Assembly (NCBI RefSeq): GCF_001194135.2
Contig: NC_068983.1
Coordinates: 164,165,235-164,229,234 of the forward strand
Source: Octopus bimaculoides
Taxonomy: Eukaryota
Direction: 5' to 3'
Length of the DNA stretch: 64,000 nucleotides
A program made the position numbers and the translations under genes. The notes beneath the pieces are model-generated. The model did no database searches. It was not told the origin of the DNA and saw nothing but the letters and a program-made list of their open reading frames with translations. Positions 1 to 64,000 of the stretch are shown one piece after another; the first letter of the stretch is position 1; each line of letters begins with the position of its first letter.

Positions 1-73
<73 letters not shown>

Positions 74-376
74 CTGTGCTTGTCTTACCACCATCGCTTG
101 ACAACCGATGCTGGTGTGTTTACACCCTTGTAACCTAGCGGTTCAGCAACAGAAACCGACAGAATAAGTACTAGGCTTACAAAGAATAAGTCTTGGGGGT
201 CGATATGTTCGATTAAAGGCGGTGCTCCAGCATGGCCACAGTCAAATGACTGAAACAAGTGAAAGAATGAAATAATCTCTGGAAAATAGTTTACAGCTTG
301 ATGCTGTTGTTTAGATTTTGGTCATCTCTGACCAAGTAGAATTATGACCAAACGATGGTCAACGCTAACCATTCCA

Positions 377-480
377 CCTTAGGCATAATATACCTTAGGT
401 ATAGTATACCTTAGGCATAATATACCTTAGGCATAGTATACGTTAGGCATAGTATACCTTAGGCATAGTATACCTTAGGC
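377..480. repeat. 16-bp minisatellite, (CCTTAGGCATAGTATA) x about 6.5
   Basis: Directly visible tandem copies with single-base variants. Confidence 0.9.
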
Positions 481-659
481 TACATTAGCCTTTGTCTTTA
501 AGATGGTCGCTGGGGGATTAGAGAGTAAATTGGCTGCTATTTCTAGCAGGTCTAGATAGAACTTGATCATCAGCATGTTTGCAACTGGTTGTTGTTGTTG
601 TTGTTTTTAGCCCTAGGCGTACTCTTATTGAGCTCAACTATGATCAAAGAATATTCTGT

Positions 660-867
660 CTTCTTTTCAGATATACTGTCTTTTACTTGATTCAGCCATT
701 AGACTGCGACCATGCTGGGGCATCACCTTGAATTGACCCGAGTACATTTTTTAGAATTTTATCAATCACTTTTGCCAAACTGCTAAGTTGCAGGGATGTA
801 AACAAGCTAGCCCCAGTTGTCAAGCAGTGGTGGGAGATAAACACAGACATACACACACATACGCACG

Positions 868-916
<49 letters not shown>

Positions 917-1095
917 TGCATGTAGGTATGACAAGCTTCTTTCAGTTTCCATCTACCAAATCCACTCACAAGGCTTTGGTCGGCCTGAGGTTATAGTAGA
1001 AGACGATTACCCAACGTGACATGCAGTGGGACTGAACCTGGAACCATGTGGTTTAGAAACAAACTTCTTATCACAAAACCACTTCTGCATCTGTG
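660..1095 (-). mobile_element. tRNA-derived SINE family A (bipartite, central (TA)n/(TG)n)
   Basis: Matches the plus-strand copies at 14036 and 63058; another 3' half lies at 1-275 (+). Confidence 0.8.
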
Positions 1096-1956
1096 TATAT
1101 CTTGAACTTCATTGTTTAACTCATAAACTTTTATTTGAACGATATGGTGCAGCTTAAAGATGATTTAGCTGCTATTTCTTGCAGATCTAACAAAAAATTA
1201 TGCTTTACAGCTGTTCAAGATACATAGCAAAATTTTGCTTTATTTAAAGAAGCGAAAATCTCAAATAAGATATAACTGTCGCTGTCAACAACTTCCCGAT
1301 ACTTTCTGACACAAGACAAAACCAATTCTAAAGATGGAAATTATTCAAAAACATCCGTCACTTAAATGATAACAAATTTGTTAGGAATTGAAATAAATGA
1401 AATAAAATATAAGAAAAAAAAAACAGTGCAGTTTTGTTGAGCGGAAAATAATAATTTGAACAAAAGCAACATTTGGTGTCACTAGCAATTCAGAATCCAA
1501 ATTTTATCTATAGAATTTGTTTTTTTTTTTTAATCTTATAAACTCTCAGACAATTCTGGCAGCTGCCTTTGTCTACCTTTATGAGAATAAAAAAAAGAAG
1601 AAGAAGAAATAGAGAAATAAAGTGCAACTAATGAAGTGTTTAAATATCACATGATTAACAACTTTTGAATAACTATTCAGTGTCATGTTATATTCTGAGA
1701 GTTTAATAAGACCATCACATTTTGTGTGGGACATTGGAATTGGTTATTGAAGAACAAATGTGACAATTAACAGGAAAGGAATATGCTAGAAATGAATGGA
1801 CACCAGAATATTACTAGTATTTGCTTTTTTATTTTCTAGTGTGACAAGTACTACCCAAGTAGAATTTGAAATTAGAATATAGGGAAATGAAAGAACGAAG
1901 TTACGTTTATGAATTTCTGTTGCATGATTCAAAAGTAATGCAACACTTATTTCCTT

Positions 1957-2328
1957 CAAGTAAAACCACCAATAGAAGAGAATATGACCAAAGACTGCGT
2001 GTATTCCATCCCATGCAGCTGTGGTAGGTTATACAAAGGCGAAACATGTCACCCCCTCAAAGTAAGGGTAGACGAACATTGCAAAGCTGTGACAAGAGGA
2101 GATATTGATAAATCGGGTATAGCTGATCATGTATGGAAAAATGGAGACCACCTACTCCTGTGGGATGAAGTTAAAATAATAGACAGAGAACACCACTGGA
2201 AAATACGAAAATTAAAAGAAGCAACACATATGCTAAAACACAACAACCTCCTAAGCAGACCGAGTGCAGATGTGAACAGCATATGGGAACCGGTATTAAG
2301 GAAGGATAGAGAAATATTAGATTTATAA
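1957..2328 (+). mobile_element. Penelope/Poseidon-like retroelement 3' end: GIY-YIG endonuclease
   Basis: ORF has CVYSIPCSCGRLYKGET (VY..IPC.C...Y.GET), R..EH, SGIADH, W...KII..E and R..KEA motifs typical of the PLE GIY-YIG domain; 5'-truncated. Confidence 0.9.
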
Positions 2329-2339
2329 GCCCTAAAATT

Positions 2340-2590
2340 CACTCCATAATTGCATATGGCGTAGTGGTCAAGAGCGCGGGCTACTAGCCCCAAGATTCCG
2401 AGTTCGATTCCAAGCAGTAACCTGAACAATAATAATAATAACATCGAAAAATACCTTAGGAATGAGAACCCAGGTTCGAAATTTCCCTAAGACACCTGAA
2501 GAAGGCTGGAGAGTATATCAGTCAAAACATTGTGTTAACAACAAACAAGATGAGGACAAATATCCGTCAAATGTAAATAATGTAAATAAT
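2340..2590 (+). mobile_element. PLE terminal repeat (pLTR, family F1): tRNA-like A/B boxes, (AAT)n, hammerhead motif
   Basis: Directly follows the GIY-YIG stop. A-box TGGCGTAGTGG 2357-2367, B-box GTTCGATTCC 2402-2411. The same sequence recurs at 6151-6240, 7140-7300, 18078-18113 (-), 47390-47770 (-) and 47771-48175. Confidence 0.8.
2492..2535 (+). ncRNA. Degenerate minimal type-I hammerhead ribozyme motif (F1)
   Basis: ACAC-CTGAAGA-aGGCTG..CAGTC-AAAA-CATT-GTGT; stem I intact; GAAA and the ACGT palindrome are mutated in this copy. Confidence 0.6.
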
Positions 2591-2862
2591 ATACGATTCC
2601 TGATGTCATGTGTTGAAACAGATATTGTATTTCGGAATGGTAATTTATTTATTTATTTATTTTTGCCAAATAAACACATGCACTATAAATTCGTTCCTCA
2701 CTCATTTATTATTGTTCTAATTCTAACTCATGTCCATTGTCTGGGAATCTTTTGTCACACATCTGTGACCTCCTTAGCGACACTTTCCGTTTTCATCTGT
2801 GTTTTTGTTCTGTTTATTCCATTCTAATATAAAGTGTAAATCATGTTAGTTTACTACAATAT

Positions 2863-3540
2863 TGTATTTGAAGTAAAGATTGTTTGCCAACATAACATGG
2901 CAGTACTGGTTTAGGACGAATGTTGCTGTAATTTAGCCCCAGGAGATATCGTCTCCAGCTGGATATACGACACGATCTGTGTCCTTATATTTTTGAACAA
3001 AGGAATCTAGCACCCCTACTCAGTTCAAAAATATAAGGACACAGACAGTGTCGTATAGCCAGCTGGAGACGATGTCTCCTAGGGCTAAATTACAGCAACA
3101 TTCGTCCTAAACCAGGACTGCCACGTTATGTTGGTAAATAATCTTTACTCCAAAATACTGTTGCTGAATATCTCTCGTTACGAGATTTACAAATAGTAAT
3201 TTTCTAATATATAGATCAATGACTAGTTGTGACTTTGAAAACTATATATTTTGAACAGGAATTTGGCAGCACCACCTCTAACCAAACAATTATTCTGTGC
3301 TGATGAAGGGAAATAACCCAGAAATTGCGATACACAGATATTGTTTTGAGTTGAGATTCCCTTGTTTGAAAATATAAGGACACATCGTGTCGTATAGCCA
3401 GCTGGAGACGATGCCTCCTGGGGCAACATTCGTCCTAAACCAGGACTGCTATGTTATGCTGGCAAACAATCTTTACTCCAAAGTACTGTTGTTGAATATC
3501 TCTCATTGTGAGATGTACAATTAGTAATTTCCCAATATTG
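2863..3540 (+). mobile_element. Retrozyme-like non-autonomous PLE (family F2): inverted arm plus about 1.5 tandem copies of a 341-bp unit
   Basis: 2863-2998 is the reverse complement of 3023-3158. TATAAGGACAC recurs at 3032 and 3373 (period 341). A hammerhead lies at 3294-3338, just before the second copy. Confidence 0.8.
3294..3338 (+). ncRNA. Minimal type-I hammerhead ribozyme (F2), predicted cleavage after AUA at 3332
   Basis: TCTGTG-CTGATGA-aGGG aaataa CCCa-GAAA-TTGCGA-TA-CACAGA. Stem I has 6 bp, both conserved core boxes are intact, and stem III is the near-palindrome ATTGCGAT. Confidence 0.8.
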
Positions 3541-3953
3541 TATACTTGTTCCAAAATAACCAAGATTAATCTGCTAAACTAATATCCTTTCTACTATAAG
3601 CACAAAGCCTATTCTGGTGGAGGCAGAGGGTTAGTTGATTACGTCCACCTCAGAGCTCAACTGGTTCTTATTTCAACAATCCTGAAAGGATGAATGGCTA
3701 AGGTGACCTTGGCAGAATTCGAACTCAGAATGTAAAGACAGACAAAATGTTGGGAAGTATTTTGTTCTGTCTGCTAATCGTTCTGCCAGCTCACCACGTC
3801 AATCTGCTAAAGTAATATAGCATTTAATCCATGTACCTTTAAAGATAATCTGATTTAAAACCACAGTGAGATTCTGAGGCAACGGTGGGGCATAAGTACA
3901 TCTGCAGTTAATTTAAGGAAACTATGGTGAATATCTCATTGATTGTTTTAAGT

Positions 3954-4330
3954 TTAAAAGCTGCTATTAGTTGGATTTAGTATCGTTTTGTAAAGAGATA
4001 TCCGTATACCATTTCTCCAATTCTGTGGAACTAGTGAGCCATTCCATACATTAGCAATTACTATAGCCACATGATCTCTCATTATATTTCCATCATAATT
4101 AATATCCCCAGTCGATATAACCATCAGCTCCTGAGATATTTTTTTCCCCAAGTTAAACTGTTTTAATAACAAATTTTGACTTCCTCTGTTTAGGTTATTT
4201 TCCATTTCTTCAATATCAGGAATCTGTGGTTGGTCTTCTTTGATTTTTTTGTTTTTTGTTGATGAGTTGTGCAAAAGATCGATGAAATTCTTCATCCAAT
4301 CTCTTCAGAATCTTTTCAGTATCATTGATT
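3954..4330 (-). pseudogene. RTE-like LINE ORF2 fragment (region just upstream of the RT domain)
   Basis: Degenerate P..EE...K...G.D...I..VW....VP..W..G....LYK pattern. Confidence 0.6.
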
Positions 4331-6150
4331 AATCTTTTTGTTACATTTCTGTTGAACTATAATGTCTTCAATAAACTTTGAAAATAATGAAGACTTTTAT
4401 AAAACACCTTTGTCATTTCGTTTTTGGATTTGGTTTGTAAGATTCTTTATGTGAGTTCGTGTGTTGAAGAATATTCTGTTGTGCCTGGGGAGAGTCATTC
4501 TTCTTTTTGTGCCTTATAATTTAACACACTCACCGGTAAAATTTCCACTCATTTCTTTCTTTATTTTTCCTAAAATTTTCGTTGCGTCTTGCAACCTTTT
4601 CAATAGTTTTGACTCTGTCCGTTATTTACACTGCATTCCTTTCTGTTTGTTTGTGTGCATGTGTGTGGGTCAATGTGTGTGTGTGTGCCTATACATGCAT
4701 GTATGTATGTATGCATGTGTGTGTATGCATGTATGTGTGAGTGTGCATATGTATGTATTTATGTGTGTACATTTGTATGTATGTATTCTGCATATTTATG
4801 TGTTTGCATGTCCGAGTTTGTGTTTTTATGTATGTGCGTGCATGTGTGTGTGTGCTTATATATGTGTGCCTGTACCTCTGTCTCCTTGTGTGTGCATGTC
4901 TGACTCTGTATGTGTATGTGTGTGTGTGTGTGTGTGTGTTTTGCAACTATAAGCTGGTATTTGGTAGACCTTGTTGCTGTGGCCTGGATTGGAACCTGGC
5001 CATAATAATTGGGACAAAAATTGGCTTCAAGTTTTGGCCCCAAACCAGCAATTCCGAGGAAGGGTAAGCCAATTACATCAACCTCAGCGCTCAACTGATA
5101 TGCTCTTTATTGATTCTGACAGGACGAAAGGCAATAATCAACCCTGGCAGCATTTGAACTCAGAATGCAAAATCAGAAGAAATGTCGTGAAACATTTCTT
5201 CCGGCATGCTAACCATTCTGCCAGCTTACCACCCTACTTTGGAACATAAATTAACTGGAAATCTTTGATGGAAAACATTTTAGATCACTTATAAAATAGT
5301 TTGTATCTTACTTCTTGGAGGTGGTCTCAGGCAGCTCCGTTGTGTGACTTTTAGAGGCCTCCTGCAAGTTTTTGCTTCAAGGCCTCATCTCTTCAATCAA
5401 AATTCATAACCTACGCACATTTTATTCATAGCTATATTTTACTTTATTCTATCTGAAGTTCAATATTTCACATTAGCTTAAAGAACATCTTTAAAAGTAC
5501 AACATGGTAAATTTATTTCGGTCTATTACAAATTTCAATAAGTAAAATTTCCAGATATGAATAAAAGAGCACTTTTATAATCCAAGCAACTTTCAAAGAC
5601 AAACATGGTGCACTTTTTGTTTCACGAAATCATCGATCAGTGCAGAATAATCAAGCTAAGAGCCATGTTTGTGTTCAACGGATATCATAGAACAATCCAC
5701 GTTCGTGATGCAATGTAGTATTTTTACAAGAGCTTTTGCAGGTACAATGCATTACCATTTTATTTCTTGAAACTTTCAGATAACATCATCATCATCATCA
5801 TCATCATCGTTTAACGTCCGCTTTCCATGCTAGCGTGGGTTGGACAGTTTGACTGAAGACTGGTGGACCAGGAGGCGACACCAGGCTCCAATAGTTTAAT
5901 TCTTGTTCAACATTTTAACATGGGGTCCCTCAACCACGGAGCCCCCCCCCCCTGTGACTGCAGGGGTTGCAGGGGCTTAGTGNNNNNNNNNNCAACCACG
6001 GAGCCCCCCCCCCCTGTGACTGCAGGGGTTGCAGGGGCTTAGTGATGGCCCTACTCTCAGGTAGGTTTGGTACCGAAAAGATTATAAAACGATCTATATT
6101 TGCAACAGGGAAAAACAGTTGTTTGGTGAGGACCATATATCTTTTAACAA

Positions 6151-6240
6151 GCGTAGGGGTTAAGAGCACGGGCTACTAACCCCAAGATTCCGAGTTCAAT
6201 TCCAGGCAGTGACCTGAATAATAATAATAATAACTCGAAA
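6151..6240 (+). mobile_element. F1 pLTR fragment (tRNA-like head plus AAT repeat)
   Basis: GCGTAGGGGTTAAGAGCACGGGCTACTAACCCCAAGATTCCGAGTTCAATTCCAGGCAGTGACC matches 2359-2422. Confidence 0.75.
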
Positions 6241-6244
6241 AGCA

Positions 6245-6642
6245 CCTGGAGAGCACAGACCTCCACCAAGCAGCTCATTTTAAGATAGATACGCGAAAAA
6301 AATTACTGATAGAGAAACGAAAATAAACTTTAGAAACAGCAACGCCACCATAGGTTAAGTGGAAACGATGAACGTGCTTTCAAGGGAGATAATCAAAGAA
6401 CGTAACATTGTAATACTTCATGTAAAGTAAATATAACAAATGAAAAATCCTTCAAGAATCCATAAAAATTCCCGGATCACTACCAACATTTTCATCATTT
6501 CATCATCTGTTCCTTGTGTCATTACCAACTTTTCCTGCAAGTTTCATCAAATACCGTTCACAACTTTATGAGTTATTTTGCTCACAGACGGACAGGCGGA
6601 CAAACCAACGCCGATGAAAACATAACCTCCTTCCTTGGCAGA

Positions 6643-6650
<8 letters not shown>
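6245..6650. mobile_element. Non-autonomous interspersed repeat with subterminal inverted repeats (possibly Helentron/HINE-like); second copy at 14487-14850
   Basis: ACCTCCACCAAG near the left end and CCTTGGCAGAGGT near the right end; the 14.5-kb copy has the same architecture. Classification is a guess. Confidence 0.4.
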
Positions 6651-6706
<56 letters not shown>

Positions 6707-6744
6707 GATTTGCTTGTCAGTTGTTTGACCTTAACCAGCTGAGC

Positions 6745-7140
6745 ATGTCCCTTGGGTGCTGATGATCTGTGCACCTCTGATCATGAGCAGAAGTAGTGGG
6801 GGAGCATCATAGCCATGTGTTGAGAGGAATTCTTTGGGGTCTGAATAATTCACCTTTGGAAACATGGGTGTTTTGCTCAATATCCTTAAACAAACCTTAT
6901 TCAGGGACCTTTTAAGCGGAATGGGCTACTCGACCTGCAGAAAATTCTAACTGGGCCCCACCTGCGAGGTCATGCGCTGTTCATCTTGATATGAGATCAC
7001 CATGTCGCGCACATATGGTTGTGATGCATGTGCCTGGTGTACCCTTATCAGACAGGTAGTCATGATGGGTATAATGGGCTTCGTATATTTTACCCCAGTG
7101 TCACTTTGATGGCATGCACTGCTCTCTCACTCAGTAATAA
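6745..7140 (+). repeat. Interspersed repeat ending in a (TAA)n tail, probably a LINE/SINE 3' part
   Basis: Complex GC-richer sequence bounded by AAT microsatellites; family not identified. Confidence 0.4.
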
Positions 7141-7196
7141 TAATAATGTCGGAAAATACATTAGGAATGAGAACCCAGGTTCGAAATTTCCCCAAG

Positions 7197-7240
7197 ACAC
7201 CTGATGAAGGCTGGAGGGTATATCAGCCAAAACGTTGTAT
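7197..7240 (+). ncRNA. Minimal type-I hammerhead motif (F1) within pLTR fragment 7140-7300
   Basis: ACAC-CTGATGA-aGGCTG gagggtatat CAGCC-AAAA-CGTT-GTAT. Core CUGAUGA and ACGT palindrome are intact; GAAA reads AAAA. Confidence 0.65.
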
Positions 7241-7859
7241 TAACAACAAACAAGATGAGGACAAATATCCGTCAAATGTAAATAGTGTAAATAATGTAAA
7301 AAAGCTGAGCATTATTTTGGAGTCATTTTCGAGAATGTCCTCTTTTTGGAGAATGTCCTCTTGAATATCTGTTGGTATACTCAACCACCACATGTGTTCT
7401 TCAATGCCTTCAGTTCTTTCGGCAAAACTGATTTTTGCTGCTTCAAAAATTCCTCTATCTTCAAACTGGGGATAGAACGGTTCCTGGTATAATTTGGCAT
7501 CCATTCTTGAGTTATTCCCATCAAACCAGCATTGAGGACTTCTCAGAGACACAGCAATTATCTGCAGTTTTTTTGTGAAAAATCTAACAAATTCATTCCC
7601 TGGAGGTTTGTGGCTAGACTGACAGCAAAACATTTATGCTACATTTGCTCTGTCTTGGGTTTTGGGACCTGCAAATGTGTGTGTGTGTGTGTGTTCTTGT
7701 GTGTAGGTGGGGGGTATCGTAGTTGTTTCTTGTCTCCTGAATATGTGGTTCTTCCATTGTTGTAATAATGACTAAAACCAAGACAAAGCCCCATCCCCCT
7801 CAACTGGGAGGGCAGAGAAGGATTGAGATGGGGGGTGACTTCGTATCAAACTGAGGGGT

Positions 7860-7980
7860 TAACAGTACAGAGGGACAGAGACAGGCGTGTTGCTGTGAAT
7901 GTGTAGATTGCCCAGCTGGAAGGGAGAGACACACACACACACATCAACTGCTGCTGCTACTGCTGCAGCTGCTACTACTA

Positions 7981-8011
<31 letters not shown>

Positions 8012-8181
8012 CGCTGCTACTACTGCTACTGCTACTACTACTACTACTACTACTACTATCACCACCACTTCTACCACTACCACCACCACTACCACTACCA
8101 CTATTACTACTACTACTACCACCACCACCACTTCTACTACTACCACCGCCACCACCACCACCACCACCACCACCACTACTA

Positions 8182-8221
<40 letters not shown>

Positions 8222-8327
8222 AACACTAGCAGTAGAAGTAAAATCACTACAAACTATGGAAAGTGCTTCAACTGACGTTCTTGTGAAATGTTGGTAGCCA
8301 TCACCACAATAGTAGTAGTGGTGGTAT

Positions 8328-8366
<39 letters not shown>

Positions 8367-8700
8367 CAGCAGCAGCAGCAGTGAAATAAGTGTAAGAAAA
8401 CAAATTTCATCAAGGAAATAGATTTGTGATGAATGTGAAAATAATTATGATGACATTAGTTCTGCAGGCAATGGAGACGATGATGGTGATGATGATGATA
8501 GTGACAAAGATGATGCCATTATGAAAAGCAACGATGATGATAATGATGATGGTAGTGGTGGTTATGATGATGATGATGGCGACAACGATATTGATGACGA
8601 TGATGACAATGATGACGACGACGACGATGATGATGATGATGACAATGATGTTGATGACGATGATGGCAAATGATTTCTGTTGACTCAACCAGCCATGTTT
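7860..8700. repeat. Compound trinucleotide microsatellite field: (CTA/CTG/CCA)n, (TAG/CAG)n, (GAT/GAC)n
   Basis: Direct observation. Similar fields at 11190-11340, 13035-13180, 16685-16980, 22470-22570, 37480-37810, 38385-38535, 40430-40850 and 47580-47745. Confidence 0.95.
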
Positions 8701-9394
8701 ATTTTGGAGACATCTTAGAACAATGCTTTCCAACCTTCTCCTCACCAAGGAACCTCTTCATTTAAATCAATTTGACTTGACTCAGATTTGGTTTTATTCC
8801 AGGTACAATTTATGTGGGTTGCGGGTTACCACCTCTAACCTTACATATCCACAAGCTTTTGATCATCTTTTCTGTTGCATATGTTGTTCACACATAAAAT
8901 ACAGAACGTAAATAAAAAAGATGCATTTACAAAGAAAACAGAGAATAACAGAAAGGAAACCAAAACCGAGTCCAAAGACTCTATCTGATCTGATATAAAC
9001 GAAATTGTTACAAACACACATATGGACGCACATACTTACATATAAGCACGACCACATAGGTGCATGCACACATATGAGCGTGCACACATACGAACTTGCA
9101 CACACTCACATGCTCATACCGAACAATTTCAAACAATGCCAAATCATACATTCAAAATAAATGGAAGTGGAGAGACAAGTTACTGAAGAGATTGCAAGAG
9201 TGCAATGAAATGATTTAACAAAAAACTATATACTGTTTATAAATTAATAAAGGACTGAATCAGTGCGTGTGTTTATTACCGGCATAATGCCTCTCCCAAG
9301 GTTTAATTGTAATGATAATAATAATAATAATAATAATGATACATTTTGGATACGTTTTATTAGTGTTTTATTATGGTCAAATTTTATAACATAC

Positions 9395-9426
<32 letters not shown>

Positions 9427-11048
9427 AATTATTGTGTATAGTGCTCAGGTGACACTACAACCCAAAGTATATAAGACATTTAAGAGAATTGAGACATTTT
9501 TGCAATATCAATAAGTTTAATAAAACACATAGAATTCATCAAAGAATGGTCAATAATTTCTTTTTATTTTGATTAGCAACTTTTGTTACCATGTTTCTTT
9601 TGGAATACACTGCCTTTGTTTCAATTAGTTTTGAAAAATAATAAAAAATTTAATAAAATAGCTCTGTCATAATTAAGCTGTTGTTTGAAACATATTTTAA
9701 TATTTAATTTTGACGGAAGGTTTTAATTTAGATCAGTTTAAAGTAAGAAGCGTATATCATAGAACGAGGGACAGGCTCAGGCGGACTCGTATCAAAAGAG
9801 TTACAACAACTGGAAAATACAAAGATATGAATTTCAAGCTTTTATAGAGAAAAAACAGAAAATGGTGTGATATTTTCATGACATTATCAATATTAGTAAG
9901 AAGTTTCACCAAAGAATCAAAACTGAATTTTGGAATTATTGCATTGGGAAATTAACCCATGTTCTTTGGTGCTGAGATTTTCACAAGGTTTCTTCAAATT
10001 TGTAACAGAGATGGAATGGAGTGTTGTGATGTTCACATCATTCTCAAAGAAATTTAAGGAATTTGCAATTTGAATTGAAATTCACGGATTGTGTACATGG
10101 CTTTGTGGTTAAGAATTTTGTTTTTGCAACTGCATGGTTTCAGGCCACCACGCAGCAGCTCAAAGAAGTAATATTGACCGACATATTGTGTAGGAAATTT
10201 AGTAGATGGAAACAATGTGGAAGCCCACTATATACATATATATAGAGAGAAAGAATTATATAGAGTAAGTTAAATGATATATAACCAGTGTTTAGAATCT
10301 CCATGTGCATTCATATACAACAAAAGAGAAAACTGCATGGATAACACAGATTTCAGTTCCTGTTTCATTTCATTGGTCTCCATAGAAAAATCACAGAGAA
10401 CATAGAGGAAAGAAAAACCCAACAGGACAGTCTGTTTATAAACTATTTTGTCACACCATCATATCTAGGTTTCATTAATAATAATAATAATGATAAACAT
10501 TATGTAAAGTCGTTTGAAGTTATAAGCAGATTACACTAAGAAATCTTCAGAGATTGTGTAACACCTATATTATATATCAATGCGAGATGAGAACTGGTGC
10601 ATTTGAAGAGAAAGACACTGCAATATTATTGTCTGACTGAGTAATTTCCAAGTATTTCAATGACTGCTTTGTACTTTAAATCTTCTGCAAGTGCTCAAAT
10701 GAGTACAAAAGTACTGGATTCAACCCAATCAGTCGAAGCCCCCAGCAATGTCAAAACCAGTAAAAGAAGAATATAAAAAACAGAAAAATAGAACTACGAA
10801 TCAAAAGCGGGTCAAAAAGTTGCCTATTGGTGATTATTTATATATTTATTCTACAACACTTTCCTAAATAATTACAGAATTATTGGAAATCAATTTTAAT
10901 CAAGGAGTTTTTTTTTTCAATATTTATTTTACTTTTTCTTTCTTTTTTTTCCTTATTTAAAGTTATTTAATAGAAAAATTGAAAACAAGTTTGAAAATTA
11001 TATTCTTGTTGTTGTTATTATTGTTTTTCTTCTCACAATTCACATTAG

Positions 11049-11154
11049 TTATGATGCTGGTTGGATAAGCTTTTCACTTGGCAGCTTGGTGTATTTCTCA
11101 ATTAATCTATCAGCATATTGTCTCTGTTCTTTGGTCAGCTTTGTAGGAGAATTT
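11049..11154 (-). CDS. Probable terminal coding exon (R-NSPTKLTKEQRQYADRLIEKYTKLPSEKLIQPAS*)
   Basis: Acceptor tgtatattgtttcag|A at 11154; phase 2 matches the donor at 19378; non-repetitive helical peptide; AT-rich downstream region with AATAAA on the minus strand near 10921-10929. Confidence 0.65.
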
Positions 11155-11194
11155 CTGAAACAATATACACAATAAACAGCAACTACATCACTAG

Positions 11195-11235
<41 letters not shown>

Positions 11236-12120
11236 CCCACCACCATCACCACCAGTGTCATCATTGTTGTTGTTGTCATCGTCGTCGTTGTCATTGTCAA
11301 CAACAGCAACCAAACAGCAGCAACAGCAACAAGAAGAACAAAAAATGAATCGGTGAAACAAATCTGAAAGTACTTTCAAAAAATTTACTTTTCAAGAATT
11401 TAATTATTTTCTTTCTGATAACAGTTTTGCTTCTGGTAAATTGAGTCTTTTCTGTTCTGTGAAATGTGTGTGTGTGTGTGTGTGTTTGTGTGTATATTTC
11501 TCTGTGTGTTTGTATTTGTGTGTGTGTGTATGTGTATGCATTTGTGTGTGTGCTTGTGTGTTTATGTGTATTTATATATATATATGCATACATGTATACA
11601 CACATACAAATGTATATACATACATATATACATGCATACATTTATATATAATATATACACCTATGCTTCTATGTGTGCTTGTGTGTGTGAATTTATATAA
11701 TGCATAATTATTTGTCTGAGAAAGAGTGGTAGCCATGTTGAGTAGCAGTCACCCTAGACTGAGGGGTGGTGCCGGAATAAAAGGGATAGACTGGCGTTGC
11801 TGATGCTGAATTTGAAATATTGTGGGGCAGCAGGAAGAAGGAAGATGTGTAAAGAAAATGAATTGGAAAGAAATCCAGTTTTGAGAAGAAGAAAGTCTTG
11901 AGTAAAATGTGGCACTGTCTATGGTCTATAGGAATGGATTAGGAATGGATTAGAAATGGATATGGTGACAGAACAAGCAAGTTCAAAGAAATACGTACCA
12001 TTGTATTAGTGTGAGAAAATAAAGAAGGAAAAGCACAAAGGATATTGGGACGATGAACGAAGTAGAGTCCAACACTTTTAATGTTCAGAATTGTTGAAGC
12101 ATAAAATAAACAACCTAGTC

Positions 12121-12660
12121 CAAGAGGCATAGCCAGGTCGCAAATTTAGGGGAAGCGAGCACATGAAAAAAGGGGCTAAGACATATACGGAACCATTTTT
12201 AACTCATTTCTCTTATATTACGTCAAATATTTCAATAGTTATAATATATGTAATTGTAGTCTCCATTCGTTAATTTCATGTTTCAGTAACGATGTCATTA
12301 TGATTGAAACTCACAATTACTGAGAGAGGTGTGTCGTGAAAAAGATGAAACTCCACCGGATTGTTCAGTGTCAAGAGGTTATGATGTCAGGGTTTGCTTT
12401 GGTTCTTCAGATGTCAGCGGCCACCAACACATCAAAGCAGATTGAGCAGACAGTTTGAAACACAGGAGGTTAATCAAAGAGAGTTAATGACTTCAAAGAA
12501 GTTCTTCCAAATTCGTGCAATTAACAAAAGAATTAATTCAACTTTTATCGCATATGTGAATTAAAGAGATAAAAAAATTGTTGAAAAGGGGTCAACTTTG
12601 TAAAATGGATGCAGTGGGAAGAGAGCTTGTTCCCCTTGATCCCCTACTAGTTATGCCACT
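12121..12660. mobile_element. Possible hAT-like MITE
   Basis: Imperfect terminal inverted repeats CAAGAGGCATAGCCAGG and reverse complement CAGTGGCATAACTAG; no target-site duplication found. Confidence 0.3.
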
Positions 12661-14002
12661 GCTTGTTTCAGTTGTTAACGGTCAGGATACTGTATCCTTC
12701 AAATATTCATTGCTTCCTTAAATTTACCATTACTAAACATAGACAATGTCCATGTGGTCTTGTTGGTCCAAAGACCAGGGTCAATTATTCCATGAAAAGC
12801 TGAAGGGGCCTTTGCTTTTTGAGGCTCTTTTACAGTTTATTGTTCTGTGTTTTTCAGGCTTGATTCTGTGCACTGGTGTGTCAATATTTAAGCAAAAAAA
12901 AAAAATGAAAGGAAAAGGAAATGGGAAATGCGAGTGGTTTAACTGGATGTTACCATCCAACAATGCTAAGTCTGTTAACAGCATTGAAGGACATAAATTT
13001 AGTTCATAGGGCTTTTGTGAAATTGGTGACAACAATGATGATGATGAGGAGGAGAGGAGGAGGATGAGGAAGATGATGATGACGACAACAATGATGATGA
13101 TGACGATAATGACGACAATGACGATGATGATGACAATGATGATAATGATGATACAATGATGATGACAACAACGATGATGGCTGACTTTTGAAAATGGGGA
13201 AGAGAAGAAACATAATATTGTGTTTCCTTTGTAATGATTACGGAACAGTCCAAATTACGATTCTTCTGTTGGTGAAAGAGTGCATCCTGGGATTTTTCTT
13301 CTTTGGGTGAAGAACAAACAAAATAACGAAAATGGCCAAAAGTAAACAGTTAGGAATATTTGTTTGAGACAAGAATGATAATTGCTTGGCCTAACTCATT
13401 TGAAATTTGGTTTCCAAAACCTGAAAATGGTGACTTTCAGTGGAAAGATTTTAAGTAGAGGTGTTAAAGAATAATACAATATTCGTTTTCTTTAAATTAT
13501 TTCAGCTTTAAAGCCACGGCCATGCTGGGGCACCAATGGAAATTCCAGAAAGATTTTCTGGAACTAATTATTGGCACCAATCTATTTCACCACAAACCCT
13601 TATCCTTGCAGCATTTATTTTGACTTCAAGTTTTGGTGAGCAAGACATGTCTGCAAGTCTTCAAGAAAAGTCTTTGACTGACATCAAACATTTGGCATTT
13701 CAAAGACTGTGATGCATTCTAGCTTTGTGACGAGTTACAGGAGATATGGAGATGGATGCTAGCCAACACAGCAGCTAATGATCCTGGTGTAGAGGTAAAC
13801 GGACTGGAAAGGAGTACGAAATATTATATGTTGTATCAATAATCAATAATTAAATAAAATCAATATTGCTTTTCAACCATGTGGTTTCAAGTTCAGTCCC
13901 AATGCATGGCACCTTGAGAAAATGTCTTAGACAGTCTCAGGCCAACCAATGCCTTGGTAGTAGTGAATTTGGTATATGGAAGCTGGGTGGGAACCTGTCA
14001 TG

Positions 14003-14033
<31 letters not shown>

Positions 14034-14035
14034 AT

Positions 14036-14205
14036 AGGCACAGGTGTGGCAGTGGGCTGTGTGGTAAGAAGCTTGCTTCCCAACCACATGGTTTTGGGTT
14101 CAGTTCCACTGCATGGCACCTTGGGTAAGTGTCTTCTGCTATAGCCTCGGACTGACCAAAGCCTTGTGAGTAAGTGTGGTAGAAGGAAACTAAAAGAAGC
14201 CCATC

Positions 14206-14280
<75 letters not shown>

Positions 14281-14490
14281 TTTGTGTGTCTGTGTTGTCC
14301 ATCCACCATCGCTTGACAACTGATGTTGGTGTATTTATTCCCCCATAACCTAGCAATTCGTCAGAAGAGACCGATAGAATAAGTACTAGGCATACAAAGA
14401 GTAAGTCCTGTGGGGTCAGTTAGTTCAACTAAAGGTGGTGCTCCAGCATGACCACAGTCAAAACTGAAACAAGTAAAAGAATAATAAAAC
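14036..14490 (+). mobile_element. tRNA-derived SINE family A, full copy
   Basis: A-box-like TGGGCTGTGTGG, B-box-like GGTTCAGTTCC, central (TG)n, 3' end AAACAAGTAAAAGAATA; partial copy at 13860-13990. Confidence 0.85.
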
Positions 14491-16842
14491 AAGAGCACTC
14501 AGATAGCACAAACCTCCACCAAGGCAATACATCCTCTCAATGATTCACCAGAAATGATTTTTAAAATGAGAATGTCTGAAATAAACTTGACTGCTCTCGC
14601 AAACGAGAATACTAAAAATGAACCCGACCACTCTCAAAAATTAAGTAAAAGAACTAGAAGAATAATCCAGAATCCTTGTCCAGTACCAGATCGATCCCCA
14701 AATCTAATTTGTTTGTGCCAGTCACGAGGCCAAATATCCCTGAAAGTTTCATCCAAATCCATCAAGTGGTTCTTGAGATATCTTGTCCACGGACAAAGAA
14801 ACAAAGATGACTGAAAACAACACCTCCGGCTTCGCTAAGGCAGACGGTAATAAAAGAATATTTATGATTTCTCATCAAGCCAAGTGAAATCATAGCCATG
14901 GCTGATGCCAGTGTTGTGTAACTGGCACTTGGTGCTGGTGGCACATATAAAGCAACCTTCAAGTGTTGGGCCTCACAGACGCAGCGACAAGTGACTGAGC
15001 CCTTTGGCAATATAACGTGCTTGAGAAGACATGTGAAACCAAGTGAGATGACAGTCATGGCCGATGCTGGTGTCGTGTAACTGGCACCTGTGCTGGTGGC
15101 ACGTAAAAAGCACCCACTACACTCTTGGTGTGGTTGGTGTCAGGAAGGGCATCCACCAGTTTTCAGTCGAAGTGTCCAACTCATGCCCGGCATGGAAAGT
15201 AGATATTAAATGATGATGATGATGATGATGATGAAAATGATATATGAATATATGTATGCATGCATGTATGCATGTATGTATGTATGTATGTATGCATGTG
15301 TGTGTGTATGTATGCATGTGTGTGTATGTATGCATGTGTATGTATGTGTGTGTGTATGTATGCATGTGTATGTATGTGTGTGTGTATGTATGCATGTGTG
15401 TGTATTTATGCATGTATGTAAGTATATATGTGTATGTATGTGTGTGCATGTATGCATGTGTGTGTGTATGTATGTATGTATGTATGTGTGTGTGTATGCA
15501 CGTATGTGTGTATGTACATATATATAAGCACTTGTGTTTGTCCCCTTACCATTGCTTGACAACTGGTATTGGTTTGTTTACATCCTCATAACTTAGCAGC
15601 TCACCAATAAAAAGTCCATCACCATCACCATCCCCATCACCATCATTTAACTTCCATCTTCCATTCTGGGGCTGGACAGTTTGTTTGATAGGAGCTGGCA
15701 AACTGAAGAGTTACGCCAGGCTCTAATTGTCTGTTTTGCCATGGGTTCTACCACTGGATGCCCTTCATAACCCCAACTCACCCCTTTACAGAATGTGCTG
15801 GGGGGGGGGCTTTGTATGTGCCATTGACATGAATGCTTTTTTCATGTGGCACCAGAATGGGTGTCTTTCATGTGGCACTGGTATGGGTGCTTTTTATGCA
15901 ACACTGGCACAGGTGTGTGCTTTTAGGTGGCACTGGCACAAATCGGACTTAAAAAGAAAAATAAATCCCGGGCATCGATTTGTCGGACCAAACCTACCAA
16001 GGCAATGCTCCAGCATGGTCTTAGTCCAATGACAGAAATAAAAAAAAAAAACAAAAAAAAAAAACTTGAAATTGGAAAGATGCCAGCTAAATGCAATGGA
16101 TTTTGATGGAATAAGTTCTGGGAATGGTTTTGGTAAAGAAGCACAACCAGAGCAGCAAAAATAAGTTCTTGGTGAGGTGAGTTGAAGAACTTGTTCAAAA
16201 AACCTGCTTACATTCATTTTACACTGTTTATGTCATTAATAATGCATGACAACTCTTGGCGGTCACAACCTGTTTCAATTCTTCAAAATGTTGTTAACAG
16301 AATCAATCAGTCATTAAAATAAGAATAATTAAGCAGAGAAGAATTTACAGAGACATGTTTAATGCTTAATTAATTAATTTAACTCAAATACAAATGGAAA
16401 AATATAGAACTTGCTAACAGTACAGNNNNNNNNNNNNNNNNNNNNNNNNNNNNNNNNNNNNNNNNNNNNNNNNNNNNNNNNNNNNNNNNNNNNNNNNNNN
16501 NNNNNNNNNNNNNNNNNNNNNNNNNNNNNNNNNNNNNNNNNNNNNNNNNNNNNNNNNNNNNNNNNNNNNNNNNNNNNNNNNNNNNNNNNNNNNNNNNNNN
16601 NNNNNNNNNNNNNNNNNNNNNNNNNNNNNNNNNNNNNNNNNNNNNNNNNNNNNNNNNNNNNNNNNNNNNNNNNNNNNNNNNNNNGTGGTGGTGGTAGTGG
16701 TGGTGGTGGTGGTGGTGGTGGCAAAGGTAATAGATGTAGTTGTTGTGGTTGTAGTAGTAGTAGTAGTAGTTGTGATGGTAGTTGTAGAAGGAGTAGTAGT
16801 AATACGAGAAGCATTGTTATTGCTGTTGGTGGTGATGGTACC

Positions 16843-16925
<83 letters not shown>

Positions 16926-17464
16926 TAGTAGTAGTATTAGTAGTAATAGTAGTGGTGATGGTGGCGCAAGAGATGATAATGACAGTAGAATGGTAATGTG
17001 TGTAAATGGTGGTTCCTCAGATGACTGATATATCTGATACACAAAATAAGCAAAATGTAAAAGTCGGTGGAGCCATTTACTAAACAGAAATGTCTTTCAG
17101 AAAAGATGACATCTCTTACCTTGGTTTCATTGATTTTTTTTGTTTTTTGTTTTTTTTTTGTATTTCTATTTCAAATCTTGTAAATACAGTCGTTACCTAT
17201 GTTAGCGAGATTGAGTTAATTGACTTTGAAATATTTCAAACACCTGCTTACCACAGACAGAAATTTAAGTGAGATTAAATATGTTCTCGTGTTAGGAGAA
17301 GATGTGTGAATTGCTGGTAATGGACTCACTAACTCTTCACTAATGTTTCTTTACACGTATTTAAGGGGCCCAGAAATTACTTAGAAACTTTAATAGCTCT
17401 CAATCCTTGTTCTACTTTAACATGCATCACTTTTGTTGTACCTAATTGCACTATATGCTAGGGC

Positions 17465-17545
17465 AGAGCTACACAAAGTGGTGGTCCGCGGACCGGTGCC
17501 GGCCCACGAGCCATCAGCTGCCGGTATGCGACAAGTCTCCAGAAA
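17465..17545 (+). mobile_element. hAT/Charlie-like terminal fragment
   Basis: CAGAGCTACACAAAGTGGTGGTCCGCGGACC resembles Charlie-type ends; GC-rich island in AT-rich context. Confidence 0.4.
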
Positions 17546-17828
17546 AGAAAGAAACATTACAAAATGCTTATAAAATGCTTATGTGATATTTTTTATGTGA
17601 TATTCTTTTATTCTTTTACTTGTTTCAGTCATTTGACTGCGGCCATGCTGGAGCACCACCTTTTGTTGAGCAAATTGACCCCAGGACTTATTCTTGGTAA
17701 GCCTGGTACTTATTCTGTCAGTCTCTTTTGCCATGCCACTAAGTTACAGTGACATAAACACACCAGCATCAGTTGTCAAGCAATGTTGGGGGGACAAACA
17801 CAGACACACAAACATACACACACACACA

Positions 17829-17877
<49 letters not shown>

Positions 17878-19178
17878 CCATGATAGATCGCTAGCCACTA
17901 AACCTTTTTCTATTTCCTCTGCCTGTTTATTTCTGTGTTCCTTTCTGTTGAAGAGCATAGGCTCAAAACGTAAAAGACTTTCTCACTTCCCGAGCATTAA
18001 ACCAATACACCTGTTTGTTGTCTACACCACCTATCTTTGTCTCTTGCTTCTTTTGTAAATTCCAACTATATATATCATTCAGGTCACTGCCTGAAATCGA
18101 ACTCGGAATCTGGATGATGGTGATGATGATGATGATGAGGAGGAGGAGGAGGACGAGGACGAGGATGTATCATGATGCATCTAAGCAATTTGAGCTGAAG
18201 AAGCAGAACAATAAAAGAATGACATCTTGCAATAAACAGACACATATGTCCATTCCCAGGCAAAATCAAAGGATCTTCCGTGTCCCCATTTTGACTTCAC
18301 ACATCCATCACAAATAGGCGCAGCTTCTTTTTTTATTTTTGATCGTGCTTTTTTTTTTTTGTTTTTACTTTCAATCATTTCATTGAAAGACTCAAATGTC
18401 ACAATAGATGAGAACGACCATGAATTGATATAATATTATTATTATTATTATTCAATCTCTCTTGGCCTGTCTTACCAAAGAAATCTTCAGCCCCCTGCTA
18501 GCAATGGTAGGACAAGTAAATGTGCCAAAGACTGACCCCTTTCTGAGGAGACCTGGCTAAGATGAACTGAATATGTCGGTCACGTGTCTAGACTCAGATC
18601 CCTAAGCAGCTTCTCTGACTTTAACGTTGTCAGGGAAAGTATACTTTTAGGGATGGATATAAGAACAAAAAGGTCCAGGGACTACCTACGACCACCACCA
18701 CCAAAAGACTGCACCATTGGGGTTCACAACTGGACAAGTCACATGGTGTCTAAACCACTCAAAGCAAAAGATCTGCTGCTGTTGGTTGTGGTGAAGACAG
18801 ATTTAGATTGCAAAGCTAGAACTTGCGCAATTTATAATTTGAATGGATAAGACCATCTAAGAAGGAATAAGTTGAGTGTTGAGTGGAAGTTAGTCCTGGG
18901 TAGAAGGGCAAGGAAAGAATGGAAGCTGAATGATCAGATCTTGGACCATAAAACTTCATGAAAGAAAATATTCAAGATGGAAACATGTTGAACTACAAAG
19001 CAGGCTAATGTATTTACAGAGTGTGATACGGATGGGAAAACCATGATGATGACGACGTTGATGATGATGATATTGCTGCTGCTGCTGCTGCTATTGTTGC
19101 AGATGAAACTCATAATTTTGATTTTTCTTGTGAGTGTATATATGTGCATGTGTGTATGTGTTTGTATGTGTATGTTTG

Positions 19179-19224
<46 letters not shown>

Positions 19225-19266
19225 ATTTATTACATATAATATATATACATACACACATGTATATGA

Positions 19267-19324
<58 letters not shown>

Positions 19325-19377
19325 ATATATATATGTATGTATGTATATGGTGAAATGATGCATATTTTTAATCTTAC

Positions 19378-21050
19378 CTATCAAGATCATACCAAGATCG
19401 AATTTTCTTTGCTGACCCAGGTTCAGAACCATCAAAAGATAGATCACTGCTTTCAAAGACAGAACATAAATTACGTACAACGGTGTTATGTTCTTCGTCA
19501 GTGTTTGGTGAATATTCCAGTTGTTCTGGAGAAAACAGATTTGAAAATTCCTGTGCTTTTGAAGTGTTTGTTAGATTTAAGTTTTGAGATGCAATTGTTG
19601 GAGTTCTTGAAAATTCCAAAGAAGAATTGTTTGTCTCTGATATATTTGCTGTGTCTTGAGAATCTTTGCTGTTTGACATATTTTTATTCCTTTTGTAGAT
19701 TTTAGTTGGTGAGAAGACAGGTGTGGCAACTTTTAAAGTGTCACTAGATGGTTTAGCATTTGCAAGGAAGAAGTTGTAAGGAGTATGAACCCAACGTGGG
19801 TGGTCTGGGTTACCAAATAAGGGTTTGACATCAGGAGATTTTCTGTTAAAGCGCCATTTAAAGTAAGGATCATGAGATAGAGTTTTGTTTCCTGAAAGGC
19901 TATTAAGGTTTGCTCTTTTGCTTGAGTTACTTTCAGACCATTTAGAAGCAGAACCAATCAGGGAGTCATGAGAATTCCACCTTTTCCCCATGCCAAAAGG
20001 GCTCTTCAATGATTCCAAAGAATTTAGAGGCTTGAAGACTTCCTCCATATCTGACGTTAGTGCTAAATCCTCAGCTGATGCCTGATGAGAGAAGTTTTGG
20101 GGAGAACATGGAACACTCCGTACCTTTCTTGGAAAATTGCTAAAATGACTCTTTGATAAACTTTGATCTACATTTACATTGTCAGGTGTATTTTTCACAT
20201 TTTTGAGAATTCCTTTTAAGGCCGACCCTTGCTTTGCTGACCTATTTTCAGTCTGTTTAGTGAAATTAAATGTCACATTATTTACTCTCTGTCGATTCGA
20301 TGCTCTAGAAGGTTCTTCAAAAGATGAAAAACTGTTCCTTGATGGCAAACTAGGAGAACTAAAAAGATTACGCCTATCTTGTTCTTCTCTATTACTAATT
20401 TCATTATCTGAAATTAATTGATTCAGTTGTTGATCACTCCAGTACAGTCGTTGATATTTGTTTTGCTGACCCAGCTGATATTTATTTGGATTAAAATCTT
20501 GGATTATTTTCGAAGTATTTCCATTCTTATTAACCATCATATTTTCAAAATTAGAGGCCAAATTGTCAGCTGCGTTTTCTCTGCTTCTCCAAATGTTTTG
20601 AGAAAAACCTACATCACTTTTATCAGTGTGATTTCTATCTACTTGGGATAGACAAGACATTGTACGATATAATTTTGGTGTCTCTGGACATTTTAGATTT
20701 CTGTCCTGTCCATCAACTACAGGACTTAAATGGAATGGAAAAGTGGACAGAGACTGACGAGTTGGACTGCTTGTTTTAGGAGTCATTGATTTATAGTTTT
20801 CAATGAGATATGGATTAGAAAAAGCCACCTCATCTATATTTGCATGAGATCTTGACAGGTAAAATCCATCACTTTTAAAAGATTGATCTAAATCCATGCT
20901 GTTCAGTTTCAGAGCCTTCCTTTGCTGCCAAAGTAGAGTTAATTCCTCTGATAAGATCTGTTTATCATATTCAGTCTTCAGAATTTGCTCTTGCAGTTCA
21001 TTAAGGACTTTCTCAACTCCTTTCTGATAATCTTTTAGTTCCGTTACATC
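19378..21050 (-). CDS. Large coding exon (1673 nt, phase 0-2) of the same gene
   Basis: Acceptor tttttcttctcctctttaag|GATGTA at 21050, in frame with the 507-aa ORF 19374..20897 (adds 51 codons, [22 protein letters not shown]..., continuing the coiled coil). Strong donor GATAG|GTAAGA at 19378 overlaps the apparent stop codon. Confidence 0.85.
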
Positions 21051-21247
21051 CTTAAAGAGGAGAAGAAAAATTAATATTCATATTAGTAATTATTAAATTT
21101 ACATATGAGCAAAAGAAATTAAAATAGTCATCTGTGTATCATACCTAATATACATACAACATTGAAAGGCACGATGCTGTGGTCTTTGAAAATAAAGATA
21201 ATATATTTCTAAATCTCTTAGAGAGATTTATGTAGTAGCAGCACGAT

Positions 21248-21508
21248 AAAGAGATAGTATGTTGTCAACTTAATGTGACAGTCCCATGAAAGGGAAGAAT
21301 GCTACTGTTACTTAGCCCTAGGAAACACCGTTTCTTGTTGGACTTGACCCATATCCTGTGTCCTGTGTCCTGTCTCCACTTTTAAAACATAATGACACAG
21401 GAGATGGGTCAAGTCTAACAGGAAACGGTGTTTCCTGGGGCTAAATAACAGTAGCATTCTTCCCTTTCATGGGACTGTCTCATTAAGTTGACAACATGCT
21501 ATCACTTT
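21248..21508. repeat. Long fold-back inverted repeat (arms about 115 bp), related to the F2 unit
   Basis: 21248-21362 pairs with 21394-21508. The right arm aligns by eye with 3037-3150 (shared GGGCTAAAT.ACAG, GGACTG). Confidence 0.85.
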
Positions 21509-22787
21509 GCTGTGGTTTTTGTCTGAAAGGAAAAAATCTCTTTATAGACATTGTATTAAAAACACAATAGAAAACAAGGCAAATACCATCTCAACAACAT
21601 CTCACGAGAGCATCAGATAACTTCAGCCTTTTTTGACCTTGTCAATGATATGTACTTGTTTGTTACATGAAATTCACCCCTCTGAGGAAACAGTGGATAA
21701 TGCATTCACTGATATTGTGGAAAGTTTGCTGGTCTGAAATAAAGTTGGTGTACGCAATTGAAACTGCATTAAATCAAATAACTATCTCTGTGCTATACAT
21801 AGTGTATATACGCCATTGAAAGGTATGTTGCAGTGGTTTTGTATGAGAGAAAAATCTCTTCATGTATTACAAACACAATATATATTGGTTTCCAATTTTG
21901 GTACAAGGTCAGCAATTTTGGGGTAAGAACTAAGTCAATTACATTGAGGTCAATAATCAATTGGTACTTATTTTATCAATCCCAAAAGGATGAAAGTCAA
22001 AGCTGACCTCAACGGCATTTGAACTCAGAACAAAAAGACAGACAAAGTGCTACTAAGCATTTTGCCCAGAATGCGGAAGATTTTGCCAGAGCATCTGCCT
22101 TAAACACAATATATATTGGAGTGAGAGGAACATTTACATGGCAGGGATTCACAAGAATGTTAGATTCCCTTTTGCTTTCTTGGGCCAGTGTTTTCTTATA
22201 TATCAGAGGAATCCATCTGCCTCTTTTTTTTTTTTCTCATGAGGTCAACAATCAATTAAAAAATCTTTTGATGGCAACAATCGAAAATGACTGAAATACA
22301 AAAATTAAATTAGCAAAAAAAAAAAAAAATGAAGAAAATAAAAAAACACAGAGATAAATATACTCACATAAATAAATGCAGACATACATTCACACACACA
22401 TAAAGTTTGATAAAAAGATTTCTATCATAATTAGAATATACCAATAAAATAATTTTGTTGTTTTACAGTTAAAACGCCATCACCATCATCATCGTCGTCA
22501 TCATCATCACCATCATCGTTGTCGTCGTCGTCATCGTCGTCGTCATCATCATCATCATCATCATCATAATTTAACATCCATTTTCCATTCTGGGGTGGGT
22601 CAGACAGTTTAACAGAAACTGACAAGGTGGAGAGCTGCACCAGGCTCCAGCTGTCTGTTTTTTGGCTTGGTTCCAATGGGTGGATGCCCTTCCTAACACC
22701 AACCATTTTACAGAGTGCACTGGGTGCTTTTTACATGGTACCATCTTACATTAAAGTTGCATTATTCAATGTGCAGAAAAGTATCAT

Positions 22788-22894
<107 letters not shown>

Positions 22895-23075
22895 AAAGAT
22901 AAACAAGAGTGAAAAAACTACAGAAGGCTTGTGTTACGTGGTTAAAGTATATATTTAAATTGTTATGTCAGAAAAATGTTATAAAATTTTGGGTATAGAA
23001 ACATTGTATTTGGAGAAATAACCGGTTTTGTGTTGTCTTTTCAAATTTCTCTACCTGTATCGTAACATGTCTTCG

Positions 23076-23141
<66 letters not shown>

Positions 23142-23239
23142 TGCGTAATTTAACATTTTCAGAATATTCCATTCATTTCCAAAACACTTTATTTTGAATT
23201 TGATGTACAGCTGTTGTCATAACATCCAGCATGTGTTCA

Positions 23240-23560
23240 GGTGTTTAGTGACTATGAAAGAATGATTCTTAACAGATAATTTACAAGAAATTTGCATTTC
23301 AAAGCTACCTGATATATATGTCTTCTCTACTGTATATTACTGATATTACTAAGTTCAATTAGTATGTGGCTTGCATCGTTCAAGAAATTAATACTTGAAG
23401 CTGTAATTTATGTACAGCCTTATCAGTTCTCAAACATGTCTGGTGAATGTTGTGGTAGTGTTGTTGTCAGTGTAGCTGAAGAATGGTTTTATGGTTAAAA
23501 ACTCTTTGTTTGAACCTACTCAAAGTAATATCTATGTAATGTTTCCTCATAGTTGGTTGA
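23240..23560 (-). pseudogene. Degenerate PLE GIY-YIG remnant (Neptune/Naiad-like type)
   Basis: HYIDITLSRFKQRVFNHKT followed by YISGS...CKLS fits YIG.T..FK.R..NH...Y..G..C.LC; frameshifted. Confidence 0.55.
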
Positions 23561-24369
23561 TAAAGTGTTTGATAAATACATATATGACTAGCTCAATGAC
23601 TGAACCAGCATAGTTGCAGTTACATTAAAAAAAAGGGGTGAAAACCAAAAGATGTCCCTCAAGCACATTGTCAAGCTGATTCCTACTAGACAGGCCAGTC
23701 ATATTTGAAAGCAGAAGCTCAATGTGAATTAGAGCACCAAGTCAAAACTTCAGGCCATATGCGGGCTATATAACTATATAACCAAGAAATGCCAATTTGT
23801 TAACAACCTGAAGTCTAGAGTGGATTTCTTTAATAGGTGCACACATTTTGATAAGTTCTTACATAACCAGTAGGAAATACATTCACATAAAGTTAGAACT
23901 TAACCTGATATTTACATGACACAGCATGTATACATAAATTATACAGGCACTCACACTACATATGCTGTTTATATATACAAGATCTCATACAAAGCACATT
24001 TCTCAGTTTGAAAGCTTTTTTTTAAAAATCGACCATCACAAACTTCGCTTCATATACATATACACACTTTTACCACAACACTCATTCACATGTTTACATT
24101 CTTTCAAAAGATGACTGACACCAAAAAGCAAATCACGTCAGATAGGATTTCATGCACTTTTAAGGAAATTCTGTCAGAATTTAGTAATATAAAAACAGTT
24201 ATGGCCTTTCCACCAAAATTACAAAATACATAGAGTCTCATGAGACTTACCACTTTAAATATATATTAAATATATATTAAAGACCATTTTGCTGTCTTTG
24301 AGAGATCAAAATACTGAGGCAACATAAAACTTAAGTAACAATTCTATTTCTTAAGTGTTGTATAAAACA

Positions 24370-24429
<60 letters not shown>

Positions 24430-24740
24430 TGCGTGCATGTGTGTATGTGTGTATGTGCATGTATGTATGCACTGTCTGAAAGAAATGTAGACTCCATTTT
24501 CATGGCTACAAGCAATCAATAGGATGCTGCACATGCACTCAACTCTGAGTATACTGTTTCTTAATGCAGAAACACCTGTTAGCTAATGAAGTTGATTACA
24601 TATCTCCTGTTCCCTTGTCATTCATTAATTGATACCATGTGGTACTTTACGAATGCTTTATTCTAAACTATAACGAATTCTCACAACTGGTCTTTTGCAT
24701 CACTATACCGAAATGGTGTCATAAAATGTATGCTTGTGTG

Positions 24741-24791
<51 letters not shown>

Positions 24792-26139
24792 CGCATGATG
24801 TTGCAAATTCCCTGCTATGCATTTTTATGCTAACTTTCTTCATAAGACTTCTGCTAGATCAATAAACATAAAGTTGACTCAGTAAAAATATAATATTGAT
24901 GAATTCTCTATTTTAATTAAATATGAAAACCATCAGATCTAAACTCACCCGCATTAACTTTCTTACAACTTTCTTACTTTCTCTCTCTCTTTCTCTGTCT
25001 GTCTGTCTCCCCCTCTCTCTCTCTCTACTTAAATAATCTGATTGCCTTTATCATATCACCTTTTCCTTTGCAGCAGTTAGACCTACATCTTCTAATTAAC
25101 TAATTGAATAATTAAAGTAATAATTTCAGTATAGCCTAATGTTCGAAAATGCTGAAAACTATCTCTGTGGGAACTGTACTTTTCTCTGCTGCCAAAAATA
25201 TGTCATTAATTCCATTACTTAACATGATTCTGCTAGCTTTCGTAGTTAGTTTTCTGTTTTATTCCACTTGGGATAGGTTCTTATTAACCCATTCATATTC
25301 CTTGTTTAAAAAACTCTCCAAGGAATGTTTCCCATTTTTTAAAATCTGTGATTGGCAAGATAAAGATTTAATGCCAAAAAAAAAAAAAAAAAAAGAACTA
25401 TATCTATTCTGGTCATATTCCAGTCTCCAAATGTCTTTTTCTTAAATCTATCATGTCAAACTGATAGAATTTTCAATTCTTCGATCAAATCCATTTTATA
25501 AATTCTGTGATAGATTTTCATCTAATTAAGAAGAGAAAGAAAAACAATTAAATAAACCAAAACCAGAACAAGTTGCCAATTTTCGTTCGTTAATGATGCT
25601 GTTAGATTTTAGGTAACTAGAATTTTGGAATTATAGGTGTCTATGCATCATTTTGAAACAAAGCTTCTAATTAGGTGCTTGTCTAAACCTCAAGCAAGTA
25701 AATTAAAACTAATTATCTGATGCACTACACAAATTATTAAGTGACAATACAGAAAACTTGTGGAAACTGAAAAGCACTTCTAGATTTCAATTATTGCTTT
25801 ATAAATCTTACAACTGTTTAGAAGAAACCAGTTAATTGTAGAAAATTTTAAAGGTTTGGTTCTTAGATTGAAGATTAATTCATTTCTATGTTTTATTGTT
25901 GATTTTTATTGCTATAAATGAGATTAAATTTCCAGAGAGATTTGGTGGGGTCTTTTTATATATATATATATATCTAATTATAAGTTTAAAACTTTGAGAG
26001 AAAGAAGTACAAATGGTCAAAGTATAACAATAACTAAAAGTTATGGTTTTAGTCAGTTTTATTTCTTTTGTAACAAACCTACGTGACAGATTAACTGTTT
26101 AGTACTCAGAATCTATTATGCTTATTTATTCACATTTGT

Positions 26140-26680
26140 CATCATCATCATCATCATCATCGTTTAACATCCACTTTCCCTGCTGGTATGGGTTGGATGG
26201 TTTGACAGAGGGCTGGCAAGCCAGAAGGCTGCACCAAGCCTCAATCTGATCTGGCAAAGTTTCTACAGCATACATTATCTCATAGCTTTCAGATATTAAT
26301 GATGTAATTCATCATCATCATCGTTTAACGTCCGTTTTCCATGCTGGCATGGGTTGGACGGTTTGACTGGGGCTCGGGAAGCCAAGAGGCTGCACCAGGT
26401 TCCAGTCTGATCTGGCAGTGTTTCTACAACTGGCTGCCCTTCCTAACACCAGCCAATCTGAGAGTGTAGTGGGTGCTTTTTGTGTGCCACTGGCACAGGG
26501 GCCAGAGGGGGCTGGCAGTAACCACAATTGGCTGGTGCTTTTTATGTGCCACCAGCATGGAAGCCAGTCAAGGCTGTGCTGGCATCGGCCACATTTAGAT
26601 GGTGCCTTTTACGTGCCACTGGCACGGCGGTCACAACTACAATTTCCATTTGATTTTGATTTTGATGTACTTGACTCAAT
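26140..26680 (-). mobile_element. Retroposon family B with (TGA)n tail, two adjacent copies
   Basis: (CAT)n CGTTTAACGTCCG..CCATGC..GGGTTGGA..CACCAGG motif. Also at about 5785-5895, 14880-15230 (+), 15620-15900, 22560-22740, 33225-33400, 44200-44410 (+), 49330-49520 (+), 51470-51745 (+), 53040-53440 (+), 57090-57420 and 57600-57770. Confidence 0.8.
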
Positions 26681-27264
26681 AGGTTTCCTAAAGCATGGAA
26701 TGTCACCCTACAATCCAAGGTTCTTTTTCTGGTTATGTGACACTGGTGTACATTACAGCTGTGAACTCACTTTATTTGCCAGGTCTATTGTTATATTGTC
26801 ATTATAGGGTAGGTTTGAAAGGTCAGATCTGTCCAGTTTGAACATAAAACAGAGAATATTTGGGCCTGATATAGCTGGTTTAAATGCTAAAGGGTTGATT
26901 ATATTTAGGATGTCACCTGCTTCATAATTAGACAGTTATGAAAGCAGAAGAATATTGGATGATTAGAACAGAAAATACCCGAACCACATTGACATTTGCT
27001 GGAAGACAAATAATGACATTAATTTGGGAGGAATATAATAATTTTTTTCCATTGGCAGGTATGTGGTACAAGTACAGGTGAGTTTTTCTCTCTTCTTGGA
27101 GACTTAATCAGAGAGAATATGGCCTTTCTGAATTTGCAAAATAAGCAAACATACATGCACACATTTTCCGCAACACTTCACCCACATCTAACTATACCTA
27201 ATCAGCTTAGTTCTTAATGCTTGATTACTTTTCATTTATACAAACACACAAACACATGCACACA

Positions 27265-27320
<56 letters not shown>

Positions 27321-27845
27321 TACATATTATATGTTTATACACATTCATTATTCCTTACACAAGAATATCATTTACCGTGATTCAATGATGGCTTAACTTG
27401 CCATGACTTCGAAGTCACTGTCAATATTATTCTAGTTTAAGAATAATAAATTATTACCCTATGAAATTATAGAGTAAACCAACGAATTAAGGTAAAATTG
27501 TTTTTATAATTCAAAATAAATACAAACAGAAAGATATATTTTTCAACAGATAAATACTGAAAGAACAGCCTTTGTAGAACAAAATCCTTACAGAGCAGAA
27601 AAATCTGTCAGCAAGCAACAACAGATTTTCCCGCTTTGTAAGGATCTTTTTCTACATGTGCTGTTCTATCAGTACTTATGCATTGAAAGATATATCCTTC
27701 TTTGTGTACTACAATACATTTCAGCGCTTCAAAACAAAAGAAACAAACAGACAGATGTTAGTTTACATATGACATAAATACAAACATTTATATAACTATA
27801 TATATGCATATGTATACAACTATTATTATAATTTATGATACAAAC

Positions 27846-30800
27846 CTCTTTTAATTCAAAGGATTCTTCTTGAACCATCTCCAGTTCCTCTTTTAATACA
27901 ATGTTCTCCTGTTGAAGAAAAACAATATCAATTCCTGTTATGCTTGTCTGGCTTTCTTGGGCAGTTTTCTCAACATCATACTTCTTCAATTTCTCCAACT
28001 TCTCAAATTCGATTCGCAGATTATGGGTTTCTGTCTTCTCAAGTTGTAAACTTTCTTTTAGATTTTCAATTTCTTGTTTTAATTGTTTAAATATTAGATA
28101 AATTCTATCAGAAATGTTTTCTTTAAAACAAGTATACTTCTCTAGTAAGTTCTGAAATTCTTGATTGTTGGCACTTGAAGAAATCACTTTTAAAAACGTT
28201 TCTTTGAAATGTTGATTATTATCATTCATCTCGTCATCCTCAGCAGCTGTGTCACTTCTGGAATTTCTGTGTGGATTTTTGCAATTCATACGACAGAGGC
28301 TACACTGGTGGAGGTTATGTCCATCCTTGTTCAAAGAATCATATTTTGTTCCTTTCATTACTAAATCTTTACAATTATCTTCAAGATTTCTTATATTTGA
28401 AGATGTTAGAGAATGGTAAATTGTTCCATTCGAGGATTCAGTTCTTTTAGGAGATGAGTTTTCTCTCAGCAGTGGAGAATCTTTAGTTTGATGGTTTATT
28501 TTACTAATTAAAGAATTTGGTGAATCCGTACCACAAGAATAGTTTGAAACTTTGGTATTATTACCATTCAGTTTGAAATTCGAATGTTCTTCTGTTTTAA
28601 TAGTTTTATAATAGTCTGTTCTAGTCCAAGGTTTCCAGAGATGACCTCTCCTTAAAGGCGAAACATTAGACGAAAAAGGAGAGTAACTCTCACTTGGACG
28701 AAAAATTTTATTGCTTTCTTGTAATGTGTTATTACTTGACTGAAATGTTGAATGTTCCGGTTTTATTTGCTGTTCGGTCATTTTTTTACCATCATTAACA
28801 ACTTGCTGGTGCTTGGAATTTTCCAAAGAGTTAATTAATGAAGGCTGGTTTTTATTCTGTTCCTGTAATCTTCCTGTACTCAAATTAAAATCAGTTTTAT
28901 TAATGCTGGAAGTAGTTGAAAGCTGACAATCACCAGTCGGGGAATTTCCTGGTATCTCCACACTTTGTACAGTGTCTTCAAATGAAGAATTAGAATTGTT
29001 CAATGATGTTCTTCCAGTTTCCATAGCATTCACTTTTTCCTTAAGTTTTCCAATTTCTTCACAAAGAAATTCAATCTTCTCTGATGTAAGTCCCGATGGA
29101 TGTTGCTTGTTAAAACCATCTTGAGAATTCAATTTGACTGTGATTACTTTACCAGTCTGATTTTCCGGAACTTCAGTACATCTATCATGATTACCATTAT
29201 TTAATGCTTCATCAAGACATATTGGCTGACCAATATTTTCTTTACCTGTTCTATCTTTAATAGAATTTCCCTGATTCACATTTATACAAGGTGCCAAGTA
29301 AATTCCGTCGACTATTTCCCCGTCATGTTGGTAATGAGGAAATGGCTGTGATAGAGTTGATGTTTTGCTAGAAATTTTAAAGGGTAAAAACGTAGGCAAG
29401 TACTGTTGGGGAGAGGGTGGAAAGGGTGGAGGAGATGTTAAAGGTGGAGTTGGCGGCACAAGTTTATCTTTTACACTTTCTTGGACAATGCCCCCATTAG
29501 TCTGTTCTGTGTCATTGTTAGTCAAAAGAATCTGATTTTCTGAACATGATGGCAAATTTGAACTTTGATTAAAAGAATGATTTTCGAATGATAAAAGAGG
29601 GGAAGCCACCTGGGAAATGGGAGCAGGTAATTCGGTGCTTTGCAGGAGAAAAACTTTTTTACATGTGTATATTCCATTATCATTAGAAGATGCATCTTTG
29701 ACAGATGCAGCAATATCTGAAGATGTTACCGTGAGAGAACTGCTAACATCATTATTTCTCATTGAAGATGTTTTCTTTAAATCAGTGAACTGTCTATCTG
29801 AAGAAGATTGCTTTCCATTCTCTTCAGATCTGGGAGAATAACTTAGCAAGTATTTTTCAGAATATCCTTCAGTTTGTTGATTCCTGCTAACGTCTGTTGC
29901 AGGATTTTTACTCAGTTGTAATGTTGAATAGGAATAAAAATAGGGGCTTGATGGTGAGTTTAAGGCATTCTTTTGGCAAGCCTGTGTTTCTGGCCAAAGA
30001 TCTCCTTCATGAATGGAAGAATAACTCAGTGTCAGACCAGATTCTGTCTTTGTTGACATTCCACTATTTTCTGTCATTGTCGTTGTTGTTGCTGTTGTTG
30101 TTGTTGTTGTGAGTGGAAAGGATGATGATGACGATAATGATGATGATAGTGATGAAGAAGATGGTGGTGATAATGATCTAGATGACATTAGCTTCTCTCT
30201 TGTTGATGATGATGATGATGTCAGTATAGGTAGAACTAATGTAGACACCATGGTTTGTTTTGTTAAACCTGAAGATGTTTGAAGACTGTTAATTGTTGAA
30301 GGTGAACAACTGTTAACGGTCGTGCAGGCAGTGTTAATGATGCCAGTCGATATGTTACTCACTCCTGTCGATGGATGATCACTGAGAGCTGTAGATGTTA
30401 TTTTACTGCTGAATACAGGTTCAGTATCATACGCAGTAGTCGTCTGGGTCGTATCGGCCATTTTAGAGGGAGAAATATTGAGAGACTTGGATGTAACATT
30501 GCTGGTATTTGTTGATAAAATTTGGCTGTTATTTTCTGACAGTGACTTGTCGTAAGATGGGGGGGATTTACTGGTATTGTTGATGTTAGTTGTTGGTTTT
30601 GACTTAAATGCTGTAGCTGGGTAGACAGACCCCCTTGGGACAGGACTCTCCTTACCATCCGTGGTCGATGAAGCATCAAAGAATTTCGATCTTTTTCCAT
30701 AACTCTGGCTAAAAGAAACATCATTTATTGCTTTTTGTGCCGGTTCATTGGCGTTAGTAGACAAAGTGGGAGTCGTACTTGAAGAGAAGAAATTCTTAAT

Positions 30801-30926
30801 ATTTGGAGCATTCCTATTTTGGAAAATGCTTTTGTCTGAAGTATTCCTCGGAGTTGGAGAAGACAGTTTGTGGGTTGATAAGTAGCTCAATTGCTTTCTT
30901 GGAGAATTGTAGGATTTATTTTTAAC
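27846..30926 (-). CDS. Large internal coding exon (3081 nt, 1027 codons, phase 0-0) of an uncharacterised Ser/Thr/Asn-rich protein; coiled coil begins at its C-terminal end
   Basis: Part of the stop-free 1124-aa ORF 27729..31103. Polypyrimidine tract and acceptor ttttcttcag|GTTAAA at 30926; donor GAG|GTTTGT at 27846; length divisible by 3; ends with heptad-like IFKQLKQEIENLKESLQLEK...LKEELEMVQEESFELKE. Confidence 0.87.
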
Positions 30927-31269
30927 CTGAAGAAAATAAAAGAAAAAAGTCATATTAAACAGGATTGTTATGAAAATAAAAGAAGGCATTACCATTCTTG
31001 TTATAACCATTGTTGTTATCATCTTTGTCACCGTTGTCATTGCCATAAACATTGACGTCATCGTCATCGTCATTATCATTGTCATCATCATCATCATCAT
31101 CAACGCTTCCTTTCCTCCCCCTCCCCTCCCCCACCCCCATCATTAGTCATAAGAATCATTATTTCCATTTCACTTCTCAGAGCTCTCGATTTTTACTTGA
31201 TTCTGTGAGAGCAGACAGCAACCTGCTGTCAGGGCTTTCAAAAGGTCTCTCTCTCCCCAATACCTAAAG

Positions 31270-31440
31270 CCCATGGACCAATCTCAAAATCCTCACTGGC
31301 CCCAACAGCAGTTTCCTGAGCATGTCATACTCTCGTGTCAATCCCAATTTCTCCAAAATGTTTCTCAAACCTAGTTATTAATGTTCCCTTTGCCCCTACA
31401 ACTACTGGGATGACAGTTACTCCCTTCGTTGCCCATATTC
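31270..31440 (-). pseudogene. R4/Dong-like (restriction-like endonuclease, RLE) LINE C-terminal remnant
   Basis: W..KGVTVIPVVVGAKGT...RFEKHFGEIG...LLG.VRILR pattern across frames. Confidence 0.65.
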
Positions 31441-31511
31441 GTGTGATTTCATCTATTAGTTAGTGGCTTATATTTTCTTCAAGCTTTCCAATTATTATTA
31501 TTATTATTATC

Positions 31512-31543
<32 letters not shown>

Positions 31544-31569
31544 CATCATCATTATTATTATTACCTTTG

Positions 31570-32072
31570 CACAGCTTCTGATGCTGGAGATGTACTACGG
31601 TGTCAGCTGTTCACTACCAGTGAACTAAGGTAACACCTCTTATTTTTCAAGCACCTTCTGGAGTATTCGAGCGGTTCCAAGCAGTGCTGTTTTCTGCAAG
31701 TGATCCACCCTTATTGCAGCCCCTATTTGTTCCACGTACTTCTCAAGATTTTTTACTCACTGTTCCTTGGGCTCCGACAATTATTGGTACTATTATCACC
31801 TTTTTCATCGACCACAATTGCTTAACCTCCCAAACTAACCTGTTATATCTATCGACTTTTCTTTCTTCCTTATTGCATACCTTGTTGTCAGCTGGGCATG
31901 CTTATATCTATGATCCAGCATCGTTTGCTTTCTTCCTCAATTAACACTATGTCTGGTTTCCTATTCTCTATCTCATGGTTGCACTGAATCATAAAATCCC
32001 ATAGGATCTTTGCGTCGTTTTCGATGATGCCTTCTGGTTTATGGTCGTACCAATTATTTTCTTTGTCACGTC
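31570..32072 (-). mobile_element. 5'-truncated R4/Dong-like LINE 3' end, flanked by TAA microsatellites
   Basis: WYDHKPEGIIENDAKILWDFMIQCNHEIENRKPDIVLIE...CWIIDIS...W.MKKVIIVPIIVGALGT...QKTALLGTARIL (PD-(D/E)xK-type RLE domain). Confidence 0.88.
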
Positions 32073-32074
32073 CA

Positions 32075-32118
<44 letters not shown>

Positions 32119-32125
32119 TTATTAC

Positions 32126-32161
<36 letters not shown>

Positions 32162-33528
32162 CATTATTATTATAATTTCTCTTTATCACAGGTTTTATTG
32201 GAACACCTGGAGTCTTGACTAAAATTTAGTCAAAGAAAGAAGTCCTGCGTTTCTTTTAATTGAAGACTACTAGCGTTGGTTGACTGGATATCAGGGTTCT
32301 ATCTGTGTTCCAAAGACAGAGGTGCAAATCAAAGAGAATGGTCTCTAAGTACTTGCTTAATCTAGAGCAACCAAATCTGCTCACCATCAAATCCCTTCTT
32401 AAACAAGGCAAGACACATTAGGATATGAAACCCTGTACGTATTATGTCAGAATAAGATGGGGTTGTCATAGCTACAATGCCTCTTAATCACAGGTTTGTG
32501 AGAACTGGTGCTAAACACTGACACAAAGTCATGGATAAATGCTGTGTAACTCTTGTTGGGACCTTGCGTAAGACATATTCGAACCAGGACCCACGTTCTT
32601 CATAATAAAGTTCCTTCGCAGCATTGAAGATACATTGCTATCATGCTGTCTCTATACATTAAAGTTGGTGCAAACCTTGGGAATCCAGCATTATAAAGAC
32701 TATATGTGCTTGCCAATTCTGTCGAAAACCATACACTTATGAACATCTGTATCAGTGTGTACTTAGAAGCAACAAACTTGTAGCCATCATCATTAACAAC
32801 ACTGACAACCACACAGATGACAACATTCCTCATTTTAACCCAACCTTTAACCCTAAAGTATTATTCAAGCACACTCTAGACCTGTCATATTGAATTTGCA
32901 CTGACTTTCAAAGGAGCAAGCCTAAAGGCACTCCCTGAGAATATCAAGAAGACATGACCATCACTTCAGCCTCCCTTGGCAGGAACTGCAACTGGAGCCT
33001 TAATGATCACTTCAAATGTCAGGTCTTACTTACAATGAGAATTCTTTCTGGTAAACACACATCTATGTTTAGCAAATATTGTGTCTCTGTGAAACACTTC
33101 AGCTACCAACAATTACTAGCCCTTTAAAAGAGTATGTGAAGCCTATAATGGTATACTAATCCTGTATCTGTAACAGTGTGGCAGATATATATACAGATAT
33201 ATATATATATATATATATATATAGTCATCATCATCATCATCGTTTAACGTCTGCTTTCCATGCTAGAATGGGTTGGACAATTTGACTGAGGACTGGTGAA
33301 ACCAGATGGTTACACTAGGCTCCAATCTGATCTGGCAATGTTTTTACAGCTGGATGCCCTTCCTAATGCCAACCACTCTGAGAGTGTAGTGGGTGCTTTT
33401 AGATAATCTAAAGAAAGATCACGTGAGTGATTGACCAAGAATCATCCAAGGTCTGATCCCAAAGTAACAGAAACGGTGCCATAAAAAAAAAGACACCTAA
33501 AACACATATTAATTTGACAATTAATCTC

Positions 33529-34340
33529 TGTTGTAATCTGTGAATGTTATAATGCCCAGTCTGGTATAACAGTATAGTTACTAAAACAAGTAAGACCATG
33601 ACTCTCTATGACTGTCTCCTTCCTATACTCCTCTTATACTGACCGATGTCACCTTATTTATAGTGACAAGCACATACCACTCATCACGTGGGATGTCAGA
33701 AGGTATTTTTGGGGAGGACATAATTACTGTAATGCTCATGTTCTCCTTCTGCCAGTTTCCCCAAGATTAAACGCCTTTTCATATCATCATCCCAATCTTT
33801 GCACTCTTTTTTGAAGGTTTGTTCGTATCTTCTACAGGAAACCTCGAAGGTGACTCCTTTATCTGGTTTGTACTTAAACTCTGTTATTGAGTTTGCAACA
33901 TAATCTGGCAAGAACATTTTTTCAGCATTTTCTGACGATTTACTATCCATTAATTGCAGCATTTGTTGCTGTAATAGTAATTGCTGTTGTTGTTGCTGCT
34001 TCTGTTTATGTTCTTGCAGTTGTAGCTGCCGCTGTTGTTGCTCTTTTAGTTGTTGTTGCTCTTTTTGCAACTTGAGCAAACCAACCAGCAAATTTTCCAT
34101 AATTTTACGATTTTTCTTTCCAGAAAATTTGCACAAAAAAACCAAATATTTGTGAGTTTGTTAAATTCATGTTGCCATTGTTGTAATCCTTAACGTTGGA
34201 TTGTTTTAACACCTACTCTGGTATAGCTGTATAGTTGTTAAACCATGACTCTCTATGACTATCTCCTTCATACTTTCCCCTTATACTGACTGATGTCACC
34301 TTATTTATAGTGACTAGCACATACCACTCATCACGTGGGA
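33529..34340 (-). mobile_element. Miniature, internally deleted Ty3/Gypsy LTR retrotransposon: LTR - PBS - gag 5' part - LTR
   Basis: Direct repeats 33529-33693 and 34179-34340 both begin TGTTGTAATC on the plus strand (end in ACA on minus). PBS-like ATGGCAACATG at 34178-34168. Gag fragment ANSITEFKYKPDKGVTFEVSCRRYEQTF...RLILGKL..EHEHYSNYVLP. Confidence 0.8.
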
Positions 34341-34344
34341 GGGG

Positions 34345-34838
34345 TGTACCATTATTACTCTTATCCCCACTGTAATTCCCTTTGAAATAGCTCCCTTCTG
34401 AAACCACACACTTTATCCAGCATCGTTTCCATTGATGGGAGTATTTCAAGAACTCCTCTTTTCAGTTAGCGGGCAACTGCCTCGTTGCATTCGCTTGGAT
34501 TTCCTTGATGTCTCGAAATCTTGTTGAGGTCTTCTCCTGCAAAGAATGAGCCTTGGTTTTGCGGGGTCATAGCCATAGATGCAAAATTTGTCACCTGTTG
34601 TGATGCTTTCCATAAGAATTATTCTCCTTCCTCAACACATTCAAAGAGATCTTGTGCAGTTGAAAGTCAACCTTCTTTTTGAGACGACCTCATCACACTC
34701 TACAAACTTTACTTCCAGACATTTCTTTAAACAATGGTATGCATGTGTTCAAGGTCACTCTGTGCCTAGTGGTTTCACACAGTGTATTTTAGCTCTGTTA
34801 CCATAGCAACAGCACCTACAGTTTTTGATCAGACCTTG
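34345..34838 (-). mobile_element. Internally deleted mariner transposon remnant
   Basis: 5' terminus TA|CAAGGTCTGATCAAAAA at 34838; ITTGDKFCIYGYDP (ITGDE.W..GYDP motif); C-terminal WKRCWIKCVVSEGSYFKG. Confidence 0.8.
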
Positions 34839-35952
34839 TACATAAACTCAGCCTGACCTTTGACCCATAAACGGTTGTCTCCTTTCCTTCTGATCTTTTC
34901 AGCTCCTTCTCCAGTGTTGTCTCCTCTTTAGAGTCAGCTGGTTTCATGCCCCTACCAACTCAGCCAGTCCTTCCAGCTCATTCTTCCATTCTCTTGTCAC
35001 CAGTCTTGTGTCCTACCTCCCACTCTCCTCCCTAATCACTACACCCATATCCTCTTTCTCAGGACATCTGTTCTTGTTTACCAGGCAGCCATTGAGTTAA
35101 GAATAATGGGAACCTTTTTGATGCCAACCCACCTGGAACCACTCCTCTTGGTTTTATGAAACAAACTTCTTGTCTTAAATTGATCTGAATTAAAACCTCC
35201 AATCAATATTTCTTGTTAATTAATGTTCAAGACACCAACTTAATAAAGACGAATTTGTTTGACTCAATTCTTTATTATTTTAAAGATTAATTAAAACAAA
35301 AGCTGCGTGGTTCAACAAAAATATAAATGAGTTTCCTGTCACTGGTTGTGGAGGTCATAACAACCTCTTGCTCCACACCAAATCGATAAAAAGGCATATT
35401 GGAATCACAGATGCATTGCTTGGCCTTAGGCTTTAGCAAAACGAAACCCTCTTTTTGAAACCCTGCATAGAATATTTTTTTACCTATCATTATCATCAAC
35501 ATCATTATCCTCATCATCGACGTCATCGTCATCATTGTTGTCATTGTCATCATTTTAATGTACTTTTCTATGCAAGCATAAGTCACATGCGGTTTGCTGT
35601 GGCAGATTTTCTACAGTAGGATGCCCTTTCTGTCACCAACCCTCACCTGTTTCCAATCAAGGTAATATTTCTCCATGGCCAGACATGTTTTTCACAGAAG
35701 ACTGGAAATGATATAATCATTGCCTGTACAACAATAATACTTGTTTACAGCCATCATGTGTTCTCAAGACAAGGATATGCACAAACACACACACATACAC
35801 AGATATATGTTTATATATATATATATATATATATATAGATATATATATATATATAATCATTAATAAATCATAGGGCAGCAAAAAAAAATTAGAAATTTAA
35901 TTTACCACCAGTGGTCGAGCGAGAATAAAAATTAGTCAATAGACTATATATA

Positions 35953-36244
35953 TATTATTCATTTAAAATACAGAGATGCCTATAACCCGCTAGAAAGAGC
36001 AGCAAAAAACTCTATACCACAAAAATAGGGATAATTTCGAAAGAGAATGAAAAATAAAGACTTTTACCATTTTTATCTTGCTAAATAACTTGAAACCATG
36101 GTACAGAGTATAGACTGGTAAAAGTTTTTATTTTTCATTCTCTTTCGAAATTATCCCTATTTTTGTGGTATAGAGTTTTTTGCTGCTCTTTCTAGCGGGT
36201 TAGATGTCCTATTATAGGCATCTCTGTATTTTAAATGAATAATA
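35953..36244. repeat. Near-perfect fold-back inverted repeat (family F3) with the 3' half of a hammerhead in its loop
   Basis: 35953-36069 pairs with 36116-36244 (one mismatch, one 12-nt insertion). The loop contains GAAA-CCATGG-TA-CAGAG at 36092-36108. The right arm resembles 59218-59340. Confidence 0.8.
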
Positions 36245-36532
36245 NNNNNNNNNNNNNNNNNNNNNNNNNNNNNNNNNNNNNNNNNNNNNNNNNNNNNNNN
36301 NNNNNNNNNNNNNNNNNNNNNNNNNNNNNNNNNNNNNNNNNNNNNNNNNNNNNNNNNNNNNNNNNNNNNNNNNNNNNNNNNNNNNNNNNNNNNNNNNNNN
36401 NNNNNNNNNNNNNNNNNNNNNNNNNNNNNNNNNNNNNNNNNNNNNNNNNNNNNNNNNNNNNNNNNNNNNNNNNNNNNNNNNNNNNNNNNNNNNNNNNNNN
36501 NNNNNNNNNNNNNNNNNNNNNNNNNNNNNNNN

Positions 36533-36591
<59 letters not shown>

Positions 36592-37491
36592 GTATGTATA
36601 TACAATAAGCTTCTTTCAGTTTCCATTGACCAAATCCACCCACAAGGATCATTTGGCCAAGGGCTTTAGCAGAAGACACTTGCCCAAGGTACAACACTGT
36701 GGTACTAAACCCAAGACCATGTTTCTTTACCTCACAGCCATGCTTGTAACAAGCGTCATGCACCTTTTGGAGGCAGAAATTGGCATGTCTTCCCTAAGGA
36801 CTGCTTCTTTAACTGAGGCTGATGAATACCTTACATCAGACCTTTCATCAAAACCCCTTTCTTGTGCTTTTCGTTGCTTTCTTTCATATGGTCCTTCCCA
36901 AGATTCTCTCGGTACTTATACCTGTTGTTATTTTTTGAGAGCAAATACAATTTTAAAGGAGAGATACTCAGCTGTCATTCTGCTCCATCTAAAACTTGTT
37001 TTTTCCATGGAACCTGAATAACAGTTCTGCATTCTGACACAAGAACAGTAATTTTGGGGGTAGGGGTCAGTCAATTACATTGGCCCCAATACTTATTTAC
37101 AACAAAATCAACTCTGAGGGAATTTGTTGTTTAAATGTAGAAATAGACAAAATGTTGGTAAGCATTTTTGCCCAGCATGTTAATGATTCCGCCAGGATAC
37201 CACCCAACTCAAGCCAAAGAGCTCCAATTTTATAAGCTGTCTCTCACCCAACAAGTACCGATATTCTTCAGTTGTTGTAGAACAGTATTAAGATTGTGAA
37301 TCTTACTCAGACTAAGAAGATTCTTTGCCACTTAACAATTTTGAAGTTCCTCAACCTGCTCTTCTCTTTCAAGACAGAAGAGGTTAGCGGCAGTGCATGA
37401 CTATTGATCAAAATGATGCTCTTTCTTTAGAAGTTGCATTCAACAAAAACAACAACAGCAAAAGTAATCATTATCAGTATTATTATTATTA

Positions 37492-37541
<50 letters not shown>

Positions 37542-37558
37542 CATTATTATTATTATTA

Positions 37559-37616
<58 letters not shown>

Positions 37617-37749
37617 CCAGTATTGTGAAAATATAGGAAATCATTATTGTTAACTACCATTGTGCATATATCAGAAATCATTATCATTATAATTAGCAAT
37701 CAAATAACAACAATAATAAAAATGATGATGATCGTGATTATGATGATGG

Positions 37750-37809
<60 letters not shown>

Positions 37810-37993
37810 GGGGAGGGAGAGGGGGGGAGAAGAAGAAGAAGAAGTGTTTTAGATGAAAGTGGTCAAATGGTTTTACAAAGAAGAATGTTACAAATTCAGT
37901 GGTTCAGTAAAAATTCAAATCATTGAGGAATGGGAGAGAGGGGGAGAAGAGAGAGACATGCAGGGAAAGAGGGAGAGGTAAAGAGAAACAGAG

Positions 37994-38035
<42 letters not shown>

Positions 38036-38049
38036 TTCTATAAAACAGG

Positions 38050-38335
38050 GAGATCTAAACAAACGGTGTACGATCATAGACTTGTCAATTCCCTATAACA
38101 GAGTGGATTTCAAAGAAATGGTAAAAATTGAGGGATATCAGGCTCTAGTCAGAGAGCTGGGGAGACTGGAAGACCAAAGGCAAGAGATATTCCTGTAGGA
38201 AATGGTGCTCTTGGCACAATGAATGCCATCTTAAAAGACTGAATGAGATTAGAATTGAAAAACACGTCAATTTTCAGAAAAAGTACCATTCTATATTCTG
38301 TAAGAATCCTAAGGAAAATTCTTGGGTTTTGAGGT
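38050..38335 (+). pseudogene. R4/Dong-like LINE RLE C-terminal remnant
   Basis: KRCTIIDLSIPYNRVDFKEMVKIEGYQALVRELGRL...IPVGNGALGT...KSTILYSVRILRKILG. Confidence 0.8.
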
Positions 38336-38387
38336 GACTTGTTGTCATCAAACATCAAGATAAAATACCCGCTAATTAAATGAGTAT

Positions 38388-38476
<89 letters not shown>

Positions 38477-38747
38477 GCTGCTGCTGCTGCTACTACTACT
38501 ACTACCACTAGTAGTAGTAGTAGTAGTAATAATAATAACCATAAGCATTCTCACAAACATTTCACTGAAATATTTACTGCCAGACATAACGACATCTGGT
38601 GTTGGTTGGTGAATTACAATGAGCAATATAAATGTTTGCTGATTGGGAGAGAGCCAAACTGCCCTGAAATTACAGAATGCTATCTGTGTGACAACATCTG
38701 AATATACAAAGTCAACTTCACAAGCCCTTCCAGTGACAGAGAGCCAT

Positions 38748-38848
38748 GGCTGTCTGCCCTCGGCTGTCTGTCTTTGGTTGTCTGTCCTTGATTGTCTGCC
38801 CTTGGTTGTCTGCTCTTGGTTGTCTGCTCGTGGCTGTCTGCCCCTGGC
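38748..38848. repeat. 14-bp minisatellite, (GGYTGTCTGYYCTT) x about 7
   Basis: Directly visible degenerate tandem copies. Confidence 0.85.
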
Positions 38849-39626
38849 CATCTATCATGGCAAGAATGAAGGTGCATGTTGCTCAGTCACCTTTAACATT
38901 CTGCAATTAATTAATTAATTAGTAATATAGTCTTTTATAGGGTACAAGAAAGAACATTCTAGAAAACAACATCATGCTACAACTTCATGCTGATTGGTTG
39001 TTTAATAGACCAATCATGTGAAACAATGGTGGTTCGCTTGTGGTGTTGATTGATTATTTATCAACCAGGGTTTCAAATCACCTCTACAGGCTAATCAAGA
39101 GAATGCATGAGAATTATTTTAAGAGTATTCATGTGTCTGTGGTATATCCAGCCACTTAAGTTCTTATTCAATGAATTTGTCATTCAGCCAATGAGATGAC
39201 TGAATGCTCATTGTCGCATGTGACAGAGACCCATTTTCTCAGAAGCTTTGTGTAAGAAGGAGACAAGATGCAATGATAGCTTATGGAACACTAAGCTCCT
39301 TGTCTAAAACTCTTCCATCTAATTTATTAAACAGTTACAATTAAAACCACAAACATCAACACACAAACTTCTGTAATATTCCTGCTTGGAATTGTTCATA
39401 TTCAAAGAAAAGAACTTTCTGTTTGATGTTAGTCGACTTAATGGAAAGAAATGTTATTTTCATTTTCCAGCAGTCGATACCTACATTGTCTAGGAGATGT
39501 ATCAACAAACAAATAGTAATATTTATGAAGATGTGTGTGTGCGTGTCTGTGTGTGTATTTTATTTAGGGTGTTTTGTTGTTAATTTTGCCAATAATGATT
39601 ATATACTTATACTTACATACATACAT

Positions 39627-39629
<3 letters not shown>

Positions 39630-39675
<46 letters not shown>

Positions 39676-40330
39676 NNNNNNNNNNNNNNNNNNNNNNNNN
39701 NNNNNNNNNNNNNNNNNNNNNNNNNNNNNNNNNNNNNNNNNNNNNNNNNNNNNNNNNNNNNNNNNNNNNNNNNNNNNNNNNNNNNNNNNNNNNNNNNNNN
39801 NNNNNNNNNNNNNNNNNNNNNNNNNNNNNNNNNNNNNNNNNNNNNNNNNNNNNNNNNNNNNNNNNNNNNNNNNNNNNNNNNNNNNNNNNNNNNNNNNNNN
39901 NNNNNNNNNNNNNNNNNNNNNNNNNNNNNNNNNNNNNNNNNNNNNNNNNNNNNNNNNNNNNNNNNNNNNNNNNNNNNNNNNNNNNNNNNNNNNNNNNNNN
40001 NNNNNNNNNNNNNNNNNNNNNNNNNNNNNNNNNNNNNNNNNNNNNNNNNNNNNNNNNNNNNNNNNNNNNNNNNNNNNNNNNNNNNNNNNNNNNNNNNNNN
40101 NNNNNNNNNNNNNNNNNNNNNNNNNNNNNNNNNNNNNNNNNNNNNNNNNNNNNNNNNNNNNNNNNNNNNNNNNNNNNNNNNNNNNNNNNNNNNNNNNNNN
40201 NNNNNNNNNNNNNNNNNNNNNNNNNNNNNNNNNNNNNNNNNNNNNNNNNNNNNNNNNNNNNNNNNNNNNNNNNNNNNNNNNNNNNNNNNNNNNNNNNNNN
40301 NNNNNNNNNNNNNNNNNNNNNNNNNNNNNN
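39630..40330. other. (TA)n tract running into an assembly gap
   Basis: N runs at about 5983-5992, 16426-16684, 36245-36532, 39676-40330, 52241-52403, 55058-55312 and 62434-62780; most abut (TA)n or other simple repeats. Confidence 0.95.
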
Positions 40331-41639
40331 ATCGTTATTGGCAAAATGAACAACAAAACACCCTCAAAATAATTTTAAATTTTGTAAGAAAAACTAAAAT
40401 AAAGTTCTTACAAAATACAAAAATAATAGCGATGATGATGGTGGTGGTGGTGGTGGTGGAGATAGTGATGATGATGGTGATGATGAAAGAGAGAATGAAA
40501 GAGAGAAGGTAAACGAAGAGGACAAACAGAAGGAAAGAAATAGCAATAGTAGCTGAGCTGTGTTGTTTTGTCCTGTTATAGTGGTGTGGTGTAACAGGGT
40601 GGTGGCGATGATGATGGTGTTGGTGGTGGTGGTGGTGGTGGAGATGGTGAAGGTGGTGGCGATGGTGGAGGTGGTGGCGATGATGGTGATGGTGATGGTG
40701 ATGGTGATGATGATGATGATGATGATGATGAGGATGAGGATGAGGATGATGGTAGTGGTGGTGGTCGTGGTGATGGAGGCGGCAATGGTGGTGGTGGTGG
40801 TGGTGGGGGTAGTGGTGGTGGTGGTGGTGGTGGTGGTGATGATGATGATTTTGAGGATATATTGATCATGATGAGAAGCTAAACCTGTTTAAAAGCAAAC
40901 ATTTCTTCAAAGAAAGTACAATTTCCTATATCAGAAGATATATTTTACGATACTATTCAGCTTGCAGCTAGCACAGATCACAATCTGATTAAAACAAAAC
41001 TTGATAACAATCTCTATCATATTTTATTAACAATAGTTAAAACTATAATTCTTCACATTCAATGAGCTTATTTCTAGGTTCCTAAAGACAGTAGTCTGTA
41101 GCTCACCAAGTGCCAGTCTGTTTTCAGAGTGTTCTAATTCAAACTGGACTCCTTGCTTTCACAATTATTTAATGCCAGGTCAAAATATTCGATAAATGAC
41201 CTAGATGTTACCACTCTGATGATTAGATTCATTAAAATTTATTTTTTTATGAAAAAATATCTAATCCAAAATCATTAGTCCAACAAAATGTATTCTGTTT
41301 CAGCGATGGCATATTGAGAATTAAGGAACAAAATTTAGGAAGATCTAATTTATTCTGTAAAATAAGAAGTTAACAAAATATATATTTTGTCAGAATAAAG
41401 ATTTTTGATTAATTATTCACCTCTCACATTTATTGTTCAATATTTAGAATAAAGTAGTCGATAAGTGGCTGCACAAAGCCTCTTTTTTAACTTGTCATCT
41501 TCAGGAATAATATTTATCTATTTATGTATATTTTTTATTGACTCTTTGTGAAAATATTGCAATCCTCTATAAACGTTTGATTAATCTAAATGCTGGAATT
41601 ATTTCCCTAGTCTTGTTCATTCATTTATATCCATGCATT

Positions 41640-42190
41640 TCATCTTAAGACCTGCTAAGCTCTGAGTGTCCAGCTTTGTCCACATGGTCTGTAACTGGCC
41701 TGTGGTTTCAGCAATGAGTACAATGTCATCTGTGAATCAGCGGTGTGTTAGTTGTTCACTATTGATGTTCATAACACCTGTCCAATCTAGACAAGCTATA
41801 AAGTGCTTTGGAGAGATGGTACCTTCTTGCTTGACACCTTTCTTAATCAGGACCCTTACTAGTGTTGATAGCAGAGCTGTATCTGTTGTACATCCAGAGC
41901 TTGTATCTCTGAGCAGCTTCATGTATTGCACCTCAACACTTGGCATTTCCAGAGATTTCAACACTGCATTCATCTCAATGCTACCAAAGGCCTTTTCATA
42001 ATCAACAAAAATGATACACAGAGGAAGCTTGTATTCATTCGCTCATTCTGTGGGCTCTCTTCGAGTGAATATATGATCTGTTATGCTGTAGTCCTTACAG
42101 AAGCTTGTTGCTCTTTGTGCTGTTGGTTGTTGAGGTGTTTTGATTGTCTAATGACTACGACCTTTGCAAACAGCTTATAGAGGTGAGACA
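41640..42190 (-). pseudogene. RTE-clade LINE reverse transcriptase fragment
   Basis: LCIIFVDYEKAFGSIEMNAVLKSL...KKGVKQEGTISPK...INSEQLTH..DDIVLI (RT motifs A, B, C), frameshifted. Confidence 0.88.
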
Positions 42191-42261
42191 AGAAGCATAT
42201 GGGGCATTAGTTATTTTAAACCTCTACCACCACCATCCATATCATTGTTTAGTGTCTGCTT

Positions 42262-42410
42262 AGTAACTGGTACTTTATTCATCGACCCCGAAAGAATGAA
42301 AGGCAAAGTTGACCTCAGCGGAATTTGACCTCAGAACGTAAAGACAGATGAAATACCGCTAAGCATTTCACCCAGCATGCTAACGTTTCTGCCAGCTCCT
42401 CGCCACCTTA
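42262..42410 (+). mobile_element. SINE family C (CORE/MIR-like segment)
   Basis: ACTGGTACTTTATTCATCGACCCCGAAAGAATGAAAGGCAAAGTTGACCTCAGCGGAATTTGA motif; also at about 3598-3800, 5010-5235, 21885-22100, 37040-37200 and 63740-63960. Confidence 0.7.
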
Positions 42411-42752
42411 AAGGAAAATAGATATTATGATATTATTAACCCCAAGCTTCTTAAAATTGGTTGTTCCATATCTAATAATTTATGGCAGATTATATCTTCA
42501 ACTAACGAGAGAAAATTATGTAATTTTTATAGTAAATGTAATAGTAGTAAATGCCTTGATAGTATTACTAATGGAATAAAGGCCAGTAATGAAAGTAAAT
42601 TTGGAACATCTAGTGTGCAAGGGGAAACAACCTGTGTTAAATCCCATCTCAAACTCTTGAGTGTAGATAAAATGGAAAGTAGCAATTATACTGAATGTAA
42701 TGATGTGAAACAGAATAATAATACGAGTACTAGTGAAAATACATTTTAATTT

Positions 42753-43150
42753 TGCAGGGTTAGAAGTGACTGTTTATCTAAAAATTATTGTAAACAAAAC
42801 AATGTTGTTTACAGATGTAAGGTGATATTTGAGGGTAAAAGTTTCTTCGACACAGGGACTATGCAAAGTTTTGTTACAAAACATGTCTCTAACCATATTT
42901 ACACCTTAAATAATAGGAACAGGTCTTCTACCCGTCTCAGTAAGTTTATTTGGGACTGGAAAGACAAGAAAAAAGTTTTTCTGTGGAGTGGGAGATTATA
43001 AGCAAGGCAACTGCTTATAAGCCTGGAAACACCTTTTGCTTTCTCTGTCTAGAAGAATTATCTTTGATCTTATATTCTAGATGTCTCTTAAATGCTAAAC
43101 ACGGACTGGTTTTTCATGTGTTCACACATGTAAATGGACTCTTAAAAACT
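42753..43150 (+). pseudogene. PLE GIY-YIG endonuclease remnant (Neptune/Naiad-like type with Cys motifs)
   Basis: CRVRSDCLSKNYCKQNNVVYRCKV...NH...STRLSKFIWDWKDK, then after a frameshift VEWEIISKATAYKPGNTFCFLCLEE...LLN. Confidence 0.8.
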
Positions 43151-45102
43151 AACATTAAATATATAATCATCATTGATGACAAGCATTAAAAAATGGTTAG
43201 TAGTTGTAATATTGATGAAAAAAAAAGGTATAATATAATATAATTTAATATAATATAATATTTTAATTAAATGGTGTAGATGGATGTTATGCTTTCTATA
43301 TGTGGCAATGTATTGATATTTTGCTATAGATTCAATTAAGCACGTTTCTCATAAATATATTGTTGAAATTCTTATAATAATTTATGAAACTAAATTTGAG
43401 ATAAAACATATTATCTTAATAATAATTGCAACTTTAGTGTACTTAGTTTTAATATGAATTATCTATAAATAGTACCTGGTAATGTTTAGATTTTGCTTTT
43501 GTTTACAAAGTTTATACTGACCGTAGATTTTTGCACAAATATTGATGATGCAACACCATTAGATGGTAGCTGACCAGCAGTTTTGATACATCGGATTTTT
43601 TTGTTTTCATCAGTATTTTAACAAACACATACACAACTATTTGATGAATGTTATCTCCCTCTCTGTCACTCTCTCTCTACCCATCTTTCTCTCCCACTCA
43701 CTTTAATCTCTCTCTCTTTCTCCCTATAACATCTTTTTTGCCCTAATTATCACTCTACCACCAATAAAAATCATCATGCAGTACGTATGCCCATGCACAA
43801 TTGCATCAAATGTATTTGTTTATACGTATATAGATGAAAATGGCATTGTTTTAAAAACAACACACATATCTGAGTCTGTTGTAGGTCAACCAATATGTTG
43901 AAATGTAAGTCTTGTTTGGAAAATTCTTCCCTGATGAAAAACCCAATTAACCAGTTTCAACATGAAAATTTAAATTAAATTAATTTAATTTAATCTAATT
44001 TGATTTCTGTAATTGAGCTAATTGGATAATGAAACGGCTGTAGGACTGGAATTTTATTATATGGATTTGAATGTCTTCAAATAAACTTATGTCTGACTGT
44101 CAATTTCTCTATTTTCTTCTCTTTCTCATTCATATTATAAATAGATATGAATGAAGAAAAGAAAATAGCAAACGGCAACCATGAATTGTTGGGGATGCTA
44201 CCAGAGTCATGTAAATGGCACCTATGCTGGTGGCACGTAAAAGCACCCATTACACTTTTGGAGTAATTGGCATTAGGAAGGGCATCCAGCCACAGAAATC
44301 ATGTGAAATCAGACTGGAACCTGGTGCAGCTCTCCGGCTCATTAGCTCCAGTCAGACCATCTAACCCATGCCAGCATGGAGATCAGACATTAAGTGATAT
44401 GATGATGATGATGATATATATATACATACATATATATATATACACACACACACACACGCACACACACATAAATACACATACATATATATATACAGATAAA
44501 CGATGGGTTTCTTTCAGTTTCCATCTACCAAATCCACTCGCAAAGCTTTGGTCAGCCTGAGGCTATAACAGAAGACACTTGCCCACGGTACCACACAATG
44601 GGACAGAACCCAGAACGATATGGTTCGGAAGCAAGCTTCTTACCACACAGCTCTGTCTACTGTTTGAAGTGATGTGTTGCTCAAGCTGAGTAGATACACT
44701 GGTTTTATAGAAGACTGCAGTTGATGTGTTGTAATTCAAATTGATGGCTGGTTGGCTGTAAATGCTGTCAAAAGCTGGATACAAGAATGAACAGTGATTT
44801 AATGTTGAATTAAGTCTGATATTGGATCATTCCACGTTTTGTAATTGAAGAAAATGCATCTAGGATTATGTTGTTGTTGTTGTGGTTGGTGTGTTTACTC
44901 TTGCATACATCTTGTTAAGAGGATAAATAATATATGGTTTGTACATAAATGTGTTTCTGGTGTATATATAAATCCATCATTGTATATATCTGTGCAGATA
45001 TCTTTAGTCTCAAGATAGATTACAATTACTGGTGTCGAAGCAAGTTAATGATGTTGGGTGAATTACTCTAAAGAAAAGCACATGTCATTAGGCAAAGCTT
45101 AC

Positions 45103-45204
45103 GGGTTTTAACAGCTTTGCTTTGTTTGATGGACTGTCTTGGAATGGAAAATAAGGTGTTCCCAAGAACTTGGAATTATCTTTGGCAAAGCAAGTTGATA
45201 TTGC
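45103..45204 (-). CDS. Candidate upstream exon (102 nt, phase 0-0: AISTCFAKDNSKFLGTPYFPFQDSPSNKAKLLKP)
   Basis: Acceptor atattttacag|GCA, donor CCC|GTAAGC, stop-free, phase-compatible with the exon starting at 30926. No homology or expression support. Confidence 0.45.
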
Positions 45205-45633
45205 CTGTAAAATATATGTGATTTACAGCTGCAATATAAAACTAATTCCATCTAAACATTAACACCCATCCATAAACCACTTACAAAGATTGATTTATAT
45301 ATAATCTTTACTCTTCGCTAGCTGTATATATCTTTCATCTTTTACTAGTTTCAATCATTAGACTGTGGTCATTCTGGAGCACTGCCTTGATGAAGTTTAG
45401 TTGAATGAATCGACCTCAGTACTAAATTTTTTAAAGCCTGGTAATTACTCTTTCTCCCTCTTTTGTCAAACTGCTAGATTTCAGGAACGTAAACACACCG
45501 ACAGTGGTTGTCAAGTGGTGGAGAGGGAACAAACGTAGGCACAAAGACACACTCTCCCACACACACACACCATGCACACGATTGGTCAGTAGTTCATATA
45601 ACTGTAAAGAAGCACAGCTCTTATATATATATA

Positions 45634-46921
45634 CAGGGTGCACTGAATAGATTGTCATCTAAATTACACAAAAATGAAAATAATGCTGACATCTCATTTT
45701 AACAGATATATTTGCCAAAATTATACAAAAATGTCTTGAAATGCTAAAGAGTAAATTTATTCAATAAAATTGCCATTGGCTTCAACCACAGCCTCCAGAC
45801 GACTTTGGAATCTCCTGCAACTCTTCTGGACGGTCTCCTTGTTTAAGTTGGTGAATGCTGCCATAATCCTTGCCTTCAGTTCATCTTTGGTGTTACAAGG
45901 AGTTTTGTTGGTCTCTCGCTCAACTGCTCCCCACACATAATAATCAAGACGGTTGCAGTCTGGGGAGTTGGGTGGCCAGATGTTAGGGGTGATGTGGTCG
46001 CAGAAATTGTCTGACAGCCATGACTGGGTTCTCCTGCTTGTGTGGCGTGGTGCAGTCCTGTTGCCAGACACAAGGTCTTCCAGCAACTACCTTCTTGATC
46101 CAGGGCAGCACTACCTCCTCCAGGAACTTGATGTTGGCTTTCGTGTTGATTGTGAGGCCATGTGAGAAGATGAATGGAGGCATAACGTCGCCATCACTAG
46201 TGATCACTCCAAACACCATCATGTTGACCAGATGTTTAATTTCTATCATTCTTAGTACATGTTTTGGGGACATGGCAGGTCAACGGTTGTTCTGTGTGTA
46301 CTCCATCTGATCCTAGCCGAAATTTTACTCATCTGAGAATAACCAAAGCATTTTTGGTTGGAGGGGATGCTTGAGTTTGTTCAAAAGCTTGCCTCTTGTC
46401 CTTGATGGCTTGGGATCAAAATTGGCCCTCTCTCATCTTGTATGAGGAATACCAAATGCCTTCATGCACTATCTGCCTGATAAGAAAATCAGACACTCTC
46501 ATGTCTCTGGCTATGAACCTGAATGACTTCGAGGGATCATTGTCAATCATGGCCTGGATCTCACCAACAAATTCAGGAGTTCTTTTCTTATCAGAACGAT
46601 CCGAGTGAGTTTTCCAAGCTGCCATTCCATCGTAATCGCCATTAGACTCACCCAACTCTTTCCAAATCCTCTGCACTGTCCTCAGACTGACACCCAAACA
46701 CTCTTAAATGTTTGTAGTGGAGCTTCTGGCACAAATACCAAGCAGTGTAGCATGTCGTTTCCAAATTTCTGGCAGAGTGAATTGCATCATGGTGCTGTTT
46801 TTCTGACAGACAGTGCCCAACTGACCCTACTATGCTGTATAATTGACAAAATCAAAAACAAACAATGCACATGCACAAAATTAAAAATATAAAATGGTGA
46901 CAATTTACCCATCGCACGCTG
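45634..46921 (-). mobile_element. Near full-length Tc1/mariner transposon, DD37D (maT) family, 1288 bp, frameshifted transposase
   Basis: TA flanks at 45632-45633 and 46922-46923; imperfect TIRs CAGGGTGCACTGAATAGATTGTCA / CAGCGTGCGATGGGTAAATTGTCA. VMVFGVI, WQQD and WPPNSPDCNRLDYYVWG motifs, with 37 residues between the second and third Asp after correcting a frameshift. Confidence 0.92.
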
Positions 46922-46929
46922 TATATATG

Positions 46930-47022
<93 letters not shown>

Positions 47023-47481
47023 GACAGGCCTTTTTCAGTTTCTGTCAACCAAATCCACTCACAAGGCTTTGGTTGGCTTGAGTCTATAGTAGAAAACACT
47101 TGCCCAAGATGTAATGCAGTAGGATCGAACCCAGAACCATGTGGTTGGCAAGTGAAGTTCCTGCCATACAACCACATTAAGATATTCGAGAATGTTTTGG
47201 TATTTTTTGTCAGTTCATTTAGATTATTCCTCACTTAACTACAAACTTCCTAATCCACACTTTAAAAGAGTTTTACCTATAAATATTCACTAAATAAATA
47301 TTTACTTTCCTGTGTAAGGATTATAAAGAAATAACACCTGTTAGATGATTTGTATTAAGCTGATGCAGAACCAAAGGTAAGGCTTTAAGCAAGTCAATTC
47401 CAGTTCTATATTTAAGAGGTGAGAAATTATGTTCATTATTTACATTTGATGGATATTTGTCTTCATCTTGTTTGTTGTTAA

Positions 47482-47524
47482 CAAAACATTTTGGCTGATA
47501 TACCCTCCAGCCTTCATCAGGTGT
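47482..47524 (-). ncRNA. Degenerate hammerhead motif (F1)
   Basis: Minus strand ACAC-CTGATGA-aGGCTG..CAGCC-AAAA-TGTT-TTGT. Confidence 0.55.
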
Positions 47525-47606
47525 CTTGGGAAAATTTTGAACCTGGGTTCTCATTCCTAAGGTATTTTTTGATGTTGCTTTTCTTCTTCTTCTTCTTCTT
47601 CTTCTG

Positions 47607-47722
<116 letters not shown>

Positions 47723-48084
47723 CATTATTATTATTATTATTATGATTCGGGTCACTGCCTGGAATCGAACAAGATGAGGACAAATATCCGTCAAATGTAA
47801 ATAAATGTAAATAATGTAAATAATGTACATAATTCCTCATCTCTTAAATATAGAACTGTATTATCTAATCGGTACGGATCCGACATTAGACTTCAATGGA
47901 GACATATAGAGAAACTCCATCAAAAACTAGCTCGTCTTTCAAACCATCTAACTTTCCTGTGTAGATGTAAAGATTCCAGGCAGTGACCTGAATAATAATA
48001 ATAACAATAATAATAATAATAGTAATAATAATAACATTGAAAAATACCTTAGGAATGAGAACTTAAGTTCAAAATTTCCCCAAG

Positions 48085-48120
48085 ACACCTGATGATGGGA
48101 ATATCAGTTGTAACGTTGTA
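48085..48120 (+). ncRNA. Heavily decayed hammerhead motif (F1)
   Basis: ACAC-CTGATGA retained and ACGTTGTA retained; stem II partly deleted. Confidence 0.4.
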
Positions 48121-48774
48121 TAAACAACAAACAAGATGAGGACAAATATCTGTCAAATGTAAATAATGTAAATAAAGTCAATTTCACTTTCACAAGGAAT
48201 AAGTATTGATTCCATGTTGAAGCCATTTCCTAGCAGCAGCTTACATAAATTCTGTTGCTTTACACAACTCCATAAATGATATACAGTGATATAAGAGGCT
48301 GACATCAGAACTGGAGAGATTGGACATTGGAACTATAAAGATGCAAGAAATTACGGATTGATTTGCTTCAAACACACAGGGACTGATTGATATATTGGGA
48401 TCATAGAATGATTGATTGATATATTTGGGGATCATAGAATGGATAAAGGATTAAATAAGATGTTGACCGCCTGGTTGAAAATGTCATGTGTTCATTACAG
48501 GAAGGAAAGCGAAATTAAAAGCCTAAACAGTTTTCAGTTCTATATTTCTACTTTATGGGTTCGAATCCCACTTGATCTAACTTTCTAGTTGTTTTTTTAC
48601 TTGTTTCAGGCATTGGGCTATGGCCATGCTGGAGTACTGCTTTGAAGGGTTATAAACAAACCAACACCAGTTGAGAAACAGTGAGAGGCAACAAACACAA
48701 GCATAAAGACATACATATACACATATATATATGATCACACTCACACACACAAACATACACACACATATATACAT

Positions 48775-48845
<71 letters not shown>

Positions 48846-48966
48846 TAGAAAAACATGTAATCGTTACCAATATAGCAAGAGATTTCACCGCAAAAAAGTC
48901 TAAATTAGACTCCTTAGGGATCGTTCTCCTTGGTTATATATCCAAAGTTTTAAATTTAAAAGAGAG

Positions 48967-49020
48967 TTTTGACGCTAATATCCATTATTATTGAAATAAT
49001 AATGGATATTAGCATCAAAA
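48967..49020. repeat. 54-bp near-perfect palindrome
   Basis: 26-bp arms (one mismatch) around a 2-nt spacer: TTTTGACGCTAATATCCATTATTATT-GA-AATAATAATGGATATTAGCATCAAAA. Confidence 0.9.
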
Positions 49021-49478
49021 TATATATATATATTATTTAATTGACACAAAACAATTTTTCATGTGCAACTAATACTTCATGTGTTCAGAAACAAATCATA
49101 CATGTTCCATTTTTTTAACCTTCCATGTTCTCTTATTTTTAATCTTCTGTTTCAATAATTTGACTGTGGCCATGCTAGAGCACTGCTTTTAGTCAAACAA
49201 ATCGGCCCATTTGAGTGTTGGGCTTCATGGGGGCAGTGACAGGTGACCAAGACCTTTGGCAATATACTAAGCTTGTGTAGACCTGTCAAGCCAAGTGAGA
49301 TTGTAGTTGTGGCCAATGCTGGTATCAGATCGATGGCACTCTTGGAGTGGTTGACGTTAGGAAAGGCTTCCAGCCACAGAAACGTTGCCAAATCAGATCG
49401 GAACCTGTTGCAGCTCCCTGGTTTACCAGTTTTCAGTCAAACTGTCCAACCTACGTCAGCATGGAAAACGGACGTTAA

Positions 49479-49518
<40 letters not shown>

Positions 49519-50197
49519 CGACAATGTTGGTGTTGTTGAATTCACATCTGCTCTGAACGAACAGATTTATAATAAAACATTTGCCATTGTGTACCTCGGA
49601 CTACATTACCCAGTGTGCCCTCTTTTCTTCGCACGATTAAACAACGGCAACATAGAGACGCCCAGTGAAACAGGTCACAGACTGGTAATGAAGTTTCATA
49701 ACATGAGACTGTACTTGCTGAAGAAGAGTCAAAACAACTTCATCACAGCAACAACAACGGCATCAACAACAACAAGAACTGCAGCTAAAAGCAAGGCGGT
49801 ACAATAGAAGTCGGAGACGGTTCCAAGATGAAAAACATTCATAAAATATCAGTGATATAGCAATAGCAACTAGATAATTGTAAATGATTAGAATGTGTTT
49901 TAGATATAATCCATATTGAATTGGCAATGCTTTGAATGGCAAGAATGGACAATTTAATGGTTCCTTTTCAAAAATGATGGATGAAAGTATTTCTGATGAC
50001 ATCTCAATTTATTGACATTTTATCAAACTATTACTGAAGTTTGATCTAAGCATAAAAATATGTGTGCGTATGTCTTTGTGAGTGTGAAAATATATATATG
50101 CGTGTGTGTATGTGTATGTGTGTGTGTGGTTCGTGTTGACTGATTATACACACACACACACACACACATATATATACATATATATATATATATGCAG

Positions 50198-50229
<32 letters not shown>

Positions 50230-50465
50230 GTGTGTATGTATGTATGTATGTATGTATGTATGTGTGTATATATATATACATATATATATATATATTTATA
50301 TATATATATGTGTGTGTGTGTATGTGTATATATATATGTATATATATATATATAGTTGTATACATGTAATATTGTTTTTCGTTTGATTGAATCAGTCTAC
50401 ATGGTAATCATATGTGTGTGTATGTACACACACAGAGACATACATACATACATACAGACATTCAT

Positions 50466-50496
<31 letters not shown>

Positions 50497-50835
50497 CACA
50501 GACGAAGGCAGCTTCAATGTAGGAGATAAGGAATTGATGTGTGAGAGAAAGACCCAAATAGTAAAACGTTTTTTGGGGTGTCGAGGAACTCCATGGCAAC
50601 ACGGATTAGAGAAGAGAGAGTGGGAAGGGTGGGGTGCAGGCGGATAAAGATAAAATTAATAGTGATGATAACATGTTATGGATGGTGCCTCAAGATACGA
50701 GGTTATTTAAAGTGAGTGGGGAGAGGAGAAAAGAGAGTGTGGGTGGGTAGAGGGTGCAAGAGTGTGTGGATGGGAAGGAGAGATGGTTAGAGGGTGAATA
50801 TAACGAGGAACAAGTGTTGAGTGATGACAAGTAGG

Positions 50836-51275
<440 letters not shown>

Positions 51276-53819
51276 AGGTGACAACTGTAAAGATCGGTTA
51301 GGGTCGAGGGGCAGACGTCGAGAATATTTGGGGAAATAAGGGAGAATAAAACAAACAAAACAATTGGTTCTTGCTGAAGTCAATATTTGTTTTTCATGCA
51401 TTCAAGGTCCATAGAATACGGTACCAATAATGCACTGGTATTGATATAATTCCACCTCTTGAGATTGCAAATCTGGTGCCAGCACCCGTACTGATGCCAT
51501 GTAAAAAGCACTTGTGCAGGTACCACACAAAACGGCACCTGTGCTGGTGCCTTGTAAAAACACTCAGTACACTCTGTTAAGTGGTTGGCATTAGGAAAGG
51601 CATCCATCCATAGAAAAATGCCCAAAACAGAGGAGAGGACTAGTTCCTGCCATAGCTCTCCAGCTTGCCAACTCCTGTCAAACTATGCAACCCATGCCAG
51701 CATGAAGAATGCATGTTAAATGATGATGATGATGATGATGATGATAATGGAGCAGTTCCTTAAATCAACCACATTATGTAATTGGCGATTATTTCATAAA
51801 CATCAGACACTGAAAGACAAAGACAACCATGGCAGGGTTTGAACTCAAAGCATAAAGGGACATAACTACAATGCAGTTTGTCCACAACTGCATTAATTCT
51901 TCCAAACATTTATTTAGGAAAATCCTAAAGATCTGCCTGAAGGTTTATGAAGGCAAATCACCGATTCTCTAATTTCTTTTGTTCTTTTACTTGTTTCAGT
52001 CATTTTGACTGTGGTCATGCTGGAGCACTGCCTTTCCTTGAAGGAAAAACCACATATGGATTGTTAGCAATTTTTTCCTCCGTTTTCCTTTTTCTGAAGA
52101 TCTTTGCTCAAAATGTACGACAACCTTTCTTTCCTTCGTACCCCGACCTCAAGTTGTTTTTCTTGTGTTTTTTCTTTGTTTTTTGGGGGGATTTACTATA
52201 TATATATACATATATATATATGGGTGTGTGTGTGTGTGTGNNNNNNNNNNNNNNNNNNNNNNNNNNNNNNNNNNNNNNNNNNNNNNNNNNNNNNNNNNNN
52301 NNNNNNNNNNNNNNNNNNNNNNNNNNNNNNNNNNNNNNNNNNNNNNNNNNNNNNNNNNNNNNNNNNNNNNNNNNNNNNNNNNNNNNNNNNNNNNNNNNNN
52401 NNNATATATATATATATATATATATAACAGGCTTCTTTCAGTTTCCATCTGCCACTCATAAGGCTTTGGTCGGCTTGAGGCTATAGTAGAAGACACTTAC
52501 CCAAGTTCCATGCTGTGGGACTGAACCTGGAACCATGTGGTTGGTAAGCAAGTAGTATTATACTGTAATACATGAGTTATTCAAGTATTGCATTTTAGAC
52601 ATGTAGCATATAAAGGAGACGTACTAGTATGATGTTGTTATTTGACATGTAGTGCCTCATAATTAAAAGACGAGTAAAACGTTGAAGACAAAAATGGTTA
52701 TCTAAATAGCCAGCAGTATGAAAAACCTCATTTACAGAAATTATCATGCAGTGAGCTATGATAATTAATTATTCTTAGTATTTTATGTTAATAGTTAACA
52801 TGACGTGTATTGGCTTTGTTTTTGATTTAAAAAAAAATTTATGTTTATTTGTACTGAAAAAGGTATTGGTTGAACAAATAAAATGAACGAAAGATCACAC
52901 ATTTAAAAAATTACTGTTGATTGATGAGCGCTTGTACGATTGTGTGGTTAAGAAGTTCCTCACAGAGGAAATGACAAAAGACCGAGACCTCTGGAGATAT
53001 GCTGTGACTGAGAAGACCCGGCAAATAAAGTGAGATCACAGCTGTAACCTACACCAGTGTCGCATAACCAGCCCACTCAGAAGTACCTTGGATCGTAGGG
53101 CGACATGTCGTGCTTGAGGAGACCTATTGAGTCAAGTACATCAAAATCAAATCAAATCACATTCAAATGGTAATTGTAGTTGTGGTCCCCATGCTAGTGG
53201 CACTTAAAAAGCACCACCCGAACATGGCCAATGCCAGTCCCCTCTGGCCCCTGTGTTGGTGGCATGTAAAAAGGCACCCACTACACTTGGAGTGGTTGGC
53301 GTTAGGAAGGGCATCCAGCTGTAGAAGCCTTGCCAAATCAGATTAGAGCCTGGTGCAGACTTCTGGCTTCCCAGACCCCAGTCGAACCATTCAACCTATG
53401 CCAGCATGGAAAACGGATGTTTAACAATGATAATGATGATGATGTATGTGTGTTCTCTCCTGCTTTTAACAATTTAAACACATCTCTGAGTTTAGCCATT
53501 AAGCTACACCAGCATCTTGTTCAGTTGCTTTTTTTTTTATTACTTATTTTCCTTTATTATTAATGATAAGTTTTGATTACGAAAAAAGGAATATATGTTA
53601 TAAATTTGCCAAATCTAGTATAATAATGACTGAGTTCATTAAGATATCAGTTTTTAAAATTTCTTTTAACTTATACTGTGTACCAATAGTGGTAGATGAT
53701 GCTGGTTGGGACAGTTACCCATGTACCGTATATGGTGGACAATGTGGTTAAAGTGTTAATTATTCGAATTCAGCCTGTGAGGAAAAAGCTGGTTTCTAAG
53801 AAAGATACAAAGATCTGTT

Positions 53820-54050
53820 GTTGGAATGAGAAAAGTCTTGCAGATTTGTACTGTTCCACTTACAGATTTTATTTGTGATGTGTGAGTTAGTTGGTTGATT
53901 TCTTTTTCTGAAAACCTTAACCTATCCAGATGGTCACTAACAAAACCAAGTGCACCAACTATTATTGCTGTTGGTTGTTCCGTCTTGAGCCATGCCTGGC
54001 TCATAAGAGCCAGTTTCCTGGCTTCATTGGCATATAGGTTCCCCAATTGG
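53820..54050 (-). pseudogene. R4/Dong-like LINE RLE C-terminal remnant
   Basis: AIIVGALGFVSDHLDRL...QIKSVSGTVQICKTFL; adjoins a (GAT/GGT)n repeat. Confidence 0.7.
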
Positions 54051-54145
54051 ATAGGAGATGATGATGATGATGATGATAATGGTGGTTGTGGTGGTGGTGG
54101 TGGTGATGATGACGATGATGTTAAAAGATGAAGATGATGACAATG

Positions 54146-54178
<33 letters not shown>

Positions 54179-55020
54179 ACGACGCTGATGATGTGTTATG
54201 TAAATGTATTATTATGCTGTATCATGACATTAAGTGCATTACTTTCTCTCTGAAATCATATTTTTTTCAAAAAAAGAAAATAAATAAATAAATAGAAAGA
54301 CAAGCACTAAATACCAATTCCACTTCCATAGAGAACAGCTTGCAATGAAGCAAACACAATGGTATCTTCATAAAAATCTGAAGAGAATATCTGAACTCAA
54401 AGAACTTCCAGCCTCTGCATGTTTATGAAAGAAATGAATGCACACGAAACTATTGTGGACATCGGACATTACAGGATCTACCAATACTGTCGTTGCCAAC
54501 AACAACAACAACAACAACAATAATAATGATAATAATAATAATAATACGATGTATGTATATTATATTCGTGTGTGGGGAGCGGGAGAGGTGCAGAGATGTT
54601 ATCTTGCCTTTTTAATTATTTAAAATATTTCTATAAAGAGGAATTGGATGCTGACAAAGAAACCAGAGCTCCATTGATGGAATATAAATAAACAACAATG
54701 GCAGAAGATATTCACGTTGAATTAAAGAACATCATTGTCTGTCTCTTACCGTTCTGCTTACAGATTACATTTGTGAAGTACGTCTTACCTGGTTTCTGCA
54801 TTCACATCAACATAACTTTTCTTTTTAAGTTATCTGGTGTTAATATTACATAACACAGGCACAGGAGTGGCTGTGTGGTAAGAAGTTTGCTTCCCAACTA
54901 CATGGTTCTGGGTTCGGTCCTACTGAGTAGCACCTTGGGCAAGTGTCATCTACTATAGCCTTGGGCCGACCAAAGCCTTGTGAGTGGATTTGGTAGGCGG
55001 AAACCGAAAGAAGACTGTTG

Positions 55021-55057
<37 letters not shown>

Positions 55058-55583
55058 NNNNNNNNNNNNNNNNNNNNNNNNNNNNNNNNNNNNNNNNNNN
55101 NNNNNNNNNNNNNNNNNNNNNNNNNNNNNNNNNNNNNNNNNNNNNNNNNNNNNNNNNNNNNNNNNNNNNNNNNNNNNNNNNNNNNNNNNNNNNNNNNNNN
55201 NNNNNNNNNNNNNNNNNNNNNNNNNNNNNNNNNNNNNNNNNNNNNNNNNNNNNNNNNNNNNNNNNNNNNNNNNNNNNNNNNNNNNNNNNNNNNNNNNNNN
55301 NNNNNNNNNNNNTATGTATATATATATATATATATATATATACATACATATATATATATCCTCCTCCTAGCACTCTGTCGGTTACGATGATGAGGGTTCC
55401 AGTTGATCCAATCAACGGAACAGCCTGCTCGTGAAATTAATGTGCAAGTGGCTGAGTACTCCAGACACGTGTACCCTTAACATAGTTCTCGGGGAGATAT
55501 AGCGTGACACAGAGTGTAACAAAGCTGACCCTTTGAAATACAAGTACAACAGAAACAGGAAGTAAGAGTGAGAGAAAGTTGTG

Positions 55584-55632
55584 GTAAAAGAGTACAGCAG
55601 GTGAAAGAGTACAGCAGGTGAAAGAGTACAGT
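55584..55632. repeat. 17-bp tandem, (GTGAAAGAGTACAGCAG) x about 3
   Basis: Direct observation. Confidence 0.8.
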
Positions 55633-55644
55633 CCAGTTCAGCAT

Positions 55645-56245
55645 ATTTGTCTTTTCTTTTACTTGCTTCAGTCATTTGACTGCGGCCATGCTGGAGCACC
55701 ACCTTTAGTTAAGAAAATTGACCCCAGGACTTACGTTTTGTAAGTCTAGCACTTATTCTAGCGGTCTTTCTTGTCGAACCGCTAAGTTACGGGGATATAA
55801 ACACACAAGCATCAGTTGTCAAGCGATGTTGGGGGGACAAACAAGGACACACAAACATATACATATATATATATATACATATATACATATATATCATCAT
55901 CATCATCATCGTTTAACGTCCGCTTTCCATACTAGCATGGGTTAGACGATTTGACTGAGGACTGGTGAAACCGGATGGCAACACCAGGCTCCAATCTAAT
56001 TTGGCAGAGTTTCTACAGCTGGATGCCCTTCCTAATGCCAACCACTCAGAGAGTGTAGTGGGTGCTTTTATATATATATAAATATACGACGGGCTTCTTT
56101 CAGTTTCTGTCTACTAAATCCACTCATAAAGCTTTGGTCAGATGGAGGCTATAGTAAAAGACACTTGCCCAAGGTGCCATGCAGTGGGACTGAACCCAGA
56201 ACCATGTGGTTGGTAAGCAAGCTACTTACCACACAGCCACTCTTA
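55645..56245 (-). mobile_element. SINE family A interrupted at its central microsatellite by a family B copy (55895-56070)
   Basis: 3' half 55645-55860 and 5' half 56085-56245 flank the family B sequence. Confidence 0.8.
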
Positions 56246-56249
56246 TATA

Positions 56250-56364
56250 TGAACAACAATTGACTTCTATCAATTATTATTTATTAATTCAATACAAAGA
56301 GACTGCATCTCATGTATTGCATTGAATTAATGAATACTAATGGTTGGAAGTCAATTGTTGTTCA
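56250..56364. repeat. Imperfect AT-rich hairpin, possible MITE
   Basis: TGAACAACAATTGACTTC ... GAAGTCAATTGTTGTTCA terminal arms plus inner ATTAATTCAAT / ATTGAATTAAT. Confidence 0.75.
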
Positions 56365-56549
56365 GAAATATTTCTCCATTTTCTATTTTACTCAGTTTTG
56401 ATTCTTAAGAAACTCATGCTTATCCTTGTCTTTACTTATAATTTATGAGCTTAGCAGTTTGGCAAAAAAAGACTGATAGAATAAGTACTAGGCTTACATA
56501 GAATAAATCCTGAGACAAGTAAAAGAGCAATATATAATGTTATGATGTG

Positions 56550-56800
56550 AAGGGGCGTGGCCTAGGGGTTAGGCTGTTGCGCTTATGATCTCTAGGTCAT
56601 GGGTTCAATTCACAGACTTGGTGGTGCATTGTGTTCTTGAGCAAAACACTTCATTTCACATTGCCCCAGTCCCCCTTTCGATCAGGGGGGAATGTTGGCC
56701 TGCTCACCTAGGGAACATTTGAAGGCTAAAACAATGTAAAGTGCATTGTGACCTGTGATATGTAACAACATCTGGTAGAATGGTTGGTCACATGATCATA
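56550..56800 (+). mobile_element. tRNA-headed SINE family E; minus-strand related copy at about 58020-58175
   Basis: GGCGTGGCCTAGGGGTTAG head, GGGTTCAATTC B-box-like motif, GTGTTCTTGAGCAAAACAC body motif. Confidence 0.6.
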
Positions 56801-56872
56801 TGATTATGTTATGATATGCATACAAACACACGCACGCACACACAGACACACACACACACACACACACACATA

Positions 56873-57089
56873 TGAGGGAGTACTGAAAAGTTCCTGGCTT
56901 TAAGGGTGTCATGAAAAGCCTGGCTGGAGACCTAACCTTCTGAGTTCTTTTACTGGGCTTAGAAATACTTAAGAGCCGCACCAATAAGTGTGTGAATCTG
57001 AGAGGGGAATATGTTAAATAAAACCATAATTAACTGATCTTCCTGTATTTTCTTTTACCCAAATCCAGGAACTTTTCAACAACCCCTTG
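56873..57089 (+). mobile_element. Mariner-derived MITE (about 217 bp)
   Basis: TIRs GAGGGAGTACTGAAAAGTTCCTGG / reverse complement AAGGGGTTGTTGAAAAGTTCCTGG; retains transposase C-terminus SRTNKCVNLRGEYVK*. Confidence 0.8.
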
Positions 57090-58362
57090 TTGGCATGAGT
57101 TGGATGGTTTGACTAAGGGCTGGCAAGCCGGGAGGCTGCACCAGGCTCCAATCTGATCTGGCAAGGTTTCTACAGCTGGATGCCCTTCCTAATGCCAACC
57201 ACTCCAAGAGTGTAGTGGGGTCTTTTTACATGCCACCAACACAGGAGCCAGTCAGGTGGGCCTGGCATTGACCGTGCTTGAATAGTGCTTTTTACCTGCA
57301 CAGGTGCCAGTCAGGTGGCACCGGATTTGGTCATACTTTTTATATGCTACTGGCATGGGTTCCTGTCAGGCAGCACTGGTATCAGCCACAATTAGGACTT
57401 CACTTGGTTCATAGGGTTTTCACAAGCACACCTTATTGCCCATCAATTCATGGGTGCTTTTAAATATATATGTGTGTGTATATGTGTGTGTGCATGTGTG
57501 TGTGCATGTGCGCCTGCATGTGTGCGTGTGTGTGTGTGCATGTGTGTGCATGTATCATCATCATCATCATCATCCTCATGCTCATCATCATCATCATCAT
57601 CATCATTCAATGTGCGTGCTCCATGCTGGCTTGTGTTGGCTTGTTTGACAAGATCCGAGGCATCTAAGGATGGCATTATGTTCCAGTGCCTGGTATGGTT
57701 TCTACAGCTAAAAGCCTTTTCTAATGCCAAACATTTTACAGCATGAAGATGCTGCCTTCTTCGTGCCACCTGCACCATTGAAGTCACCGCACAGCTCACG
57801 GTACAACAAGCACTGGTAGAGGTTGGGATCAACCAAATGCCGAAAGATGAGGTGTTAAAGTATGAAGGAATGATGGTTGGAGGAGGGGGTGCTCAGAGCA
57901 AGTTCTTGTAAAGTATCTGCATTGCTAAGGACAAAGCTCCTTCCTAACTCATCGAGACTGAAAGGGCTGCTTTCTTGGTTTCTATGACACATATATTTTC
58001 CCCTTGGACTGGATGTTGGGCCATTGCAGAACTTTCCACATTTCGTAGCTGAGTGGATATGGAGCAATGTGAAACGAAGTGGTTTGCTTAAGAAAACAAT
58101 GCATCACCCAGTCCAGGAATTGAAACCACAATCTTGTGATCGTGAGACCAACTATTTAACCACTAAGCCATGCATCTCCACAACATTGGAAATCTGGCTC
58201 AATGAATTGTCTGACCCATCTGAGTGTCTAACTGTGTCTGTATGTTGAGCAATATTGTGAAAGTAATAAAGAAATATAGAGAAAAGGAGAAAGAGAGAGA
58301 GAGAGAGATGGAAAAAGAAGAGAAAAGTAAAAATGGTAAGGAAGAATGATGACTGAACTTAC

Positions 58363-58435
58363 CTTCCATTTTAGGAGAGCCAGGTAAATCATGAGAATTT
58401 GTTCATCAATGGTTCCACTTAGAACTTCAGAAACA
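58363..58435 (-). CDS. Candidate upstream exon (73 nt)
   Basis: Acceptor ttgtcttctgtccaaacag| and consensus donor AAG|GTAAGT. One frame is open (VSEVLSGTIDEQILMIYLALLKWK, ends phase 0); an alternative reading is 5'UTR plus ATG GAA G. Confidence 0.35.
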
Positions 58436-59135
58436 CTGTTTGGACAGAAGACAAGACACAGACTTAATGCAAAAGTCTTTTTTTTGTTTTTGTTCTAATT
58501 TTTCGTTTTTTTTTTTTTTTTTTACAAGTAACATTTTTATCTTAAAAGAGATTGTGAAGAATTTTTCTTCCTTTAAAACTTAATTCTTACAGAAATACAG
58601 ATTAGTTAAAGACAAAAACAATACAAAACAAAAAATATAAAAAGCAGGTGCATCAGAACAAATTCAATTTCTTTTCTTTCAAATTCTACATTTTCTTATT
58701 TTTATGTTTTTCATCCTTTTATATTTATTTTTTTTTTGCTACTTCCATTCATTTCTTTTTACATTTTTCTCTCACCCTCCTCCTCTCCCCTCTCTCCTTT
58801 TCTCCCTCTCTCCCCTTTTCTCCCTCTCTCCCCTCCCTCCTCTCTTTCATTCTCTAATATTCCTTCTTTTCTCTTTCCTTTTACTTATTCTATTTTAGTT
58901 GTCTGCTTATGTATTAGTCTCATACATTTTCTGTTCATAGTTTTCTTCCTTGACTTTATATACATCCTAGGCCACTGGTAGAAATGTTTCTAAAATTTTG
59001 CTACCCTTTATTATTTTAAGAATATGATTTTAGTAATTTCTGAAGTTATTTGGCATTTTTTTTTATTTACTGATGACTGAAACTACCCTTGTGGGGTGAG
59101 TTTAAAAAATTATAATATATAATGGTGAGACACGT

Positions 59136-59206
59136 ACCCACTGATGAGAACGTCGCCTAGCAAATTATTTTATTTGATACTTAAAGTTCGAAACCTAAGT
59201 CTGGCT
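59136..59206 (+). ncRNA. Type-I hammerhead ribozyme (F3) with long stem II, predicted cleavage after GUC at 59201
   Basis: ACCCA-CTGATGA-GAAC[34 nt containing CAAAT/ATTTG]GTTC-GAAA-CCTAAG-TC-TGGCT; both core boxes intact; stem III near-palindrome ACCTAAGT. Confidence 0.78.
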
Positions 59207-59989
59207 ATAAAAAAACATGGTAAAAGTTTTTATTTTTCATTCCCTTCGAAATTGCTCTTAAATATGGTTTTGGACGTTTTGACTGCCCTTTCTAGCATGT
59301 TAGGCAGCCTGTTAAGGGTCACCTCATTTTGTATTTAAATGTACACTTTTACCAAGGACTATACCTACTGAGGTAATTACCAGGAGTGCCTGTGGATATA
59401 TCTATCCCTTAGAAGTGCCAGGAAGTGCCAGGAAGGCGACGCTGGTAATGATCACACTGAAATGATGCTATTACGTGCCACCGGCACAGAAGCCAGGCGG
59501 CTGGTGCTCTGGCAACGATCACGCTCGAACGATGCTCTTAGCGCTCCACTGGTACAGGTGCCATCACGATTTCGCTTATATATATACATATATATATATG
59601 CATATATACATGTGTGTGTGTATGTGTGCGTGTGTTCTTATATGTTGCCCCTTGTTGTCTCCATGATTAAAAGTACAGATGAACTATTATTATAAGATTA
59701 GTTAATACTAATGTGAATGAAAAATACAGGTTCTTGTGAAATGATTGAATTTCAGCTCTTGTTAATCTTGTCATATTGGCAACAGGTGAGCATTCAAGGA
59801 ACTTTCTGGCTTTAGCCATTGACAGCTTTGAATGGAACACCTCATCTGGCAAAAGAACTGTCATCTGGACTCTCCAATGATTTCCTCTAATTGACTAGAT
59901 TCTTTAAAAATGGTAGAAAATGATTTCAATGTTAACAGTTACCTTTTCAGAAGTTGGTTAGAACTAGCTGCAGTTCAAATTATATGATG

Positions 59990-60056
<67 letters not shown>

Positions 60057-60059
60057 TAG

Positions 60060-60295
60060 AAAAGGAATTATATATTGGTAAAAGAGAGAAATGAAGAAAA
60101 TAAATACCAAGACGAGAAAAATGTTGGCAGTACATGGAATCTTTCACTCTAAGAGTGACACCAATAGGCTGTACATGTCCAGAAGAAAGGGTGGGAGAGG
60201 TCTGATCAGTTGCCAGGACTGTATCGAAGCAGAGGGAAACGGCCTAGGGTGTCATATAAAAAATGCCATGGAGCTACTGTTGAAACACACAGAAT
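60060..60295 (+). pseudogene. R4/Dong-like LINE fragment (post-RT region) directly after an (AAT)n tract
   Basis: KTRKMLAVHGIFHSKSDTNRLYMSRRKGGRGLISCQDC matches the D..RLY..R..GGRGL motif of RLE-clade LINEs. Confidence 0.85.
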
Positions 60296-60298
60296 GGT

Positions 60299-60379
60299 AT
60301 ACATATAACATTCCAATACCTTATGAGTAAAATTGGAAGAGCGAAATTTACTCATAAGGTATTGGAATCTTATATGTAT
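60299..60379. repeat. Hairpin with 36-bp arms (two mismatches) at the 5' side of an F4 PLE-like remnant
   Basis: ATACATATAACATTCCAATACCTTATGAGTAAAATT-ggaagagcg-AAATTTACTCATAAGGTATTGGAATCTTATATGTAT. Confidence 0.88.
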
Positions 60380-60511
60380 CCCATTCTGCCTAAATAATGG
60401 ATCTACAAATACAATATCCCTGCATATCTCACATCTATTTTCATTCCTCCACTTCACTCTCTATTTCATATCTTATCTAGAATAACTATTGTTTAATCAT
60501 CCTCTCACACC

Positions 60512-60559
60512 GTCTCCGATGAAGGGATATAATAAATATCCTGGAAACAGCTGTAAGAC
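60512..60559 (+). ncRNA. Minimal type-I hammerhead (F4), U4C core variant, predicted cleavage after GUA at 60555
   Basis: GTCT-CCGATGA-aGGGATAT aataa ATATCCTg-GAAA-CAGCTG-TA-AGAC; perfect palindrome ACAGCTGT. Confidence 0.75.
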
Positions 60560-60789
60560 ATTCTATTTATAAATATTCTCTATTATACACAGCCTTAGTT
60601 TTTTTAGCTCATTACGCAAAGTAAATCCTTATATACACACGCTGATATATGACCTATGTTGGACCCCTTATTCGCATAATCACTGAACCTTAAGCTTAGC
60701 TATGGTCTATCCATAGCACTCACTCAGCATTACCTGACACCATTACCTCTCATAACCTATATATATATATACACATACATACATATATA

Positions 60790-61013
60790 TTCTTTTACTC
60801 TTTTATTCTTTTATCTGTTTCAGTCATGTGACTCTGGCCATGCTGGAGCACTGCCTTTTGTCGAACAAATTGACCCCAGGACTTATGCTTTGTAAGATTA
60901 GTACTTATTCTATCGGTCTTTTACTGAACTGCTAAGTTACGGGGACATGAACACATCGGCATCGGTTGTCAAGCAATGCTGGGGGGTGCAGCATTGGACA
61001 CACAAACACATAC

Positions 61014-61065
<52 letters not shown>

Positions 61066-61225
61066 GATGAGCTTCTTTCAGTTTCCATCTACCAAATCCA
61101 CTCACAAGGCTTTGGTTGGCCCAAGGCTATAGTAGAAGACACTCACTCAAGGTGCTATGCAGTAGGACTGAACCCGGAACCATGTGACTGGTTAGCAAGC
61201 TACTTACCACACAGCCACTCCTACA
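60790..61225 (-). mobile_element. tRNA-derived SINE family A, full copy
   Basis: Reverse complement of the 63058 copy. Confidence 0.85.
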
Positions 61226-61299
61226 CCTATATAAATATATGTATGTGTATGTATATTGTCAAATGAGTGACATTTTATTTTGCACCGCACCAGTCTACT

Positions 61300-61510
61300 C
61301 AGCAGGCAAAAGTGAGTAGTACCAGTAATTCAAAGGGGCCAGCCTTGTCACATTCTGTGTCATGCTGAATCTCTCTGAGAACTACGTTAGGGGTTAGGCA
61401 TGTCTGTGGAATACTCAGCCACTTGCATGTTAATTTCATGAGTAGAGACGGTTCCATTGATTGGACGAACTTGAACTTACGTCATTGCGACCAACGGAGA
61501 ACCAGTAACT
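61300..61510 (+). mobile_element. Interspersed repeat family D (SINE-like); minus-strand copy at 55370-55545
   Basis: The two copies match each other in reverse complement (GCTGAATCTC.CTGAGAACTA.GTTA.GGG, CTCAGCCACTTGCA..TTAATTTCA). Confidence 0.7.
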
Positions 61511-63057
61511 AGTGAAGTTAATGGTACCGCCGTCTTCATGCATTTAATGTTTTTTTTTTCTTTTACTCTTTTCGGCATTGCTGCTGCAGTCATACTGGAG
61601 CACCACCCTTTTTTATGTCAGTTAGCATCATCATAGTTTGCACCAGTGCATGCTATGTGTTACATTTGTCAACCAATAAAATGTGGAAAGATGTTTTGTT
61701 TTTTTTTTTGTTTCTTTTTTTAAGGCTGCAATCAAAAATTGCAAAGCCAAAAACTGTAACCATGAAACAAATTGCCTTTTATCTTCAGAAGTTTGTCTTT
61801 GTATCTTAGTTCCAATATCACCAGACTATTTCTAACTTTCAGTTTGTTTTTTTTAATGGTTAATAAATTAATAAAATAAATGCCAATAATGTTACAGAAC
61901 TGATTCAATACAAGAATTTTTTGCCTTTCAAAGAAACTAATTATGATTAAGGATTGTCAAATGAGTGACAAATAAAGAATAATCTAAAAGATCTTTTTAT
62001 TTTTAGGAAATAAACTGTTATAAATGAAGGTTTTTATTACGAAAAGTGATGGCAAAAGTGTTTTGATGAATTAAAGTATTGTAGGTGACAGTTCTGTGAA
62101 ATGAGTTTTATGGAATTGGTTTCCTGAAATTGAATGTTCTACGGGGATGATGTAAACATATTTCCTCTTCTTAAAATTAAAGTAATGATGATGATGATGA
62201 TGATGATGACAATAAATATGGTAAAAAGTATGCCTAAATCAAATTTATCCTCTAACAAGTTTGTGTCAAAATTGAGAAAAGAGATTTGTTTGAAATGTAA
62301 TTCCCACGGGGAGTAGTCAGGCGTTTAAAGAGTTTGATTTATTTCCTAATAAGTATATATATATAAATAAATAAATAAATAAATATATATTGAGAGAAAG
62401 CAAGAGAGAAAGAGAGAGAGAGAGAGACATTAGNNNNNNNNNNNNNNNNNNNNNNNNNNNNNNNNNNNNNNNNNNNNNNNNNNNNNNNNNNNNNNNNNNN
62501 NNNNNNNNNNNNNNNNNNNNNNNNNNNNNNNNNNNNNNNNNNNNNNNNNNNNNNNNNNNNNNNNNNNNNNNNNNNNNNNNNNNNNNNNNNNNNNNNNNNN
62601 NNNNNNNNNNNNNNNNNNNNNNNNNNNNNNNNNNNNNNNNNNNNNNNNNNNNNNNNNNNNNNNNNNNNNNNNNNNNNNNNNNNNNNNNNNNNNNNNNNNN
62701 NNNNNNNNNNNNNNNNNNNNNNNNNNNNNNNNNNNNNNNNNNNNNNNNNNNNNNNNNNNNNNNNNNNNNNNNNNNNNNNNNATATATATATATATATACA
62801 TATATAGGATTTGTTATGTTGATGAGGATTTATTATGTTGATAAACTAAGGAAGAATCAGATGATGAACTTTGCTCACTGGAAGATGACTTTTACTCTCC
62901 AGCATCTGCCTCCATCGATGGAAAGTCAGTCAAAATATTCCAACTGGAACATATAACTATAAGGTCTTGCATTGTGGTCAGTCTTATATGAAGAAGAGAT
63001 TGTATGTGAAACAGTGGAAGAATTAGAGCTAATAGATGGACATTGAAATTTATAATT

Positions 63058-63220
63058 AGGTGCAAGAGTGGCTGTGTGGTAAGCAGCTTGCTTACCAACC
63101 ACATGGTCATGGGTTCAGTCCCACTGCATGACACCTTGGGCAAGTGTCTTCTACTATAGACTCAGGCTGACCAAAACCTTGTGAGTGGATTTGGTAGACA
63201 GAAACTGGAAGAAGCCCATC

Positions 63221-63282
<62 letters not shown>

Positions 63283-63495
63283 GTGTGTGTGTGTATGTTT
63301 GTGTGTCTGTGTTTTTCCCCCCAACATTGCTTGACAACCAATGCTGGTGTGTCCCCGTAACTTAGCGGTTCAGCAAAAGAAACTGATAGAATAAGTACTA
63401 GGCTTATAAAGAATAAGTCCTGGGGTCAGTTTGCTTGACTAAAGGTAGTGCTCCAGCATGGCCGCAGTCAAATGAGTGAAACAAGTAAAAGAATA
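63058..63495 (+). mobile_element. tRNA-derived SINE family A, full copy
   Basis: GAGTGGCTGTGTGGTAAG head, GGTTCAGTCCC B-box-like motif, central (TA)n(TG)n, A-rich 3' end. Confidence 0.85.
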
Positions 63496-64000
63496 AAAAA
63501 AAATAAATTAAAGAAGTAACAGTTAAGAGTACAACCAACAAATGTTTGTTAGGAATGCTTAAGTTTATGACAAAACAATTGGTAATTAAACAAATAGCCA
63601 TTAATGAGCAAAACTGAAAGGAAGAATTGAAAAGGAAATGGTTTTGTTCATTTTTGTAATCTTCTCTGTGAGAGTCACAGATGCCTAAAAGATACCTGAC
63701 GAGCTGAAGCATCACCAGTCCAGAACTTCACTCTCAGAGAATATTGGTTTCAAAGTGTGACGCAAGGCCAGTAATTTCAAGGAAGGGCCAAATTAATTAC
63801 ATCGACACCCCAATGTCCCATTGGAATTTATTTTATCCACACTGAAAGGATGAAAGGCAAAGTCAACCCCAGCTGGATTTGAACTCTGAATGCAAAGACA
63901 GACCAAATGCCACCAAGCACTCTACTGATTCTGCCAGCTTGCTGCTTTACTCTCAGAGACTATCAGAAGGAATTTCTTCTGTTCAGTGGTTGAATCTCTA

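What the first reader, a model, noticed from the sequence alone, without database searches (positions are those of the whole stretch)
2863..3540. Retrozyme-like element: 341-bp tandem unit with an intact minimal hammerhead and an inverted 5' arm
Seen: a 341-bp period (TATAAGGACAC at 3032 and 3373), a complete type-I hammerhead at 3294-3338 (6-bp stem I, CUGAUGA, GAAA, near-palindromic stem III ATTGCGAT, AUA site), and an inverted copy at 2863-3010 whose inner end corresponds to sequence about 15-20 nt downstream of the predicted cleavage site. Established: Penelope-like elements and non-autonomous retrozymes carry minimal type-I hammerheads with palindromic stem III that can cleave as dimers, and PLE insertions often have an inverted terminal repeat at the 5' end. 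Inference: this is a non-coding ribozyme retroposon that could yield roughly 341-nt linear or circular RNAs. Whether this family is already described I cannot check.
Basis: partly seen in the sequence, partly recalled or inferred. Interest (0 to 1): 0.85.

Follow-up and report, generated by a model that had tools for sequence, protein, structure and literature searches.

The report
Old hammerhead-carrying short retroposon insertion in octopus
This is a decayed single insertion of a short non-coding mobile element in an octopus genome, with a hammerhead-ribozyme motif and the inverted-plus-tandem layout typical of Penelope-like retroelements: a new example of a known kind that cannot itself release a 341-nt circular RNA.

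Summary
There is a 341-nt period (3023-3363, then 3364-3540), an inverted copy at 2864-3008, and a full hammerhead (HHR) core at 3294-3338.

What I added:
- An 11-bp target-site duplication (CAATATTGTAT, 2857-2867 and 3533-3543) brackets the whole structure.
- The three copies differ pairwise by 11, 11 and 10 of 123 sites, a star pattern. One insertion event therefore made all three, and they then drifted about 4.5% each.
- A roughly 70%-identical relative at 21189-21507 (minus strand) has its own 14-bp duplication and a paralogous empty site. It shares the same 3' end, the same outer end of the inverted copy, and 5' junctions just 3' of the predicted cleavage site.
- The real element is about 330 nt (3211-3540). 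It is preceded by a 5'-truncated direct copy and an inverted 5'-truncated copy, which is the published insertion scheme of Penelope-like elements (PLEs).

Caveats:
- There is only one HHR at the locus.
- An unpaired A sits on each side of the base of helix II.
- Rfam gives no hit, and I could reach no other HHR-bearing copy, so covariation is untested.

Verdict: a relic of a PLE-dependent, retrozyme-like retroposon. It is a new member of a known kind, of moderate to low interest.

The parts
2857..2867 (.). Left copy of the 11-bp target-site duplication CAATATTGTAT. Its last 4 nt overlap the inverted copy (microhomology).
   Evidence: An exact 11-mer sits at both junctions; 9 of 3000 random junction pairs in this window do as well.
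2864..3008 (-). Inverted 5'-truncated copy covering unit positions about -10 to 136. With a gapped match it may continue to 3022 (position about -24).
   Evidence: 92% complementary to 3023-3154; 2978-3008 pairs with 3354-3384.
3009..3022 (.). 14-nt junction between the inverted and direct copies. It is either filler or a diverged continuation of the inverted copy.
3023..3210 (+). Upstream direct copy, 5'-truncated, containing only the 3' domain (pseudo-LTR-like). It ends at the family's 3' terminus.
   Evidence: The locus-2 3' end and the locus-1 3' end (3540) both align to 3210.
3065..3079 (+). Conserved hairpin GGAGAC-GAU-GUCUCC. Locus 2 has GGAAAC-GGU-GUUUCC, a compensatory G-C to A-U change. 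Two further hairpins downstream also each hold one compensated pair.
   Evidence: pairs at columns 52-60, 92-99 and 106-119.
3211..3363 (+). 5' domain of the one full-length copy. 3211-3339 is single-copy in all the data I could reach, and this domain holds the HHR.
3294..3338 (+). Type-I hammerhead motif, with predicted cleavage between A3332 and C3333. Helix I is 6 bp plus a 6-bp extension (3285-3290 with 3340-3345). Helix II is GGG/CCC with loop AAAUAA and an A.A mismatch at its base. Helix III is 2 bp plus tetraloop UGCG; AUUGCGAU is self-complementary.
3364..3540 (+). 3' domain of the full-length copy, with an 11-nt deletion relative to unit 1. It ends at the element's 3' terminus.
3533..3543 (.). 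Right copy of the target-site duplication CAATATTGTAT. Its first 6-8 nt could equally be the element's own 3' end.
21189..21507 (-). Related element (locus 2), about 70% identical over the 3' domain. The main copy is 21189-21375 on the minus strand, and the inverted 5' copy is 21379-21507. It has no HHR region.
21175..21188 (.). Locus-2 target-site duplication TGCTGTGGTCTTTG. Its partner is at 21508-21521 (TGCTGTGGTTTTTG). An uninterrupted paralogue of the target lies at about 21826-21842.
1948..2593 (+). Context, a separate insertion: a 5'-truncated PLE-like fragment (ORF 1984-2328) whose 3' tail holds a decayed PLE-type minimal HHR at 2492-2536.

Best explanation
The region 2864-3540 is one old insertion of a short (about 330-340 nt), non-coding retroposon. 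It was most likely mobilised in trans by the reverse transcriptase and endonuclease of a Penelope-like element (PLE).

The full-length copy is about 3211-3540. Its roughly 150-nt 5' domain carries a type-I hammerhead. Its roughly 190-nt 3' domain carries conserved hairpins and a fixed 3' end. In front of it, the same insertion event laid down a 5'-truncated direct copy (3023-3210, pseudo-LTR-like) and an inverted 5'-truncated copy (2864-3008/3022).

Shown:
- a single event, from the target-site duplication and the star-like divergence of the three copies
- retroposon-type duplications of variable length (11 and 14 bp)
- a repeated architecture in a second, diverged family member.

Inferred:
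- In the active family, the hammerhead cut transcripts at A|C (3332|3333), probably as a dimer through the self-complementary helix III, and so set the RNA's 5' end. All four copy 5' junctions in the two loci fall roughly 8-45 nt 3' of that site.
- Reverse transcription started at the fixed 3' end.
- A template switch or snap-back near the RNA 5' end made the inverted copy.

This locus is a neutral relic, about 4.5% diverged per copy. That is very roughly 10-15 My on the O. vulgaris transposable-element clock. It has a single HHR, so it cannot release a unit-length linear or circular RNA.
For: - Repeat anatomy.
- Target-site duplication: 11 bp exact, with 0.3% of random junction pairs doing as well.
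- Star phylogeny: 11, 11 and 10 differences over 123 shared sites, with 6, 5 and 5 private changes.
- Second locus: a 14-bp duplication, a paralogous empty site and the same breakpoints.
- HHR core and helices. Chance expectation is 0.03-0.05 per window, and 0 of 1200 simulated windows once helix III must be self-complementary.
- Fold predictions: helices I and II have pair probabilities of 0.8-0.99 in the monomer. The dimer minimum-energy fold is the double hammerhead, at -25.3 against 2 x -7.5 kcal/mol. The unit-length RNA is more structured than shuffles, z = -3.8.
- Non-coding: there is no ORF with homologues. GC is 36%.
- Published architecture: partial tandem plus adjacent inverted 5'-truncated copy, with HHRs in the pseudo-LTRs (PMC8557442; PMC4209133).
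- PLEs are present in this genome. A fragment with a PLE-type minimal-HHR tail lies 270 nt upstream, and active PLE families are reported in O. vulgaris (PMC13282606).
- Precedent for the helix II defect: axolotl HHR_Amex2 has a U.U mismatch at the base of helix II and a helix III of 2 bp plus tetraloop, yet still cleaves, better as a dimer (PMC7229834).
Against: - The HHR region exists once in everything I could read, so there is no covariation or conservation test.
- An extra unpaired A lies between C11.1 and G12, giving an A.A mismatch at the base of helix II. Published PLE and canonical motifs do not list this feature.
- No Rfam hammerhead hit, even at E<=10 on a 91-nt slice.
- A covariance model built from the neighbouring PLE-tail HHRs does not score the motif.
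- No 3'-end similarity to the only PLE fragment available, so the autonomous partner is unidentified.
- No copies in 116 kb of other cephalopod DNA or in the metagenome, viral and prokaryote collections.
- The junctions lie roughly 8-45 nt from the cleavage site, not at it.
Confidence: 0.6

Rival explanations
1. The retroposon and its PLE-type insertion are as described, but the hammerhead-like motif is fortuitous or was never catalytic. The element would then be an ordinary SINE-like, PLE-dependent repeat. Its 5' junction cluster would reflect a template-switch hot spot (a short internal inverted repeat around 3338-3376) rather than ribozyme cleavage.
For: - No Rfam hit.
- Non-canonical base of helix II.
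- Single occurrence, with no covariation available.
- The relaxed descriptor gives about 0.2 chance hits per window, and one such weak hit exists at 9179-9219.
- The junctions are not exactly at the cleavage site.
Against: - The full motif with a 6-bp helix I and self-complementary helix III appeared in 0 of 1200 simulated windows.
- Restricted to this 341-nt unit, the chance expectation is about 2e-4.
- It sits on the sense strand, immediately 5' of the junction cluster, in an element class known to carry exactly this ribozyme.
Confidence: 0.22
2. It is a retrozyme in the strict sense. The family lives as tandem arrays with an HHR in each unit. HHR cleavage plus ligation by a tRNA ligase gives a 341-nt circular RNA, and the 1.5 direct units arose by rolling-circle reverse transcription of that circle started at a fixed internal site (position about 188).
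For: - More than one unit was copied in a single event.
- The unit size, low GC and HHR type fit metazoan retrozymes (PMC7229834).
- The unit-length RNA is strongly structured.
- Both loci share one 3' end.
Against: - No array with two or more HHRs was seen.
- Locus 2 is a sub-unit-length copy lacking the HHR region.
- The 5' junctions cluster, which suggests a linear template with a defined 5' end rather than a circle.
- A partly processed linear multimer explains the same data.
- No expression data are available.
Confidence: 0.3
3. It is an inherited foldback element or a DNA-level palindrome. The inverted repeat would be part of the element itself (a hairpin SINE or MITE-like element), or would have arisen by replication or repair error, and was not made during retroposition.
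For: - The two diverged loci share the same inner and outer ends of the inverted copy.
- The long hairpin draws sub-threshold microRNA-precursor matches in Rfam.
Against: - Within each locus the arms are 92-93% alike, while the loci are about 70% alike.
- In locus 1 the inverted-to-direct distance equals the direct-to-direct distance. The arms were therefore made anew at each insertion.
- There are no terminal inverted repeats, and the duplication length varies (11 and 14 bp), which argues against a DNA transposon.
Confidence: 0.08
4. It is simply the pseudo-LTR and terminal region of an autonomous PLE, with no dedicated non-autonomous element involved.
For: PLE insertions are mostly 5'-truncated and carry HHRs in their pseudo-LTRs. 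A PLE fragment lies 270 nt upstream.
Against: - Successive 3' ends (3210 and 3540) are only about 330 nt apart, which leaves no room for an ORF.
- There is no sequence similarity to the neighbouring PLE fragment or its tail. That fragment ends at 2593 in its O. vulgaris counterpart too.
Confidence: 0.05

Closest known systems
Metazoan non-LTR retrozymes (Cervera and de la Pena 2020, PMC7229834; Li et al. 2026 preprint 10.64898/2026.07.22.740005)
   Same: Non-coding unit of about 340 nt, within the reported 170-400 nt range. Low GC (36%). Type-I HHR on the sense strand. Target duplication longer than 4 bp. Link to PLEs.
   Different: Only 1.5 units and one HHR are present here. No array was seen and no RNA evidence is available. 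An inverted 5' copy is part of the insertion. Octopus and cephalopods are not mentioned in those papers.
PLE pseudo-LTR hammerheads and the PLE insertion architecture (PMC4209133; PMC8557442)
   Same: Partial tandem plus an adjacent inverted 5'-truncated copy. 5' truncation. HHR with a short self-complementary helix III and an unpaired nucleotide between A9 and helix II.
   Different: No RT/EN ORF lies between the repeats. Helix I is long (6+6 bp), helix II is short (3 bp), and there is an extra A before G12. PLE minimal HHRs have a short helix I and a long helix II. No similarity to the PLE-tail HHR family next door.
Amphibian satellite/retrozyme hammerheads (newt satellite 2; axolotl HHR_Amex2, PMC7229834)
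   Same: Helix III of 2 bp capped by a tetraloop. A mismatch at the base of helix II. Expected to work better as a dimer. Unit size of 330-350 nt.
   Different: The mismatch here is A.A, not U.U. Loop-loop tertiary contacts were not assessed. The phylum differs. Activity is untested.
Non-autonomous PLE derivatives such as MRC1 of Chlamydomonas (described in PMC8557442)
   Same: Short non-coding elements that form pseudo-LTRs and head-to-tail insertions and depend on a PLE.
   Different: Those share their 3' ends with known autonomous families and belong to a clade lacking canonical HHRs. Here the partner is unknown and an HHR is present.
L1 twin-priming 5' inversions (own knowledge: Ostertag and Kazazian 2001)
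   Same: An inverted 5' segment made during target-primed reverse transcription, with microhomology at the junctions (GTAT in locus 1, GCTG in locus 2).
   Different: Twin-priming breakpoints are scattered. Here two independent insertions share the same breakpoints to within a few nt.

Membership tests
Hammerhead ribozyme, type I | Conserved core CUGANGA ... GAAA ... U-H at the cleavage site | tested here: met
   CUGAUGA at 3300-3306, GAAA at 3321-3324, U3331-A3332|C3333.
Hammerhead ribozyme, type I | Three helices with helix I open (type-I topology) | tested here: met
   Helix I is 6 bp plus a 6-bp extension. Helix II is 3 bp. Helix III is 2 bp plus a tetraloop, or 8 bp in the dimer.
Hammerhead ribozyme, type I | G10.1-C11.1 pair directly adjoining the core (PLE motifs allow one unpaired nt on the 5' side only) | tested here: not met
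   One unpaired A lies on each side (A3307, A3320), so an A.A mismatch sits between the core and GGG/CCC. The nearest precedent is the U.U mismatch of axolotl HHR_Amex2.
Hammerhead ribozyme, type I | Score above the Rfam gathering threshold for a hammerhead model | tested here: not met
   No hammerhead match at gathering score or at E<=10. Rfam at gathering score also misses the intact PLE-tail HHR in L001, so this is weak negative evidence.
Hammerhead ribozyme, type I | Compensatory changes in helices across family members | not testable with these tools
   No second copy of 3211-3339 in the window, in 116 kb of cephalopod loci, or in the collections scanned.
Hammerhead ribozyme, type I | Site-specific self-cleavage | not testable with these tools
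   Needs in vitro transcription of monomer and dimer constructs.
Metazoan non-LTR retrozyme | Tandem repeats of 150-450 bp, from dimers to multimers | tested here: inconclusive
   1.5 direct units with a 341-nt period. Tandem Repeats Finder reports no array.
Metazoan non-LTR retrozyme | HHR in each unit, with at least two consecutive HHRs for an active element (Li et al. 2026 criterion) | tested here: not met
   One HHR only. Unit 2 ends at 3540, before its HHR, and locus 2 has none.
Metazoan non-LTR retrozyme | Non-coding, low GC, no LTR/PBS/PPT | tested here: met
   GC is 0.36. The longest stop-to-stop frame is 76 aa and has no homologues.
Metazoan non-LTR retrozyme | Expressed as unit-length linear and circular RNA | not testable with these tools
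   No transcriptome access.
PLE-type insertion / PLE-dependent non-autonomous element | Partial tandem (pseudo-LTR) plus an adjacent inverted 5'-truncated copy | tested here: met
   Locus 1 has the inverted copy, a truncated direct copy and a full copy. Locus 2 has the inverted copy and a truncated direct copy. The scheme is described in PMC8557442.
PLE-type insertion / PLE-dependent non-autonomous element | Made in one event and flanked by a target-site duplication of variable length | tested here: met
   Duplications of 11 bp and 14 bp, an empty-site paralogue for locus 2, and star-like divergence in locus 1.
PLE-type insertion / PLE-dependent non-autonomous element | 3'-end similarity to an autonomous PLE of the same genome | tested here: not met
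   No similarity to the only PLE fragment or tail available. The rest of the genome could not be searched.
PLE-type insertion / PLE-dependent non-autonomous element | 30-40 bp 'tail' extension at one end | tested here: inconclusive
   Only a 14-nt junction segment (3009-3022) is unaccounted for.

The most novel reading that the evidence does not exclude
The inverted 5' copy is made by a programmed step, not a random one. Two insertions from subfamilies about 30% diverged share three features:
- the same 3' terminus, to the aligned base
- the same outer end of the inverted copy, within about 6 nt
- inner junctions within roughly 8-45 nt of the hammerhead cleavage site.

This would fit a model in three steps. 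HHR cleavage sets the RNA's 5' end. The cDNA then snaps back at a short internal inverted repeat. The GIY-YIG endonuclease resolves the hairpin at a fixed site. If that is right, these small elements would give a sequence-level handle on how PLEs build their tandem and inverted termini, which is still unexplained, and would assign a concrete job to the PLE and retrozyme hammerhead.
Probability: 0.2. Interest if true: 0.55.

Novelty: new member of a known kind. Interest (0 to 1): 0.35.

Why it matters
Hammerhead-bearing, PLE-dependent short retroposons (animal retrozymes) are established in cnidarians, bivalves, arthropods and amphibians. The retrozyme and PLE-hammerhead papers I read do not describe such a family from octopus, and a recent O. 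vulgaris repeat annotation lists 893 unclassified SINE families without mentioning ribozymes. This locus suggests that some of those unclassified repeats are PLE-dependent ribozyme elements.

The more useful point is mechanistic. The three copies were demonstrably made in one event, and a diverged relative repeats the same breakpoints. That constrains models of how PLE machinery generates inverted and tandem termini, and where the hammerhead acts.

As a single locus it is a dead relic with no evident function.

Tried and rejected
- **Rfam.** I searched the whole window at gathering score, then 2800-3600 and 3270-3360 at E<=10. There was no hammerhead hit. The only matches were sub-threshold microRNA-precursor models (MIR158 at 39.5 bits against a gathering score of 67, among others), which simply score the long hairpin made by the inverted arms. 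I rejected these as artefacts.
- **Protein search with unit ORFs.** I concatenated stop-to-stop ORF translations of the unit and searched the protein database, hoping to fish out miscalled ORFs on other copies. Nothing scored E<=1.
- **Exact-pattern scans.** I scanned metagenome contigs twice, and viral contigs and prokaryote genomes once each, for the conserved 5' motif and the HHR. There were no matches.
- **Other cephalopod DNA.** I fetched 116 kb around homologues of the neighbouring ORF (L001-L007). It holds no copy of the element.
- **Locating the source assembly.** The window's own ORF is not on record, so the source assembly could not be found. The exon-like ORF's best match is 82% identical.
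- **Session-built covariance model.** Model R1, built from the PLE-tail HHRs, recovers four tails in the window but not 3294-3338. The model is too sequence-specific to be informative here.
- **Confirming the upstream ORF as a GIY-YIG endonuclease.** Pfam and PDB sequence searches gave no hit. The AlphaFold model has pLDDT 50, so I did not run a fold search. The assignment rests on the motif VYSIPCSCGRLYKGET..R..DEH and on the HHR-bearing 3' tail.
- **tRNA scan.** Nothing found.
- **A composite of element plus adjacent SINE.** I rejected this. The SINE-like repeat occurs six times in the window and lies on opposite sides of the two elements relative to their orientation.

Full report
**Source and setting.** The window is AT-rich (36% GC) and full of microsatellites, SINE-like repeats and N gaps. 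An ORF just upstream of the finding (1984-2328) is 85% identical to a hypothetical protein of Octopus vulgaris. An exon-like ORF is 82% identical to a protein from a transcript-sized (≤2 kb) Logan contig and 31-33% identical to a cuttlefish protein. The window therefore comes from an octopod genome. The exact assembly is not in the collections I could query.

**Observation.** All the stated features are present.
- TATAAGGACAC sits at 3032 and 3373.
- Unit 1 (3023-3363) is followed by a partial unit 2 (3364-3540) at 83-88% identity with an 11-nt deletion.
- The segment 2867-2998 is 92% complementary to 3023-3154. The inverted copy runs on to 3008, which matches 3354.
- The motif at 3294-3338 reads UCUGUG / CUGAUGA / A-GGG-AAAUAA-CCC-A / GAAA / UUGCGAU / A|CACAGA.

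**Chance level of the motif.** A descriptor of my own found this motif plus one weak hit at 9179-9219 in the window. The descriptor required CUGANGA, helix II of at least 3 bp with up to one unpaired nt on each side, GAAA, U-H, and helix I of at least 4 bp.
- Markov-1 simulations give about 0.18 relaxed hits per window.
- With helix I of at least 6 bp they give 0.03-0.05 hits per window.
- Requiring in addition a self-complementary helix-III segment, no hit appeared in 1200 simulated windows.

**Predicted folds.**
- In the monomer, helices I (with a further 6-bp extension, 3285-3290 pairing with 3340-3345) and II are predicted with pair probabilities of 0.8-0.99. The 2-bp helix III is not predicted.
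- Two copies co-fold into the double hammerhead with an 8-bp intermolecular AUUGCGAU helix, at -25.3 against 2 x -7.5 kcal/mol.

**Weak points of the motif.**
- One unpaired A on each side separates GGG/CCC from A9 and G12.
- Rfam returns no hammerhead, even at E<=10 on a 91-nt slice.
- Only one HHR exists at the locus.
- Tandem Repeats Finder sees no array.

**One insertion event.** An exact 11-mer, CAATATTGTAT, flanks the whole structure at 2857-2867 and 3533-3543. Only 0.3% of equally spaced random junction pairs in this window match as well. Over the 123 columns present in all three copies, the pairwise differences are 11, 11 and 10, with 6, 5 and 5 private changes and no three-way sites. 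This is a star phylogeny. The inverted copy and both direct copies were identical at one moment and have drifted about 4.5% each since. On the O. vulgaris transposable-element clock (JC 0.09 at about 25 My, PMC13282606), that is very roughly 10-15 My.

**A second family member fixes the element's ends.** A relative at 21189-21507 is about 70% identical over roughly 130-190 nt.
- It interrupts a roughly 315-nt tandem repeat.
- It is flanked by TGCTGTGGTYTTTG at 21175-21188 and 21508-21521, and an uninterrupted paralogue of the target lies at about 21826-21842.
- Alignment shows its main copy on the minus strand. Its 3' end aligns to the same base as locus 1's 3' end (3540, equivalent to 3210 in unit 1).
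- Its inverted copy ends within about 6 nt of the locus-1 inverted copy's outer end (unit position about 136).
- Its two 5' junctions lie at unit positions about -10 and +10. In locus 1 they lie at about -10 to -24 and at +1.

The element proper is about 3211-3540: a 5' domain with the HHR, then a 3' domain. The segment 3023-3210 is an upstream 5'-truncated copy, and 2864-3008/3022 is an inverted 5'-truncated copy.

All four 5' junctions lie roughly 8-45 nt 3' of the predicted cleavage site 3332|3333. Three hairpins in the shared 3' domain each show one pair compensated between the two loci, for example GGAGAC/GUCUCC against GGAAAC/GUUUCC. This suggests an RNA structure under constraint, although only two lineages are compared.

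**Mechanism.** The layout is the published signature of PLE insertions, whose pseudo-LTRs typically hold hammerheads (PMC8557442; PMC4209133). That signature is a full copy preceded by a partial tandem copy and an adjacent inverted 5'-truncated copy, with target duplications of variable length. Successive 3' ends are only about 330 nt apart, and no frame has homologues, so the element is non-autonomous.

I infer three steps:
- transcription from a multimeric source
- inefficient, probably dimer-dependent, HHR cleavage that defines the RNA 5' end
- target-primed reverse transcription from the fixed 3' end by a PLE enzyme, with a template switch or snap-back near the 5' end creating the inverted copy.

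Within each locus the arms are much more alike (92-93%) than the two loci are to each other (about 70%). In locus 1 the inverted-to-direct distance equals the direct-to-direct distance. The arms are therefore generated at each insertion rather than inherited. That leaves the shared breakpoints unexplained by random twin priming and is the most interesting loose end.

**Neighbourhood.** The region 1948-2593 is a separate, 5'-truncated retroelement fragment. Its ORF carries VYSIPCSCGRLYKGET..R..DEH, which I recognise from memory as PLE GIY-YIG-like. Pfam, PDB and a low-confidence AlphaFold model did not confirm this.
- Its roughly 167-nt 3' tail recurs at 7132-7298, 47426-47592 (minus strand) and 48023-48175, and in O. 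vulgaris.
- The tail consensus holds a textbook PLE minimal hammerhead: ACAC-CUGAUGA-A-GGCUG...CAGCC-GAAA-CG-U-U|GUGU. It is intact in L001 at 11878-11925. Helix II covaries, GGCUG/CAGCC against GGCCG/CGGCC, in another cephalopod assembly.
- In the three full-length window tail copies (2492-2536, 7197-7241, 47480-47524) it is decayed by a G12-to-A change at a CpG; the fourth (about 48085-48122) is disrupted by a 7-nt deletion in helix II.
- This shows that PLEs with ribozymes populate this genome. The fragment shares no sequence with the finding and is separated from it by 270 nt of unique DNA.

**Comparison and verdict.** The element works like an animal non-LTR retrozyme or PLE-dependent short retroposon (PMC7229834; preprint 10.64898/2026.07.22.740005). 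Its HHR most resembles amphibian and invertebrate type-I motifs with a helix III of 2 bp plus tetraloop. Axolotl HHR_Amex2 even has a mismatch at the base of helix II and still cleaves.

Strict membership as an active retrozyme fails at this locus, which has one HHR and 1.5 units. HHR membership is supported by the core and helices but not by Rfam or covariation. None of the retrozyme or PLE-HHR papers I read mentions octopus in this context.

I rate it a new member of a known kind, with interest 0.35.

Noticed in passing
window 1948-2593 (+); tails also at 7132-7298, 47426-47592 (-), 48023-48175; L001 10068-10648 and 11825-11991: A 5'-truncated PLE-like fragment (ORF 1984-2328) whose 3' tail carries a PLE-type minimal hammerhead. 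The three full-length window tail copies (2492-2536, 7197-7241, 47480-47524) have G12-to-A at a CpG; the fourth tail (about 48085-48122) instead has a 7-nt deletion in helix II. An intact copy lies at L001 11878-11925. Helix II covaries between octopus and another cephalopod assembly. Rfam, run at gathering score on L001, misses the intact copy there.
   Followed up: yes
window 21122-21880: A roughly 315-nt tandem repeat ('X') interrupted by the locus-2 element. Its uninterrupted copy at about 21776-21880 serves as an empty-site paralogue. I found no hammerhead in it.
   Followed up: partly
window 9179-9219 (+): A second hammerhead-like motif (GUUA-CUGAAGA-G-AUUGCA..UGCAAU-GAAA-UGAU-U|UAAC). 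It is single-copy with a helix I of only 4 bp. It is probably chance, since about 0.18 such hits are expected per window.
   Followed up: partly
window 3590-3800, 5061-5232, 21957-22064, 37134-37203, 42265-42398, 63828-63909: A SINE-like repeat of about 170-210 nt at 73-77% identity. One copy lies next to each of the two elements, but on opposite sides relative to element orientation, so the adjacency looks coincidental.
   Followed up: partly
window 2864-3154 and 21248-21508: The inverted arms form hairpins of about 115-145 bp. If transcribed, these could feed small-RNA pathways. They draw sub-threshold microRNA-precursor matches in Rfam.
   Followed up: no
window 2359-2456 and 6151-6247: A segment that looks tRNA-derived by eye (GAGTTCGATTCC, a B-box-like string) followed by an (AAT)n run, shared at 89% identity. 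ARAGORN calls no tRNA. It may be a SINE head fused to the PLE-type tail.
   Followed up: no
window 33696-34145 (-); 19374-20897 (-); 27729-31103 (-): One ORF matches Pfam DUF7083 (E = 1.6e-12). Two long exon-like ORFs have no Pfam domain. The 507-aa one is 82% identical to a protein from a transcript-sized (≤2 kb) Logan contig and 31-33% identical to a cuttlefish protein.
   Followed up: partly
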